NCBI GenBank assembly: GCA_964448115.1
Contig: CAYUVA010000008.1
Coordinates: 1 to 64,000 of the forward strand
Direction: 5' to 3'
Length of the DNA: 64,000 nt
Source of the DNA: an uncultured bacterium
GTDB lineage: Bacteria > CAYUVA01
Under the pieces are notes generated by a model. The model had not been told where the DNA came from and did no database searches. It saw only the letters and a list, made by a program, of their open reading frames with translations. A program made the position numbers and the translations under genes. Positions within the stretch are counted from its first letter, which is position 1. Each line of letters opens with the position of its first letter. This document shows positions 1 to 64,000 of this stretch, one piece after another.

Positions 1-853
1 AGATGGAGGCGCCGGTGCCTTCTTCGAGGGTCCATGGATCCTGGGAAGCGTTTGGACCAATCTCCTTTTTTACAGCGCTGGGTACTTTCTGCTGTAGATA
101 TGCCTTTAATGTACCTATGGTAACATCGCCTTGTTTATTGGTCGCATCACCGAGCAATCCTTGAACCAGGTAGTATGAAAATATGCCCTGGTTCTTACCG
201 GGATACTCATAAGCTCGTTGCCCGGCTGCGCATGAGTATAAGGTCGAGCTGAAGGCAGTCCCCTTATAATCCTCAAAGGGAACATTTCGCATCAGCGCCC
301 TGGCAAAGGATTTGGTCAATGTATTGTCTTTATCACCGCGTCCCTTGTCGGGGTCGTTGCGACATGCATCGATTATTTGCAGGCTTTTTCGAGCCTTTAT
401 TCTTTTCATAAATTTATGAAGCTCATCGACGGAGATGGTAGTCTTCTTGAAGGTATAATCATTGGTCAGGTCAGTTTCCTGTGTAAGCAGATAAGCCTTG
501 CCACTTTTTTCAATGCCATGTCCAGCAAAGTAAAAAACGAAGAAATCATCTGGTTTGGTAACACTAGCAAGCCACACAAGGTACTTTATTATTTTGCTGC
601 TGTAGGGCTTGTAGTTCTCCATCTGGTCGCTGGTTAGCACAACGACATTATCGGACTCGAAGCCGGCGTATCTGATTAGTGTGTTACCGAACTGCCTTAC
701 ATCGTTGCAAGCGCCGGCAAGCTCCGATATTCCGGAGGAATTATACTTGTCTATGCCGATGAGCAGGGCATAGCGGGTCTCCTCGGCGCAAAGCGGGCTT
801 AGGAGCACGGCTGTGAATAGTATTGCGATGGTTATGAGGGCTGTCTTTCTCAT
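1..853 (-). CDS. Secreted caspase-like protease (peptidase C14/metacaspase family), 3' end runs off the window
   Basis: Not in the ORF track; translated by hand from ATG at 853 (minus): MRKTALITIAILFTAVLLSPLCAEE (signal peptide), then RYALLIGIDKY...ACNDV...FVFYFAGHG...IIDACR...YSCAAGQRAYE...GIFSYYLVQGL. His-Cys dyad motifs are intact; the frame is open to position 1. Confidence 0.9.
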   Translation of the reverse strand, partial: MRKTALITIAILFTAVLLSPLCAEETRYALLIGIDKYNSSGISELAGACNDVRQFGNTLIRYAGFESDNVVVLTSDQMENYKPYSSKIIKYLVWLASVTKPDDFFVFYFAGHGIEKSGKAYLLTQETDLTNDYTFKKTTISVDELHKFMKRIKARKSLQIIDACRNDPDKGRGDKDNTLTKSFARALMRNVPFEDYKGTAFSSTLYSCAAGQRAYEYPGKNQGIFSYYLVQGLLGDATNKQGDVTIGTLKAYLQQKVPSAVKKEIGPNASQDPWTLEEGTGASI

Positions 854-1061
854 CTTTTCACTCCATTCTCGTTCCTCTGAATTATTATTTCATTATTATT
901 CTATTGCGGTCAAGCGAATAATTCAAGAGTCCAGCTCGTTAACCACAAAGGTAGTTGGAGATGGAGGAGATTAAGAAGCTAGAGAAAATACATAGTAATG
1001 GTGAATAAATTATCATAAGGTTGTATTATTGTGTGCATTAACGCAAAAGGAGAAGTCTGAG

Positions 1062-3191
1062 ATGAGATATATAGCAGCACTTCTGATCGTACTTTCGCTC
1101 CATGCAGCCTGCCTGGGGATCACTACCCAACGCTTTACCCTGGATACAGCACGAGATTTTCTAAGCGGTGAGCTTGAGAACATCGCTGTCTCCTACAAGG
1201 GCTACCTCAGATTATCGCCTCGGCTAGCAAGGCTAGCTGATTGCGACCAGCTTTATGCCTGGTGCCTTGTGGAAGATAGCAAGGGTAATATATATGTTGG
1301 CACCGGCGATGATGGCAAGATCCTGAAGATCGATTTAAAAGGTGAGATCAGCACCTTCTTTGACTCGACCGAGGTGCAGATCCTCTCCCTTGCGATAGGC
1401 AAAGACAAGGCAATCTATGCCGGCTCGGCACCAGGCGGATATGTCTATAGGATCGAACCTGGTGGAGTTGCCCAGACCTATTTCGCAAGCGGCGAGAACT
1501 ATATCTGGAGCTTGGCATTCGATGAAGATGGCATTCTCTATGCAGGGAGCGGTCCTAGCGGCAAGGTCTTTCGGATCACGCAAAAGGGCAGCGGCTCGCT
1601 GTACTACAAGTCCCCTTCCCAGCATATCATGACCCTTCTTTGGCATAAAGGCAAACTCTATGCCGGAGGAGCATCACCGGGAACGCTTTATCGAATCGCC
1701 TCCAGGTACAAGGCGGTTGCGCTTTGGGATACCAACCTGGAGGAGGTGCATAATCTGATCGCCGATAAAGGTGGTGCCATCTACTTCAGCGCCAATCCCG
1801 AGGGTGCAGTGCGGATAACTGTCCGTAAAAAGAAAGCTGGCGCTGAAGCCAAAAAGGAGGTCGAGGTCAGCTACCAGGATAAGGAAGAATCCAAGTCGAG
1901 CGTGTTCAAGCTACATGAGGATGGATATATCAAGCGGATCGCTTGGAATATAGATCCACCTATCATGGGAATGGCAATCAAGGATGGACTGATCTATCTT
2001 AGCAGCGGCGACGAGGGAATGGTGCATGGCATTATCCCTCACGATGAGCTTTTTTATGTCTATGTCAATCAGCATTACGCGATAACCGCTATGGAAACAG
2101 ATTCCAAGGGAAGACTTCTTATTGGCAGCTCGAATCCTGCCGCCATCTATCGTACCACCGATGGCTACAGCGAAAAAGGAACCTATCTTTCAAAGGTATT
2201 CTCCGCTGAGTGCCAGGCTCGATGGGGAGCGCTGAATTACCTAGCTGAACTTCCCGGTGATTGTAATATTACATTTCAGCTTAGGCAGGGGAATACAGCC
2301 AAGCCGGATAAGACCTGGAGCGACTGGCATCCTGCAAAACCGCTGCGTGATAATGTGAAGGCTACGGCGGACAGGGCGTTGTACCTGCAACTAAGGGCTA
2401 TGCTAAGTACCAGAGACTCCAAGCTCACCCCGCGCATTGACAGCATCTCTGTATCCTATATGCATCCCAATAGGGAGCCGCGCATATCCTCGGTAACCGT
2501 CTATCCCCAATCCAAGGGGATGTATGATGAACATGGACGGGAAGCGCCTGGCGAGTCTTTTGTGCAAAAGATCGATGATTCCTTGGAGGTTCGCTATGTC
2601 ATCAAAGGCAAGCACAAGGAAGCCAGCAAGGGTACCTGGATCTCGCTTCGGGGCATGAGAACCGTCGGCTGGAAGGCTAAGGATCCCGATGGCGATAAGT
2701 TAAGGTTCAGCATCTACATAAAGGGAAGCAAGGAGTCTAGCTGGCGGTTGTTAAAGGATGACTACCTCGGGCAGTTCTACTCATTCGATTCCTATAGCTT
2801 CACCGATGGCAGGTATATCATCAAGGTGATAGCTGATGACAGCAAGGATAATCCTTTGAATATGGGGCTTCAGGCAGAAAAATTGAGCGAGGTGTTCGTT
2901 ATCGATAATACATCACCGACAGTTAATATCCTAAGCCATAAGAGAGAGGGGAACTCATACATCATCAACTTTGAGGCGGTCGATCAACTCTCAATGATAA
3001 AGGGCGCCACCATTTCCCTTGATGGAGATGACTGGATGCCTGTATTACCGGTTGATTCTATCTGCGATCAAGCCAGTGAACGCTTCCAGATAACCGTTGA
3101 ACCAACCGGAAAAGGGAAGCATTACCTGGCAATAAAGGTGGTCGATGAGAACGAGAACTGCCAATTGATCGAGCTTGGCTTCGATTTTTAG
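1062..3191 (+). CDS. Secreted beta-propeller protein with C-terminal Ig/FN3-like domains
   Basis: ATG 1062 follows an AAGGAG RBS; signal peptide; repeated blades (IYVGTG..GKILKI, IYAGSAPGGYVYRI, LYAGSGPSGKVFRI); C-terminal W.A.DPDGDKL and DNTSP motifs. Confidence 0.7.
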   Translation: MRYIAALLIVLSLHAACLGITTQRFTLDTARDFLSGELENIAVSYKGYLRLSPRLARLADCDQLYAWCLVEDSKGNIYVGTGDDGKILKIDLKGEISTFFDSTEVQILSLAIGKDKAIYAGSAPGGYVYRIEPGGVAQTYFASGENYIWSLAFDEDGILYAGSGPSGKVFRITQKGSGSLYYKSPSQHIMTLLWHKGKLYAGGASPGTLYRIASRYKAVALWDTNLEEVHNLIADKGGAIYFSANPEGAVRITVRKKKAGAEAKKEVEVSYQDKEESKSSVFKLHEDGYIKRIAWNIDPPIMGMAIKDGLIYLSSGDEGMVHGIIPHDELFYVYVNQHYAITAMETDSKGRLLIGSSNPAAIYRTTDGYSEKGTYLSKVFSAECQARWGALNYLAELPGDCNITFQLRQGNTAKPDKTWSDWHPAKPLRDNVKATADRALYLQLRAMLSTRDSKLTPRIDSISVSYMHPNREPRISSVTVYPQSKGMYDEHGREAPGESFVQKIDDSLEVRYVIKGKHKEASKGTWISLRGMRTVGWKAKDPDGDKLRFSIYIKGSKESSWRLLKDDYLGQFYSFDSYSFTDGRYIIKVIADDSKDNPLNMGLQAEKLSEVFVIDNTSPTVNILSHKREGNSYIINFEAVDQLSMIKGATISLDGDDWMPVLPVDSICDQASERFQITVEPTGKGKHYLAIKVVDENENCQLIELGFDF

Positions 3192-3370
3192 ATTACATTG
3201 TCAGATGTATAGCCATAACTTGTAACCCTGATATTATCCAAAACAGACTCTCTACCTTTGCTTGACGGGGGAGCTTTTGCTTGACTAAGAGGCGATAATA
3301 TGTATCTATTTTATGCCGATGCGCACGATATCTTAAAGCTAATAGCAAGGTCGAGGTAAAAGGGATACTA

Positions 3371-5326
3371 GTGGTCGAGTTTATATCACAAGTCTTTGGA
3401 TTCGCTGCGCTTCTTGTACCCTTAGCGTTTATCCATTGTGGATTGCGTCTCTTACTTCTCCCTGAAGATGCGAGGCATTTCAAGGTATCATCGCTCCATC
3501 TGGGATTAATTTTTCTCATTAGCATTACTCTAGGCGTCTTTGGCGGATTTGTAGGCATCCCTGGTGGTCTTGGTGGAAGGCTGGGGGATCTGGTTAGGTT
3601 TGGTTTAGCGAGTCTTATTGGGCATCTCGGCTCTGCATTATTTCTCCTGGCGGTTTATATTCTCTCGATCTATTCGTTGTTTCAAAGGGCACCTATCATA
3701 AAGAAGGAAAATGTAGCTGTCCTGGCAATAGTTCTGCTTGCCCTTGCCATGAGGCTCATAGGGATAAATTGGGGCAATACCTGGGGTCATATAGACGAGG
3801 GCTATTATTTTCTTCGAGCTGACCGGATGCTGGGTGGCGATTTCAACCTCGATTTCTTCGAGCATCCCACCTTCTTGATCTTCTCCAACTACGCCATAGA
3901 CCTCGTCTTCTGGGAATTGACCGGTCATAAGCCGAGCCACCATGAGCAATTGCTGCTCGGTCGCGTCATAGTGGCTATTTATGGCACGTTGACCGTGCTT
4001 TTATTGTATTTTCTAGGCAAACAGATGTATGGCAGAAAGGCGGGTCTGCTGGGTGCATTTTTCCTGGCTGTTTCACCGTTGCATGTGGTCAACTCGCACT
4101 ATTTTACATTCGATACTACCTATGTTCTCTGGATGACAGCTTGTGTATTCTTCTGCCACAAGGCTGCCATGTCGTACCGCTTTCGATACTTTGTTCTTGC
4201 TGGATTGATGGCAGGTCTTTCATCTGGCTCGAAATATACTGGCATGTTCTGTATATTTCCGCTTTTTATTGCCAACTATCTGGGAAGGACATCATGGCAG
4301 GGATTAAGAAGCCCGCTTGATCTAACATTGAAAGATACACTAAAGACGACATTAAACCATCGTTTCATTGCCACTTATGCCTCGGCAGTGCTGGCGTTTG
4401 CGATAGTCATGCCCTATGCCTGGCTCAAGATGGACATATTCATCCGCGACTGGAAGAAGGCAGTGGCCATAGCCAAGGGGGAGCAGTTTTATCATTTTCT
4501 GAAGTTGCCTATCGGCTATATCTACCACTTCCAGGTAAACTTTCCGGCTGGATTGACCATGCCAGTCTTTATTTGTGCAATACTGGGCATGATAGCTGCC
4601 ATCTTGCGACTAAAGAATCGGGATCTTTTGCTTCTAGCCTGGTGGATGCCGATGTATGCCAATATCGGTAAGTTCAATGGAAGGTATGGCAGGTATGTAC
4701 TGGGTCTATTGCCTCCATTGTGTATATTTGCTGCCATGACCTTGCTTGGCGAATACCTGCCGGATAAGATCACCAAACGAAAGGGCTTCAAGGTCCTATC
4801 CGTATCTTTGATCGTATTATTCGGTTGCTATGCCTTTCTTGCTGGCGCTTCCTATACCAGGCTTTTATACCAAAAGGATGTACGCTGGGAGGCAAGGGAG
4901 TGGATGATGCGCAATATAAAACCGAGGGAGAAGGTCGGCTTATATGTCAGTCCCTCCGGGCTTATCATCCATGATAAGCCGATTATAGACCATATTCGCT
5001 GGCATGAGATACGCATTTCGGAACCATCGGAGTTTCTGAGCCTGGATCTTGACTGGGTGGTCATGTCCCATCTCGATTTCAGGCAGGCTTTCAGACTTAG
5101 GAACTATGCGAACGATACAAGCGTGATTCAACACTGGAAGCATATAAGGGAAGCGCCAAACTGGGATAAGCTATGGGCGGGTAAGACCAAGTACCAGCTT
5201 TGGAAGAAATATAAGACAAAACCGACCATACTTGGACTCGATTTCGAGCCTTATTTTGCACCACATGACTGGTATTACATATTTCCTACCGTCTATATAT
5301 TCAAAAATACGGGAAAGGATTGTTAA
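3371..5326 (+). CDS. GT-C fold membrane glycosyltransferase (ArnT/PMT, GT39/GT83-like) with an N-terminal FtsK-4TM-like segment
   Basis: HIDEGYY, FFEHPT, LLAVSPLHV..SHY and GL..GSKY motifs with many TM helices; N-terminus has GGLGGRLGDL..FGLASLIGHLGS. Confidence 0.75.
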   Translation: MVEFISQVFGFAALLVPLAFIHCGLRLLLLPEDARHFKVSSLHLGLIFLISITLGVFGGFVGIPGGLGGRLGDLVRFGLASLIGHLGSALFLLAVYILSIYSLFQRAPIIKKENVAVLAIVLLALAMRLIGINWGNTWGHIDEGYYFLRADRMLGGDFNLDFFEHPTFLIFSNYAIDLVFWELTGHKPSHHEQLLLGRVIVAIYGTLTVLLLYFLGKQMYGRKAGLLGAFFLAVSPLHVVNSHYFTFDTTYVLWMTACVFFCHKAAMSYRFRYFVLAGLMAGLSSGSKYTGMFCIFPLFIANYLGRTSWQGLRSPLDLTLKDTLKTTLNHRFIATYASAVLAFAIVMPYAWLKMDIFIRDWKKAVAIAKGEQFYHFLKLPIGYIYHFQVNFPAGLTMPVFICAILGMIAAILRLKNRDLLLLAWWMPMYANIGKFNGRYGRYVLGLLPPLCIFAAMTLLGEYLPDKITKRKGFKVLSVSLIVLFGCYAFLAGASYTRLLYQKDVRWEAREWMMRNIKPREKVGLYVSPSGLIIHDKPIIDHIRWHEIRISEPSEFLSLDLDWVVMSHLDFRQAFRLRNYANDTSVIQHWKHIREAPNWDKLWAGKTKYQLWKKYKTKPTILGLDFEPYFAPHDWYYIFPTVYIFKNTGKDC

Positions 5327-5327
5327 T

Positions 5328-6053
5328 ATGCGATATTCCCGGCTTACAGCGTGGATGGTTTGCGTGCTGGCAGTTCTAGTGGTCATCATCTTATTTAATC
5401 TTATCTTCATGAAGTGGATAGATGCATATATAGCCTTTCCCAATCAGGAGCAGGTTGCCTATCTAAGCCAGGCGCTGCCAGTAGATTTGGTGCTAAGAAA
5501 CACCGAGGAGGCACGGTATTCCTCGTCTTATATAAAGCTGGTCTTTGATAAATCATTCGATGATTATTTCAAGATCGTGCAAACCAATCCGCCGGCTGCG
5601 GTGAAAAAGAAGGATTTTAGGGGTCGCACTGTGCTCAAATTTAAGGATAAGGTTGTGCTGAAATTCACCAGGAGCGAATCTATCCGCCTGTATCTGCAAC
5701 CGATAAAGAAGGGGATTACCGAAATACGGCTCTCGGTTCATGCCTTAGGCTATCCTCTGGTCAGAAGGATACCGCCTGAGAAGGTGATCTCAGAGCCTAT
5801 AACCATCCTCGGCGCACCAGGCAGAATAGATGAGCCTGTAGAAACTATAATCACCGATGAGACTGATACCCAACCAATAGATCTTCAAACAACCGTAGCA
5901 GTACCCAATCGAGAGCCAAGCCTGGTCGATTTGATACTCCAAGAACCGATTGGACATCTGCATCGCTCCCAGGCTGCTGATGTAAACGCTACCCGGCAGC
6001 AGCCCAATCCACTGCTTGAGCTATTGCTCAACAAAGCAAGGGAAGGCAAGTGA
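5328..6053 (+). CDS. Hypothetical membrane-anchored protein
   Basis: Starts directly after the upstream stop (ATG 5328); one N-terminal TM helix; overlaps the next gene (GTGA). Confidence 0.55.
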   Translation: MRYSRLTAWMVCVLAVLVVIILFNLIFMKWIDAYIAFPNQEQVAYLSQALPVDLVLRNTEEARYSSSYIKLVFDKSFDDYFKIVQTNPPAAVKKKDFRGRTVLKFKDKVVLKFTRSESIRLYLQPIKKGITEIRLSVHALGYPLVRRIPPEKVISEPITILGAPGRIDEPVETIITDETDTQPIDLQTTVAVPNREPSLVDLILQEPIGHLHRSQAADVNATRQQPNPLLELLLNKAREGK

Positions 6054-6931
6054 AAAAGGCTAATGCCTTGCTGATACTGGTATGTATTTTAGGGATGGTT
6101 ATCTTTGCCTGTGAATCGAACAAGCTAAAATCCATAAAAGAGAAGTTACCAGGTGGTGATATAGGTGAATACAGGCAAACGAGGATAGAGACCAATACAG
6201 AAAGATCTCACTTTCGCAATGTAACCGCCCATTTCTGCGACTCGCCAGGGCATGTTGCCGTAAACTATAAGGACAAGCATGATAAGGAATCCTCCATCGA
6301 GGTGATAATCGATCTGCACCCAGGCAATGATCCCTATCTTACCCACGATCTTATTGGATATATGCATTTTTACTCCCGCAAGCCTGGCGGTGATATAATC
6401 CCTTATGAGGTAATAGGAAGCGGTTCTTCAAGGCATCTTAGGATAATCGGTCAAAACCAACATCACGCTGCCTGGCTGAGCAATAATTACAGTATCGTTA
6501 TCAATTGCAAACGCATAACTATCTATCCACAACTGCTAATGGAGAGATATTTATCAGCTTTTCCGAGCACACTGGATCTTGAGCCAATTACGCCTGAAGC
6601 ATCATTCAGAAGTATTGAAAACTACTGGTACCAAGCTGAGATCCCCCGAAGATTGGCGCAGATAAAGGGCAAATCACCAGTCAAGGGCAAGAGGCGGTCA
6701 TGGTCTGCTCGCTCAACCGGTTTGGCAGTGCTCGAGGAGTTCGTCCGCCGGCATGTTAAGCTAGAGCAGACTAAAAAGGGAGAAACCCTGAATTTTATCA
6801 TCAATGTGGATCTGGCTAAGCAAAGGATAGATAGCTTTGAGGCTGAGCCTGATGCCATGATCCAAGTATGGGAAAAATGGTGGCAGGCTAACCGGGAAAG
6901 CCTAACCTTTATCAACCTTGATGTGCCTTGA
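6050..6931 (+). CDS. Hypothetical lipoprotein
   Basis: MKK + hydrophobic stretch + IFAC lipobox; coupled to the upstream gene. Confidence 0.6.
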   Translation: MKKANALLILVCILGMVIFACESNKLKSIKEKLPGGDIGEYRQTRIETNTERSHFRNVTAHFCDSPGHVAVNYKDKHDKESSIEVIIDLHPGNDPYLTHDLIGYMHFYSRKPGGDIIPYEVIGSGSSRHLRIIGQNQHHAAWLSNNYSIVINCKRITIYPQLLMERYLSAFPSTLDLEPITPEASFRSIENYWYQAEIPRRLAQIKGKSPVKGKRRSWSARSTGLAVLEEFVRRHVKLEQTKKGETLNFIINVDLAKQRIDSFEAEPDAMIQVWEKWWQANRESLTFINLDVP

Positions 6932-8302
6932 TGAGCTTTTCCGCTGCTTGAAATACTTGCTCGTCTGGTCAACCAGCACGCCGGAAAGCGCTAAGATGGC
7001 AACAAGATTAGGCAGCGCCATGAATGCGTTGGCGATGTCGGCAGCGCTCCAAACCAGCGACAGTTTCACGGTCGCGCCAATGGGAATCACGATCACCCAG
7101 GCGATCTTGTAAGGATTTATCGCACTCTTGCCGAAGAGATATTCAATACCCTTCTCGCCGTAGTAATACCAACCGATGATGGTGGTGAAGGCAAAAAGCA
7201 TCAATCCGATAGATACGATATACTTGCCGACTCCAGGCAATGCAGCATCAAATGCATCGGCGGTCAACGGCGCGCCGTCCTGTCCACTGCTCCAGGCGCC
7301 GGTTATCACGATAGCCAGGGCGGTCATGGTGCATATAACAAGGGTATCGATAAAGGGTCCAAGCATAGCTACCAGCCCCTCCCTGACCGGCAGGTCAGTC
7401 TTGGCAGCACCGTGTGCCATCGCAGCCGTGCCTAATCCCGCCTCGTTGGAGAAGACGCCGCGGGCAACTCCGTTTCTGATGGTGAAGGCGACAGTTGAGC
7501 CAATGAAACCACCTGCTGCCGCGGTTGGATGGAAGGCATGATGCAATATTAGACCTAGCGCTTCCGGCACTTTATCGATATTGAGCGCTATGATGGTGAT
7601 CCCGCTTGCCACATAAAGAAAAGCCATCGATGGGACAAGGCGGGCGGCGACTGCCCCGATGCGCTTTATCCCCCCGATTATGACCAGACCGACCAGCACT
7701 GAGATAATAATCCCGATGGTGAGCTTGACGGCTAATAATCTATCCCCCTGCAATGTAGTCAGGTTGGTCAGTGCATCGGCTACCGAGTTGGACTGTACGG
7801 CATTTCCGATGCCGAAGGCTGCCAAAGCGGTGCATGCGGAGAAAAATATTGCCAGGAACTTGAAATTCTTGCCCATTCCCCTCTCAATGTAATACATCGG
7901 ACCTCCACGAACGCTTCCATCATCAGCGTCGATGCTGCGGAAAAGCACCGACAGGGTCGCGCTGGAGAATTTTAGAGACATGCCGAAGATGGCTGTAACC
8001 CACATCCAGAAGACCGCCCCCGGACCGCCGGCTGCAATAGCCGTTGCCACTCCTGCGATATTGCCGGTGCCGATGGTGGCGGAAAGCGCGGTGCTTAGAG
8101 CCTGGAAATGGCTGATATGTCCCTTATGTGAGGGATCATCGTATTTACCGCTTAAAAGTGCGAAGCCGTGAGTGAAGCCCCGCATCTGAACCACCCCAAG
8201 GCGGATGGTCATGAAGATGCCGCTGCCGACCAGCATTACGATCAAGGGCGGTCCCCAAACGAAGTTGGAGATGCTGCCGATGGTATCGATCAATGATTCC
8301 AT
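6902..8302 (-). CDS. Alanine/glycine:cation symporter (AGCS family)
   Basis: IGTGNIAGVATAI..GGPGAVFWMW, GGPMYY, RGVFSNEAGLG, FIDTLVICTMT, MALPNL signatures. Confidence 0.95.
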   Translation of the reverse strand: MESLIDTIGSISNFVWGPPLIVMLVGSGIFMTIRLGVVQMRGFTHGFALLSGKYDDPSHKGHISHFQALSTALSATIGTGNIAGVATAIAAGGPGAVFWMWVTAIFGMSLKFSSATLSVLFRSIDADDGSVRGGPMYYIERGMGKNFKFLAIFFSACTALAAFGIGNAVQSNSVADALTNLTTLQGDRLLAVKLTIGIIISVLVGLVIIGGIKRIGAVAARLVPSMAFLYVASGITIIALNIDKVPEALGLILHHAFHPTAAAGGFIGSTVAFTIRNGVARGVFSNEAGLGTAAMAHGAAKTDLPVREGLVAMLGPFIDTLVICTMTALAIVITGAWSSGQDGAPLTADAFDAALPGVGKYIVSIGLMLFAFTTIIGWYYYGEKGIEYLFGKSAINPYKIAWVIVIPIGATVKLSLVWSAADIANAFMALPNLVAILALSGVLVDQTSKYFKQRKSSSRHIKVDKG

Positions 8303-8327
8303 TGGATAATCTCAATACACTATTGGA

Positions 8328-9104
8328 TCATTCATCACTCAAAAGATCAATAAGCATCTTAGCGTTCTTGGGTGCTTTACCCTGAAAGTGATTATTGGCA
8401 TATATGAAAAGTTCCTTGGTATTCTTTTTAAGCGCCCTTATCTTGGGTACCCATTCTAAAAGCTCTTCCTTGGTGTATAGGTAGTCATATCTCTCGTGAG
8501 GCTGCCGGTGATTCCACCATTTCTGCGCGTTCCTGCCGTGCAGCCGAATATATCCTATATCAGAGGTCGCCACTGCCACCGGGGGCATCAGGTCTTTTAG
8601 GTTAGGCTCATCAACGCAACAAAACCCGATCCCAAGTGTTCTAAGAAGCCCGAAGGCATCTTCGTTGACCCATTGTCTATTCCTGAACTCTGCGACCAGG
8701 GGCAGATTGCCAAGCCTCTCCTTGAAAAGTTTAAGCCGTTCCTTGCTTATACGACTATGGAAAAAGTTCCAGGGGAACTGCAGCAGCACGCAGCCAAGTG
8801 TATTACTGGTAATCAGGGGTTCAAGAGCATCAATGAACCGAGTGAAGATCTCCTCGGACGGAACATCCTCTCCATGCGTGATCTCCCTATATGCCTTTAT
8901 TGAGAATATCATCTTCCCCCCTGTAATCGAGACCATTCTTTGCAGGATTCCAGGCTCAGGAATACGGTAGTAGGAGAAGTTTAGTTCCACTGTATCAAAG
9001 TGCTGCTTATAAAAGGCTAGCATATCCGCCTCTTTTATATTCTCAGGATAAAAGTATCCCTTCCAGTCCTTATAACTAAAGCCCGATGTGCCGATATGAA
9101 TCAT
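8328..9104 (-). CDS. DUF72 (YecE-like) protein
   Basis: IGTSGFSY.DW.G.FYP, TVELNFSYY, LLQFP, AEFRN, YIRLHGRN, RYDYLY, YANNH. Confidence 0.92.
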   Translation of the reverse strand: MIHIGTSGFSYKDWKGYFYPENIKEADMLAFYKQHFDTVELNFSYYRIPEPGILQRMVSITGGKMIFSIKAYREITHGEDVPSEEIFTRFIDALEPLITSNTLGCVLLQFPWNFFHSRISKERLKLFKERLGNLPLVAEFRNRQWVNEDAFGLLRTLGIGFCCVDEPNLKDLMPPVAVATSDIGYIRLHGRNAQKWWNHRQPHERYDYLYTKEELLEWVPKIRALKKNTKELFIYANNHFQGKAPKNAKMLIDLLSDE

Positions 9105-10822
9105 CTGCTCTCGATAATCTCCATTAAAGTTTTCAGTGCCCCCGGTTGGTGTAACAACTCTCTTATGTCATCTCGTTTTTGTATCTTCTCGTTCAGGTAC
9201 TCGAAAAAGTATCCCTTTTCAACCCCCTTATGTTTGAGAAGATTGAGTGGCTTGACATTGCTGGAGGTAACCACATAACCGGTTATCTTGGGATTCTGAT
9301 AGTATAGTTTAATAGCCTTGTTGAAGTTGCTCTCTGATGTCAGCTCAATGGGATTGATTACATATATGATTGAACCAGGCGGAAACTGAACATACTCTTG
9401 TTTCGCGCAGTCGATTATCTTCTTGGCATTCAACCTGTATCCCTCTGCATCCAGCAGCTCGCGCAGCCTTTCGTCAAGTATCTCCATGGTGTAGATGTCA
9501 TTGCTCCAGTTTCGGATGACCTTTTGCAGCACCTCTTTATCGATCCGGCAACGCTTTATATTCTCCAGCATCTTGTCCATCTTGGTCTGTGCAGCCTTGG
9601 ACTGGATGCCATGGATATAGCGCCTCAGGGTTTCTGCGCCTGATGATACCGGTGATGATTGCAATTCCAGCTTCCTTGAGCCGCTCACCATGAGGAAGAC
9701 TACTACCACGACAACAATGATAATATTCTTCGGTATCGGCGATCGCAGGTTTGCTGCTTTGACCACGGTTCGAATTATCTCCACAATTAGGATTGAAGCG
9801 CTAAATAGCGGTATGTAAATATCGCCAGGATAAACCAGGATGGGAAGAGCGGCGGCAAATAGTATGGGCACCACAAGCCCCAAGACAAGCCACCCATAGA
9901 TGTTCTTATAGTATCGTACTGCCAGGTATAACAGGATTGCCAAAAAAAAGGCTGAATAGAAATAGGCTGCCGGGCTAGCTTGACGGCTGAGAACGATGCC
10001 GATCAGCTTTCTTACGATATTGCTGTCAAAGAACCACTTGAGCAGCTCGACATAATTGTGCGTCCGCTCGAACTCTATGTCCCGCAGCGAGTATTGGAGT
10101 AAAGGGATCTTAAGCAGGAATAGATAGATGGGTGTAAATATCAGCGAGATTAGATAATACGGGATCTGAAGCCTTACTGCCGGTGCAGAAAGTCTCCTTT
10201 TATGATAAAGGATCATCACGAACACGGTAACCATGATCGGAAGCATCAAGGCAGTGGACTTGGAGAGATAACACAAAAGAAAAGAAAGGTATGATAACAC
10301 GAGCCAAATCCTGGAGGACTCCCTAACTAGATATCGATACAGAAAGACCAATGATAAAAGAAATAAAAAGGCAATGGATAGATCTTGAATCCCTATGATC
10401 CATCGGATGGTGTACCAATGAGCGCTCTTTAAGGCGAAAAACAGGGTTCCGAAGAAACTGAGCACTACATCCTGAAAAAGGTACATCAAGATGCGATGTA
10501 GCAGGATAATATTAAGAATATGAAGCAAAATAGCTGCCAGGAAATACCCGGTCGGGTTCAGATCAAAGATCGCTCTTGCAATGAAGAAATAAAGCCCTGC
10601 CGATAATGATGGGCTGCTGAGCGGATTATTAAGCAGCTCATCAAATGTGGGAGGGTGGCAGTTGATCGATGTGTGATAAAGCACATCGAAGTCCGGCTTG
10701 CCGAAAAACTGGCTTATATTGGCAAAATAAAAAAGGCAGACCAGAACGATCACCAAAAGGAGTCGCCAGGATGATTGCCTGGAATTGTTAATCCTGGTTA
10801 TCTTTTTATTCACAACTGTCAA
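9101..10822 (-). CDS. Polytopic membrane protein, possible GT-C glycosyltransferase
   Basis: About 10 TM helices; LH.LN..LL, FFAL..AH and YLSKS.A motifs like ArnT/TMTC relatives; soluble C-terminal domain; the TTG start is uncertain. Confidence 0.55.
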   Translation of the reverse strand: MTVVNKKITRINNSRQSSWRLLLVIVLVCLFYFANISQFFGKPDFDVLYHTSINCHPPTFDELLNNPLSSPSLSAGLYFFIARAIFDLNPTGYFLAAILLHILNIILLHRILMYLFQDVVLSFFGTLFFALKSAHWYTIRWIIGIQDLSIAFLFLLSLVFLYRYLVRESSRIWLVLSYLSFLLCYLSKSTALMLPIMVTVFVMILYHKRRLSAPAVRLQIPYYLISLIFTPIYLFLLKIPLLQYSLRDIEFERTHNYVELLKWFFDSNIVRKLIGIVLSRQASPAAYFYSAFFLAILLYLAVRYYKNIYGWLVLGLVVPILFAAALPILVYPGDIYIPLFSASILIVEIIRTVVKAANLRSPIPKNIIIVVVVVVFLMVSGSRKLELQSSPVSSGAETLRRYIHGIQSKAAQTKMDKMLENIKRCRIDKEVLQKVIRNWSNDIYTMEILDERLRELLDAEGYRLNAKKIIDCAKQEYVQFPPGSIIYVINPIELTSESNFNKAIKLYYQNPKITGYVVTSSNVKPLNLLKHKGVEKGYFFEYLNEKIQKRDDIRELLHQPGALKTLMEIIESR

Positions 10823-11007
10823 ATATGCTCATCCTGCATGCTGGTTAATGGATACCATTACCTTTGGCAGCACATAGATAACACATAAAATAGACACCTT
10901 CAAGATTTACCAGCCAGTGTTGCTTGAATTATTGGACAGATAGAGCTATATACTTAAGCTTCGAGCATAAAATATGACAGCTTGAGATAACACAGGAGCT
11001 AACCTTT

Positions 11008-12489
11008 ATGATCTTCGATGATGAGCTTATAGCCAAGCGAGAAAAGCTGATCTCTGAGGGGATCGATCCCTACCCTTATTCCTACCCACTCCCAACAGCG
11101 ATCTCGTGGATCCGGAAACATCATACAGATTTCGAGAGAGAACCTACCCATGCGGCTGGAAGGATAGTAGCCTATCGGAGTATGGGCAAGGCTATCTTCC
11201 TCGATATCGAGGATTTCGATAGCCGCATCCAGGTCTATATAAAAAAGGATATGGTCAGCGATAAGGAATGGTTAAGCGCAAGAAACCTCGATCTCGGCGA
11301 TATACTGGGCGTAAAGGGGACCACCTTCATCACCCGAACCGGCGAGCTTACCATACTAGCCCAGCAGCTCGAACTTCTGGCTAAAACGCTGATCAGGGTA
11401 CCGATAAGCAAGGAAAAAGATGGCAAGCGATGGTACCAGCTCACCGATGTGGAGACCAGATACCGCGAGCGCTACCTGGAGTGGATCACGGACCGGGATG
11501 CTCGCCAACGAGTTCTCCTTCGGGCAGCGGTGATGAAAGCGCTGAGGCGTTCCATGGAGTCGCGGGGCTTCATCGAGGTCGATACGCCGGTCATCGAACT
11601 CATCTACGGCGGAGCGGAGGCTCGCCCTTTCACCACTACCATACATGACCTCGAGGATCAGCTCGCCTACCTGCGCATATCCCCGGAGCTTTATCTAAAG
11701 CGCTACATAGTCGGCGGCTTCGAGAAGGTCTATACTATATGCAAGAACTTTCGCAACGAGAGCATCGACCGCTGCCACAATGCAGAATTCACCATGATGG
11801 AGTGGTACCAGGCATACACCGACTATTACGACCAGCTAACCTTGTTTGAGCAGGTGGTCGCCGAGATAGTTGAGAATATCACCGGTGGCTTGAAGATCAC
11901 CTACCAGGGCGTGGAGCTTGATTTCACAACTCCCTGGCGCCGGGTATCCATGTCCCAGCTAGTTAGCGAGGCTGCAGGGTTCGAGGTCATGGAGGCGCCG
12001 CTTCAAAAGATAGCTCAATTCATGAGACAACACGATATACCGATACCAGAGGACATGACGCCGGGAATCGCAATGGCTGAGATCTATGATGCACTATGCG
12101 AGAAGGAGATCCTTCAGCCAACTTTTGTCATGGATCATCCAAGGGAGATCTCCCCGTTGACCAAGCAGAAACGAGGTAATCCTTTATTAGTGGAGCGTTT
12201 CGAGCCGGTCATCTGCGGGATGGAGATGGGCAATGCCTACTCGGAGCTGACCGACCCCCTGGTACAATACGAGCGCTTCAAGGAGCAAAGGCTCTATGCT
12301 CATGCCAAAATGGATGATGGCAAGGTTGAGCACCACCCAATTGACATGGACTTCATCAAGGCGATGAGCTGCGGAATGCCACCCACCGGTGGGGTGGGGC
12401 TAGGGGTAGATCGCCTGATCATGCTTCTTTGCGATGTTCCCTCTATTAGGGATATTATACCATTTCCCCTGATGAAACCGCTTGAATAG
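11008..12489 (+). CDS. lysS: Lysine--tRNA ligase (class II)
   Basis: OB-fold N-terminus, GGAEARPF, YLRISPELYLKR, FRNE, HNAEFTMMEWY, GMPPTGGVGLGVDRL. Confidence 0.97.
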   Translation: MIFDDELIAKREKLISEGIDPYPYSYPLPTAISWIRKHHTDFEREPTHAAGRIVAYRSMGKAIFLDIEDFDSRIQVYIKKDMVSDKEWLSARNLDLGDILGVKGTTFITRTGELTILAQQLELLAKTLIRVPISKEKDGKRWYQLTDVETRYRERYLEWITDRDARQRVLLRAAVMKALRRSMESRGFIEVDTPVIELIYGGAEARPFTTTIHDLEDQLAYLRISPELYLKRYIVGGFEKVYTICKNFRNESIDRCHNAEFTMMEWYQAYTDYYDQLTLFEQVVAEIVENITGGLKITYQGVELDFTTPWRRVSMSQLVSEAAGFEVMEAPLQKIAQFMRQHDIPIPEDMTPGIAMAEIYDALCEKEILQPTFVMDHPREISPLTKQKRGNPLLVERFEPVICGMEMGNAYSELTDPLVQYERFKEQRLYAHAKMDDGKVEHHPIDMDFIKAMSCGMPPTGGVGLGVDRLIMLLCDVPSIRDIIPFPLMKPLE

Positions 12490-12561
12490 GGGCTTTTAAT
12501 GCTGTCATAAGATACGAGTACTTGATAAAAAATATTTGCTTGTTTCACCATAAAAAAACTG

Positions 12562-12590
12562 TTGACAATGATTATATGTAATGTTATATT
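12562..12590 (+). promoter_or_regulatory. Sigma70-type promoter for the sat-apr-qmo operon
   Basis: TTGACA (12562-12567), 17-bp spacer, TATATT (12585-12590) with an extended -10 TG. Confidence 0.7.
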
Positions 12591-12883
12591 GGAGATCCGC
12601 TGATCTGGATAAGTCAACGAAACAGGCGGAAAAAAAAGGCAGGAAAAGATACTGAGGTTGAAAGCGGTAAGCAGGTCTAGCAGAACTGGAATACTGAAGC
12701 AGGTTCATGGATCTCCCTTTTGGAATCCAAGGGAAACAGGCAAGGCTACTAAGGGGAGGAGAAGCGTTTCAATCACCATCCATGAGCCTAGTGGATACGA
12801 TGGTGCTTTTATTGAGAAAAGCACCAGGTCGAGGAACCAATCAAGTATGCCAATTGTAATATGAATCCAATAGGAGGTTTTTA

Positions 12884-14131
12884 ATGGCATTAGTACCACC
12901 ACATGCGAAGATAGGCACTCCACCAGAGGAAAGGGCACTCAAACCCTTGTTGCTGTCTGGAGCACAGCTTGAGGAAGAAAAGAAGAAAGCACAGAGCCTA
13001 AAGAAAGTACCTATGACCTCGAGGGAGACCTCGGATGTCATAATGATGGCGATCGGCGCCTTCACGCCCCTGGAGGGCTTCATGGGATACGATGACTGGA
13101 AGGGCGTATGCGATAACTTCCTTATGGCAAACAACACCTTCTGGCCGATTCCCATCACCCTCTCCGCATCAAAGGATGTTGCCGATGGAATCAGCATCGG
13201 CGAGGAGATCGCACTGCTCGATACCGAGACCGATGAGATCATCGCAACCATGAAGGTAACCGAGAAATACACCATCGACAAGGAATACGAGTGTAAAAAG
13301 GTATTCACAACCACTGACACCGAGCATCCTGGCGTGGCAAAGGTTATGGCTCAGGAGGATGTCAACCTGGCTGGACCGATTAAGGTCTTAAGCGAGAGCT
13401 ACTATCCGGAGATGTTCAAGGATATCTACATGCGCCCGGATGAGAGCCGCAAGATCTTTGAGGAAAAGGGGTGGAACCGGGTTGCAGCATTGCAGCTTAG
13501 AAACCCGATGCACCGCTCCCACGAATACCTGGCAAAGATCGCCATCGAGGTCTGCGATGGGCTGTTCATCCACCAGTTGGTGGGCAAACTCAAGCCTGGC
13601 GACATCCCGGCAGATGTGCGCGTAAAGTGCATAAATACGCTTGTGGAGAACTATTTTGTCCCTAACACGGTAGTGATGGGTGGCTATCCGATGGAGATGC
13701 GCTATGGCGGACCTCGAGAGGCTCTGCTTCATGCCGTATTTCGCCAGAACTTCGGGTGCTCTGATATGATCATCGGAAGAGACCATGCTGGAGTCGGCGA
13801 TTACTATGGACCCTTCGATGCGCAAAAGATCTTCCTAGATATCCCTGAAGGCGGTCTCTTGACCAAGAATATGAATATCGATTGGACCTTCTGGTGCCAC
13901 AAGTGCTATGGCATGGCTTCGATGAGAACCTGCCCGCACGGCAAGGAGGATCGCCTGCTTCTAAGCGGCACCGCCTTGCGCAAGGCACTATCGGAAGGCA
14001 AGGATGTCCCCAAGGAGTTCAGCCGTCCAGAGATATTGGCTATCCTTAAAGACTATTATGCCAATCTCGAAGAGAAGGTCGATATCAAGCTGCACGGACA
14101 CGCTACCGGAGAAGCTGAGAAGAAGAAGTAG
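12884..14131 (+). CDS. sat: Sulfate adenylyltransferase (dissimilatory)
   Basis: [58 protein letters not shown]. Confidence 0.97.
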
Positions 14132-14280
14132 GCATCAAGGAAGTTTGCTTACCATGAAGATGACAACTAAAGCGATGATAGTAATGTTTGGGCATACAGG
14201 GCATCAAGAAAAAGATTATTCATCTAGCCCTGGTATCCAAGCTGTTGTATTCCAAACTCATTAGCAGGAGGAAAGATTAG

Positions 14281-14718
14281 ATGCCGAGTTTTGTAATTCC
14301 AGAGAAATGCGATGGATGCAAGGCTCTTGACAAGACGGCATGCCAGTACATTTGCCCCAACGACCTCATGGTCTTGGACAAGGAGCAGATGAAGGCTTTC
14401 AACCAGGAGCCGGAGATGTGCTGGGAATGCTATAACTGTGTCAAGATCTGTCCCACGCAGGCTGTCGAGATCAGGGGTTATGCAGATTTTATCCCCCTAG
14501 GAGCTACCGTTATGCCCCAGAGGGGTACCGATTCCATAATGTGGACGATCAAGTTCAGGAATGGAATGGTTAAGCGGTTCAAGTTCCCCATCAGAACAAC
14601 CGCAGAGGGAGAGGCTGTACCGAGTGGCGGTTACCCGGAGCACGATGATATCAACAGCATCGCTCTGGCAAACGAGCCACAAGCCCTGGATCTTCCCGAA
14701 GTTCCAACCTTGAAGTAA
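14281..14718 (+). CDS. aprB: Adenylylsulfate reductase beta subunit
   Basis: CDGC...CQYICP and CWECYNCVKICP ferredoxin motifs; RGYADF; KRFKFPIRTT.EG. Confidence 0.97.
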   Translation: MPSFVIPEKCDGCKALDKTACQYICPNDLMVLDKEQMKAFNQEPEMCWECYNCVKICPTQAVEIRGYADFIPLGATVMPQRGTDSIMWTIKFRNGMVKRFKFPIRTTAEGEAVPSGGYPEHDDINSIALANEPQALDLPEVPTLK

Positions 14719-14737
14719 CGAGAAGGAGGTTTCTAAC

Positions 14738-16624
14738 ATGGAAAATTTTGAGACCGTAGAAGTCAAGACCGACCTCCTGATTCTGGGCGGAGGTATGGCT
14801 GCCTGTGGCGCTGCTGTCGAAGCTGCTTACTGGGCAAAGAAAGCTGGTATTAAGGTTACATTGGTCGATAAAGCTGCTGTTGAGAGATCCGGCGCCGTGG
14901 CAATGGGGCTTTCAGCCATCAACCAGTATGTCGATCTTAGAAGCGGAAACAACACCGTTGAGGACTATGTCAACTATGTGCGCAATGACCTTATGGGCAT
15001 AACCAGGGAAGACCTGGTTTACAATATTGCTCGCCATGTCGATTCCACGGTGCACCTGTTCGAGAAATGGGGTCTGCCGATATGGAAAGACGAGGAGGGC
15101 AATTATGTCCACGAGGGTCGCTGGCAGCTTATGATCAATGGCGAATCCTACAAGGTTGTGATTGCCGAGGCAGCCAAGAATGCCCTGGCATCACTGGGCG
15201 ATAATGGAGAGATCTATGAAAGAGTCTTCATCGTTGAGCCTATCCTCGATGGCGACCGCATCGCTGGCGCTTTAGGATTCTCTGTCCGCGAGAACAAGTT
15301 CTATGTCTTCAAGGCAAAGGCTGTCATCGTCGCCATGGGTGGCGCTGTGCATGTATTCAAGCCGAGAAGCTCCGGCGAGGGTCTTGGTCGTGCCTGGTAT
15401 CCACCTTGGAACAGCGGCTCCAGTGCCTATTTCACCATCAGGGCTGGCGCTGAGATGACCTGCCAGGAGGTTCGCTTCATCCCGGTTCGCTTCAAGGATG
15501 CTTATGGACCTGTCGGCGCATGGTTCTTGCTCTTCAAGTCCCGTGCTACCAACGCCTTTGGCGGGGAGTACATGGTGGAAAGAAGACCAGAGCTGGAGAA
15601 GTGGGTGCCTTACGGCAAGGTAAAGCCGATGCCCGCCAACCTGAGAAACTGGCTCGGAATGCTCGATATCTTCGAGGGCAAGGGACCCATCTACATGAGA
15701 ACCGAGGAAGCTATCCAGAAGATCGCCCAGAGCGCTGGCGACGAGAAGGCTGCCAAGAAGAAGCTAAAGGAACTCGAAGCCGAGGCTTGGGAGGACTTCC
15801 TCGATATGACCATCTCGCAGGCTCACCTGTGGGCAGGCACCAATGTGCAGCCCGAAGAAAAGTCCTCAGAGATCGCCGCTGCCGAGCCTTACTTCATCGG
15901 CTCCCACTCCGGGGCATCCGGCGCCTGGGTAAGCGGTCCCGAGGACCTGGCTCCGCCTGAATACTTCTGGGGCTATGACCACATGGCAACCATCAAGGGC
16001 ATGTTCTGTGCCGGTGATGCTTCCGGTGCCTCCAGCCATAAATTCTCCTCCGGCTCCCATGCCGAGGGTCGAATAGTAGGCAAGTCCGCGGTCAAGTTCA
16101 TCATGGAGAATGGTGATGAGCCTAAATATGACGAGGCTTGGATCGAAGAGCAGAAGAACAGGATTCTACTGCCCCTTAAGATCTTCGAGGACAACAAGGC
16201 TGGAACCAGCGATCCCAATATTCATACCGCATACATCAAGCCCAAGATGTTCATGTTCAGGTTGCAGAAGATCATGGACGAGTATGTAGGAGGTGTCTCC
16301 GCGCAGTTCTCCACCAACGAGGCAATGCTAAACAGAGCCTTGGAGCTGCTCGGATTCCTCAAGGAAGATGCCGAGAAGCTGGCTGCCGAGGATCTGCACG
16401 AGCTGATGCGTTGCTGGGAGAATGTACAGCGCATGTGGCAGGCTGAAGCCCATGTCAGAACCATCCTGTTCCGCGAGGAAACCAGGTGGCCTGGATACTA
16501 CTTCCGGGCTGACAAGCCGACTATGGATGAGGACAACTGGAGATGCTTCGTCAACCTGACTTGGGATCCCAAGACGGATGAGTGGAATGTCTTCAAGAAG
16601 GAGATCATCCACATACTCAAGTAG
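14738..16624 (+). CDS. aprA: Adenylylsulfate reductase alpha subunit
   Basis: GGGMAACG FAD motif, RSGAVAMGLSAIN, WQLMINGESYK, RFKDAYGPVGAWFL, HKFSSGSHAEGR, ETRWPGYY. Confidence 0.98.
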   Translation: MENFETVEVKTDLLILGGGMAACGAAVEAAYWAKKAGIKVTLVDKAAVERSGAVAMGLSAINQYVDLRSGNNTVEDYVNYVRNDLMGITREDLVYNIARHVDSTVHLFEKWGLPIWKDEEGNYVHEGRWQLMINGESYKVVIAEAAKNALASLGDNGEIYERVFIVEPILDGDRIAGALGFSVRENKFYVFKAKAVIVAMGGAVHVFKPRSSGEGLGRAWYPPWNSGSSAYFTIRAGAEMTCQEVRFIPVRFKDAYGPVGAWFLLFKSRATNAFGGEYMVERRPELEKWVPYGKVKPMPANLRNWLGMLDIFEGKGPIYMRTEEAIQKIAQSAGDEKAAKKKLKELEAEAWEDFLDMTISQAHLWAGTNVQPEEKSSEIAAAEPYFIGSHSGASGAWVSGPEDLAPPEYFWGYDHMATIKGMFCAGDASGASSHKFSSGSHAEGRIVGKSAVKFIMENGDEPKYDEAWIEEQKNRILLPLKIFEDNKAGTSDPNIHTAYIKPKMFMFRLQKIMDEYVGGVSAQFSTNEAMLNRALELLGFLKEDAEKLAAEDLHELMRCWENVQRMWQAEAHVRTILFREETRWPGYYFRADKPTMDEDNWRCFVNLTWDPKTDEWNVFKKEIIHILK

Positions 16625-16913
16625 TCCGAGAATAGGAAAACCTGTCAGGCATCCACCATCGAAGTGGCTCTGCCTGCTATAACAGTATATGCAGCTCCAG
16701 GCGATCTTGTTAAGCAGGACGCCTGGAGTTGCTATGAATAGCTTTATTAGATCGCTGGCAAATACAACCTTGAGCATTGAAAAAACGAACATTTGCATTT
16801 GTGATGAATCTTATATATACAAAGCAGCGATTTGATGTTCGAGCCGATGGTAGTTACAGAGCCAAGAATTGAAGATCAACCGGCTAACTGATGCAGTCTG
16901 GCGGAGAACCTGG

Positions 16914-17201
16914 ATGTCGAACAAAAGCGAAGAAAAACCTTGCTGTCCTTACTGTGGGAATGCCTTGAAGAAATGGAGATGCCCACCGGATTCATCCTGG
17001 GGAGTAGAATTTCAATGGGTATGTTTCAATGATCAATGCGAATACATGTTAAACGGCTGGAAGTGGATGATGGCTAAATATAGAGTCAGTGCCTCATACC
17101 GCTTCCGCCTGAATCCCAAGACCGGCGAGACGGGTCCCATCCCCATCTGGTCTTTATCCGCCCTTAAAAGTTCAATAATCGAAGAAGAGGAAGATGACTG
17201 A
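16914..17201 (+). CDS. Small Cys-rich (zinc-ribbon-like) hypothetical protein
   Basis: ATG 16914 after GGAGA; CPYCG...W...SWG.EFQWVCFNDQC.Y..GW.WM; overlaps the next gene. Confidence 0.75.
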   Translation: MSNKSEEKPCCPYCGNALKKWRCPPDSSWGVEFQWVCFNDQCEYMLNGWKWMMAKYRVSASYRFRLNPKTGETGPIPIWSLSALKSSIIEEEEDD

Positions 17202-18027
17202 AGACAAGGAAAGGGAAACCTTGCGAAGGATAGATAACCTGAAGGAAAAGATATTAAAGGAATATCCCCGCCTGGACAGAAGCGACAGCTTCAAGTTCAA
17301 CTGCCATCCCGGCATCGACTGCTTCAATACCTGCTGTGCGGATATAAATATACTACTAACTCCTTACGATATCCTGCGCATGAAGCGACGGCTGGGCATC
17401 AGCTCAGGGGAGTTCCTTGAGCGTTACACATTATCCCCCTTTAATAAGCAGCAGACACTTCCCGTTATTGTGCTTAGAATGAATGATGACGACAGGAGAA
17501 CCTGTCCCTTTGTCAGCGAGCAGGGCTGCACCATATACGAAGATCGTCCCTGGTCTTGCAGGATGTATCCGGTGGGATACGCCTCGCCGACCGAGCTTGC
17601 CATGGAAACCAAGCCATTTTATTTCTTGATGGACGATAAGGAGTGCCGCGGATTGTCTGAGAATAAACAATGGACTATTGAGGGATGGATAAAGGATCAA
17701 GGCATAGATAAGTACGATGAGTTCGGCGAGCTTTTCAAGGGGGTAAACTATCATCCGAGGCTAAGCATGGGAATGAAGCTGGCGCCTCAGCAACTTCACA
17801 TGTACCACACGGTATGTTATGACCTCGATTCATTCAGGCGATTCATCATCGAAAGCACTTTCCTGGAGCGTTTCATCGTGGCTGATGAGGTTATTGATAC
17901 TATTAAACAAGATGATGAAGAGCTGCTTAAATTCGGATTCGAATGGCTGAAGTTCAGCCTTTTCCACGAGAAAACCCCTTTGATAAAAAAGAGGTATCTC
18001 GATGAGAATATAAAAAGGAAAAAATAG
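17194..18027 (+). CDS. YkgJ-family (CxxCxxCC) cysteine-cluster protein
   Basis: F.CHPGIDCFNTCC, LTPYDI.R, CPF....CTIYEDRPWSCRMYP, C.G motifs. Confidence 0.88.
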   Translation: MTEDKERETLRRIDNLKEKILKEYPRLDRSDSFKFNCHPGIDCFNTCCADINILLTPYDILRMKRRLGISSGEFLERYTLSPFNKQQTLPVIVLRMNDDDRRTCPFVSEQGCTIYEDRPWSCRMYPVGYASPTELAMETKPFYFLMDDKECRGLSENKQWTIEGWIKDQGIDKYDEFGELFKGVNYHPRLSMGMKLAPQQLHMYHTVCYDLDSFRRFIIESTFLERFIVADEVIDTIKQDDEELLKFGFEWLKFSLFHEKTPLIKKRYLDENIKRKK

Positions 18028-18135
18028 GATAGTATCTTTATCACGGGAGCAGATGGAAAGATATGTTTTTTAGGTTCAACACTCCCTTTAGGATAAAAGA
18101 GAATTAGATTACCCAAAACCAAGGAGTACCGTGAA

Positions 18136-19413
18136 GTGGCTAAGAAGAAGGAAACCAAATCTCCCAAACACCCCATATTAATAGTCGGAGCTGGTATTAG
18201 CGGTATCTCGGCGGCGGTTGAGGCATCCGAAGCAGGGTACGAGGTTATCCTAGTGGAGAAAAATCCTTATATTGGGGGAAGGGTAGTAAGCATGAACAAG
18301 TACTTCCCCAAGCTATGTCCCCCGATATGCGGAATGGAGATCAACTTCAAGCGCATGAAAAGGAATCCACGAATAACCATCCATACCCTAACCGAAGTGC
18401 AGCAGATACAGGGCGAAGCTGGCGATTACCAGGTTACCCTTACCACCAAGCCGAGGTTCGTAAATGAGCGCTGTACCGCCTGCGATGAGTGCGTAAAGGT
18501 ATGTCCGGTGGAAAGACCGAACGACTTCAACTACGGCATGGATAAGACCAAGGCTATCTACCTGCCGCACCTCATGTCATGGCCATTGCGCTATGTTATC
18601 GATATGAAAAGCTGTCTCGGCGAGTCATGCTCCGAGTGCGTAAAGGCTTGTCCTTATGATGCTATCGACCTGTCCATGAAGGAGGAGACCTTTACGGTAC
18701 AAGCCGGCGCCGTGATAGTAGCCACCGGCTGGAAGCCCTATGATGCATCCAAGATAGACAACCTTGGCTTCATGCGCTACCGCAATGTGATAACCAATGT
18801 TATGATGGAGCGGCTTGCTGCTGAGGATGGTCCCACTGGAGGCAAGATCCTTCGCCCCTCGGACAACAAGGAAGTAAAGCGCATCGCCTTCGTGCAGTGC
18901 GCCGGCTCCAGGGATGAGAAGCATCTCGGTTATTGCAGCGCTGTATGCTGCTCTGCTTCGCTGAAGCATGCCAGGTATGTGAGAGAGCAGTATCCGGATT
19001 CTGAGGCGTTTATTTTCTTCATCGATACCCGCACCCCGGGAAGGCTGGAGAGCTTCTACACCCAGAGCAAGGATGATGAAAAGATACATATAATAAAGGG
19101 CAAGGTGGCTGATATCACCCAGGAACCGACTAGTGGAGACCTGACCGTGGTGGCTGAAGATGCCCTAAGCGGCAAGAAGACCTATACCAAGGTTGACATG
19201 GTCGTTCTGGCTACCGGTCTGGTGCCCACGCTCAACGAGTTGAGGTTTTCCTCAAAGCTGATCCTTGATGAATACGGCTTTATCGCTCCCGGTGCCGATA
19301 ACAACGGCGTCTTCGTTGCTGGTTGCTCCAAGCGACCGATGGATGTAGCTCGCAGCGTTGCCGACGCCACTGGTGTCGCACTCAAGGCAATCCAAACCGT
19401 GGTAAGGAGTTGA
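18136..19413 (+). CDS. qmoA: QmoA (HdrA-like flavoprotein)
   Basis: GAGISG FAD motif, KYFPKLCPP.CG, CAGSRD..HL.YCS.VCC; downstream of aprBA. Confidence 0.93.
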   Translation: MAKKKETKSPKHPILIVGAGISGISAAVEASEAGYEVILVEKNPYIGGRVVSMNKYFPKLCPPICGMEINFKRMKRNPRITIHTLTEVQQIQGEAGDYQVTLTTKPRFVNERCTACDECVKVCPVERPNDFNYGMDKTKAIYLPHLMSWPLRYVIDMKSCLGESCSECVKACPYDAIDLSMKEETFTVQAGAVIVATGWKPYDASKIDNLGFMRYRNVITNVMMERLAAEDGPTGGKILRPSDNKEVKRIAFVQCAGSRDEKHLGYCSAVCCSASLKHARYVREQYPDSEAFIFFIDTRTPGRLESFYTQSKDDEKIHIIKGKVADITQEPTSGDLTVVAEDALSGKKTYTKVDMVVLATGLVPTLNELRFSSKLILDEYGFIAPGADNNGVFVAGCSKRPMDVARSVADATGVALKAIQTVVRS

Positions 19414-19417
19414 TGAG

Positions 19418-21574
19418 ATGACAGACAAGAAGATAGGAACATATATATGCACAGGCTGCGGCATAGGCGATGCACTCGATATCGAAGCCCTGTCAAAAAT
19501 TGCCACCGATGAGTTCAAGGTCGGTGTATGCCGTAACCATAACTTCCTTTGCAGCAAAGAGGGAGTGAAGCTGATCACCGATGATATAAAGAGGGAAGGG
19601 ATCGATACTGCGATCATCGCCGCTTGCTCTGCCAGGTACTGCTGGGATGTGTTCAACTTTGGAGAGGCTGTGCACACCGAGCGGGTTAATATCCGCGAGC
19701 ATGTCGCCTGGGTTTTCAAGCCAAAGGATGAGGATACGCAGATGGCTGCCGAGGATTACCTGCGCATGGGCATAACCAAGGCTAACCTGACCAAGCCTGT
19801 AAATCGCTACATCCCCGAAGCCGAGGTAAGCAAGGACATACTGGTCGTCGGCGGAGGCGTTGCCGGCATGACCGCTGCGCTCGAGGCTGCCAAAGCCGGC
19901 TACAAGGTGCACCTGGTGGAGAAGGAAAAACAGTTGGGAGGATTCGCCGCCAAGCTATACAAGGAATTCCCCACCCACTCACCATATACGAAACTCGAAG
20001 ACCCCGGCGTCCAAGACCTCATCGACCAGGTTAAAAAGGATAAGGCTATCACGGTTCATGTAGCGGCTTCCCTAGAAAAGATCGAGGGCGCACCTGGGCT
20101 GTTCGATGTTACCATCAAAGAAAAGGGAAAAAACAAGGGTTTCCGTATCGGCGCTATAGTGCAAGCCACCGGCTTCAAGCCATACGATGCCTCCAAGATC
20201 GAGCACCTAGGCTATGGCAAACACAAGAATATTGTTACCGGTTTCGAGTTGGAGGAAATGGCAAAGAATAACTCTATAAAACTCCCTTCCAATGATGGCA
20301 AGGTCCAAAGCATAGCATTCATCCTCTGCGCCGGCTCCAGGGATGAGAATCATCTCCCCTATTGCTCGACCGTCTGTTGTATGAACTCGCTGAAACAGGC
20401 GCTTTATATACGGGAGAAATACCCTGAAGCGAAGATATATATCTTCTACAAAGATATCCGCACTCCCGGACAGTACGAGAACTTCTACAGCAAGATCCAG
20501 GAGGATCCTGGCATCTTCCTCACTAAGGGTGATGTGGTCAGGGTGGCTGGCAACGGGGAGAACGATCTGGTCGTCGAGGTCGATAACACCCTGCTCGGCG
20601 AGAAGATAAAGGTCAAGGTGAACATGGCTGTACTGGCTACCGGCATGGTACCGGTTTCCGGATGCGAGGAGTCGCCGCTCCTGCACCTGGAATACAGGCA
20701 GGGACCGGATCTTCCTGAACTGGAGTATGGCTTCCCGGATTCCCATTTTATATGCTTCCCTTACGAGACTCGAAGAACAGGTATTTATGCAGCCGGCTGC
20801 GTGCGTAATCCGATGGATATCGCATCTGCCAGGGAGGATGCTGCCGGGGCAGCCATGAAGGCTATACAAAACGTGGAGATGACAGCAAAAGGCGAGGCGG
20901 TGCACCCGCGCGGGCTGGACATCACCTTCCCGGAGTTCTTCATGCAAAAGTGCACCCAGTGCAAGCGCTGCACCGAGGAATGCCCATTTGGCACACTCAA
21001 CGAGGACGCCAAGGGCACGCCGCTGGAGAACCCGACCCGCTGTCGTCGCTGCGGAATATGCCTCGGCGCCTGCCCGGAGAAGATCATCTCCTTTGCCGAC
21101 TTCTCGGTGAACATGATCGCCAAGATGATCAAGTGCATCTCCATGCCCGAAGAGGACGAGGAGAAGCCGAGAGTTTTAGCATTTTTCTGCGAGAACGATG
21201 CTTATCCGGGACTTGATATGCTAGGAATGAAGAGGATAGGCTATTCTCCCTATATCAGGATAATACCGGTTAGGTGCCTAGGCTCGGTGAACATCGTCTG
21301 GATGGCAGACGCTCTGTCTGCTGGCTTTGATGCCATATTGTTGATCGGCTGCAAGTCCGGCGATGACTACCAATGCCACTATATCAAGGGTAGCGAGCTG
21401 GCAGGGGTGCGAATGGATAATGTCCAGGAGACCCTGCAGAAGCTGATGCTGGAGAGGGAGAGAATCTCGATCAAAGAGCTTCCTATGAACGAGTACCATA
21501 AGATTCCCGAGTACATCGAGGATATCATGGAAGTAGTCGAGGAATACGGTCCTAACCCATTCAAAGATCTATAA
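19418..21574 (+). CDS. qmoB: QmoB (HdrA-like with C-terminal MvhD/FlpD domain)
   Basis: YICTGC, GGGVAG, DSHFICFPYETRRTGIY, CTQCKRCTEECPFG, CENDAYP...PVRCLGS, GPNPFK. Confidence 0.95.
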   Translation: MTDKKIGTYICTGCGIGDALDIEALSKIATDEFKVGVCRNHNFLCSKEGVKLITDDIKREGIDTAIIAACSARYCWDVFNFGEAVHTERVNIREHVAWVFKPKDEDTQMAAEDYLRMGITKANLTKPVNRYIPEAEVSKDILVVGGGVAGMTAALEAAKAGYKVHLVEKEKQLGGFAAKLYKEFPTHSPYTKLEDPGVQDLIDQVKKDKAITVHVAASLEKIEGAPGLFDVTIKEKGKNKGFRIGAIVQATGFKPYDASKIEHLGYGKHKNIVTGFELEEMAKNNSIKLPSNDGKVQSIAFILCAGSRDENHLPYCSTVCCMNSLKQALYIREKYPEAKIYIFYKDIRTPGQYENFYSKIQEDPGIFLTKGDVVRVAGNGENDLVVEVDNTLLGEKIKVKVNMAVLATGMVPVSGCEESPLLHLEYRQGPDLPELEYGFPDSHFICFPYETRRTGIYAAGCVRNPMDIASAREDAAGAAMKAIQNVEMTAKGEAVHPRGLDITFPEFFMQKCTQCKRCTEECPFGTLNEDAKGTPLENPTRCRRCGICLGACPEKIISFADFSVNMIAKMIKCISMPEEDEEKPRVLAFFCENDAYPGLDMLGMKRIGYSPYIRIIPVRCLGSVNIVWMADALSAGFDAILLIGCKSGDDYQCHYIKGSELAGVRMDNVQETLQKLMLERERISIKELPMNEYHKIPEYIEDIMEVVEEYGPNPFKDL

Positions 21575-21585
21575 GGAAGTGAGCC

Positions 21586-22701
21586 ATGAGTAAACAGATG
21601 TACATAGAGCCGAAGACAGACTTTATCAAGGATATCATCGACCTTGGCGGTCAAGACCTTAAGAAGTGCTATCAGTGTGCTACCTGCTCGGTGCGCTGTG
21701 CCATCTCGCCGGATGAGAATCCCTTCCCCCGCAAGGAGATGATCTGGGCGCAATGGGGTCTGGAGGACAGGTTGATCGCCGACCCGGATGTCTGGCTTTG
21801 CCACCAGTGCAACGACTGCACATCATATTGTCCCCGCAAAGCCAAGCCGGGTGATGTGCTCGCCGCCATCAGGCGCTATACAATCAAGCATTACAGCAAG
21901 CCGAAGGCATTGGTAGAGTTCATCAACGACAGGGCTAACCTGCGCTGGCTTTTCATCATACCAGCCATAATCATCTTTCTTTTCGTGGTCGCCTTTGGCA
22001 GCCTCTTTCCGGCTGGGGATGTGGAGTACAGCCATTTCTTTCCGCATGCTCCTTTGATCTTTTTGTACACACTGGCATTCGGATTAGCAGTGGTCTCGGC
22101 GGTGAATGGCGGTTACCGCTACTTCAATGACATGATGATCACCAACAATGCCAAGCCGAAACGGAGCCTGAAGGATGCTATATGGCTGACCTTGAAGGAG
22201 ATCTTCACCCACGACAAGTTCAAGGACTGCACCACCAGCAACTACCGCTACTTGGCTCATCTAGGGATGTTTTATGGCTTCATCGGGCTGCTGATCACCA
22301 CTGGCTGGGCGGTGATCATGCTGTATGTCTTCCACTACTACCCCTTGAAGTTCTACGATCCTTTCAAGCTGCTAGGTAATCTTGCCGGGCTAATCTTCAT
22401 TCTAGGGTTGTTCATGGCGATCAAGTACCGCCTGGAGGAGGATGAGGACCGCGGGGTCAACACCTACTTCGACTGGGTGTTTTTGTATGTGTTAATCGGG
22501 GTTATCGCCACAGGCTTCATCGTCGAGTTCTCGCGCTGGATAAATGTGCGCATCTTCGCCTATCCTAGCTATTTCGTTCACCTTGTCTTGGTGTTCTTCC
22601 TGCTGATTTACTTCCCCTACACCAAGTTTGCACACATCATCTACCGCACGGTGGCGATCCTTTACTCGAAATACACCGATAGAGCCAAAGAGATAAGGTA
22701 A
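21586..22701 (+). CDS. qmoC: QmoC (HdrC-like Fe-S domain plus cytochrome b membrane domain)
   Basis: CYQCATCSVRC, FPRKEM.WAQWG, WLCHQCNDC..CPR, TM helices, PYTKFAH..YR. Confidence 0.95.
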   Translation: MSKQMYIEPKTDFIKDIIDLGGQDLKKCYQCATCSVRCAISPDENPFPRKEMIWAQWGLEDRLIADPDVWLCHQCNDCTSYCPRKAKPGDVLAAIRRYTIKHYSKPKALVEFINDRANLRWLFIIPAIIIFLFVVAFGSLFPAGDVEYSHFFPHAPLIFLYTLAFGLAVVSAVNGGYRYFNDMMITNNAKPKRSLKDAIWLTLKEIFTHDKFKDCTTSNYRYLAHLGMFYGFIGLLITTGWAVIMLYVFHYYPLKFYDPFKLLGNLAGLIFILGLFMAIKYRLEEDEDRGVNTYFDWVFLYVLIGVIATGFIVEFSRWINVRIFAYPSYFVHLVLVFFLLIYFPYTKFAHIIYRTVAILYSKYTDRAKEIR

Positions 22702-22711
22702 TAAAATCTGG

Positions 22712-22745
22712 AAACCCCCTCGGAATTGCTTCGAGGGGGTTTTTT
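22712..22745 (+). terminator. Rho-independent terminator after qmoC
   Basis: AAACCCCCTCGGA-attgc-TTCGAGGGGGTTT followed by a T tract. Confidence 0.85.
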
Positions 22746-22839
22746 AGATATATAACAAGATGGTTTGGAACATTAATGTTTCAAGATTGGAACAACTTAT
22801 GTTTCACACAGAACATGTAACAGCTTTGGAGAGTTAAAT

Positions 22840-23772
22840 ATGGGAGCTAGTCTGCTATACCTGTTGGTCTATGTATCGATAATCGTCTTCGTGGTAATGC
22901 TGGTAAGAAAGGGCATGAAATATGCCTCGACTCCGATTCATCTCAGGTGGGAGCTGTACCCGGTTGCTCATGAAGCCGAGCATGGCGAGCATGGCGGTTC
23001 TTACTTCGAGAATCTGGATTGGTGGACAAAGCCGATCAAGAAATCGCTGATCGGAGAGCTGAAGGCGATGATCCCGGAGATGCTCTGGATCAAGACGCTA
23101 TACGAACACAACCGCAGCATGTGGTACTTCTCTTTTCCGTTTCACCTCGGCTTATACCTGCTAATCGGTCTATTGGGGCTTCTGTTCATTGGTGGCATAT
23201 TCAATGTCTTCGGGGCTGCTGTTGCGCCTGGAAGCGGTGGACTGACCGCCCTGTTATACTACCTAACCATTGGGGTAGGATTTCTTGGCTTGACATTAGC
23301 TACTGCCGGCTGCATCGGCTTGTTGGCAAAGCGCCTATCAGACGAGAAGCTAAGGCAATACACCGCCTTCAAGGACTTTTTTAACCTGGCATTCATCCTG
23401 CTTGTCCTGTTGAGCTGGCTGTTCAGTTGGCTCTTTGTCGATCATGGCTTCGGTATGGCAAGGGAATTCGTTTCCAACCTGATCGCCTTCAAGGTAAAAG
23501 CTGGAATCCCCAGCGCAGCGGTAGGCTTACAGATGGCATTGCTTGCACTGCTGTTGAGTTACATGCCGTTTACCCACATGATGCACTTTTTAGCTAAGTA
23601 TTTCACCTTCCACCGTGTGCTTTGGGAGGATGAGCCTAACCTGGTCGGCAGCAAGCTGGAGGGCAAGGTTAAGGAGGTGCTCAGCTTCCCGGTGAGCTGG
23701 TCTGCGCCTCATATCAAGGGAGATGGGAAGAAGACCTGGGCTGAGGTTGTTAATGAAGAGATAGAAGAATGA
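22840..23772 (+). CDS. dsrM: DsrM-like membrane cytochrome b (NarI family)
   Basis: HLRWELYPVAHE, GGSYFE..DWW, FPFHLGLY, PFTHMMHF.AKYF.FH.V.W.DEPN, SWSAPHI. Confidence 0.88.
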   Translation: MGASLLYLLVYVSIIVFVVMLVRKGMKYASTPIHLRWELYPVAHEAEHGEHGGSYFENLDWWTKPIKKSLIGELKAMIPEMLWIKTLYEHNRSMWYFSFPFHLGLYLLIGLLGLLFIGGIFNVFGAAVAPGSGGLTALLYYLTIGVGFLGLTLATAGCIGLLAKRLSDEKLRQYTAFKDFFNLAFILLVLLSWLFSWLFVDHGFGMAREFVSNLIAFKVKAGIPSAAVGLQMALLALLLSYMPFTHMMHFLAKYFTFHRVLWEDEPNLVGSKLEGKVKEVLSFPVSWSAPHIKGDGKKTWAEVVNEEIEE

Positions 23773-23828
23773 GCCTAGTGTTCAAATGACTAAAGATTAA
23801 CGACTAACGATTATTCGAGGTTGAATTG

Positions 23829-25463
23829 ATGAGCAAATCGACAATGGAAAAGACCAAGAAGAAAGTAACCATACAAGATCTGAGCAGGCAGACCGAGGAG
23901 AATCTTATCGACATTAAGGCTGAGGATCTCATGCCCCTGCCCCCGCCTTATGACAAGCCGGAAAATGATCCCCTGTTCACCGAGCTGAAGGATGTTTACA
24001 AGGAGAAATACGAGACCTCGCTGGATGGCACGGTTGCCGTTGGTATCGAGCGTCCTTCCTCCAAAGAGCAAGAGGAACTCCTGGTGCAGAAGTTCCTTTC
24101 TGGCTTGCAAAAGCTGCTTTCCAAGACAGACAACTGGACATTCTTGCAGCCATTGATGCTGACCTTGGAGAACTGCGCCAAGTGCCAGACCTGCTCGCTT
24201 GCCTGTCCGGTCTTCGAGTCGAGCGGGCAGCAGGAGATCTACCGCCCCACATTCCGTTCCGAGGTGCTAAGAGCCATAATCCGCAAGTATCTATCTCCTG
24301 GTGGCAAGTTCTTCGGACGCTTCAATGGTAGCAACATCGACCTTAACTGGAAAACCATTGCCCGGCTCGCCGAACTTAGCTATCGATGCACCCTGTGCCG
24401 AAGATGCGCCAAGACATGCCCCATGGGGCTGGACAACGGTCTGGTTACCCATGAGCTGCGCAAGCTGTTCAGCCAGGAGCTGGGCATCGCCGCCAAAGAG
24501 TTACACGAGAAAGGATCAGTACAGCAGCTAAAGGTCGGCTCCAGCACCGGCATGACCAAGGCGGTACTTATGGACTCCATGGAGTTCATAGAGGACGACA
24601 TCAAGGAGATGACCGGCTTGGACATCAAGATGGTCTGGGATAAACCTAATGCCGATGTGCTACTCATCCACAACGCCGGTGAGATCCTCTCCTGGCCGGA
24701 GAATCCAGCCGCCTTTGCCATCCTGTTCGAGGCAGCGGGGATAAGCTGGACGATGAGCAGCGACCTGGTCGCCTATGACGCGGTAAACTATGGGCTATGG
24801 TATGATGACTTCCAGCTCGCCCGAGTAGCCTACAAGCATGTAGAGGCAGCCAAGAAGCTCGGCGTCAGGAAGATCATCATCGGCGAGTGCGGTCATGCCC
24901 ACAAGGCGCTAACAGTGGTCGCTGACCGCGTATTTCACTCCGAGTATAATGTGCCTAGGGAAAGCTCGATGACCTTCCTGGAGTACATCGTAAACAGCGG
25001 AAGGATAAAGTTCGACAGGGAGAGGAACAACTTCCCGGTAACCCTGCATGACCCGTGCAACCTAGTCAGGCTGATGGGAGTGGTTGAGCCGCAGAGAAGG
25101 ATACTGCGCAAGATCTGCACAGACTTCAGGGAGATGAGTCCACACGGAGTAGATAACTACTGCTGCGGAGGAGGATCCGGCTTTGCCATTATGAGCCCAT
25201 TCAACTTTATGGACTGGAGAGCGGTAATCTCAGGGCGCATGAAGCTAAAGCAGGTGCTCGATGTATTCGCCGATGTAATTGATCCCAGCATAAACAAGTA
25301 CCTGTGCGCACCATGTTCCAACTGCAAGGGACAAATCAGGGACCTGTTCCAATACTATGATGTCTGGGATAAATGCCGCATCAACTATGGTGGACTGGTC
25401 GAGCTTATGGTTAACGCCATGACCGACCTGAAAGATCCCTTCATCGAATGGGAATGGCATTAG
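23829..25463 (+). CDS. dsrK: DsrK-like CCG-domain Fe-S oxidoreductase
   Basis: CAKCQTCSLACP, CTLCRRCAKTCP, GECGHA, HDPCN, NYCCGGGSG, APCSNCKGQ; follows dsrM. Confidence 0.88.
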   Translation: MSKSTMEKTKKKVTIQDLSRQTEENLIDIKAEDLMPLPPPYDKPENDPLFTELKDVYKEKYETSLDGTVAVGIERPSSKEQEELLVQKFLSGLQKLLSKTDNWTFLQPLMLTLENCAKCQTCSLACPVFESSGQQEIYRPTFRSEVLRAIIRKYLSPGGKFFGRFNGSNIDLNWKTIARLAELSYRCTLCRRCAKTCPMGLDNGLVTHELRKLFSQELGIAAKELHEKGSVQQLKVGSSTGMTKAVLMDSMEFIEDDIKEMTGLDIKMVWDKPNADVLLIHNAGEILSWPENPAAFAILFEAAGISWTMSSDLVAYDAVNYGLWYDDFQLARVAYKHVEAAKKLGVRKIIIGECGHAHKALTVVADRVFHSEYNVPRESSMTFLEYIVNSGRIKFDRERNNFPVTLHDPCNLVRLMGVVEPQRRILRKICTDFREMSPHGVDNYCCGGGSGFAIMSPFNFMDWRAVISGRMKLKQVLDVFADVIDPSINKYLCAPCSNCKGQIRDLFQYYDVWDKCRINYGGLVELMVNAMTDLKDPFIEWEWH

Positions 25464-25537
25464 GGAAGGCTTGAGGCTTGAGGAGAATGATGATCGTTCA
25501 AAAGTCTTGATACCGAATAGAATAAGGAGAATAGAAG

Positions 25538-25930
25538 ATGGCAAAGAAGATACTGGTGATCGATGATGAAGAGGATGTAAGGGTTTACCTTTCCAGCCTG
25601 CTTGAGGATAACGGGTACGAGGTGCTGGTCGCTGAGGATGTCGATAAGGCAAAGGAACTCATGGAAAAGGAGAAGCCAGATCTAATGACATTGGATCTGA
25701 TGATGCCCGGCGAGTCGGGAGTCAAGTACTACCGTGAGCTGCGAAAAAGCGAGCAATATAAGGATTTCCCAGTCATCATGATCACAGGCGTTACCCCGGA
25801 GAACTTTCCTATGATGGACTTCAAGAAGTTCATCTACAGCCGAAAGACCGTAAAGGGACCCGAGGACTTCATCGAGAAGCCAATAGACAAGGAGAAGCTG
25901 CTCGCCGCAATCAAAAAATTGCTTTCCTAA
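25538..25930 (+). CDS. Stand-alone response regulator receiver
   Basis: ILVIDDE, PDLMTLDLMMP (phospho-Asp), IMITG, FIEKP. Confidence 0.92.
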   Translation: MAKKILVIDDEEDVRVYLSSLLEDNGYEVLVAEDVDKAKELMEKEKPDLMTLDLMMPGESGVKYYRELRKSEQYKDFPVIMITGVTPENFPMMDFKKFIYSRKTVKGPEDFIEKPIDKEKLLAAIKKLLS

Positions 25931-26105
25931 TATTGGACTAAGCAAAGACGCATGGGATAATTCAACTGATCAAAAGTCTGAATAGTTGTAAACACAAGAC
26001 CATGCTAGTGCAGGAAGGATGCCTAGGTTACTGTCATAAACAGAAGCATACACTAATAAATATCTTCATCTTTGCGCAAGTTAGTTACTAGTTATCTAGT
26101 TCCTT

Positions 26106-26131
26106 CTTTGCGTCTTTGCGTCTTTGCGTGA
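26106..26131. repeat. (CTTTGCGT)3 octamer repeat
   Basis: CTTTGCGTCTTTGCGTCTTTGCGTGA; same family as 48563 and 53670-53733. Confidence 0.8.
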
Positions 26132-26164
26132 TTCTCTTTCCTTTGCTGATTTGCTATCTTTACA

Positions 26165-27418
26165 TTGATGATGCGAGGCTTAGTCAACCTTTCAGCTCTG
26201 ATTGCCACAAGTTTAGCTGTGATCTTCTTTTTACCGAAGTTTAGAGAATCTTCACTCTTTGCCCCAACCGATGAGCGGATTTATCTTAGATTCTCGGATA
26301 TCTTGCATCATGCCATCATCAAGACTTCAGAGGGCGAGGAACTCAAGATAAGCCAACCAGGCTCTGTTTTGGGACAGATAATATATTTTAAGTTTGAGGG
26401 CAAAACTCAAGAAGCGATCAATGCAGAGCCTCCAACGACCATTATGTTCAAGGGATTGCCAATACCTCCAGGTGCCGTGATGAAATTCGGCGTGCTGGTG
26501 AAAGACCTCCAGTTTGCAGAAACAAATGATGAGGTCATATTCAGGGTTAAGGTGGATCAGAGGATCGAATATGAGCAGAAGATTAAATGGGGGGACAGGC
26601 TTGCCTCACAGAACTCCGACTATGCCTCGATATCTTTACTCCCTTTTTGGAATAAGCGATCTGATATCATGTTTCAGACCGAGGTCGTTGATGCCAATAT
26701 GACCGGCTCGTGCCAGGCTGCTTGGATAGCACCTAGACTGGCAATAATTGATGATAGCTCCAAGCCTGGTCAAGCACTCAAGTGCAAAGAGAGTGAACTA
26801 GTAATCCTGCTGGATGGAGCCTCGTGGAAAATGTTCTTACCAATGATAAAGATAGGTCGCGTTCCTTGCATGGCAAAGTTTTATTCTTATGGCTACGATT
26901 TTACATATACGAGTGAATCAGTAGCCCAATATATACAAGAATCAAAAAGAGCTATCGGCTTGATTAACCTGGGATTGGAAAAAGAGATTCCACTCAAAGG
27001 CGGATATCATGTAGAGCTGGTTCCAACGAGCAATAAAAATCAATTACTCCTTGAGGTAATCCCCCAGGATCTCACAGGGCAGCTCGAGCAGCTAATTGCT
27101 GATAGTAATGAAATAGGGGAGATCTTGAGATCATGTCAGATGCCAGGTATGTTAGCAGGTGTCGTATCAGAAGACCTGAGCACCTATCGTATCGCAGATT
27201 ACCTTCTTACTCGCTACCCCAATGAGCAAACGATAATCAGATTCAAGGGATTGAAGCCTGTAATGACTGAATATCAACGGGCAGTTCAAGAACAGGCGGC
27301 GAGCATCCCCGGGGCATACGGTTACGCTCAACTGCTAGGCGAGGCAATAGGCAACCTTTATTTATTATCCATGATTGATCCAGAGCAAAATAGATTATTT
27401 TTAGGAAATATTCTTTAG
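26165..27418 (+). CDS. Hypothetical membrane-anchored protein with a degenerate alkaline-phosphatase-superfamily segment
   Basis: N-terminal TM; LVILLDGASW..F.PMI..G..P resembles the start of phosphodiesterase/sulfatase domains. Confidence 0.45.
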   Translation: MMMRGLVNLSALIATSLAVIFFLPKFRESSLFAPTDERIYLRFSDILHHAIIKTSEGEELKISQPGSVLGQIIYFKFEGKTQEAINAEPPTTIMFKGLPIPPGAVMKFGVLVKDLQFAETNDEVIFRVKVDQRIEYEQKIKWGDRLASQNSDYASISLLPFWNKRSDIMFQTEVVDANMTGSCQAAWIAPRLAIIDDSSKPGQALKCKESELVILLDGASWKMFLPMIKIGRVPCMAKFYSYGYDFTYTSESVAQYIQESKRAIGLINLGLEKEIPLKGGYHVELVPTSNKNQLLLEVIPQDLTGQLEQLIADSNEIGEILRSCQMPGMLAGVVSEDLSTYRIADYLLTRYPNEQTIIRFKGLKPVMTEYQRAVQEQAASIPGAYGYAQLLGEAIGNLYLLSMIDPEQNRLFLGNIL

Positions 27419-27488
27419 TCTATTCCCCTATTATCCCTTATCATTTTCTTGTTTATGTTGTCATAAATTCGGAATTGTTTGACCGATC

Positions 27489-30400
27489 TCAATCCTCACT
27501 ATTCAGGTATGGATAGAGAAGACTTTCGGTGCCTGACTCCCCGCGGGCGATAAGCTCGATGAGATATTGACCTACAGCAGCGCCAACGCCTACATCAGCG
27601 CTGAAGACATACAATCCATCGCCTGCCACATCCCCAGGGTAGGTGCCATCATCATAGAGGAACACTCCCAATGGCTGACCGCCCAGCGCCATCTCCATCT
27701 CGCTGATCTGGTCCGTGGTGAAGGCGACCAGCATTAAAAATCCGCCGTTTGAGCTGCTTAGCCTGGTATTCATGTAACCACCGAGCATGATTACCGGTGG
27801 TGGCGCCTCGGTCGGCGTTGCGGTCAATGTCGCTGTCGGGGTTGGCTCTACGCTAGGCGTTAAGGTCGGTGTATAGGTCGGAAGAATGGTCGCCGTGGGA
27901 GTCGAGGTGGGTACGGTCGGTGTGGCAGTAAATGTGCTGGTGGGAATCAGCGTGGCGGTTGATGTTGCTGTGGTAGTAGGAGTTGGTGTCGCTTCAGGGG
28001 TATTAGTTATGGTTGGGGTGCTGGTCGGTGTTGAGCTTGGCTCGGCAGTTGGCGTGATAGTCGGTGTGCTGCTCGGCGCACTGGTCGGCGTTTGAGTGGA
28101 GGTCGGCGTATCGCTCGGTATTGGGGTTGCGGTCAGGGTTTGGGTCGGTGTGCTGCTCGGCGCACTGGTCGGCGTTTGAGTGAAGGTCGGCGTAGCGCTG
28201 GGAGGCACTAGAGTAGGTGTATTAGTAGCTGTCACGGTTGCGGTCGGACTGGCTGTCGAAGTTGTGGTCGGTGTTAGAGTCGCAGTCGCGCTCGGCACTG
28301 CGGTTGGGGTTGTTGTCGGGGTCATACTAGGCAAGTCTGTCGCTGTGGCGGTCGGTGTAGCCGTGTTCATAATTGTTGGTGTTGCGGTCGGAAGCGGCTG
28401 CTCAAAGGTTATAACCAGATTATAGTCCCCAGCGCAGCCATTGTAGCCATCCACTACAAGGTAATAATCCCCTGCCGAGAGCGTATTGCTCCTGAGATGC
28501 TCATCACCCCACAGGATACAAGAGTTCTCGTGGCATTCCTGGAGGAGGAAGATGTCTATATCGCATAGAAAATCGTACTCCAGGATTGATTCAATAATAA
28601 AATCGTTAGCTTGGCTAAAGGAATAGACTATCTCCGGCGCATCCATCTTTAACGGATGGCATGATGTGTATTTCTCTGCATTATTGCTGCCATTGTTCGT
28701 ATTGCCCTTGTAGGTGCCATCGCCTGTAATAGGAGTCGCTTCAGTGCAGACTAGGTAGCCGGTCGGCGTCGGCTGTCGCAGGACATCGAGGTCAAGCTCA
28801 TAGATAGGTCCCTGTGCATCATCGACTACAGCCCACAAGCTATCTTCATCCACTGCCAGTCCACTTATGCCGACATCGAACGGGAAGCCATCATAAGCAG
28901 CCAGGATCTCTCCCGAGGTAGTGAAGTGATAAAGATTTCCGCTCTCCCAGCCGCCGAACCAGAGGGTCTGATCATAAGGATCGTAAGCCATGCCGAACTC
29001 CCAGCCGCCAGAGGGGGACTTGAAGCTATCTACCAGGTTGCCATGAATATCGAACCTGCCGATGAAAGAGTAGTCGGTGAAAAGCTCGGCATCGAGGATA
29101 TTCTGCCAGAAGTGGCTTCCATCATAGGCGAGATCAGCCGGGAGCCCATACGCATAGAATCCATGATGGAACAGATCATACAGATCCATGGACCTGCCAG
29201 TAATGTTGCCATCTGTGTCGATCTCATAATTTGAGTATGTCTGATCAGCCGAGTACCAGACGGTCATCTCCTTGATGTCGTTCACGCAGGCAACACCATA
29301 TATCTGCGCATAATCAGCCGGATACGAGTAAAGCATAATGCCATCTTCGGTAATCACATCTATAGCGTTCAGGCTTTCATCCGCTACCCAGAGCCACGAA
29401 CCATCATGTCCTATACCAGCTCCAGACCATAGCTCGGGACCAGGATGCTTGAAACATTTGCTCACATAACTTGGTACATCTCTCAAGATCGCCTTAATTC
29501 GATAGGTTCCCACATCGCCCTCGAATCCATCCACCACTATGAAGTAGGTCTGTGCCAGGGCAGGGAAGTCGATAATGAAATCATCATCGGTATCCTCGTT
29601 GGTGGCATAAGCCAGGCATCGCTGTTCGCTGCACGAATCGAGCAGGAACATATCGAGATTGGCAGACAGCATGGTCAATTGAAGATCCAGGATCGAGCAA
29701 TCGGGTATCGTTATAGTGTGAATGATCTCCTTGCCCCAATAGTCTCTATAGGTGCAACTGTACTCCTCAACTCGATTATAGCCTGTATTCGTATCCCCAT
29801 AGTAGGCGACACCTGGGGTGAGCTGCACCACCGGTGAGCAGGTCATTGCCGGAGTGGCAGTGTTGGTCGGGGTTGGAGTAGCAGTCGGCGTGGCAGTGGC
29901 AACCTCGGTGGCAGTCGGGGTGGCGGTCGGGGTGGTGCCGGCTTTGAGGATATCGATGTCAATGCGCAGGATCTCGTTATCCGGCGATTCTATAGACACA
30001 TAAAGGTCGTTCTGAGATGTATCTATGCCCAAACCATTTATGCCGGCATTAAACGGGTAGTCGGTGTAGTAGCCCAGTACCGAGCCGCTAGTAGTGGTAT
30101 GATACAAGGCTCCGCTGCCGCCGCCGAACCACAGCGTGTTGTCCGAGGTATCGTAGCACAACCCCCACTCCAAGGTGCCCGATGGTGTGTTGAAGCTAGA
30201 TATCACATTGCCGGCAAAGTCCATCTGAACGATCTTGTACTCCTCTGGGAATACATTGACCACCGTCTGCCAGAGATAGGTTCCATCGAAGCCCATATCA
30301 AATACAAGCCAGAACTTGAACTGGCTCCAGAAGTCTATGTATGAGCCGGTGGGGCTTCCATCTGTATTTATCTCGAAGTCCATATCATCCGATGAGAACC

Positions 30401-32660
30401 AAAGCGTATCCGCCTTGGAGTCATTCACAAAAGCCAAGCCATAGGGCGAAACCTGCCAGTTCCACTTGTCCTTTGCTGGAAAGGAATCGTTCACGCTGAA
30501 GTCGCTTCCCAGCTTGTAGATCATCTTACCGTTCTCGTCAGCCATCCATAGGTAGCCATCGCCATAAGCCAATCCGCCCAGCGAATTGCGCTGCAGTTCA
30601 GTAAAACGGCTATGATCGGCTATATAAGCAGGCACCGAATATGTCGAGGCGGTGATTGTATAAGCTCCGGCAGCGCCATCATACCCATCGACGACCAAAT
30701 AGTATGTGCCCGGCTCAGCGAGGTAGGTCAGGAACTCTTCATCCTCCCAGTCGCTCCAGCGAATGCAGTCATGCTCGCTGCAACTGCCCAGCAGAAAAAG
30801 CCCCAGATCATCCCCCAACCCAGTAAGCGAAGCCTCCAGGATGCTCTGGCTGCCGATGGTAAAGGAGTGAATAACCTCAGGTCCGCTATAGTTCCACGAG
30901 ATGCAGCCGTAGAACGTAATATTGCTGTCAGCGCCGATAGTGGTGCCTGAATAGGGCACACCATCGCTAAGCGGTACCGGCGTGCTGCAATCGATAGCCG
31001 GGGTTGAAGTCGGCGTCGCCGTGGGGGTGCTCGATGGAGTAGGGGTTACCGTCGGCGTATCGGTGGGATAGATCACGCTGCGCAGATAGGTCAGGTTCAG
31101 CTCCAGGATATCATTGGTGCTGTTGTTGCAGGCTACAATTAGCTTGTTGTTCCCATAATCGATGGCAAGCCCTGCCGGACGGCACGCTTGGAGTGCCTCA
31201 TCCTTAATATGGCTGATTACATGCCCGAAGCAATTAGTGTGGTATATGTAATTCCCCAAGCCACCGTACCATATCGTGTCATCGCTAGTATCATAAGCCA
31301 GTGCTCGTTCATCAGAGTGCCGGGCAGACTCGAATGACCTGAGCACATTGCCATCATTATCTATCTTGGCGATGATATCGGGGTTGATGAATACCTGCCA
31401 GAAATAATCGCCATCCCACCCCATATCTGCGCCCCAAACCCAGGTGTTAAGCGCGGAAAAATCGATCTCCTCTCCTGTGTGGACTCCATCAGTGCCGATC
31501 TCGAAGTCCTTGTCAGCGCTCAGGCTCGAATACCAGAGATTGCCAGCTTTGGTACCTGGAACAAAGGTCAACCCCCAGGAACTGGTGTAGCTAAGCGGAT
31601 AGGTGGCAAGAATATTACCAGAGTGATCCACCTTGAGCAGACTATTGCCATTATAATCGACCAACCAGATATATGTGCCATCATAAGCGCATCCGGCGAT
31701 CGAATAGCCATCCAAGCTATCCAGGCTAACCTTGCTATCCACGAAGATACCGGTTGGCGTGGCGGTTGGCGTCGATGTCGGGGTGCGTGTCGGGGGAATG
31801 CCGGCAGCGAAGTTGGCGTTGAGAGTATATGAAGATGTGATGCCTGATGCACCATCGACCACAATATAATAAGTACCGCTGCTGACCGGAAACGACGAGA
31901 TAAGCTCATCGCCAGTGCCACTGGAGTCGCTGAAATCAAGGCAATCATACTCGCTGCAACCTCCGAGCAGCAGCAATGCTAGATCCGCACTCAAACCGGT
32001 CAGATTTACCGTCAAACCGCCATCTTCAGGGACATCGAAACTGTGCACCCGCTCCGGACCCGATAGTAGTCTCTCCAGGCAGTTGTATCTGAAGGCATTG
32101 CTGCTGCCACCACTTGTATCCCCCAAGTAAGGAGTATTGTTGGCAATGGGTATCGAGGAAGAGCAATCGAGAGCCTGGGTTGGAGTTGCAGTCGGAGTCG
32201 GGGTGTATGCAGTAAACGAAGCCCAGAGCGTATAATTGCCCGAAGCGCCCATCCAGCCATCGACAACTATATAATACATCCCCGGAGAGACGATCTCGAT
32301 GATCTCCTCTTGTTCCCAGTATTCACCGCTGGAGGCTATGCAGTCATCTTGATCGCAGGCGGACAGAAGCAGCAGGGTGAAATCCTCCTCCATCTCGGTG
32401 CAGATTATATGCAATGTGCCGTGAGCGGGAACATTGAAGGTATGCACCATATCCGGACCATTGAGTGAATTGGGATAGCAGCTATAGAGAGCAGCGTTTG
32501 CCGGTCCGCTCATATAACCACTATATTCAACACCATTCGTCAAAGGTATTGAGGAGCTGCAATCGAGTGGATACCACTTCTCGGCGATCGCCATACTTGA
32601 GGAAAAACAGGTAATAATAAAGATAAGAGGTATGATTCTATGGAACTCAGGTATTCGCAT
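27489..32660 (-). CDS. Large secreted modular surface protein (5 PPC-like beta-sandwich repeats, 3 beta-propellers, Pro/Thr linkers, C-terminal LYDDG..GD..GDG.Y domain)
   Basis: Signal peptide; five repeats ending YY/FIVVDG..G..G.Y; three propellers with G.AYDG.YLW blades; about 200-aa PT-rich tract; AAGGAG RBS. Confidence 0.85.
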   Translation of the reverse strand: MRIPEFHRIIPLIFIITCFSSSMAIAEKWYPLDCSSSIPLTNGVEYSGYMSGPANAALYSCYPNSLNGPDMVHTFNVPAHGTLHIICTEMEEDFTLLLLSACDQDDCIASSGEYWEQEEIIEIVSPGMYYIVVDGWMGASGNYTLWASFTAYTPTPTATPTQALDCSSSIPIANNTPYLGDTSGGSSNAFRYNCLERLLSGPERVHSFDVPEDGGLTVNLTGLSADLALLLLGGCSEYDCLDFSDSSGTGDELISSFPVSSGTYYIVVDGASGITSSYTLNANFAAGIPPTRTPTSTPTATPTGIFVDSKVSLDSLDGYSIAGCAYDGTYIWLVDYNGNSLLKVDHSGNILATYPLSYTSSWGLTFVPGTKAGNLWYSSLSADKDFEIGTDGVHTGEEIDFSALNTWVWGADMGWDGDYFWQVFINPDIIAKIDNDGNVLRSFESARHSDERALAYDTSDDTIWYGGLGNYIYHTNCFGHVISHIKDEALQACRPAGLAIDYGNNKLIVACNNSTNDILELNLTYLRSVIYPTDTPTVTPTPSSTPTATPTSTPAIDCSTPVPLSDGVPYSGTTIGADSNITFYGCISWNYSGPEVIHSFTIGSQSILEASLTGLGDDLGLFLLGSCSEHDCIRWSDWEDEEFLTYLAEPGTYYLVVDGYDGAAGAYTITASTYSVPAYIADHSRFTELQRNSLGGLAYGDGYLWMADENGKMIYKLGSDFSVNDSFPAKDKWNWQVSPYGLAFVNDSKADTLWFSSDDMDFEINTDGSPTGSYIDFWSQFKFWLVFDMGFDGTYLWQTVVNVFPEEYKIVQMDFAGNVISSFNTPSGTLEWGLCYDTSDNTLWFGGGSGALYHTTTSGSVLGYYTDYPFNAGINGLGIDTSQNDLYVSIESPDNEILRIDIDILKAGTTPTATPTATEVATATPTATPTPTNTATPAMTCSPVVQLTPGVAYYGDTNTGYNRVEEYSCTYRDYWGKEIIHTITIPDCSILDLQLTMLSANLDMFLLDSCSEQRCLAYATNEDTDDDFIIDFPALAQTYFIVVDGFEGDVGTYRIKAILRDVPSYVSKCFKHPGPELWSGAGIGHDGSWLWVADESLNAIDVITEDGIMLYSYPADYAQIYGVACVNDIKEMTVWYSADQTYSNYEIDTDGNITGRSMDLYDLFHHGFYAYGLPADLAYDGSHFWQNILDAELFTDYSFIGRFDIHGNLVDSFKSPSGGWEFGMAYDPYDQTLWFGGWESGNLYHFTTSGEILAAYDGFPFDVGISGLAVDEDSLWAVVDDAQGPIYELDLDVLRQPTPTGYLVCTEATPITGDGTYKGNTNNGSNNAEKYTSCHPLKMDAPEIVYSFSQANDFIIESILEYDFLCDIDIFLLQECHENSCILWGDEHLRSNTLSAGDYYLVVDGYNGCAGDYNLVITFEQPLPTATPTIMNTATPTATATDLPSMTPTTTPTAVPSATATLTPTTTSTASPTATVTATNTPTLVPPSATPTFTQTPTSAPSSTPTQTLTATPIPSDTPTSTQTPTSAPSSTPTITPTAEPSSTPTSTPTITNTPEATPTPTTTATSTATLIPTSTFTATPTVPTSTPTATILPTYTPTLTPSVEPTPTATLTATPTEAPPPVIMLGGYMNTRLSSSNGGFLMLVAFTTDQISEMEMALGGQPLGVFLYDDGTYPGDVAGDGLYVFSADVGVGAAVGQYLIELIARGESGTESLLYPYLNSED
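28060..28182. repeat. Internal direct repeat (39-bp identical core, 84-bp period) in the Pro/Thr linker
   Basis: GTCGGTGTGCTGCTCGGCGCACTGGTCGGCGTTTGAGTG at 28060-28098 and 28144-28182. Confidence 0.85.
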
Positions 32661-32772
32661 AGATTTCTCCTTTTAGTGAAAGGCATTATTGCCATAATAT
32701 CCCCGAACCGTTGACGGTCATATATGTTATCTTTTATGGATGAAAATGTCAATGAAAAAAAGAATTTAAAAT

Positions 32773-34164
32773 TTATTTTACAATAGATTTTAGCCTTTGA
32801 TAAACACGCCAGGACTTTGTTTTTCGCAGGCGATCCAGCCTTCTTTTGATCTCCCTGAGATTCTTTAGCTCTTCCTTTTTCTCAGCAAGAGATCGCTCCA
32901 GACTTTTAACATACTCCTCTTTCCTTTTTACCGCCTCATGTAGTGTCTCCAGCTTGTCCGCACATTCGATATCTCCCTCATCCGATGCCTCCTTATCCAT
33001 TTTGGCAGCGAGATCCTTTAACTTTGCCCTAAGCTGTTTGTTGTCCAGCACCACCACAACACTGCACTGGTCGCAGTAATCGGGCAATCGGCGCTGAATC
33101 ATATCCTCCCTTATCCTGTTAAAATAGTCGCCGAACCAGACCTCCTCGAGCGTTTTGTCATGGAGATATACTCCTTTATTGAATGTGGAGCAACAGCCGG
33201 CAAGCCCATCACCCTTGATGCCCATCAGATACCAGGGCTGGAAGCAGGGCGCATTAAGTAGTGAAATTTCCCTATCTTCAGACTCGCGATCAACAACCGT
33301 AGAGAAGCACCCCTTATCAACCAGGTCAGCGCGACCCTTAAAGTTGAGCACATTGGTCTCCATGCCCAGCTCATCGGCTCTTTTGGCTGCCTTGTCTATG
33401 GAGCGGTTCAGCAGTTCCGTATCCTCTGGCTTCAGCGAGAGATCGTCCTGTTTTAGATAGCCGGGATAGATAGGCTCGAAGAAAACCAGATCGATCCCCA
33501 GCTTAGCGCCAAGCTCGATCATCTTAACGAGTCCTTGCTCACTCTCCCCCTGGGAGAGGGCTGGTGTGAGAGTCTTTGAATATTCTCTATTAGCCTGCAC
33601 AGGATAAAGAAGCCGACGATGAAGTATAGTATTTAGCCCGATCTTGGGGAGTTTGCCAGCCCCATGCTTCTCCCTGATTGCCACCAGGTTGCTGATATTC
33701 TGCATAATCTTGTTGAATGAGCCTTTGCCCTGACGAAGCCTGTCATGGAGCTTGGCATCCCAGGTATCCACGCTGAACTGCACCTGGTCCCAGCCGATAT
33801 GGACCAGCAGCTTAGCAATATCATCGGTGAGCAGCACTCCATTAGTGGTGAGCTGTCCCCACATCCCCCCGCGTTTGATCTCCTCGAAGATGCGCGCGGA
33901 GATGCTTTTTCTGACCAGAGGTTCTCCTCCCCCGGAGATGATCCACTCCTTGACTCCGATGTGGGCTGCATGGCGGACGATCTCGATCAGCTTCTGGTCG
34001 CTCAGCTCCTTGCCATAAGAGTTTGTATCAGCGTTTATCTGCCAGCAGAAGATGCACTTCAGGTTGCAGCGGTTGGTGGGGTGTAGCTCGATGCGCACCG
34101 GCGCCTGCGCTTCGCCCTTATGCCAGCGATACAAGCGCACGATTTTCTCATCAGCCTCGCGCAC
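32773..34164 (-). CDS. Radical SAM/SPASM(twitch) protein with C-terminal coiled coil
   Basis: CNLKCIFC, SGGGEP, TTNG, CFQPW...GCC...C..C; C-terminal heptad region ending SWRVYQRLK. Confidence 0.9.
   Translation of the reverse strand: MREADEKIVRLYRWHKGEAQAPVRIELHPTNRCNLKCIFCWQINADTNSYGKELSDQKLIEIVRHAAHIGVKEWIISGGGEPLVRKSISARIFEEIKRGGMWGQLTTNGVLLTDDIAKLLVHIGWDQVQFSVDTWDAKLHDRLRQGKGSFNKIMQNISNLVAIREKHGAGKLPKIGLNTILHRRLLYPVQANREYSKTLTPALSQGESEQGLVKMIELGAKLGIDLVFFEPIYPGYLKQDDLSLKPEDTELLNRSIDKAAKRADELGMETNVLNFKGRADLVDKGCFSTVVDRESEDREISLLNAPCFQPWYLMGIKGDGLAGCCSTFNKGVYLHDKTLEEVWFGDYFNRIREDMIQRRLPDYCDQCSVVVVLDNKQLRAKLKDLAAKMDKEASDEGDIECADKLETLHEAVKRKEEYVKSLERSLAEKKEELKNLREIKRRLDRLRKTKSWRVYQRLKSIVK
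33539..33572 (-). repeat. REP-like palindromic element lying in frame inside the radical SAM gene
   Basis: Minus strand CTCTCACACCAGCCCTCTCCCAGGGGGAGAGTGA with hairpin CTCTCCC-3nt-GGGAGAG; reads TLTPALSQGESE. Confidence 0.65.
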
Positions 34165-35302
34165 CGCTTGTCATCTCCTCGATGGCTTTGATAAAGCTGT
34201 GGCAATCCTTATCGGTGTTAAAGTAACCGGGACTGACCCGTACCGCTCCCTGCTCGCCGGTTCCCAATACCCTATGTGCCAAGGGAGCACAATGTAAGCC
34301 GCCCCGGACGGCAATATCATAATGCGAGTCGAGAATGGTGCAGACCTCGATGGGATTCAATCCCTCTATAATAAAGGAGAGACAACCGATGATATGATCG
34401 ATACCCTCTCTGGCAAGCACTGTTATGCCTTTAATACCATCGATCCCATCGAAGATCATCCTGATGAGCCTTTTGTCGTGCTCGGTGATAATATCGATTC
34501 CTTGGGATTCGATGAATTCGATACCTGCCTTCAAGCCGGCGATACCGACTATATTCTGGGTGCCGCTCTCCAGGCAGGTGGGTAGCATATCCGGCTGCAA
34601 GGGTGATGATGAGTCCCCGCCGCTGCCACCCTCACGCCAGTTGCGCAGGCGAATGTCTGAATTGTGTATAAGAACTCCGGTTCCAGGAAGTCCGAAAAGC
34701 GACTTGTGCCCGGATGCAGCTAGGAAATCACAACCTAGCTCGTTGACATCGATCCTGAGTATCCCCGCAGCCTGACAGGCATCGATAAGCACAACGACAC
34801 CATGCTCTTTTGCAATGCGACAAATCTCCTTTACCGGCTGTATCACTCCAGTGATATTGCTCAGGTGGGTTACCGCTATGAGCCTGGTGTTCGGCTTGAT
34901 AGCAGCCCTGAAATCATCCGGGTCAAGCAGCCCGGCACTATCTATGCTCATCCAATCGACCGTGATGCCTAAATCCTGCGTTAGACGGTTCAGCGGCCTT
35001 ATCACCGAGTTGTGCTCGATCACCGTCGAGATGACATGATCCCCTGGCTTAAGCAACCCTTTGATCACCATGTTCAGAGCATCGGTGCCGTTTAATGCGT
35101 ATATAACCTGCTCAGCCCTCTTAGCACCGAAGAACCTAGCGAGTTTGCGACGGCACTCATCGAGGATGCGGGTCGCCTGGATGGCGCTCTTATAGTTCGA
35201 CCGCCCCGGATTAGCGCCTATCTCGGTCATGAAATGGTTGGCTGCCTTATAAACCGAATCCGGTTTGGGAAAGCTGGTCGAAGAGTTATCGAGGTAGATC
35301 AT
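34151..35302 (-). CDS. Cysteine desulfurase family (class V PLP aminotransferase)
   Basis: IYLDNSSTSFPKP, EHNSV.RP, H.SNITG, DACQ.AG, SGHKSL, ESGTQN, R.GLHCAP (catalytic Cys), VRVSPGYFN. Confidence 0.93.
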   Translation of the reverse strand: MIYLDNSSTSFPKPDSVYKAANHFMTEIGANPGRSNYKSAIQATRILDECRRKLARFFGAKRAEQVIYALNGTDALNMVIKGLLKPGDHVISTVIEHNSVIRPLNRLTQDLGITVDWMSIDSAGLLDPDDFRAAIKPNTRLIAVTHLSNITGVIQPVKEICRIAKEHGVVVLIDACQAAGILRIDVNELGCDFLAASGHKSLFGLPGTGVLIHNSDIRLRNWREGGSGGDSSSPLQPDMLPTCLESGTQNIVGIAGLKAGIEFIESQGIDIITEHDKRLIRMIFDGIDGIKGITVLAREGIDHIIGCLSFIIEGLNPIEVCTILDSHYDIAVRGGLHCAPLAHRVLGTGEQGAVRVSPGYFNTDKDCHSFIKAIEEMTSGARG

Positions 35303-35303
35303 C

Positions 35304-36359
35304 TTAGCCTCCTAGGTATCTAATGTAGATCGATTTTGCCATCTCTACATCTTCGGTGCCACGGATTTGTGCCCTGCCGTCCTGGTAGATGGTGATCTGG
35401 TACTCATCATCGCTGAACTTGATAAAATAAGGATTTAAGGTAACCTTGCCCAATGGCTGAAGCATCTCTGCAAGCCCTTTAAGATCAAACTCCAGCTTTC
35501 GTGGTGGATTCACCTGCACAGTGTTTCCCCCGCAGGTAGCTTCTGCTATCAGCTCATCCTTGTGATCGAGATACTCGTAGGTACCCTCCTTGCAGGCGAT
35601 ACATCCCATGGACGGCTCATACTCGGCGACGGTTATCTCGCTGAAGCTGGCGTTCCAAAGATCGACGGTAAGGATGCTTTTGCGCATGGCATCATGTTTC
35701 CCTGCAAGATACTTCATAGCTTCCAGCGCTTGTACAGCAGCAATGACTCTTGGAGCCGATGCAATTATCCCCACAGTAGCACAAGTTTGTGCATTGCCCG
35801 GCTCGCCATGATTCCCGAATAAACACCGAAAACAGAAGGTTTTGCCAGGTAGTATGTTATATGTCATTCCGCTAGCGCCCAAAACGCCTCCATAGATCCA
35901 TGGTATCCCCAGCTTCAGGGCTGCATCGTTGAGCAGAAAGCGCACATGGAAGTTATCGGTGCCATCCAAGATAATATCGAATCCTTCAAGCTGCTCTTCG
36001 ATGTTTGCAGGGCTAAGGCTCACCACGGATGCCATGATCTCTATAATGGGATTTATTGCGTTCAGTTTGCGTCGAGCAGCCTCAGCCTTGGGGAGGGCAT
36101 CGCTTATATCATCCATGTCAAACAGAGCCTGGCGTTGCAGGTTGGAAAGCTCCACGGTATCGCGATCAATGAGCTTTATCCTGCCGATTCCAGCCCTGGT
36201 TAATATATCAGCGATGGCGGTTCCGAGCGCCCCGCAGCCGACCACTATCGCAGAAGCATCCCCAAGTTTTCTTTGTCCCTCGATACCCAAATTGGGATAG
36301 ACTATCTGTCTTTGATAGCGTTTGTTCAGGTTCTGCTCCCCAGACTCATCCATGGCCAT
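35304..36359 (-). CDS. ThiF/MoeB family adenylyltransferase
   Basis: RYQRQI, VGCGALG, DRD.VELSNLQRQ.LF, DGTDNF..R, CFRC, TCATVG, C..C. Confidence 0.93.
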   Translation of the reverse strand: MAMDESGEQNLNKRYQRQIVYPNLGIEGQRKLGDASAIVVGCGALGTAIADILTRAGIGRIKLIDRDTVELSNLQRQALFDMDDISDALPKAEAARRKLNAINPIIEIMASVVSLSPANIEEQLEGFDIILDGTDNFHVRFLLNDAALKLGIPWIYGGVLGASGMTYNILPGKTFCFRCLFGNHGEPGNAQTCATVGIIASAPRVIAAVQALEAMKYLAGKHDAMRKSILTVDLWNASFSEITVAEYEPSMGCIACKEGTYEYLDHKDELIAEATCGGNTVQVNPPRKLEFDLKGLAEMLQPLGKVTLNPYFIKFSDDEYQITIYQDGRAQIRGTEDVEMAKSIYIRYLGG

Positions 36360-36408
36360 ACCTTACACGCATCTTTTTATTACCGGAAGGGATAAGTGTC
36401 AATCTCAA

Positions 36409-36437
36409 TTGACATGTATTACCAGTGCTTTTAAAAT
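36409..36437 (+). promoter_or_regulatory. Sigma70-type promoter of the three-gene AT-rich island
   Basis: TTGACA (36409-36414), 17 bp, TAAAAT (36432-36437); a second TTGACA on the minus strand (36402-36397) faces thiF/moeB. Confidence 0.7.
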
Positions 36438-36462
36438 AAAGACCGTGCAGAACAAAACAAAT

Positions 36463-36891
36463 ATGTCCAATTATATGCCAGATTATTTTGATGCTGCAAA
36501 ACGGCATTGGGAAGATGGCGAGTTATTGATGGAAAACAGCCGTTTGGCTAATGCTGATCAACTTTATGGTTTATCAGCGGAATGTGCGCTAAAGGCTGTT
36601 ATGTATGGATTGGGCATGCAACTTACATCTGAAGGATTACCTGAACGACCATACAGAGTGCATATTAATGATTTGTGGGATGAATTTATCACTTTCGCAG
36701 ATGATAGAGAAGGAGCTAGATATAGCGATTTTCTAAGGATTTCGTTGACAAACGATTTCAACGATTGGGATATAAGCCAACGATATATAAATCGAGCAAT
36801 GATAAATAATGGAGCTGTTCAAAGGCATAGAGATGGGACTATAAAGACAATAACTATACTTGAGCTAGCATTGGTGGATGGGATTGTTTGA
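36463..36891 (+). CDS. HEPN-like protein
   Basis: Helical pattern DAAKRHWEDGELL...A..LYGLSAECALKA...HINDLW...W.ISQRY; true start is probably ATG 36463 or 36475, not the TTG at 36322. Confidence 0.65.
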   Translation: MSNYMPDYFDAAKRHWEDGELLMENSRLANADQLYGLSAECALKAVMYGLGMQLTSEGLPERPYRVHINDLWDEFITFADDREGARYSDFLRISLTNDFNDWDISQRYINRAMINNGAVQRHRDGTIKTITILELALVDGIV

Positions 36892-38210
36892 TGAATAAGC
36901 AACAAATAGTAATGTTCAGCCAGGCTCTTGATAATGCAGTCAAAATGACAAAAGAGCTTGGAAGATCTCTGAAAAAGGAGATAATGCTAGTTCGTGATCT
37001 CTCTGGTCGTATTCGTGTCTTGCTGCCCGGCATTAATAGTGATTACAAGATGAATAAATTGAACCAGTTTGCTCAAGAACTTGCTGCTGCACTTGGTGCC
37101 TATGGATATCCTCCCCAAAGAACCGTGTTATTTGCTGATGAATTGAGCACTGGGAATGATTTTTTTATTTCGGATGATCGGCAGTTAATAGATGATGAAC
37201 ATGGGGTAAAAATCTACCTTCTTGACAGGCAAATCATGGGTCATGACTGGATGCGAATGCCATTGAAGAGAAAAACAAGTATTCCACGAGTTACCTTTTA
37301 TGGAATAAAAGGAGGCGTTGGACGCTCGACAGCACTAATAATATGGGCATGGAAACTGGCTGTAAATGGTAAAAAAGTATTAATTGTCGATATCGATCTC
37401 GAATCTCCCGGTACTAGCAGTACTTTACTTCCCAAAGATAGTATGCCCGATTATGGTATCGTGGATTGGTTTGTCGAAGATATGGTCGGTCAAGCTGAAG
37501 AAGTGGAGAAGGATATGATATCCTCCAGCCCGCTAGCAAAGAATCTGAAAGGTGAAATACGAATAATGCCCGCCTATGGGGCAAAGACCAAGGATTACCT
37601 GATCAAATTATCCAGATGTTATTCCCAAATCGGAGGAGATAATAAGAAATCCTGGGCTGAACGACTTAATACATTGGTAGAACATGCAGAAGAAAAAGAG
37701 ATACCCGATTTGGTTATTATAGATAGTCGAGCAGGGCTTCATGACATCGCGGCAGTAACCGCTACCAGGATGGATGCAACCGTTTTTCTTTTCGCCGTCG
37801 ATTCAATTCAAACCTGGAATGCTTACACTTTTTTATTTGAACAATGGAACAAACATCCAAACATAAATGATTTTAGAAATAATCTACAGATAGTTGCCAG
37901 CATGATACCTGAAACAGGAAGAGAGGATTATCTTACGAGATTCAAAGAAAATTCATGGGATCTATTTCGAGAACAAGTTTATACTGAAATTCAAGCTGGG
38001 GAATTAGATGAAGACTTCAGTTATGATCTTGAAGAACAAGATGCGCCCCACTATCCACTAACTATTTATTGGCATCGGGCATTGCAAGAGTTTAATCCCT
38101 GTCATACCTCCCAAGGAATTGATGTACAAACAGCCCAGGAAGCTATGGGTGAATTCTTCAAAGGCATTAAAAAGAAAAAGTTGATTAATTGGGTTGAAAG
38201 CAATGAGTGA
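36891..38210 (+). CDS. ParA/MinD-like ATPase with variant Walker A (KGGVGRST) and an N-terminal extension
   Basis: VTFYGIKGGVGRST, VLIVDIDLESPG, VIIDSRAGL; TGATG overlap with the upstream gene. Confidence 0.85.
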   Translation: MNKQQIVMFSQALDNAVKMTKELGRSLKKEIMLVRDLSGRIRVLLPGINSDYKMNKLNQFAQELAAALGAYGYPPQRTVLFADELSTGNDFFISDDRQLIDDEHGVKIYLLDRQIMGHDWMRMPLKRKTSIPRVTFYGIKGGVGRSTALIIWAWKLAVNGKKVLIVDIDLESPGTSSTLLPKDSMPDYGIVDWFVEDMVGQAEEVEKDMISSSPLAKNLKGEIRIMPAYGAKTKDYLIKLSRCYSQIGGDNKKSWAERLNTLVEHAEEKEIPDLVIIDSRAGLHDIAAVTATRMDATVFLFAVDSIQTWNAYTFLFEQWNKHPNINDFRNNLQIVASMIPETGREDYLTRFKENSWDLFREQVYTEIQAGELDEDFSYDLEEQDAPHYPLTIYWHRALQEFNPCHTSQGIDVQTAQEAMGEFFKGIKKKKLINWVESNE

Positions 38211-39666
38211 GTCTATATTCCCAATTGATGATATAAGAAAACTTATTATAGAAGCCATTCCAGGGCAAATAGCAAGTCCTGATGTTAAATTACCTTATCG
38301 GTATATTCCTGAAACACACTGGAAAGCATTGCATCCCGACAATGCATTAGTTGAAGGGATCCGAGGATCAGGGAAAAGCTTTTGGTGGAAGGTTTTACAG
38401 GATCCAAGATTTCGAGCAATAGTAGGGCATTTTCTACCTAAAACAGGAATCGATAAAAATACAATAGTTTCTGCTGGTTTCGGAGAGATTTCCTCACCCG
38501 ATGACTTTCCGGGGAAAGATATACTCTCCAATTTATCCAGTAAACACGATTCAAGGCAAATATGGCGTACAATTATTTTTTACCATGTTTGCAAGGAAGC
38601 AAAGAAAGATATCATTGCTAACCAGGATATGTGGAAAGATAGGATAGAATATGTAATAAACAATCCAGAGAAGGTAGAAAAAACATTTTATGAGATCGAT
38701 CAGGGTCTTGAAGAAAAAAAGGTCTATCATCTCATTCTTTTCGATGCCCTGGATCGGGCTGCTGATAATTGGAAAACCATGAGAAATTTGATTCGAGGTC
38801 TTTTACAAGTGTTATTGGAGTTCAAGTATTATAAACGAATTCGCGCTAAAGCATACCTGAGAACCGATCAAATATCAGATCCATTAGTTGCTGATTTTCC
38901 TGACTCATCTAAATTACTAAGCGATAAAATGGAATTACGATGGCCCCGAAATGAATTGTATGGGTTACTTTGGCAGTATCTTTGTAATGAGAGCCAATAT
39001 GGAGAAGAATTTAGGGACGGATGTAACAAGCTGTTAGAAATTAAGTGGAATAAATATAACAATATTTGGATCGTACCAAAAGAAGCGATAGAAGAAAAAG
39101 CGCAAAGAGAGATTTTTAATCAAATCGCTGGACCTTGGATGGGAAAAGACCGTCGCCGTGGATTCCCCTACACTTGGTTACCAAACCATCTTGGAGATGC
39201 TACGGATCAAGTAAGTCCTAGAAGCTTCTTAGCCGCGGTGCGACATGCTGCTGAAGACAGTATTAAAATCGAGTATGAAAAGTATCCTTTGTATTATGAG
39301 AGCATAAAAAGGGGGGTTGCTGAGGCATCGAGAATTCGGGTTCGTGAATTAAAGGAAGACTACCCTTGGGTGGATAAGTTGATGAATCCCCTTTCTGGAA
39401 TGTCTGTACCTTGTGATATTAAGGAAATCAAGATGAGATGGACTGATAGCGATACCTTGGGGAATCTTGAAAGGCAGATTGAAAACGAAGAACTTAAACT
39501 TCCGCCAGCTCATTTAACTGAGGGCGCTGATGGGGTAATTAAAGATCTAATACAATTAGGTATTTTTAGACTGATGAAAGATAGCAGAGTAAATATACCG
39601 GATGTGTATCGGGTAGGATATAATCTAGGTAGAAGGGGCGGCGTAAAACCTGTTGCTCGCTATTGA
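38203..39666 (+). CDS. P-loop NTPase of unknown family
   Basis: Walker A GIRGSGKS, Walker B LILFDALDR, K.YLR.D, SPRSFL, C-terminal P.VYR.G..L.RRGG; overlaps the upstream stop. Confidence 0.8.
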   Translation: MSESIFPIDDIRKLIIEAIPGQIASPDVKLPYRYIPETHWKALHPDNALVEGIRGSGKSFWWKVLQDPRFRAIVGHFLPKTGIDKNTIVSAGFGEISSPDDFPGKDILSNLSSKHDSRQIWRTIIFYHVCKEAKKDIIANQDMWKDRIEYVINNPEKVEKTFYEIDQGLEEKKVYHLILFDALDRAADNWKTMRNLIRGLLQVLLEFKYYKRIRAKAYLRTDQISDPLVADFPDSSKLLSDKMELRWPRNELYGLLWQYLCNESQYGEEFRDGCNKLLEIKWNKYNNIWIVPKEAIEEKAQREIFNQIAGPWMGKDRRRGFPYTWLPNHLGDATDQVSPRSFLAAVRHAAEDSIKIEYEKYPLYYESIKRGVAEASRIRVRELKEDYPWVDKLMNPLSGMSVPCDIKEIKMRWTDSDTLGNLERQIENEELKLPPAHLTEGADGVIKDLIQLGIFRLMKDSRVNIPDVYRVGYNLGRRGGVKPVARY

Positions 39667-39697
39667 AAATATCTTTTCATAACAGCCATCTTCTTTT

Positions 39698-41179
39698 TCA
39701 GCTCGTCTCGCTTTTGATGAACATGGGGATCTCTTCCTCGCGGCTTTCGAGATCTGCCGGCTTTTTGATGGGCATCTTGATGGTGAAATGAGTGCCAACA
39801 TCCTCCCGTGAATCGACCTTGATAAAACCTCCATGCTTCTGGACTATCTTGTTGGAAATAAACAGCCCTAAGCCGGTACCTCCCAGCCCCTTTGATGAGA
39901 AAAACAGGCTGAAGATCTTCTCCCTGGTCTCCCTGTCCATGCCGATGCCGTTGTCATCTACCTCGAAGATGATCCAATCAGCTTCCTTTCCCACCGAGAA
40001 GATCACCTTGTGCTCTGATTTTTTCTTGTCCATGCGGCAAGCATCAAAGGAGTTCTCCAGGATGTTGACCAGCATGGAGCGAACCGCCTGATAATCAGCC
40101 TCGAACTCACCGACTGCGGGATCGAACCGGGAGATGAACTCGACCCCTAGGCTTTTAGCCTTGTCGGTGAAATTATCATAGACCTCCCTAGCCAGGGATA
40201 AAACCTTGTGGGTCTCCCAATTGAGCTGCCTGTCCTTTGCATAGTAAAGTATATCCATAACCATGTTTCGGATGCGCTCCACATTGCGCTGTACCATTGC
40301 CCAGCCCTTCAGTATCCGCTGTTGATCGTCCTTTTTTATCCCGCTATTGACCATATAGATACCGCCCTCCAAGCCGGTGAGCAGCCCCTTGATACCATGA
40401 GAGATCGAGCCGACCAGCAGCCCGGTCGAGGTCAGTTGATTCTGCAATTGCCTGATGGGCGTGATGTTATTGGACATCTCCATTACCAGCATAACATTAC
40501 CATTCTGATCCTTTATCGGCACCGATGTTACCCAGACATTGAGCCGTCTGCCATCTTTGGTGGTAACCACCTCCTCGTGGTGGTAGGTCTTGCCATCCTG
40601 GAAGATATCCTTGACCTTGCAGGGGATGCACGGCTTGTCTCGGTGCTTGTAAACCTCGTAGCAGTAGCCCTTGGGATAGCCGAAGTCCTCACGGAACATC
40701 TTGTTTGCCTCCACAAGGCGCAGGTCCTTGTCCTGTATGGAGATATAGCAAGGGACGACCTCGAAGAGCTTGCGGAGTTGATCGGATCGCTCCCGGAGCT
40801 GCTCCTGGAGCAGCTTGACCTCGGTAATGTCGGTGAACATCTCCATTACCGCTATGATTCTCTCCTGATCGTCTTTGATTGGGGTGGTATGGACCATTAC
40901 CGGTATTTCAAGCCCCTGTTGAGTGATTATGACCTCCTCGCTGCCATGTCTTAATCCGTCATTGAAGGTCTTTTCCACCGGGCAGTCGGTGCACTTCGAG
41001 TCTCTCCCCTTGTAGATTTCATAGCAGAACTCACCAGGTTTTTCGCCAAAGTCATCGCGAAATCTCCCATTTGCCTCGATGATACGAAAATCCCTGTCTT
41101 GTATGGAGACATAGGCGGGTATTTCATCGAACAGCTTCTTATAGGGGAGAGAATTGGTCTGAGATCTTTCGATGGTCAT
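39698..41179 (-). CDS. Cytoplasmic PAS-PAS sensor histidine kinase
   Basis: Two PAS domains, each with CY..Y..RD..C..C; H-box SISHGIKG; N-box NILENSFDA; DNGIGM; FFSSKG.GGTGLGL. Confidence 0.93.
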   Translation of the reverse strand: MTIERSQTNSLPYKKLFDEIPAYVSIQDRDFRIIEANGRFRDDFGEKPGEFCYEIYKGRDSKCTDCPVEKTFNDGLRHGSEEVIITQQGLEIPVMVHTTPIKDDQERIIAVMEMFTDITEVKLLQEQLRERSDQLRKLFEVVPCYISIQDKDLRLVEANKMFREDFGYPKGYCYEVYKHRDKPCIPCKVKDIFQDGKTYHHEEVVTTKDGRRLNVWVTSVPIKDQNGNVMLVMEMSNNITPIRQLQNQLTSTGLLVGSISHGIKGLLTGLEGGIYMVNSGIKKDDQQRILKGWAMVQRNVERIRNMVMDILYYAKDRQLNWETHKVLSLAREVYDNFTDKAKSLGVEFISRFDPAVGEFEADYQAVRSMLVNILENSFDACRMDKKKSEHKVIFSVGKEADWIIFEVDDNGIGMDRETREKIFSLFFSSKGLGGTGLGLFISNKIVQKHGGFIKVDSREDVGTHFTIKMPIKKPADLESREEEIPMFIKSETS

Positions 41180-41300
41180 TGGTCTATCTCCCTTTCTATC
41201 TTATGCTATTCTAAAGATCTCCTCGTGGCAAGGCTTGGCTTCATAAGCAATGAGTATGGGGCTATCCGGTTGGTTTTCGCAGGTAGCACTCATTGTCTGC

Positions 41301-43079
41301 TTATTTTTTGCTGGCTTTCTCCTTCTCGGATTCGTGTTCCAGCTCCAGGATCTTGCGTATGTTAAGCAGCAGCTTATCCTCGTTGACCGGCTTGTCAAGA
41401 TACCCTTCAGGCGGGCGCTCGTCTCGGTCGTAGATCAGCTTGCGTAGCTCCGGCTTGCCGGTGATAATGCAGATTGCTATCTCCTCGGTCTCGGGCTCGT
41501 TTCTCATCTCGGCGAAGACCTCGGCTCCGTCCTTGCCGGGCATTGAAAGGTCGAGCGTTATCAGGTCTGGCTTTTGCTCTTTAGCTATTCTAAGCGCCTC
41601 CTCGCCGTCAGATGCAACATAGGTTGTGGCGCCGTTATCCTGCAGGACTGTGCTTATGAAATCGCAAACATCAGGCTCATCATCGACTACCAGGATGCTG
41701 TATCCAGCCAAGACTAAAGCCTCTGCCGGTATCTCTTCGGGAACCTCGACCACCACCGGCTTCTCTGGGATCACCAGCGCGTTTGCCACTAGGTTCACCA
41801 GTTGGGTAACCTGCATTCCCAGCTTGTAATGGCGGATGAGGTCGGTCAGCCCGTCCACGCAGTTATGGCAGGAGGTTATCACTATCTTGGCGCCGGTTGC
41901 GGTGAGCTGATCTGCCTTCACCTTTGCCGATTTGAGCCTTCTAGGAGTATATTCACTCATTGACATAGCACCGCCACCACCAGTGCAGCAGTAGTTGTTC
42001 GCCCGATTGGGGTACATCTCGCGAAAGTCGGAGCAAACCAGCTTGATAAGATCCCTCGGCTCCTCGTAAAGCCCGCAACTGCGCGCATTATTGCACGAGT
42101 CGTGGAAGGTAACCGGTATCTTGTTCTTGCTCTTATCGACCTTGATCTTCCCCTTGCGGATATACTCCAGCATGGTTATCACCGAGCTTTCCATGGGGAA
42201 ATCGACATTGATTCCACCCCAGTTCTGCGCCTCGCAGCGAGTGGAGCGGTAGCCGTGCCCGCACTCGGATATGACTAGCTTCTTGCCCCTTAGCTCCTTG
42301 ACTTTCTCGTACAACCTGCGTGCTACTGCGCCGCCAAGGTCATCATCGCCGGAGAAAAGCCCGAAGTTGGTCATGTCCCAACCCTCGCTGGGCATTGTCC
42401 AGTTTTCGCCAGCGAAGTGGAAAATCTTGGCAGCATCGGCGATGGTTCGAGGATCATACTTGATCTCACGGGGATTTATGGAATAGACCACATCAGCATC
42501 GTATTTATCGATGGGGATCTTGATGTTGGGATCGTTATATTCCTCCTGAAGCTCCTCTTCCATCCACTCCAGGGTTTCTATGTAGTCTTCCTTGAGCACA
42601 CCCATCTGGTTGCCGATCTCCCACTGATCCTTACTTACCACCGCGACCCCTTCGGGCATGATGCCGACCGAGACTAGCAATCCCCTGGTCATACGGTTAT
42701 AGGTTGCGAAATCTACTCCCATGGGGCAGTTAAGGCTACAGCGGCGGCAGTTGGTGCAGCGCCCAAAGACTATATCCTTTAGCTCTTCGAGATCCTCATC
42801 CGTGTATATGCTCTTAGCACCTACCCACTTGGGGATGACTCGCCCGGTCCAGTCGATATGGCGCTTGAACAGCTTGCGGAGCTGATCACCCTTGTATGCA
42901 GGAGCCATCTTGTAGTCATCAGGATTGGTGAGCACATAATGACAGACATCGGTGCACATCCCGCAGTGCACGCAAGCCAGAAGCGACGACACCATGGAGC
43001 GGTTGAGCTTCTTATTCATTCTATCCAAGAAGACCTTGACCTTATGCGATCTTGGCTTATCTTTCTCCTTAACCTTCAT
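41301..43079 (-). CDS. CCG-domain Fe-S oxidoreductase (TmcB/HmcF/DsrK family) fused to a C-terminal receiver domain
   Basis: CVHCGMCTDVC, CTNCRRCSLNCP, SECGHG, HDSCN, CCTGGGG, SCHNC; then ILVVDDE...PDLITLDLSMP...IITG...YLDKP. Confidence 0.88.
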   Translation of the reverse strand: MKVKEKDKPRSHKVKVFLDRMNKKLNRSMVSSLLACVHCGMCTDVCHYVLTNPDDYKMAPAYKGDQLRKLFKRHIDWTGRVIPKWVGAKSIYTDEDLEELKDIVFGRCTNCRRCSLNCPMGVDFATYNRMTRGLLVSVGIMPEGVAVVSKDQWEIGNQMGVLKEDYIETLEWMEEELQEEYNDPNIKIPIDKYDADVVYSINPREIKYDPRTIADAAKIFHFAGENWTMPSEGWDMTNFGLFSGDDDLGGAVARRLYEKVKELRGKKLVISECGHGYRSTRCEAQNWGGINVDFPMESSVITMLEYIRKGKIKVDKSKNKIPVTFHDSCNNARSCGLYEEPRDLIKLVCSDFREMYPNRANNYCCTGGGGAMSMSEYTPRRLKSAKVKADQLTATGAKIVITSCHNCVDGLTDLIRHYKLGMQVTQLVNLVANALVIPEKPVVVEVPEEIPAEALVLAGYSILVVDDEPDVCDFISTVLQDNGATTYVASDGEEALRIAKEQKPDLITLDLSMPGKDGAEVFAEMRNEPETEEIAICIITGKPELRKLIYDRDERPPEGYLDKPVNEDKLLLNIRKILELEHESEKEKASKK

Positions 43080-43800
43080 TTACTGCTCCTTTCTTGGCTT
43101 GTTGTTGGCTCATCCAGTCGGGCATTATGCTCGGTTGCAGCGGATAGATCCCGCGATATCCCATGGTCTTGCCCAGATAGTACCGGGTGAATGGATAGTA
43201 GAGGTAATGACCGATCTTGCTGAAGGGGACATACATCAAGAAGAATGCGGTCATAAAAAAGAAGGTGAGCAGCTCCCATTCGCCATCGGCTACATTGTTA
43301 GGCACAGAGAGGAATGCGAAAAGGAACCAGACGGTTAAAAGCGCCAACGAAAAGTAATCATCAGGCGTGCTTATGTTCCTGATCCAGGGATTGCTTATCC
43401 TGCGCACCATCCTCATTATGCCTACGATGAAGGCAGCGCCGATGAAGAAGTGCATGACAAAGCGGAGCATCCCCGAATCCAGCAATCCCGGCGCATAGGG
43501 TATTATAAAGGAGAGCAGGATCGCCATGGTTACGCCAAGATGGAATAGAGCAAACTGAATGTAGAATCCGATGTGCTTCCTGGTGCTATCCATCGCCCAG
43601 GGCATGGCAATATTTATCATGGAGTAGGCAACCCCCTTGGCTGGGGTGGTGCCTGCACGACCGGTGGGGGCTTGCCTTTCCTTGCCAGTTTTGAATTTTC
43701 TTATAATCCAGATCACCCTGATAGTATAGACAATCGCCATGAACAAAAGGGCAAATTCTTGCAAGGGGTGCTCTGCAAAGTGCAACAATGGGCTTTCCAT
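43069..43800 (-). CDS. NarI-family membrane cytochrome b (TmcC/HmcE-like)
   Basis: About 5 TM helices, PWAMDSTRKH, LFHLG, ISTPDDYF, YVPFSKIGHY; overlaps the CCG gene. Confidence 0.8.
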   Translation of the reverse strand: MESPLLHFAEHPLQEFALLFMAIVYTIRVIWIIRKFKTGKERQAPTGRAGTTPAKGVAYSMINIAMPWAMDSTRKHIGFYIQFALFHLGVTMAILLSFIIPYAPGLLDSGMLRFVMHFFIGAAFIVGIMRMVRRISNPWIRNISTPDDYFSLALLTVWFLFAFLSVPNNVADGEWELLTFFFMTAFFLMYVPFSKIGHYLYYPFTRYYLGKTMGYRGIYPLQPSIMPDWMSQQQAKKGAVNEG

Positions 43801-43804
43801 TAGC

Positions 43805-44356
43805 TTAAACCTCCGTGCTTACAGTGTCGGTTTTATACTTGTTCAGCTCGACATCAAAGGGGATATACTCCCGATTGTCGATCACGCAAATAACAACTTC
43901 CTCGAGGCTCTCGTTGCCGTGCAAGAAGATATAGAGCGTTTCCAGCATCACCTTTGCGCAGACATCGAGCGGGATGGCGTAGAATCCGGCTCCCATTGCA
44001 GGATAGGCGACCTGCTTGATCCCGTTTTCAATAGCGATCTTAAGCGATGAGAGCATAGTATCCCTCAGCTTCCTCTCGGTATCTTCCTCGTTGAACTTGG
44101 GTCCAACCGCGTGAATGATATGCTTGGCTTTAAGCTCGCCGGCTGTTGAGAGCACCGCTTTGGTCGTTTCTACCGGTGCCAGCTTCTCCAGCTCTCTTTG
44201 TATGCTCGGACCTCCCCTGACGCTGATCGCATTTCCGAATCCAGCGCCCAGCTTCAGGTCATTGGTTGCGTAATAGATAAACGCCTCGAAGGGTTGATCG
44301 GTGATATCTGCTATCATCAGCTTGATCTTTGTTCGATTGAACATCGTTTCTCGCAT
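43805..44356 (-). CDS. Divergent macrodomain protein
   Basis: ADIT, GAGFGNAI..RGG, AGELKAKHIIHAVGP, VAYPAMGAGFY; the canonical VNAAN is replaced by IYYAT; ATG 44356 follows GGAGAGG. Confidence 0.85.
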   Translation of the reverse strand: MRETMFNRTKIKLMIADITDQPFEAFIYYATNDLKLGAGFGNAISVRGGPSIQRELEKLAPVETTKAVLSTAGELKAKHIIHAVGPKFNEEDTERKLRDTMLSSLKIAIENGIKQVAYPAMGAGFYAIPLDVCAKVMLETLYIFLHGNESLEEVVICVIDNREYIPFDVELNKYKTDTVSTEV

Positions 44357-44406
44357 AACCTCTCCTTTGCCTTGCATTGCTGTTGTTTGAATTGCATTTT
44401 AATTAT

Positions 44407-44886
44407 CTATTCAGTTGGTTTGACCATTGCCCTATTTACCTCCGAGTACCTGGCAAGCTCGCTGGAAAGCTCTTTTACACAGTCCTTGGATGCCAAGTCC
44501 TTGAGGGTGTACTCGTTGAGCACATCTATAATCTTGTGGTTGATCAAGCACCATACGAGACGGCATACGCAGTAGTCCGCGGACATGCAGTTATCTATGT
44601 TCTCGACGCAGTCAGTGATATTGATCGCTCCAATGGTTGCCTGTACGATGTCGCCTATGGTTATCTGGGAGGCTGGCCTTTTCAGCACATAACCACCTTT
44701 CTTGCCGGAAAAGCCCTTAATAAGGTCGCTGCTTTTAAGAGCCATTGCCAGTTGCTCCAGGTATTTCCTTGAGATGCGGGTTCTGATGGCTATGTCGTGT
44801 AGCGAGACCGGCTGGTTATCGATCGAGTGCTTGTTGATGTCGAGCAGCATCCTTACCGCATACCTCGCCCTGGTTGAGAGCCTCAC
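44407..44886 (-). CDS. Rrf2-family transcriptional regulator (IscR-like Cys ligands)
   Basis: MRLSTRARYA, SRKYLEQL, GKKGGY.L, C-terminal Cys cluster (DC...NC...YC). Confidence 0.92.
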   Translation of the reverse strand: MRLSTRARYAVRMLLDINKHSIDNQPVSLHDIAIRTRISRKYLEQLAMALKSSDLIKGFSGKKGGYVLKRPASQITIGDIVQATIGAINITDCVENIDNCMSADYCVCRLVWCLINHKIIDVLNEYTLKDLASKDCVKELSSELARYSEVNRAMVKPTE

Positions 44887-45093
44887 TTGATGTTTTCCTT
44901 TCCCTTTTTCATAATCCCTATTATTCCTATCAAATTAGTAGTAATTATAAAAGCTGTTTCTGCATGCGTCAAGTCAGATCAGATGTTTTTGATAAACAGC
45001 AGCTAAGCGTGCAAGTCTGCGACGGGGCGATTAAGCTGCTTGACTTTATTCGGAGATTCAAGTTGGGTGCATATCTTGGTCGATATAGATTAG

Positions 45094-45330
45094 CTAAGGA
45101 CGAATATCTCAGGCAAGAAAAAGTTGGAACAGATAAGAGAGACCGGCGCTAAGTATGTCGCCGCACCGTGCTCTAACTGCAAACGACAGCTCGGACAGCT
45201 TTTAGAGCACCACAAGACCGGTGTAACCGTGGGTGGTCTGCATGACATTGTATCCAGGGCAATAGTGATTGAGAGCAACCAAACCACGCAAGAACAAAGG
45301 AAAGAGGAGGCGGTGAGGCTTGGGGCTTGA
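45094..45330 (+). pseudogene. 5'-truncated remnant of an HmcF/DsrK-like CCG-domain gene
   Basis: After an in-frame TAG (45091-45093): LRTNISGKKKLEQIRETGAKYVAAPCSNCKRQL, matching only the last roughly 70 aa of CCG proteins (compare DsrK here: ISGRMK...APCSNCKGQI). Confidence 0.7.
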
Positions 45331-45424
45331 GGTGTGAAGGCTAATACTCATTTAACCACAAAAGCACAAAGATAGTCTAATACATGAGGTGTGAGGTTCA
45401 AGGTTAGAGGAGGAAACAAATGCC

Positions 45425-47272
45425 CTATAAATCTATATCTAGGAGGCCTTTAATCGTCCTTGGGGCAGGGATACCATTTTCATCCCACCCTCGATGAGAG
45501 TAATATTCCCCGACCATGCGCTGAAATGCTTGTTCATCGATCCTCTCGTTCGCCGCGGCACCTAGCGGGGCAGGCTCGGTGAAATACCTCCTGGGCAATG
45601 TATCCTCGGCTTTTTTCATACCTGCCTGTAGGTTATATTGCCTTTCCAAGTCCAGGATATTGTGTGCTATCTCCTTGAGGTTATCCACAGTAAAATCTAT
45701 CCCCACAACAAGTTTAATTAGCTGCGAGAAATGACTGTAATCAAGGAACTGCGGGCTGTTGAAGCCATGACAGATGAACTTGCATATTCCCAGCGCATCG
45801 ACCACTGCATAAAGGTTCTCGTGGAAGTAAACCATATAAGCCTTGTCAACATACTCGGTTGGAGACATACTCACTTTTTTGCCATAGAAACGTTTTTTCA
45901 CCCCCTCGGGCAGGTTTACCATATCCAAGGTAGGGCGATTGCGCAGGTGGTCAGCACCGCGGCTGGATACCCCGATGCCCAAAGCAAAACTCTTCATATA
46001 ACGAACATCATGGGGATCGCTCTGTGGCAAACCCTTTACAGCGATCAGATAATCACTGGCTCCTTGGGGTAGGCGTTTACCAGCGCTGCTGCCATCAGCG
46101 AGCAGATCCCCGATCCCCCTTCGCATGGCTATGTCATCAAGCATGCGGTTAACCAGCTCGTAATCGCCGAATTCAAAGGGATGCTCGGGTTGATATTCTC
46201 CCAGCAATCCCTTTTGCGATAACTCGATAGACCAGGCGATTATGCTGCCGGCGGATGAAGTATCCAAGCCTAGTCGATTACACTTATTATTCAGGGCAAC
46301 AACCTTCTTGGGATCGGTAATTCCGCAATTAGCGCCCAGAAGCCCCAGGCTGGAGTACTCTGGTCCCTCGCCACCGAGCTTATTTCGATGCCTGCAATGA
46401 ACGAAGCAGCCATAGCAGGGAAGCATCTTCTCTGATAGCTGTTTGAAGTTTTGGCAGCTCAGGTCATCTGAGGTCTGGTTGAGCATCGAGTTATTGGTGC
46501 GAATTGCACCCAATGCGTTGGAGGCATCGAAGAGCATGGCGGTCCCGTATTTACTGAACTGGCGATAGGTCAACGAACCCTTGATATAATCGATAAGTTC
46601 CAGGTTTCGCTCCATGAGCATCCTGGGGTTTGCCACCTTGAAGGCAGTATCACCCATAGCCACGATCGCCTTGATGTTCTTGGAACCCATAACCGCACCC
46701 AGTCCACACCTGCCGGCTGCGTTTTTAATATCGCTGATGATGGCGGCAAATCGGCACAGGTTCTCCCCAGCACGACCGATGACCAGGATCTCAGCCCCTT
46801 TGCCAAGCTGTTGGCGAAGCGCTAGCTGGGCATCGACCGTATCCGATCCCCATAATTCAGGCATCGGCACCAGCTCTACCTTGTCCTTCTCGATAGCCAG
46901 AATGCTTGGCTTGGGAGCTTTCCCGAGAATGATCGCTGCCAGGTAACCCAACCCACGCAGCTTGGCGCCGAAGTAGCCACCGATGTTTGAGTCTCCAAGG
47001 TAACCCGTTTCCGGGGACCTGGCAGTGATGTTCATCCGAGCAGCGCATATCACCCCGCTGCCGGTCAGCAGTCCAGGGGATATTATCAGCGGATTATCAG
47101 GCGAAAACGGCTCGATATCCGGCTTGTGAAACCTGTTGAGGAGAAATACGCCCAAACCCCTACCGCCGAGGAAACCCCTTATTATTTTCCTATCAGCCCG
47201 CCTTTTTGTATAGGAGTTACTGGTAAGATCGATGATGGCTAGCTTATCTTGAAGATCTATGTTCGGTCGCAT
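45425..47272 (-). CDS. aor: Aldehyde:ferredoxin oxidoreductase (W/Mo AOR family)
   Basis: FLGGRGLG, SPETG...DSN.GG, IG.AGEN..RFA, AAGR.GLGAVMGSKN.KA, C..C..HC, EGPEY, GLDT.S.G, RGADH. Confidence 0.92.
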   Translation of the reverse strand: MRPNIDLQDKLAIIDLTSNSYTKRRADRKIIRGFLGGRGLGVFLLNRFHKPDIEPFSPDNPLIISPGLLTGSGVICAARMNITARSPETGYLGDSNIGGYFGAKLRGLGYLAAIILGKAPKPSILAIEKDKVELVPMPELWGSDTVDAQLALRQQLGKGAEILVIGRAGENLCRFAAIISDIKNAAGRCGLGAVMGSKNIKAIVAMGDTAFKVANPRMLMERNLELIDYIKGSLTYRQFSKYGTAMLFDASNALGAIRTNNSMLNQTSDDLSCQNFKQLSEKMLPCYGCFVHCRHRNKLGGEGPEYSSLGLLGANCGITDPKKVVALNNKCNRLGLDTSSAGSIIAWSIELSQKGLLGEYQPEHPFEFGDYELVNRMLDDIAMRRGIGDLLADGSSAGKRLPQGASDYLIAVKGLPQSDPHDVRYMKSFALGIGVSSRGADHLRNRPTLDMVNLPEGVKKRFYGKKVSMSPTEYVDKAYMVYFHENLYAVVDALGICKFICHGFNSPQFLDYSHFSQLIKLVVGIDFTVDNLKEIAHNILDLERQYNLQAGMKKAEDTLPRRYFTEPAPLGAAANERIDEQAFQRMVGEYYSHRGWDENGIPAPRTIKGLLDIDL

Positions 47273-47407
47273 GGTTGATTCCCTACCTGTTTGCATTTTA
47301 CCTTATTCATCGAGTTTGTCTATTTGCCTATGCCTAAATTGCCTGGATTATTTAGTTCAAAGAGGCTGTTATTGTAATTTGGTACCTTAAAATGTAAATA
47401 TATCGCC

Positions 47408-48538
47408 ATGATGAAAGAAGACCTGTTAGGACAACTCGAAAGTATTGCTGAAAAGCCCTCCCTCTACCTGCGAGAACTTAAGGAAAAGTATTCCCAGAAG
47501 ATCGCGCTGAACTTTTGTTCCTATACACCAGTGGAGATCTTCCATTCCTTCGGTATCCATACAGCGCGATTCATCAGCACCCCCAAGGAGATCCATAAAG
47601 CAGACATCCACCTGCAAAGCTATAGCTGTAACTATGCCCGAAATGCATTAGAAGCCTTTCTGTCGGATGAATATGATTTCGTTGATGCAGTCATCTTTCC
47701 GCAATGTTGCGATACCCTGCAATCCCTGTCCGATATCTTCGAGGTAAATGAACTAGGCAATAAGGTGTACCACATCCCTCTGCCACTCACCTTTGACAGC
47801 GAGGCAGCAAGAAAATACACGCAAGCCGTGCTCAGCGAGCTTTTCCAAAACCTGGAGCACCAACAAGGGATAGATTATGCTCCAAAGAACCTGCTCAATT
47901 CCATATCACTGTATGCGAGGTTAAATGCTTCCGTATCCGCACTTTACGATCTACAAGGACAAAAGCCAGGTATATTGAGCAGCCGACAACTGCATCAGGT
48001 GGCAAGGGCAGCAATGACCATGCCAGTTGAGAAGGCTATTAAGCTTCTCGAACAGCTTGCCCAAGAGCTTGAGGAAGCGCCATTTGAGGGCAGCGACAGC
48101 CGCAGCAGGCTATTTATCAGCGGAAGCAACCTCGACTCAGCCAAGATAATGGGGCTTATCGATCAGCTAGGTGGCGTGGTAGTCGATGATGACCTTTGCT
48201 TTGGAAGGCGCACCTTTGAGCCTAAATCGAACGCTGGCGGTGAACCACTACAAGTACTCATCGAAAACTATGCAAGCAGGATCAACTGCCCCTGCCGACA
48301 CACCGAGCAGGATCGCCGAATCAACGCGGTCATCAAGCGAGGTAGGCGATGTAATGTCAATGGATTCATCTTTTTGCTCCAGAAGTTCTGCGAGCCGCAC
48401 TACTTCGACTATCCGCGATTTAAGAATAAGCTCAAGGAGGCTGGGATACCGACAACCCTGATCGAGCTGGAAAGCTCGGCAAGAGGACTGGAACAAATAA
48501 GAACCAGGCTGCAAGCCTTCATGGAGATGATAAGATGA
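47408..48538 (+). CDS. 2-hydroxyacyl-CoA dehydratase family subunit (HgdB/FldC/BcrC-like)
   Basis: FCSYTPVEI, AD.HLQ..SC, CCD, DDDLC.G.R, KFCEPH.FDYP, QIRTRLQAF.E. Confidence 0.88.
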   Translation: MMKEDLLGQLESIAEKPSLYLRELKEKYSQKIALNFCSYTPVEIFHSFGIHTARFISTPKEIHKADIHLQSYSCNYARNALEAFLSDEYDFVDAVIFPQCCDTLQSLSDIFEVNELGNKVYHIPLPLTFDSEAARKYTQAVLSELFQNLEHQQGIDYAPKNLLNSISLYARLNASVSALYDLQGQKPGILSSRQLHQVARAAMTMPVEKAIKLLEQLAQELEEAPFEGSDSRSRLFISGSNLDSAKIMGLIDQLGGVVVDDDLCFGRRTFEPKSNAGGEPLQVLIENYASRINCPCRHTEQDRRINAVIKRGRRCNVNGFIFLLQKFCEPHYFDYPRFKNKLKEAGIPTTLIELESSARGLEQIRTRLQAFMEMIR

Positions 48539-48562
48539 GTACGAGGTGCAAGGAAGGAAATC

Positions 48563-48701
48563 TCACGCAAAGACGCAAAGGACGCCCTCTCTCGAAGGCG
48601 GGGGATGCAAAGAATGAAGAGGATCGTCTGTCATTGTATCACGGTATCACTTCTTCTTTGTGTCCTTGTGCCTTTGTGGTTCAAGAACCCTCAAGCCTCA
48701 A
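48563..48701. repeat. Composite intergenic repeat (MITE/REP-like)
   Basis: TCACGCAAAGACGCAAAG (48563-48580) is imperfectly inverted to CTTTGTGTCCTTGTGCCTTTGTGGTT (48656-48681), then CCTCAAGCCTCAA. Confidence 0.6.
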
Positions 48702-48744
48702 TATTATTCCACAGTATTAAGGTAGCACATTAACAAGCTAAACT

Positions 48745-49950
48745 ATGAGTGAAGTAAAGATAAACAAGCTGGAAACGAGAAGGAAGCTCAATGAGCTGAT
48801 GACGCGATACTACGGCGCTGCCAAGATGTCCGAGGGGAGCAACCAGAAGATCGCCTGGATAACCAGCGGCGGACCAGTGGAATTCCTCTATGCGATGGAT
48901 ATCATCCCCATCTACCCGGAGAACCACGGCGCCATGTGCGGCATCACCAGGAAGACACCAGGACTCAAGGATACGGCAGAGGAACTAGGCTACAGCAGGG
49001 ACCTTTGCTCTTATGCGACCGGCGACATCGGAGATGCGGTCAGCAAGAAAGGTCCCATAATGGGATTGCCCAAGCCTGACCTCTTGGTATGCAGCAACAA
49101 TATCTGCGGCACGGTAACCAAGTGGTACGAAGTGCTGGCTGACATGTTCGATGTGCCTTTGGTCTTCCTCGATACACCCTTCATCCACGGTCATACCCCA
49201 CCATACCTGAAGGATTACCTGAGAAAGCAGTTCGACTACTATATCGCGGCTATCGAGCAGGTTACAGGGAAGCGCTTTGCTCATGACCGCTTCATTGAGG
49301 TCTCCCGGCTCTCAGCCGAGGCGGTGATCCTGTGGGGCGAGGTGCTCAAGAAAAGTGCCCACAAGCCAGCGCCGCTCAACTGCTTCGATGCCTTCATCCA
49401 CATGGCTCCGATAGTTACCCTTAGGGGGACTGATATGTGTGTCGAGTACTACAAGACCTTGCTGGCTGAACTCGATGACCGCATTGCAAAAGGTATCGGC
49501 AGCATCGATAATGAGAAATACAGGCTGCTTTGGGACAACATCCCTATCTGGTACGAGATGAAGAGCCTCTTTACTGCTTTTGCCAGCTATGGCGCTTGCC
49601 TGGTGGCAGATACATACACAAACGCATGGACATTCGAGGACATGAACCCGGATGATCCGCTGGAGAGCTTCTCCAGGGCATACTCGGAGGTCTATCTGAA
49701 TCTGGATCTGAAGCGCAAGCTCAAGCGGATAAAGGAGCTGGCTGAGATTTACCAGGTGCAGGGACTTGTCTTGCACAGCAATCGAAGCTGCAAGCCTTAC
49801 TCCTTCGGGCAGCTCGATATCCAGCATCGAATAAGGAAAGAGCTTGGCATCTCCACCCTGTTCATCGAGGCAGACATGGCAGACAGCCGCTGCTATTCAA
49901 GGGCACAAACCGAGACGCGCATACAGGCATTCATAGAATCGCTCGGTTAA
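48745..49950 (+). CDS. 2-hydroxyacyl-CoA dehydratase family subunit (HgdA/FldB/BcrB-like)
   Basis: P.YPENHGA, GYSRDLCSY, LPKPDLL...NNIC...KWY, H.NRSCK..S.G, TRIQAF.E. Confidence 0.9.
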   Translation: MSEVKINKLETRRKLNELMTRYYGAAKMSEGSNQKIAWITSGGPVEFLYAMDIIPIYPENHGAMCGITRKTPGLKDTAEELGYSRDLCSYATGDIGDAVSKKGPIMGLPKPDLLVCSNNICGTVTKWYEVLADMFDVPLVFLDTPFIHGHTPPYLKDYLRKQFDYYIAAIEQVTGKRFAHDRFIEVSRLSAEAVILWGEVLKKSAHKPAPLNCFDAFIHMAPIVTLRGTDMCVEYYKTLLAELDDRIAKGIGSIDNEKYRLLWDNIPIWYEMKSLFTAFASYGACLVADTYTNAWTFEDMNPDDPLESFSRAYSEVYLNLDLKRKLKRIKELAEIYQVQGLVLHSNRSCKPYSFGQLDIQHRIRKELGISTLFIEADMADSRCYSRAQTETRIQAFIESLG

Positions 49951-49976
49951 CAAACAACATCACCTGCAATAAGGTC

Positions 49977-50774
49977 ATGAAAAGGGATGATCCAGAATAC
50001 TATCTCGGTATCGACATAGGCTCGGTTACATCAAAGGCTGTGCTTTTGGACCAGCGAGCCAACATGGTAACATCCATGGTAATGTTTTCCGGAACCGACT
50101 TGGGTCGAACCTCGGAGTCCTTGCTCGATACGGTTCTACGAAGTAGCCGCATCAATGAAAAAAAGATTAGATCAGCCATCTCTACTGGCTATGGCAGAAG
50201 ATCGGTTGCTTATGCCACTAGAGATGTCAGCGAGATAAGCTGCCATGCAGTCGGGGTCAAACATCTTTTTCCCTCAGCACGAAGCATCATCGACATAGGT
50301 GGGCAGGACTCCAAGGCGATCCTTATGAACCAACAGGGCAAGGTGATCGACTTTATAATGAATGATAAATGCGCTGCCGGGACCGGTAGGTTCCTGGAGG
50401 TGATGGCAAGGGTGCTCGAAGTAGGGATCACCGAGCTTGCTGACCTGAGCGCCACCGCCGACCAGGATGTGCAGATAAGCAATACCTGCACGGTCTTTGC
50501 AGAGTCGGAGGTGATCTCGCTTCTGTCCCAAGGTGTGGCAAAGGAGAACCTGGCAAAGGCAGTACACAATGCTATTGCCCGGCGCGCCTTGGGAATGGCG
50601 CGAAGAATAGGGATCCTGGAGCCGTTGGTTCTAACCGGCGGAGTTGCGAGAAATAAGGCTATCATCGCTGCAATCCGCCAGGCTTCAAGGATGAGCGAGA
50701 TCCTAGTCCCGCGTAACCCGCAGGTTACCGGTGCGCTTGGGGCTGCTCTACTTGCGCTTAGGGCTCAACAGTGA
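49977..50774 (+). CDS. Acyl-CoA dehydratase activator (HgdC/BadF ASKHA ATPase)
   Basis: GIDIGS..SKA, TGYGR, IIDIGGQDSK, MNDKCAAGTGRFLE, TCTVFAESE, GGVA.N. Confidence 0.93.
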   Translation: MKRDDPEYYLGIDIGSVTSKAVLLDQRANMVTSMVMFSGTDLGRTSESLLDTVLRSSRINEKKIRSAISTGYGRRSVAYATRDVSEISCHAVGVKHLFPSARSIIDIGGQDSKAILMNQQGKVIDFIMNDKCAAGTGRFLEVMARVLEVGITELADLSATADQDVQISNTCTVFAESEVISLLSQGVAKENLAKAVHNAIARRALGMARRIGILEPLVLTGGVARNKAIIAAIRQASRMSEILVPRNPQVTGALGAALLALRAQQ

Positions 50775-50812
50775 TAAAGATACTGCGACTTGATAAAAAG
50801 GAGTGATCTGAA

Positions 50813-51688
50813 ATGACAACAGGAAAAGACTGCAACACCTGCTCTGAGACAGGATGCTCAGCCAAGAACCGCAAAAGTGATGAGACCGATCAGCAGTTTG
50901 CTGAAAGACAAGCTATTCAATCCAGACTTTGCCAGGTTAAACATATAGTGATGGTGCTATCCGGCAAGGGCGGGGTAGGAAAGAGCACCATCGCTGCTAA
51001 TGTGGCAATGGCATTAGCGATGAAGGATAAGGCGGTGGGATTGCTTGATATAGATATCCACGGACCGAGCATTCCCAAGCTGTTCAACCTGGTCGGCGAG
51101 AAGGTAAAAGCGACCAAGGATTATGTTTATCCAGTCGGATACAGCGAGTATAACCTGAAGATCATGTCGATAGATTTCATGCTCCCGGATAAGGATACCG
51201 CCATTATCTGGCGAGGACCTCTTAAATACCAGGCGATCAAGCAACTGCTGCGCGACACCGAGTGGGGCAAACTGGACTTTTTGATAGTCGATTCACCGCC
51301 TGGAACCGGCGATGAGCCTTTAACTATAGCGCAGTTACTCCCCCAGGCAGATGGAGCTTTAATCGTAACCACCCCGCAGGATCTCTCGATCATCGATGTG
51401 AGGAAATCGATTAACTTTGCACGCAAGGTGGGACTTAAAGTTATCGGCGTCATAGAGAACATGAGCGGTTTCATCTGCCCGCACTGCAACAAGGAGGTCG
51501 ATATCTTCAAAAGCGGCGGGGGTAAGAAGATGGCGCTGGATATGAATGTTCCATACCTGGGGCGAATCCCTATTGACCCGGAGCTTACAAATGCCAGCGA
51601 CTCAGGGAAACCCTATACCCGTTTCTTCGAGGATAGTCATACAAGGCGATCCTTCGATAAGATAGTCCAGACATTGATTGAACTTTAA
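50813..51688 (+). CDS. Mrp/ApbC/NBP35 Fe-S cluster carrier ATPase
   Basis: SGKGGVGKST, DIDIHGPSIP, WRGP, DSPPGTGDE, TTPQ, ENMS.F.CPHC; N-terminal Cys motif as in Nbp35. Confidence 0.95.
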   Translation: MTTGKDCNTCSETGCSAKNRKSDETDQQFAERQAIQSRLCQVKHIVMVLSGKGGVGKSTIAANVAMALAMKDKAVGLLDIDIHGPSIPKLFNLVGEKVKATKDYVYPVGYSEYNLKIMSIDFMLPDKDTAIIWRGPLKYQAIKQLLRDTEWGKLDFLIVDSPPGTGDEPLTIAQLLPQADGALIVTTPQDLSIIDVRKSINFARKVGLKVIGVIENMSGFICPHCNKEVDIFKSGGGKKMALDMNVPYLGRIPIDPELTNASDSGKPYTRFFEDSHTRRSFDKIVQTLIEL

Positions 51689-51751
51689 TTGCAACAGAAT
51701 TCGCCTGAGCAATCCGCTTGCATCTGCAAGCTCCAATCAAGAATATGAAGG

Positions 51752-51785
51752 AATTTAACTGTTTCAGCGCTGAAACAGTTAAATT
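51752..51785. repeat. Perfect 34-bp palindrome
   Basis: AATTTAACTGTTTCAGC|GCTGAAACAGTTAAATT with no spacer. Confidence 0.9.
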
Positions 51786-51874
51786 GGCTCTGTTAGATTG
51801 AATACGAGTCCTGTTTGATTATGCCATTCAACTTAATCTATAATTGGTTGTGGTAAAGATCATCTTATGAGAAA

Positions 51875-52927
51875 TTGGTATCAAGTTTGATGAAAAAGTT
51901 GACCAAGTATGCCGAGATTCTAGTTTTGTGGAGCATATCATGTTGCCTGATGGTCGCCTGTGGCAAGCAGGAGTCAGAGCCTAGTTTAATAACTCTACAA
52001 ACAAAGATAGCCGAAGCGCCCCTGGTATCATCGTTACGCCAGCAGGGCATAGCTGCCAAGGTTAACGGTGATCTTATTTACGAGAGCGAGGTTCGACAGG
52101 TAATGCTGCCGGTGATCATGAACTACAATAAGAGGTACGGCGAATACAAGATGCCCAGACCTCAGTACGAGAAGTACCGAATCGATGCCATCCAGAAGCT
52201 CATCTATCAGCAGTTATGGATCCAGCGAGCAAAGGATATGAATATAAGCATCTCAGATCAACAGGTGGAAAGGGCTTATATGAACCTTAAGAAACAATCC
52301 TCGCTCCAGATGGATTTTGATAAATTTCTTGCTGATAGCAATCTTACAACTCAAGATCTAAAAACCAGGATACGAAAGGAGCTATTGGCAAAGAAAGCCC
52401 AGGCGGCTATCGCAAAAAAGATCCTGCCGCTCGATAGCCCTGTATTGGAGCTTTATTACAAAGATAATATGGATAGGTTCGATTATCCTGTTCGCTACGA
52501 ATTAAGGGAGATTATGATCGAGATCCCATATTACATGTCTCCCGATGAGGTCGAAAATGCCCGAAGCAAGATCTTCGAGGCTTACAATAAGCTAAAAGAA
52601 CAAGGCGGAAGTAATTTCATCGAAATGGTCGAGGAATACTCTACGGCTCCGAGCAAAGCAAAGGATGGTTATCTGGGATATGTGCTTCTCGGTGAGGATG
52701 ATGAAAAGTTCAAGGCTGCTCTTGCGGATATGCATATTGGCGACTTCAGTCCACCATTCCAAACGCCTGCTGGATACCATATAATTAAGCTCGAGGGCAT
52801 CCGAGAGGCAGGCATCGCTCCATTCGAGGAGGTGAAGGAAAAGATCTGGGGGCAGCTTCTGCCAGAGTTCCTCGAGAGGGAGATAAAAAGATATTACCTT
52901 AACTCTGAAATTCAGATCCATGAATGA
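51875..52927 (+). CDS. SurA/PrsA-like parvulin peptidyl-prolyl isomerase, lipoprotein
   Basis: VAC lipobox, AAKVNG..I, SurA-N helices, YS..PS..KDG.LG, FS.PFQTPAGYHIIK; start uncertain. Confidence 0.85.
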   Translation: MVSSLMKKLTKYAEILVLWSISCCLMVACGKQESEPSLITLQTKIAEAPLVSSLRQQGIAAKVNGDLIYESEVRQVMLPVIMNYNKRYGEYKMPRPQYEKYRIDAIQKLIYQQLWIQRAKDMNISISDQQVERAYMNLKKQSSLQMDFDKFLADSNLTTQDLKTRIRKELLAKKAQAAIAKKILPLDSPVLELYYKDNMDRFDYPVRYELREIMIEIPYYMSPDEVENARSKIFEAYNKLKEQGGSNFIEMVEEYSTAPSKAKDGYLGYVLLGEDDEKFKAALADMHIGDFSPPFQTPAGYHIIKLEGIREAGIAPFEEVKEKIWGQLLPEFLEREIKRYYLNSEIQIHE

Positions 52928-53008
52928 TCCTTTTATGGTATTATCACTATTGCAATGAATGCTTTTATCCATATAATAAAGATGATGCAAAAAAAAGGAG
53001 CTAGGGCT

Positions 53009-53662
53009 ATGAACATAAAAAAGACACTATTGCTTACTGTCATGGCAGGGGTATTCCTCGTGGTTAACGCCTTTGCTACGGTTACAATATATAGAAATGA
53101 CAATACTTGGGTGGAGGGGGACGAGGTAAAGATTGAGACCGTTTTTGGGAGAAAATTTTACCTCCTTCGTAAAGGGACGGAGGTAATACGCATAGCTGTA
53201 AGCGATGTGTTCAAGGTCTATGAGAGTGATAAAGAGGAAACGGAGATAAGAGCCAAGTTCCATTTCGAAAGAGGGATCAAGGCAGAGAACAACGGATACC
53301 TCGATGTTGCCATGAAGGAATATAAGAAAGCGCTTGCCCTGAAAGATGATTTTGTCAAGGCGAGGAATAGACTGGTTAATATCAAGGTGAAGATCGGCAG
53401 CGCACTAAAATCACAGGAAGAGGAGAGAAGAAAGATGCTGCGCAGGAATTTCACTCTCGACGAGGTTCAGGTCATTCTCAACCTGCGCGATGACCAGAAG
53501 GAATTTCTACAGTGGGTATCAGAGGCGCATAAGATCGATTATCGAAAGCTCATCTCCCTTGCATTGGACAACTGGATCAAGGACTATAAGGACTATAAGC
53601 TCGCCAGCGAGGAGGAGATGGCGAACCTACCTGAACTCAGACACCCACTGCTCCCTGAATAG
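53009..53662 (+). CDS. Secreted TPR-containing hypothetical protein
   Basis: ATG 53009 after AAGGAG; signal peptide; TPR HFERG...A..EYKKALAL...A..RL. Confidence 0.65.
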   Translation: MNIKKTLLLTVMAGVFLVVNAFATVTIYRNDNTWVEGDEVKIETVFGRKFYLLRKGTEVIRIAVSDVFKVYESDKEETEIRAKFHFERGIKAENNGYLDVAMKEYKKALALKDDFVKARNRLVNIKVKIGSALKSQEEERRKMLRRNFTLDEVQVILNLRDDQKEFLQWVSEAHKIDYRKLISLALDNWIKDYKDYKLASEEEMANLPELRHPLLPE

Positions 53663-53669
53663 AAAAAAA

Positions 53670-53733
53670 TTGCGTCTTTGCGTGATAAATTCTTTCTTAT
53701 CTGCGTTCTTTGCGTCTTTGCGTCCTTGCGTGA
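53670..53733. repeat. Two clusters of CTTTGCGT octamer repeats
   Basis: TTGCGTCTTTGCGTGA (53670-53685) and CTTTGCGTCTTTGCGTCCTTGCGTGA (53708-53733). Confidence 0.8.
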
Positions 53734-53773
53734 AGAATCCTTTCCTTAAACCCTCAACCGATTTAATGATCGC

Positions 53774-54532
53774 ATGGTAATGGATGATAGCCCTCAAAGT
53801 TTGATCGTCCAGATCGGCAAAAGAGTCTATGATAAGGGCTTTGTCGCTGCCAATGACGGGAATATTTCACTGCGAGTTAATGATATCATCTATGCAACGC
53901 CGACCGGCGTCTCCAAGGGATTCATGCGCGTTGAGGAGATGGTAGCATTGGATATGGAGGGCAATGTTATCGAGGGATCCACCAAGCCATCATCGGAGAT
54001 CCTTATGCACCTGGCGATCTATGGTTGCAGGGACGATGTCAATGCTGTGGTCCATGCCCATCCACCGGCTGCGACTGGCTTTGCAGTAGCTGGCATCCCG
54101 CTCGACAAGACCATACTTGCCGAGGTTGTGCTTCGCTTCGGTGCGGTGCCGATAGCAGAATATTATATGCCATCATCGAGTGAATTAGCCAATGCGGTTG
54201 CCAAGTATATGAAACACTATGATGCGCTTCTGCTTGCCAATCACGGAGCGGTAACTGTCGGCGCTGATATCTTCGATGCATATTACAAGATGGAGACCCT
54301 GGAACACTATGCCAAGATCAGCCTGATCGCACGATTCTTAGGCGGCGAACAGGAGCTTTCCCGCCGAGAGATCGCAAGGCTTAAGGAGTTGAAGGAAGCA
54401 ATCGGTAAGAAAGTAACGGATGTAAATGAACATTATCAAACAAGCTCCCATGATTCTGACTTATTTAGCCTAAGCGAATCCGAGCAAAATGAGATAATAA
54501 AATCTATTTTAGGATCGCTTATAGATGATTGA
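53774..54532 (+). CDS. Class II aldolase/adducin family (FucA-like)
   Basis: DGNIS.R, TPTG.SKG, KPSSE..MH, AVVHAHP, LLANHGA, LEHYA. Confidence 0.92.
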   Translation: MVMDDSPQSLIVQIGKRVYDKGFVAANDGNISLRVNDIIYATPTGVSKGFMRVEEMVALDMEGNVIEGSTKPSSEILMHLAIYGCRDDVNAVVHAHPPAATGFAVAGIPLDKTILAEVVLRFGAVPIAEYYMPSSSELANAVAKYMKHYDALLLANHGAVTVGADIFDAYYKMETLEHYAKISLIARFLGGEQELSRREIARLKELKEAIGKKVTDVNEHYQTSSHDSDLFSLSESEQNEIIKSILGSLIDD

Positions 54533-54738
54533 TTTTCAAAATTTGGTAATTTGGTTAAGGTATGATATATGGCAACCTGGAGAAGTTTTGATTTGACAGG
54601 CTGAAGTTCGGGCATGATATAAAAAGATAGGAGATGAACCTATGAATCTCAAGCAATATTTGGAAATTAAATAATGAACATGATATATACTCAAATAACT
54701 GAAGAGATATCTCGCATTCATAAACTTGTGAGGCAAAG

Positions 54739-56300
54739 ATGAAGATTTTGCTAATCGATCCCCCCTATATTTCATGGAGGTATTTCAAGGGCATCTGCCT
54801 TCCTCCAGTAGGATTGTTAGCTCTTGGTTCCTATATGGTCAATAAGGGGTATGATGTTCGACTTATAGATAGCCATGCAGAAGGGATGAACTGGAACCAC
54901 ATCGAAGCAGCAATTAAAGAGCTCCAACCTGATGTGGTTGGCGTGCCAGCGATCACCAGGGTAATCTACGATGCGATGTACACCGCGCATATAGCCAAGA
55001 AAGTCGCTCCTAAATGCAAAGTCGTACTAGGAGGACATCATCCATCGGTTATACCTGAGGAAACTCTACGACTGTGCCCTGATGTTGATTTTATTGTTCG
55101 TGGTGAGGGCGAATTGACCTTTCACGAGCTGTTGCAGGCTTTGGAAAACGGGGCGACCAAGCAGGAAATGCGCAAGATAAAAGGCTTGGCTTTTTTAGAT
55201 GGCGAAGAATTCGTTCAAACCCCCATTCGTGAATTTATTAAGAACTTGGATGACCTTCCCCCAAACAATTTTGAGCTGCTTAAGATGCGCAACTATACAC
55301 TGCCCTTCATGTCCACTCAAGGGCGTCGTGGCGGTTTCGCAATGACATTCAGTCGTGGATGCACAGGTGGGTGTTCTTACTGTTCTGAAACAGTTTTATG
55401 GAGAAAAACCTGGAGAGGTTACTCGGCAGAACGGATGATCGATGAGGTAGCTTATGTCTATCGAAAATATGACCGAAACGCAATCTGGATGGGGGATCCG
55501 GATTTCTGGTATGATCGGGAAAGGAATATCAAGTTCATTCAGGGTATGAAAGACCATAATATCAAGTCACGCTACTGGATAGAGACCCGGGCTGATACAT
55601 TACTACGAGATAAAGATCTACTTCAGGGATGGGAGGATATCGGTGTTTGCTGGATTATGTTGGGAATGGAATCACCATATCAAGAAGTACTAGATAGCTG
55701 GAATCGTGGGATGCAGATTGATCAGATGCGAGAAGCTTGTCGTCTTGTGAACCAGTATAAGGGATTTATCCTGGAAACCATGTGGTTGCTAGGTGATTAC
55801 CTACACACCCCAGAAACCTTGAAAGATATCAATAAGATGGCAAATGAGGTGGGTTCGATAGTAGGCAATATGTTACTTTTGACTCCTTTTCCTGGCACCC
55901 CCCTATATTCGCAAGCTAAAAAGGAGGGGCTGATTATTTGCTTCGANNNNNNNNNNATCACTATGACTTTGAGTCGGTGAATCTGCTCACCAAGGACTAC
56001 GACCCGCAGCAGCTTTTCAAGGATTTCCGAAGACTTTACTGGAAATACCTCGGCAGCATGAAACGCTTTTTTCGCTTCTTACGATACAAGGATCGTCGCC
56101 TTATATTTGCTGTCTTTTTCCCTATTTTCGCCAGATGGACGATCTTGGACTTCTATTACAGGAGATTTCCCAACAAACCCAAGACTTTAGCTGAGCTTTA
56201 CAAGGAAGAGATAAAAAGGAAACAAATCGAGCTATATAAGAAGGACCCCTCTTGGCAATTGTGCCTAGAGAATGCTAAGCGAGTAGGAGTAAAGATTTAG
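54739..56300 (+). CDS. Cobalamin-binding radical SAM protein (one gene, split only by the N gap)
   Basis: KILLIDPP, PPVGL..L, GGHHP, GEGE, SRGCTGGCSYC, G.ES, TPFPGTPLY; the frame changes exactly across NNNNNNNNNN at 55947-55956. Confidence 0.88.
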
Positions 56301-56302
56301 GT

Positions 56303-57754
56303 ATGTCCACAAAAATATTACTAGTCTATCCTAATATTAAAATACTATTACCATATTCTTTTCCAACAGATCTAGGAGCGTTAAGCTCCTACCTAAAGAG
56401 GGAAGGCTACGAAACTAAGATACATATAGTAAACAATCTCAGGGGTATTGGCAAACTAAAGCAGGTACTTCTTGACTTCAATCCTGATATTGTAGGATTT
56501 ACAGCTATCTACTCGCAGATTCAACATGTCTTTGAGATGGCTGGTATAGTAAAAGCCTGGAAAAATGTACCGATAATAGTAGGTGGAAAACATGCTACAC
56601 TTGTACCTGATAAGGTGATTTGGCATCAGAATGTTGATGCTATATGCGTAGGAGAAGGAGAACTTACTTTTCATGAATTTATTCAGGCTGTAGAATCGGG
56701 CAGTAACTTCAAGGGGATCGGAAACCTATGGTATAAACAAGGGGATGAAGTAATCAAGAATCCTCCTCGACCTTATATACAGGATTTGGATTCACTACCT
56801 TTCTGGGATTTCGAGGCTGTAGATTACCAGGACATCATCACTCGCCAGATGAATACTACTTTAGCCCTTGCTGGTAGAGGAATTTGCGCCTGGAAATGCA
56901 CATTCTGCGGGGTGCCTAACCAAGCTAAGTGCGGTATTGGAAGATTCACTCGCTATCGAAGCGTTGAGCATCTTTTAGGAGAAATAGAATGGCTAACGAA
57001 AAAATACAATTTCAAGTACATATATTTTCGAGATGATACATTTACCTTGAATCGCAAGTGGACAATGGGGTTCGCCACTGAGTATCCCAAGCACTTTAAA
57101 TATCCTTTCGAGTTTCTCACCCGCGCTGATTGTCTGGACAAGGAGCTAATGGATGCCCTCAAAGAGGCTGGATGTGAATGTATCTGGCTGGGAGCCGATT
57201 GTGGAAATGATTGGCTGCGGGAGGAAGTTCTGCGAAAGGACATTGATAATGAAGTACTTATTGAAACTGCCTTGTATCTGCATAAGATAGGGATTAAGCC
57301 GCTTATTACCAACATGATCGGGTTACCTTATGAAACACCTAAGATGTTAATGGATACAATTGAGTTGAATCGTAAGATCTACGGGGAATTCCCCTCAGTA
57401 TCGAGATTTTGGGGTTTATGTCCAGCAGTATTTGTCTTTGGGCCATTCCCCGGATCCGATCTTTACGAGGTTTGTGAAAAGGAGGGCTGGATTAGAAACT
57501 TACCTAGAGATTACAATACTTATGCAGAATCTTATATTGAGATGCCACAGTTTTCCAGAAAGGAAATTTACAAATGGTGGTGTAAGTTTCGCTATCTGGT
57601 TTACAAAGATTCTCATCCAGGTTGGGCTTTTTGGTGCTTTATAAAAGATCACTTCCGACATTATATATCCCCGCGTTTTTACCCCTTCGAGGGTCTGGTC
57701 AGGAGATTCGAGTATATTCTATCCGATCGACAAGGTAGAAAATTCTGGTTATAG
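56303..57754 (+). CDS. Cobalamin-binding radical SAM protein
   Basis: KILLVYP, GG.HAT, GEGE, DLDSLPF, RGICAWKCTFC, RDDTF, MIGLP.ET, PFPGS.LY. Confidence 0.9.
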   Translation: MSTKILLVYPNIKILLPYSFPTDLGALSSYLKREGYETKIHIVNNLRGIGKLKQVLLDFNPDIVGFTAIYSQIQHVFEMAGIVKAWKNVPIIVGGKHATLVPDKVIWHQNVDAICVGEGELTFHEFIQAVESGSNFKGIGNLWYKQGDEVIKNPPRPYIQDLDSLPFWDFEAVDYQDIITRQMNTTLALAGRGICAWKCTFCGVPNQAKCGIGRFTRYRSVEHLLGEIEWLTKKYNFKYIYFRDDTFTLNRKWTMGFATEYPKHFKYPFEFLTRADCLDKELMDALKEAGCECIWLGADCGNDWLREEVLRKDIDNEVLIETALYLHKIGIKPLITNMIGLPYETPKMLMDTIELNRKIYGEFPSVSRFWGLCPAVFVFGPFPGSDLYEVCEKEGWIRNLPRDYNTYAESYIEMPQFSRKEIYKWWCKFRYLVYKDSHPGWAFWCFIKDHFRHYISPRFYPFEGLVRRFEYILSDRQGRKFWL

Positions 57755-57938
57755 TTTAAGCAATTTCGCACTTATTCCCCTTTTTATTGAAGTTCAAGTA
57801 GTTTATTTTCAGAGCTTGACATTTTATCGATTTGATATAGTATTGCTTATGCTACAGCCAAAAGCTGCAAGATATGATGGGAAAACACTATGAAATTAAG
57901 GCTTGTTGTATGTTCGATAAGAAAGGAGAACTAGTTCT

Positions 57939-58547
57939 ATGACGAAAAAAACAAGCGTACTGTTTCTAATCTTGGCACTGTTAGCATGTGCCTCCTTCAT
58001 GCTGTTTGTAGCATGCGAGGATGATGACGATGATGATGGCGAGGCGACAGCCACACCGACGCCGGCCCAACCTACGCCAACCCCAACACCAGAGGGACCA
58101 ACGCCAACACCGGGACCTGGAGATAATATCACCGGCTGTTACGACCTGGTTATTGCAGTAACAAGCTGCACCGGTGAGCCTGAATCAACCTGTTCCATGA
58201 TCCCAACACTCGCCAGCCAGATTACGGGCTTAGTCGAGCTTATCCATAATGAGGACGACACCATCGATGGAACAGTCCAGATCGTCTTCATGGGATCCTG
58301 TTACAAATACTCGGGTACAGGAACCTACAGCGATGGAACCATGACCTTCGAGACCACGGTTGTGATCGAGGATCTCGGCATTACACTGGAGGTCGCTATC
58401 ACCGCAACGGTCAGCGGAGACACAATCAACGGTACGGTTGCGGTTCATGGCTTTGGATCCTTTGCTGGCACAGAGTTCGATTGCACTTGCGAGGGCACCT
58501 ACACATCGACCAAGATCGGCGATCCACCCTGCGACTTTGAATGCTAA
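57939..58547 (+). CDS. Cys-rich lipoprotein, paralog 1
   Basis: FVAC lipobox + poly-Asp + PT linker + beta-rich domain with 8 Cys ending PPCDFEC; AAGGAG RBS. Confidence 0.8.
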   Translation: MTKKTSVLFLILALLACASFMLFVACEDDDDDDGEATATPTPAQPTPTPTPEGPTPTPGPGDNITGCYDLVIAVTSCTGEPESTCSMIPTLASQITGLVELIHNEDDTIDGTVQIVFMGSCYKYSGTGTYSDGTMTFETTVVIEDLGITLEVAITATVSGDTINGTVAVHGFGSFAGTEFDCTCEGTYTSTKIGDPPCDFEC

Positions 58548-58582
58548 TAAGCATCATCGTTATCTAGAGAAAAGACAACTTC

Positions 58583-58624
58583 AACGCCCCGATCCAATCC
58601 CAGAGGTTAATCGGGGCGTTTTTT
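58583..58624 (+). terminator. Probable rho-independent terminator
   Basis: AACGCCCCGAT...ATCGGGGCGTT followed by a T tract (long loop). Confidence 0.65.
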
Positions 58625-58703
58625 AAGGCTTGGTTGACTTTCTTTTAGGGGAGATGTAAAGTCTTGACCATAGCAGAACCTTAATGGAAGGAGGTTAGTA
58701 ACA

Positions 58704-59318
58704 ATGAATGGAAAGATATGTGCGTTATTGATGATCTTGGCTTTAGTGGTTTGTGCCTCATTTATGCTTTTTACGGCATGTGATGATGACGATGACAATG
58801 GCGATGCGACCGTAACCCCAACCCCATCTCCGACAGAAGGACCCAGCCCGACCCCAACCGCCACTGGGCAACCGGAAAAAATTACCGGCTGCTACGACAC
58901 CCTCATATCCATTACAACCTGTACTGGTGAGCCTGAAGATACCTGCAGCATGATCCCGACATTAGCAGGGAGTGTTCCCGCACTAGTGGAGCTGATCCAC
59001 AATGAGGACGACACTATCGATGGTACAGTCCAGATCATCTTCATGGGATCCTGCTATAAATACTCAGGCACAGGAACCTACAGCGAAGGAACCATGACCT
59101 TCGAGACCACGGTTGTCATCGAAGACTTGGGAATCACACTGGAGATATCTATAACAGCTAATGTTGATATCGATCAGGATACTGGCGATATCAACATCAA
59201 CGGTACGGTACATGTTCACGCTTTTGGATCCTTTGCCGGCACTGAGTTTGATTGCACTTGCGAAGGCACCTACACATCGACCAAGATCGGCGAGCCACCC
59301 TGCGACTTCGAGTGCTAA
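58704..59318 (+). CDS. Cys-rich lipoprotein, paralog 2
   Basis: FTAC lipobox; near-identical to 57939-58547 over most of the domain. Confidence 0.8.
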   Translation: MNGKICALLMILALVVCASFMLFTACDDDDDNGDATVTPTPSPTEGPSPTPTATGQPEKITGCYDTLISITTCTGEPEDTCSMIPTLAGSVPALVELIHNEDDTIDGTVQIIFMGSCYKYSGTGTYSEGTMTFETTVVIEDLGITLEISITANVDIDQDTGDININGTVHVHAFGSFAGTEFDCTCEGTYTSTKIGEPPCDFEC

Positions 59319-59347
59319 AAAGATTGCTACATTTTTAACTCAATAAC

Positions 59348-59390
59348 TGCGTATCCTTTTGAGTTATTATATTCAGAAGGATACGCATTT
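59348..59390 (+). terminator. Hairpin, probable terminator
   Basis: TGCGTATCCTTTTGAG...TTCAGAAGGATACGCA followed by TTT. Confidence 0.55.
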
Positions 59391-59397
59391 CCTTACA

Positions 59398-59426
59398 TTG
59401 ACAACCTGCTTATTGCTTCATAAAAT
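59398..59426 (+). promoter_or_regulatory. Sigma70-type promoter of the acyl-CoA ligase gene
   Basis: TTGACA, 17 bp, TAAAAT. Confidence 0.65.
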
Positions 59427-59487
59427 TCAATTGCATGTAAGGAGCCAGGGATCTTTAAATAATAACCATAGAGGGAGATAGACGGAA

Positions 59488-61329
59488 ATGGGTACCGTGC
59501 CGAATACCATCACCGCCATGTTCTATAAGCAGGCGCAGAAGTACGGGGATCGCACCTGCCTTATGCACAAGGTGGCGGGTTCATACCGCAGTATTAGTTG
59601 GAACGAGTATCGGAATAAAGCAAGGAAGATCGCCAAAGCCCTGCTTTCTTGGGGTATAGATGTCCAGAATCTGGATGGTCTAACCGTCGGGGATAGGGTT
59701 GCCATCATGTCCAAGACCTGCGCTGAATGGGTGCTGGTAGATATGGGCATCCTAAGTGCCGGCGGGGTCGATGTCCCATTGTATGATACCCTCACCGCCA
59801 GCCAGGCAAAGTACATCATCGAGAACTCGGATTCAAAGTATATCTTTGTACAGGACGATGAGCAGCTAAAAAAGATCCTTCAAGTCTGGGACAAACTCCC
59901 TGAGTTGAAAAGGATCGTGGTTTTTCATAATCAGGATCCCTCGCTATTGAAGGAAAATATTCATACCCTCGAGGATGTCTATCAGATCGGCGAAGAGGCG
60001 GATACAGAAAGGCTTTTAGATGATCGCCTGCCACAAATAGAGAAAGATGACCTTGCAACAATCATCTACACCTCTGGCACTACCGGACCCCCTAAAGGTG
60101 TTATGCTCACCCATCATAACCTTATGTCGAATGTTCAGTCTGTGCTGTCGGTTATCCCCCTCAGCGAAGACGATGTCGCCTTGTCTTTTTTGCCTTTGAG
60201 TCACTCTCTGGAGAGAATGGCGGGCTACTATACCATTCTGTCAGCCGGCGCTACCATCGCTTATGCAGAGAGCATGGATACAATCCCGCAGAATATGATG
60301 GAAGTCAGCCCTACGGTCATGGTGAGCGTACCTAGGCTGTATGAGAAGATGTACGCACGGATACTCGCCGGGGTGGAGGCTGGACCCCCAATAAGAAAGA
60401 AGCTCTTCAATTGGGCTATCGGGGCAGGCAGGGAGTACTACTTCTCCAAGCATTACGGCAAGCCGATCTCCTTCTCCACCAACCTGCAGGTGAAATTGGC
60501 AGAGAAACTGGTCTTCTCCAAGGTGGCGAAGCGCACCGGCGGTCGCCTCAAGTACTTCGTATCCGGCGGAGCACCCCTGGCAAAGGAGATCGCCGAGTTC
60601 TTCATGGCAGCCGGCATGTACATTCTCGAAGGATATGGACTCACCGAGACCTCACCAGTAACCAACGCAAATACCTTTACCCACCTCAAGTTCGGCACTG
60701 TTGGAAAAAGCATACCAGGTGTTACGGTAAAGATCGCCCCTGACGGCGAGATCCTGGTAAAGGGACCAAATGTTATGAAGGGTTATTGGAAGAATCCAGA
60801 AGCCACCGCAGAGGTTATCGATAAAGATGGCTGGTTCCATACAGGTGATATAGGCGAAATAGACGACGAGGGTTTTTTACGAATAACCGATCGCAAGAAA
60901 GAGCTTATCGTAATGTCCAACGGCAAGAATGTTGCCCCGGCGTTGATTGAAAACGCACTCAAGAACGGTAGGTTTATCAGCATGGCAATGGTTATCGGCG
61001 ACAACCGCAAGTTCATAAGCGCACTTGTAGCACCCGACTTCGAGCAACTTGAAGCCTGGGCTAAGGAGAATGGCATCGATATAAGCGACCGCACGCTGCT
61101 GCTGCATAATGAGTCTGTGGTCAGGATGATGCAGGAACATATCGACCAGCTTACCCAGGACTTTGCTCGTTACGAGAAGATAAAGAAATTCACCCTGATA
61201 GACCGCGATTTCCTGCAGGATCTCGATGAACTGACTCCCACGCTGAAGCTAAAACGGCGCAATATCATGAAGCACTTCGAGAAGGAGATCGAGGCAATGT
61301 ATTCCACCGAAAAGCTCGAAGAAGAATAG
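59488..61329 (+). CDS. fadD: Long-chain fatty acid--CoA ligase (FadD15/FAA1-type)
   Basis: YTSGTTGPPKG, LPLSH..ER, SGGAPL, EGYGLTET, GW.HTGD.G, ITDRKK, GKNVAP, LTPTLKLKR. Confidence 0.92.
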   Translation: MGTVPNTITAMFYKQAQKYGDRTCLMHKVAGSYRSISWNEYRNKARKIAKALLSWGIDVQNLDGLTVGDRVAIMSKTCAEWVLVDMGILSAGGVDVPLYDTLTASQAKYIIENSDSKYIFVQDDEQLKKILQVWDKLPELKRIVVFHNQDPSLLKENIHTLEDVYQIGEEADTERLLDDRLPQIEKDDLATIIYTSGTTGPPKGVMLTHHNLMSNVQSVLSVIPLSEDDVALSFLPLSHSLERMAGYYTILSAGATIAYAESMDTIPQNMMEVSPTVMVSVPRLYEKMYARILAGVEAGPPIRKKLFNWAIGAGREYYFSKHYGKPISFSTNLQVKLAEKLVFSKVAKRTGGRLKYFVSGGAPLAKEIAEFFMAAGMYILEGYGLTETSPVTNANTFTHLKFGTVGKSIPGVTVKIAPDGEILVKGPNVMKGYWKNPEATAEVIDKDGWFHTGDIGEIDDEGFLRITDRKKELIVMSNGKNVAPALIENALKNGRFISMAMVIGDNRKFISALVAPDFEQLEAWAKENGIDISDRTLLLHNESVVRMMQEHIDQLTQDFARYEKIKKFTLIDRDFLQDLDELTPTLKLKRRNIMKHFEKEIEAMYSTEKLEEE

Positions 61330-61350
61330 GAGATCCTCTCTCATTTATCG

Positions 61351-62322
61351 ATGAAACAGAGAGATCTGAGCCTTTTTTACTATAAACTGCACCAATACCT
61401 TGTCTCTGGCATACCCCCGCTAACTTTCCTTCGGATGCTTGGCGAGCAAAGCAGGTTGAAGGGAATGAAAAGAGAGCTACAGAAGATGCACAATAGCGTA
61501 TCGAAGGGCAAATCTTTCCATGAGGCTGCTGCCAGTGCCCCTTTGCTTTTCCCCGGATATTATCTACCACTTATTAAATTGGGCGAAAATACAGGTCAGC
61601 TCGATAAGGTTTTCTTAATGGTACACCAGGATATCCAAAGGGATATAACTCTGCGTGATTTGACATTAAAATCGCTTGCTTATCCGGTATTTCTAATCCT
61701 TTTCGCATTAGTTGTTGTTCCACTGAAACTTGTATTCACCGAGGGGCTGGAGCGATATCTCAGCACGGTTCTCCCCATGGTGCTGGGAGTGCTAGTCATC
61801 ATCGCCGTTTTTCGATTGCTATTCTCAAATCCAAGCGCTTCTACTCCACTAGCTCGCATGGTTCACGAGATCCAGATAAAACTCCCTTTCTTGGGCAGTT
61901 TGATCTCCAAACTGGCTGTATCGAGATTCTGTTTTACACTGGGGATGGCCATTGAGGCTGGTGCTGGGATCATGGATGGAGTCGAGATGGCTGCGGCATC
62001 GATGAAGAACCTGGCTATGCGGGCTAGGTTTACCAAGATATCCGAGAGCCTGCGCGCTTCGAGGGGATCGTTAACCGACTCGGCTAAGGATGTTCTTACT
62101 CATTATCCTATCGCTTATGAGATGCTCGTTACCGGTGAGGCATCAGGTCGGCTGCCGGAGATGATGCACAAGGCTGGAGTACTGATGATGCAGGAAACAG
62201 AGGATATGATCAAGGATAGGCTGAAGATACTCGGTTTGCTCGCATTCCTGATGGTAGCTGCTTACATCGCCTATATCGTGATAAGCAGCTACGCAGCCTA
62301 CTACCAAGGACTACCTTACTAG
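61351..62322 (+). CDS. Type II secretion system F / PilC-family protein
   Basis: SGIP, GE.TG.LD, LAYP, KLP.LG, GE.SG.L; two T2SSF repeats. Confidence 0.85.
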   Translation: MKQRDLSLFYYKLHQYLVSGIPPLTFLRMLGEQSRLKGMKRELQKMHNSVSKGKSFHEAAASAPLLFPGYYLPLIKLGENTGQLDKVFLMVHQDIQRDITLRDLTLKSLAYPVFLILFALVVVPLKLVFTEGLERYLSTVLPMVLGVLVIIAVFRLLFSNPSASTPLARMVHEIQIKLPFLGSLISKLAVSRFCFTLGMAIEAGAGIMDGVEMAAASMKNLAMRARFTKISESLRASRGSLTDSAKDVLTHYPIAYEMLVTGEASGRLPEMMHKAGVLMMQETEDMIKDRLKILGLLAFLMVAAYIAYIVISSYAAYYQGLPY

Positions 62323-62404
62323 TTTTCCCATAGGCTCGGTTATTTTTTATAGGGAGTATAATGATGGCTGCCAGGGGTTGACAATTAAAATGTTGTTTAA
62401 TTAT

Positions 62405-62433
62405 TTGACTTTTCACCGTTCGCATGATATATT
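62405..62433 (+). promoter_or_regulatory. Sigma70-type promoter of the PP2C gene
   Basis: TTGACT, 17 bp, TATATT with an extended -10 TG. Confidence 0.5.
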
Positions 62434-62452
62434 TAAAATAAGAAGTAAGCGG

Positions 62453-63202
62453 ATGAATGTAACCTACACAGCCCTCACCGATATCGGCAGAGTAAGGAGT
62501 ATCAACGAGGACGCATTTCTTGTCGAGCCGGAGCTGAACCTTTTCGTTGTCGCAGATGGGATGGGGGGGCACGCTGCCGGCGATGTGGCAAGTAAACTGG
62601 CGCTCAAATCACTAGTCCGCTCATATCGTGCTCAGCTAGTTGCACTAAAAAAAGCAGCAAAACAAAGGACAGCCGATCATGTCCTGCGAAGAGCTATAAA
62701 TACAGCCAATCGAAAGGTCTTTAACCAGTCGAATGCAAAATCGCACTTAAATGGCATGGGTACTACCATAGTCGGGATTTTGCTCCAAGACTCGACAGCC
62801 TTCATATTCCATGTCGGCGACAGCAGGGCATACCTTATCAGGCAGGATGAGATCGAGCTGTTAACCAGCGATCACTCCTGGGTCAATATGCAGGTAAAGC
62901 AGGGTAAATTAAACGAAGAGGATGCCAGGCACCATCCGCTGAAAAATGTCATTACCAAAGCGCTGGGAATTCATAAAAAGGTAGAACCGGATATCGAGAT
63001 GCGATCCATCAAATCAGGCGATATCATTCTTCTATGCAGCGATGGCATCAACAATATGCTTGAAGATAATGAGATCCTGGGCATCATCATTGATTCATCG
63101 GGTCTCGATGCCGCTGCGGGGAGGCTTATCGAGACTGCCAACAATCGCGGTGGTGATGATAATTCTACTGTGTTGCTGGTCAAGGTTCATGATTCAGGTT
63201 GA
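62453..63202 (+). CDS. PP2C-type Ser/Thr phosphatase (Stp1/PrpC family)
   Basis: TDIGRVR..NED, VADGMGGH.AG, GMGTT, HVGDSRAY, DHS, LCSDG, GG.DN; ATG 62453. Confidence 0.95.
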   Translation: MNVTYTALTDIGRVRSINEDAFLVEPELNLFVVADGMGGHAAGDVASKLALKSLVRSYRAQLVALKKAAKQRTADHVLRRAINTANRKVFNQSNAKSHLNGMGTTIVGILLQDSTAFIFHVGDSRAYLIRQDEIELLTSDHSWVNMQVKQGKLNEEDARHHPLKNVITKALGIHKKVEPDIEMRSIKSGDIILLCSDGINNMLEDNEILGIIIDSSGLDAAAGRLIETANNRGGDDNSTVLLVKVHDSG

Positions 63203-63205
63203 TAG

Positions 63206-64000
63206 TTATGCCTGGTGATTCTTCTGTTCTATCAGGCTATCTATTATAGCAAGGTTCTTGGATAGCGCCCCCAGGTTGCCGACAATGACTTCCTCAGCGC
63301 ACTTTCCGAGTTTCTTTCTTTTTTGCTCATCGCTTAAAAGATCCAGCGCCACCTCGTAGAATTCCTTGTGATCTTTTACCTGCAAGCCGCAGCCAGCATT
63401 AAGCAAAAGATCCCTTCCCTCCTTGAAGTTATTCATAAACGGACCGAAGATGACCGGCTTGCATAAGGCAGCCGGCTCGAAGATATTATGTCCGCCGTGG
63501 GGGATGAGGCTTCCGCCGATAAAGATGATGTCGCCGATGGTGTATAGCGTGGAAAGCTCTCCAATAGTGTCAAGTATGATCACCTCAAGGTCCTTGGAAA
63601 TCTTCCAATCCTCCGGATTGCCCTCCAGTTGGCGGCGTTTTAAGAAGGGGATCTTCTGCTCTGAAAGGTATCTGGCTACCTCATCGACCCTCTCCAGTCG
63701 CCTGGGAGCTATGATCAAAAGTAGTTGAGGGAACTTCCTGCGCAACTTTTGGAATACCTTGATACCGATCTCCTCTTCATTATAGTGGGTGCTTCCCAGG
63801 ATCATAATCAGGCGATCGGCTGGTATCCTCAGCTCTTTTCGCATCTGGTCTCCGTGCTTAAGTCGCTCCCTTGCCTCGGAGACAGCTCGTTCGTACTTAA
63901 GGTTGCCGGTGGTGGTTACTTTCCGGGGATCTGCTCCCAGCTTGACGATCCTCTGAGCATCGAGATCCGATTGCATACAGAAATGTTGGATGTGCCCTAG
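63206..64000 (-). CDS. waaA: 3-deoxy-D-manno-octulosonic acid (Kdo) transferase, 5' part outside the window
   Basis: QS..DA.R, TGNLKY, GSTH..EE, APR..ER, DTIGEL..LY, FIGGSL..GGHN..EPA, GP.M.NF. Confidence 0.92.
   Translation of the reverse strand, partial: LGHIQHFCMQSDLDAQRIVKLGADPRKVTTTGNLKYERAVSEARERLKHGDQMRKELRIPADRLIMILGSTHYNEEEIGIKVFQKLRRKFPQLLLIIAPRRLERVDEVARYLSEQKIPFLKRRQLEGNPEDWKISKDLEVIILDTIGELSTLYTIGDIIFIGGSLIPHGGHNIFEPAALCKPVIFGPFMNNFKEGRDLLLNAGCGLQVKDHKEFYEVALDLLSDEQKRKKLGKCAEEVIVGNLGALSKNLAIIDSLIEQKNHQA

Follow-up and report, generated by a model that had tools for sequence, protein, structure and literature searches.

A probable immune cassette of the PDC-M28/HINPO type in an AT-rich stretch of an uncultured sulfate-reducing bacterium

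Results

Three overlapping genes in a compositionally foreign stretch

The window analyzed here is a 64,000-nt stretch of contig CAYUVA010000008.1 from an uncultured bacterium, a sulfate reducer. Among the listed sequencing runs, one DNA run contains the stretch and may have been the origin of the contig, and no RNA run containing it was found. Within positions 36409-39666 it carries three intact, overlapping plus-strand genes in the order A-B-C (Table 1). Genes A and B meet at a TGATG (36889-36893), and the ATG of gene C at 38203 lies ahead of the gene B stop codon that ends at 38210. For gene A, an alternative ATG at 36475 agrees better with the starts of its homologues. One flank is occupied by minus-strand ThiF, cysteine desulfurase and radical-SAM genes, and the other by genes for a PAS histidine kinase and an HdrD-like response regulator.

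Table 1. Coordinates of the genes and other features of the cassette within the 64,000-nt window.
Feature	Coordinates	Strand	Description
AT-rich, compositionally foreign stretch	36250-39700	none	Extends over the three genes and the sequence just ahead of them
Sigma-70-like promoter candidate, TTGACA-17-TAAAAT	36409-36437	+	First gene A ATG lies 26 nt downstream
Gene A	36463-36891	+	142 aa; stand-alone protein with predicted HEPN fold; PDC-M28A; PA-HEPN1 position in HINPO
Gene B	36891-38210	+	439 aa
Gene B, N-terminal domain	36891-37280	+	Approximately residues 1-130; conserved
Gene B, predicted ParA/MinD-type ATPase domain (residues 131-320) and C-terminal extension	37281-38210	+	
Gene B, Walker A (KGGVGRST)	37308-37331	+	
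Gene C	38203-39666	+	487 aa; predicted ORC/Cdc6-STAND-type AAA+ ATPase
Gene C, Walker A (GIRGSGKS)	38356-38379	+	
Gene C, Walker B (FDALD)	38740-38754	+	Within LILFDALD

An initial sequence-only reading had described an AT-rich island of three overlapping ORFs with a promoter of its own. The overlaps are as described, and the base composition is distinct: GC content is 0.36-0.42 inside the AT-rich stretch and about 0.50 outside it. The island as a whole has a GC content of 0.392, compared with a mean of 0.489 (sd 0.025, minimum 0.416) in 543 other segments of 3258 nt. Third codon positions are shifted in the same way, with GC3 values of 0.29-0.34 for genes A, B and C and 0.55-0.68 for five flanking genes. 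The promoter fared less well. The TTGACA-17-TAAAAT site is present and matches at 11 of 12 positions, but the region contains 7 promoter-like sites compared with 11.0 +/- 3.5 in shuffled sequences. Because such sites are not enriched over the shuffles, the candidate is plausible by its position only.

We conclude that the cassette is foreign and was most likely acquired horizontally. No integrase or transposase was found among the 45 other ORFs scanned in the 64-kb window, no tRNA was found in the window, and no direct or inverted repeats were found framing the island.

Gene A is a predicted HEPN protein whose conserved site is unusual

The structural model of gene A shows a HEPN fold. A Foldseek search of the PDB with this model returned no row at E<=0.001, and HEPN rows top the list. 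The structural neighbors of gene A are largely HEPN domains that partner Pol-beta nucleotidyltransferases; they include TT1696, AF_0298, HI0074, SO_3166, an AMPylated HEPN toxin, a HEPN toxin with an MNT antitoxin, LinB, ANT(4') and ANT(6). At the sequence level, profile searches of the PDB gave no meaningful match for gene A, gene C or the N-terminus of gene B (best E 0.25-0.41).

Ten polar or aromatic positions of gene A (R14, H15, D18, E40, C41, K44, H67, W102, R107 and Y108) are each shared by 130 or more of the 136 sequences. E40 is found in all 136, C41 and H67 in 135, K44 in 134, W102 and Y108 in 133 and R107 in 132. The HEPN-like pattern that the sequence-only reading had picked out, AECALKA...H...W...RY, is present in the window protein, and both its residues and the fold stand. 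What does not extend to the family is the canonical HEPN motif. The window protein carries R62-x4-H67, but an Arg 4-6 residues before H67 occurs in 11/35 and 37/136 gene A sequences, so that Rx4-6H, as judged from these alignments, is not a family-wide trait. For this reason gene A may bind rather than cut. H67 is followed by I-N, and there is no Tyr two residues downstream of it.

Gene A shares the HEPN helical fold with the RNases AbiV, HepT-MntA, Csm6 and Cas13, but it lacks both a conserved Rx4-6H and HxY, and its set of conserved residues differs from theirs. There is a parallel in topology with AbiV. The invariant His of gene A lies in the loop that follows the second core helix, which is the place of the RNHKSKH motif in AbiV according to the AbiV preprint, where a similar variability of Rx4-6H within the AbiV family is also described. 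The HEPN_AbiV profile matches 18 of 35 gene A members below threshold. A plain HepT-MntA pair was considered and rejected: gene A has no Rx4HxY (it reads HIN), there is no separate MNT gene in the cassette, and the N-terminus of gene B has no sequence-level similarity to MNT.

Gene B is an arginine variant of the ParA/MinD ATPases

By its sequence motifs, gene B is a ParA/MinD-type ATPase in which Arg replaces the P-loop Lys. Residues 131-320 match the NCBIfam model NF047398, "KGGVGR-motif variant AAA ATPase", with 188.1 bits (cut-off 90). The substituted residue, R145 of the Walker A motif, is present in 35/35 aligned sequences, as are K140, D167, D169, P173 and R280, and D278 and G174 each occur in at least 90% of them. 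A DIDLESPG segment combines the DxD sensor with a PG, and DSRAG forms the Walker B motif. The substitution suggests a slow, switch-like nucleotide cycle with weak hydrolysis.

The likeness to ParABS and MinD proteins lies in the deviant Walker A with its signature Lys (K140), the DxD sensor and the DSxAG-type Walker B. Gene B departs from them in its P-loop Arg, the extra N-terminal domain, the C-terminal extension, its immune-type partners and the lack of a ParB/parS partner; no ParB was found among the 45 other window ORFs scanned. We rejected a classical partition system on the basis of the missing ParB and the uniform Arg P-loop. All of this agrees with the earlier description of gene B as a ParA-type protein with KGGVGRST, about 130 additional N-terminal residues and no neighboring parB.

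Across the alignments, the N-terminal domain conserves F9, R35, D36, G39, D112, R113 and W120. A recent preprint describes it as an inactive nucleotidyltransferase of the Pol-beta type (bioRxiv 10.64898/2026.10.19.760177). In our searches, Pfam gave nothing for 35 members, the ESM Atlas gave no usable match, and a comparison by hhalign with 27 MNT sequences was empty in global mode and reached a probability of 0.7% in local mode. A predicted complex of gene B with gene A scored 0.31 and 0.28, with the mark at 0.32 and no control runs for comparison.

Gene C is a predicted ORC/STAND-type ATPase

Gene C is modeled as an AAA+ ATPase of the ORC/Cdc6-STAND type, with a nucleotide-binding domain, a helical lid and a C-terminal winged helix. 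Its fold matches include Cdc6/Orc1, PAB2304, NLR, Avs5 and CED-4, and BrxC, the ATPase of BREX, ranks first in Foldseek. The intact Walker motifs noted at the outset, GIRGSGKS and LILFDALD, are invariant in the family. Gene C is related to the Sll1717 family of P-loop ATPases (NCBIfam NF047389) at a sub-threshold score of 69.8 bits (cut-off 75), and it has no sequence-level match to NACHT or NB-ARC. Compared with BrxC and the STAND/NLR-like sensors Avs and bNACHT, gene C has neither a repeat sensor arm nor a fused effector and needs its partner genes. An exception comes from the Magnetococcales, where gene C carries an appended metallophosphoesterase and NACHT.

The cassette corresponds to PDC-M28 and HINPO

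The sequence-only reading had not recognized the cassette as a named system, and on this point it does not hold. All three proteins match the PDC-M28 models of PADLOC over nearly their full length: PDC-M28A with gene A (E 9.9e-43, profile positions 3-137 of 138), PDC-M28B (PDLC04559) with gene B (E 1e-148, 3-430 of 438) and PDC-M28C with gene C (E 1.7e-175, 5-479 of 480). The three matching genes are neighbors on one strand and overlap. The same architecture has been described computationally as HINPO by Li, Burroughs and Aravind (bioRxiv 10.64898/2026.10.19.760177). Those authors define it by a ParA of the ConB2 assemblage whose Walker A Lys is replaced by Arg and whose sensor-1 is followed by a PG motif, with an upstream HEPN (PA-HEPN1) and a downstream ORC-CDC6/STAND AAA+ ATPase that is sometimes fused to the ParA protein. 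They also claim that it is enriched in multicellular bacteria. The window cassette has this order, HEPN followed by ParA with an extra N-terminal domain and then ORC/STAND AAA+, together with the Arg substitution and the PG after the DxD sensor, and its relatives include ParA-ORC fusions. A conserved N-terminal domain of about 130 residues is present in the window gene B; its nucleotidyltransferase fold is the assignment of the preprint. The cassette is therefore already catalogued, as PDC-M28 in PADLOC and as HINPO by Li, Burroughs and Aravind (2026).

According to the accessible part of Payne, Hughes, Fineran and Jackson (bioRxiv 10.1101/2024.01.29.577857), the 145 PDCs are candidates without experimental test, and the embedded cassettes that they assayed worked when cloned alone. 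PDC-M28 does not appear by name in the accessible part of their main text. Our literature search by name found no paper on PDC-M28 or Sll1717 and none of relevance on KGGVGR, and an experimental test of PDC-M28 or HINPO was not found. Among the PDC-M candidates, an archaeal survey discusses PDC-M05 only.

The triad is widespread and recurs in defense loci

Relatives of gene C are numerous (2921 at E<=1e-5 among 8000 scored). The window copy is only 59-63% identical to its nearest relatives. Among species-representative genomes, 185 of 349 pattern matches encode a relative; two peptide patterns thus give a lower bound of 185 loci for the 185,579 species genomes. We kept 80 loci from many phyla. 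Gene C is present in all 80, gene B in 77 and gene A in 72, and the A-B-C order is maintained in 72 of the 80; the triad is conserved across phyla. Most of the eight loci without gene A end at contig boundaries; one keeps B and C (L080), and two lack both A and B (L028 and L079). Overlaps of 4 nt are common at the A-B junction (54/70 loci) and at the B-C junction (44/77). Genes B and C are also found fused, as in a protein of 919 aa (L066). Fusions of B-C size form 19 clusters, 18 of them at 912-946 aa and one at 773 aa, and in the one that was checked the C half is 48% identical to gene C. In the window copy all three genes are intact and retain every family-invariant residue.

The distribution is sporadic. 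Gene C was found in 0/40 other genomes searched, which are related only at the domain level, and a search of 50,697 phage records gave no match for it. Of 72,556 plasmids, 22 carry a homologue; on an Enterobacter IncF plasmid the triad adjoins a recombinase, a TIR protein and a toxin-antitoxin (TA) pair. A triad with 40% identity to the one in the window lies at 78224-81560 of plasmid NZ_CP063442.1 of Enterobacter asburiae.

For genomic context, we compared three ORFs per side of 34 loci with full flanks (203 proteins) with the PADLOC models. Strong PADLOC neighbors were found at 12 of these loci as a raw count, so the triad often sits in defense loci. It lies inside BREX, between PglX and PglZ or BrxC, at three loci (L019, L020 and L081), and in a DISARM and/or type III restriction-modification (RM) context at five (L032, L059, L061, L065 and L066). 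Other copies are found with type I RM (L050), QatCD (L075 and L076) and HEC-01 (L038). This is the embedding in BREX, DISARM and RM loci expected of PDC-M28. Unlike the embedded candidates, the window copy is inside no defense system, and no defense genes, BREX and RM genes included, were found beside it within the 64-kb window.

Discussion

We consider it probable, at roughly 70%, that the island is an intact, horizontally acquired immune cassette of the PDC-M28/HINPO type. How the three proteins would share the work is a more tentative matter, and we infer a possible mechanism in which C acts as the sensor, B as the switch and A as the effector. Gene C, an AAA+ protein with a winged helix, would sense invader DNA or another infection cue. 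Gene B, in physical contact with C, would dimerize or multimerize on this signal, and this would release or activate A. Gene A would then cut RNA and halt the infected cell through abortive infection or dormancy. The N-terminal domain of B may supply a second, nucleotide-type input.

Other arrangements place the effector elsewhere. The HINPO authors propose that the ParA multimer is itself the main effector, with the HEPN as a back-up (bioRxiv 10.64898/2026.10.19.760177); C would recognize invader DNA and nucleate B assemblies that coat or block it, and A would be a back-up or a non-catalytic binder of RNA or nucleotides. The absence of Rx4-6H from most A homologues, the locus with B and C but no A, and the B-C fusions in many lineages all favor this proposal. 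We nevertheless regard it as rather unlikely and rank the HEPN as the main effector. Gene A is kept in 72/80 loci, with most misses at contig ends, the conservation of ten of its positions is more readily explained by an active or ligand site than by an optional addition, and the Arg P-loop with its presumed weak hydrolysis suggests a switch over a dynamic polymer. An unlikely variant holds that A forms a captured HEPN/nucleotidyltransferase pair with the B N-terminus, comparable to HepT-MntA or to the two-domain aminoglycoside nucleotidyltransferases. The degenerate B domain would inhibit A or share a nucleotide pocket with it, and the ParA-ORC switch would free A on infection. The nucleotidyltransferase-associated structural neighbors of A, the Pol-beta fold given to the B N-terminus in the HINPO preprint and the translational coupling of A to B through their 4-nt overlap point this way. 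Against it stand the missing sequence-level MNT similarity of the B N-terminus, the lack of the HepT Rx4HxY in A and the preprint's own proposal that the domain is a nucleotide sensor rather than an antitoxin (bioRxiv 10.64898/2026.10.19.760177). A related and equally speculative idea is that A is no conventional HEPN RNase and forms, with the B N-terminus, a disarmed HEPN-nucleotidyltransferase couple resembling a toxin-antitoxin pair. The pocket of R14, H15, D18, E40, K44, H67, R107 and Y108 would stay shut, or would read a nucleotide, until C detects invader DNA and B opens it. A contact between the HEPN and the nucleotidyltransferase is not proposed in the HINPO preprint (bioRxiv 10.64898/2026.10.19.760177).

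Two further explanations would deny this copy an immune function of its own. If the triad were an accessory module that functions only with BREX, DISARM or restriction-modification, the orphan in the window would be inert or decaying. Its position between BREX genes and within DISARM and type III RM loci, the match of gene C to BrxC and the lack of BREX or RM genes in the window fit such a role. It seems quite improbable to us, however, since such neighbors are lacking at 22 of the 34 loci with full flanks, the window copy is intact in all three genes and has kept each family-invariant residue, and the embedded cassettes in the accessible part of Payne et al. were functional alone (bioRxiv 10.1101/2024.01.29.577857). 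A housekeeping or mobile-element role outside immunity, such as partition or positioning of DNA or the control of replication by the ORC-like protein, is highly improbable. The membership of B in the ParA/MinD family, the resemblance of C to Orc1/Cdc6 initiators and the plasmid-borne C homologues could be read in its favor. The lack of a ParB/parS partner, the invariant P-loop Arg, the sporadic distribution, the foreign composition, the repeated embedding in defense loci and the usual presence of a HEPN partner all argue against it.

As a probable immune cassette of the PDC-M28/HINPO type, the island is a typical member of a predicted anti-phage system and does not represent a novel kind. The family to which it belongs is widespread and combines two ATPases, one of the ParA type with an Arg P-loop and one of the ORC/STAND type, with a HEPN protein whose conserved residues are unusual. 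The homologue on the Enterobacter plasmid is tractable for testing, and the window copy provides a clean, minimal example outside any defense island.

The island and its surroundings

The island at 36409-39666, three plus-strand genes we call A, B and C, stands out in base composition. GC falls from about 0.50 in the surroundings to 0.36-0.42 between 36.3 and 39.7 kb, and the island's 0.392 is the lowest of any 3258-nt segment in the 64 kb (other 543 segments: mean 0.489, sd 0.025, minimum 0.416). Third-position GC agrees, at 0.29-0.34 in the three genes versus 0.55-0.68 in five flanking genes. The AT-richness noted in the sequence-only reading is therefore borne out, and the three ORFs overlap exactly as it described, with the ATG of gene C preceding the gene B stop. 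Its proposed promoter is present and matches 11 of 12 positions, but such sites show no excess in the region (7, versus 11.0 ± 3.5 in shuffled sequence), so that the promoter is plausible by position only.

Gene A starts at 36463 or, judging from where its homologues begin, at 36475; neither ATG is preceded by a Shine-Dalgarno-like sequence. The longest ORF, from TTG 36322, would overlap the start of the divergent ThiF gene, and homologues favor the two ATGs. We found no tRNA in the window, no repeats framing the island, and no integrase, transposase or ParB in a scan of 45 other ORFs of the window; the absence of a parB partner beside gene B had been remarked on before. The cassette is present once in the host genome, as a bare three-gene insertion flanked by ordinary genes, outside any defence island.

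Sat, AprBA and Qmo-like genes in the window show the host to be a sulfate reducer. Elsewhere in its genome, the minimal nucleotidyltransferase family PF01909 has five matches (contigs C14, C20, C23, C34 and C66, none at the island), which probably mark HEPN/MNT-type toxin-antitoxin loci. Macro domains are found in some conflict systems; no link between the window's Macro-domain gene and the cassette was found.

Features of the window and of homologous loci from other genomes or plasmids (L-numbers)
Feature	Location	Strand	Remarks
Dissimilatory sulfate-reduction cluster	12884-25463		ATP sulfurylase, AprB/AprA-like, Qmo-like flavoproteins with FlpD domain, DsrMK-like CCG / nitrate-reductase-gamma proteins
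1723-aa ORF	27489-32660	minus	sole annotations: PPC pre-peptidase domain, weak phytase-like match
ThiF, class-V aminotransferase/cysteine desulfurase, radical-SAM gene	upstream of island	minus	
Candidate promoter	36409-36437		TTGACA-17-TAAAAT
Gene A, HEPN-like	36463-36891	plus	142 aa
A-B junction	36889-36893	plus	TGATG
Gene B, ParA-like ATPase	36891-38210	plus	439 aa
Gene C, P-loop ATPase	38203-39666	plus	487 aa
PAS histidine kinase, HdrD-like protein with receiver domain	downstream of island		convergent
Macro-domain gene	43805-44886	minus	adjoins Rrf2 regulator, ~4 kb downstream of island
Extended gene C homologues, Magnetococcales	L064:10001-13987, L071:10001-15373, L078:10001-15325, L079:7890-12167		L079 lacks A and B
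Gene C homologue, Thiotrichaceae MAG	L028:3572-11452		50% identical; lacks A and B
B + C, Lysobacter MAG	L080:5166-11479		IcmF-like fused methylmalonyl-CoA mutase/MeaB directly upstream of B
Triad, Enterobacter asburiae IncF plasmid	L112 (NZ_CP063442.1 73088-85271)		conjugative plasmid
Triad inside BREX	L019, L020		between PglX and PglZ
Triad inside BREX	L081		between PglW-PglX and BrxC-PglZ-BrxD
Triad beside or inside DISARM and/or type III restriction-modification genes	L032, L059, L061, L065, L066		
Triad beside type I restriction enzyme	L050		
Triad beside QatC/QatD	L075, L076		
Triad beside HEC-01A	L038		

The three proteins

Gene A has one Pfam match, to HEPN_AbiV, below threshold (E = 0.0074). 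Its AlphaFold model, built from 35 homologues, is confident (pLDDT 96.6), with Csm6, AbiA, an AMPylated HEPN toxin, SO_3166 and AbiV in the lower ranks of the structural matches. Because this list is consistent and 18 of 35 family members match HEPN_AbiV (best 2.7e-5), a HEPN fold, as originally proposed, is the clear reading. The family has 1315 representatives at E ≤ 0.001, nearly all stand-alone proteins of about 140 aa. The residue pattern picked out in the sequence-only reading is part of a set conserved family-wide, each position in at least 130 of 136 sequences: R14 (133), H15 (130), D18 (130), E40 (136), C41 (135), K44 (134), H67 (135), W102 (133), R107 (132) and Y108 (133). R62-x4-H67 is a literal fit to Rx4-6H, and in the model H67 lies in the loop that follows the second core helix, the topological place of the RNHKSKH motif in AbiV. 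Only 11 of 35 and 37 of 136 sequences have an Arg at this distance from the His, and an AbiV preprint describes R, H and their spacing as variable within that family. Given these observations, gene A is a candidate HEPN RNase for which RNA-cutting catalysis is possible.

Residues 131-320 of gene B match NCBIfam NF047398, 'KGGVGR-motif variant AAA ATPase' (188 bits, cut-off 90), as well as ParA/MinD-type Pfam models. K140, G141, G142, G144 and R145 are invariant in 35 homologues; thus Arg always replaces the P-loop Lys, as first noticed in this single sequence. Also invariant are D167, D169 and P173 (DxDLESPG) and R280 and G282 (DSRAG), while G174 and D278 are kept in at least 90%. The additional ~130 N-terminal residues make up a conserved domain of their own (F9, R35, D36, G39, D112, R113, W120). 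A KGGVGRS-type ParA domain also begins giant NACHT proteins with WD40 or pentapeptide repeats (P0145, 1668 aa, and P0147-P0151); residues 9-251 of P0145 are 26% identical to gene B, and the architecture fits the ParA-STAND receptors of a recent survey (bioRxiv 10.64898/2026.10.19.760177).

Gene C is nearly without annotation by sequence (KAP_NTPase, E = 0.07; NF047389 'Sll1717 family', 69.8 bits, under the cut-off of 75). Its predicted structure (pLDDT 93.7) resembles ORC/Cdc6-STAND-type AAA+ ATPases across the nucleotide-binding domain, lid and C-terminal winged helix, in keeping with the P-loop NTPase first proposed. The top Foldseek match is the BREX ATPase BrxC (E = 2.2e-5), followed by Cdc6/Orc1 and PAB2304. 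In Magnetococcales MAGs, homologues carry a long C-terminal extension with a calcineurin-like metallophosphoesterase and NACHT (1328-1790 aa in total). The Thiotrichaceae homologue lies directly downstream of a pPIWI_RE module, comprising a pPIWI_RE_Z-domain protein and a pPIWI_RE Argonaute-like protein.

Identity with a catalogued candidate system

All three proteins match the PADLOC-DB models PDC-M28A, PDC-M28B and PDC-M28C nearly end to end (E = 9.9e-43, 1e-148 and 1.7e-175), which overturns the earlier view that this is not a named system. On the account of Payne et al. (bioRxiv 10.1101/2024.01.29.577857), PDC denotes 'phage defence candidate', and 145 were predicted from genes lying within BREX, DISARM and type I restriction-modification loci and added to PADLOC; the authors describe them as untested. 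Li, Burroughs and Aravind (bioRxiv, 22 October 2026, 10.64898/2026.10.19.760177) survey ParA-like ATPases in immunity and define a 'ConB2' assemblage in which Arg takes the place of the Walker A Lys and sensor-1 is followed by a PG motif. One system of this assemblage, HINPO, combines a ParA bearing an N-terminal inactive Pol-beta-type nucleotidyltransferase domain with a new HEPN domain, PA-HEPN1, upstream and an ORC-CDC6/STAND AAA+ ATPase downstream, the ATPases sometimes being fused. This description fits the testable features of the cassette, which shares the Arg P-loop, PG motif, upstream HEPN, downstream ORC-CDC6/STAND ATPase and occasional ATPase fusion; the nucleotidyltransferase fold is a feature of the preprint, whereas sequence and profile methods found no match to it in the gene B N-terminus. 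Both sources are computational, and the literature searched yielded no experimental test of PDC-M28 or HINPO.

Conservation and genomic context

Among 8000 scored proteins, 2921 are relatives of gene C at E ≤ 1e-5 (best 59% identical), spread over Planctomycetota, Nitrospirota, Desulfobacterota, Omnitrophota, Pseudomonadota and even a Methanocalculus; none was found in 40 other genomes, all related to the host at domain level only. Contigs from one genome per species gave 349 pattern matches, of which 185 encode a gene C relative. In the best 80 of these 185 loci, tblastn recovered C at all 80, B at 77 and A at 72; the genes always share a strand and run A-B-C. The triad is conserved across phyla. 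Overlaps of 4 nt, counted from heuristically picked start codons, occur at 54 of 70 A-B and 44 of 77 B-C junctions. Eight loci lack A: contig ends truncate L017, L023, L045 and L058; L028 and L079 miss both A and B although room exists; L080 has room and a mutase gene upstream; and L037 gave no tblastn match for A. In L066, B and C form a single 919-aa fusion. Longer gene B relatives fall into 19 clusters (E ≤ 1.6e-68), 18 spanning 912-946 aa and the other 773 aa; in the one fusion checked, the C half is 48% identical to gene C over its full length.

For the 34 loci flanked by at least 6 kb in either direction, we compared the three nearest ORFs on each side with PADLOC (203 proteins). Strong defence neighbours flank the triad at 12 of 34, a descriptive figure because it includes related pairs (L019/L020 and L075/L076) and was counted without a background control. 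Of 72,556 plasmids, 22 carry a gene C homologue; a search of 50,697 phage records found none. On the Enterobacter asburiae plasmid a tyrosine recombinase and a TIR-domain gene flank the triad on either side, and a GNAT/DUF1778 toxin-antitoxin pair lies nearby; this small defence islet offers a tractable homologue. Overall, the triad is conserved, mobile and defence-associated.

A proposed mechanism

From the established identity, folds, conserved linkage, B-C fusion and defence context, we infer the remainder. Winged-helix ATPases of the ORC/Cdc6-STAND kind bind DNA or switch when a ligand binds. For this reason, and because close relatives in Magnetococcales are fused to metallophosphoesterase and NACHT domains, gene C would be the sensor. 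Gene B would act as a nucleotide-dependent switch, dimerising or multimerising in contact with gene C, and its Arg P-loop suggests slow turnover. Gene A would be the executioner, with RNA as its target. This exact division of labour is tentative, and we consider it rather unlikely to be right in every part.

The main rival is the HINPO preprint's own model (10.64898/2026.10.19.760177), in which C nucleates ParA multimers on invader DNA, these multimers act as the main effector and the HEPN protein is a back-up. Alternatively, gene A and the gene B N-terminal domain could be a captured toxin-antitoxin-like couple, a reading favored by the structural neighbours of gene A, mostly HEPN domains that partner Pol-beta nucleotidyltransferases. 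That the cassette is an immune system of the PDC-M28/HINPO type is the reading we prefer, with a probability of roughly 0.7.

The sequence-only reading was accurate in its observations and interpreted the biology well. The cassette, 59-63% identical to its nearest relatives, is a diverged member of a known, computationally described candidate defence system.
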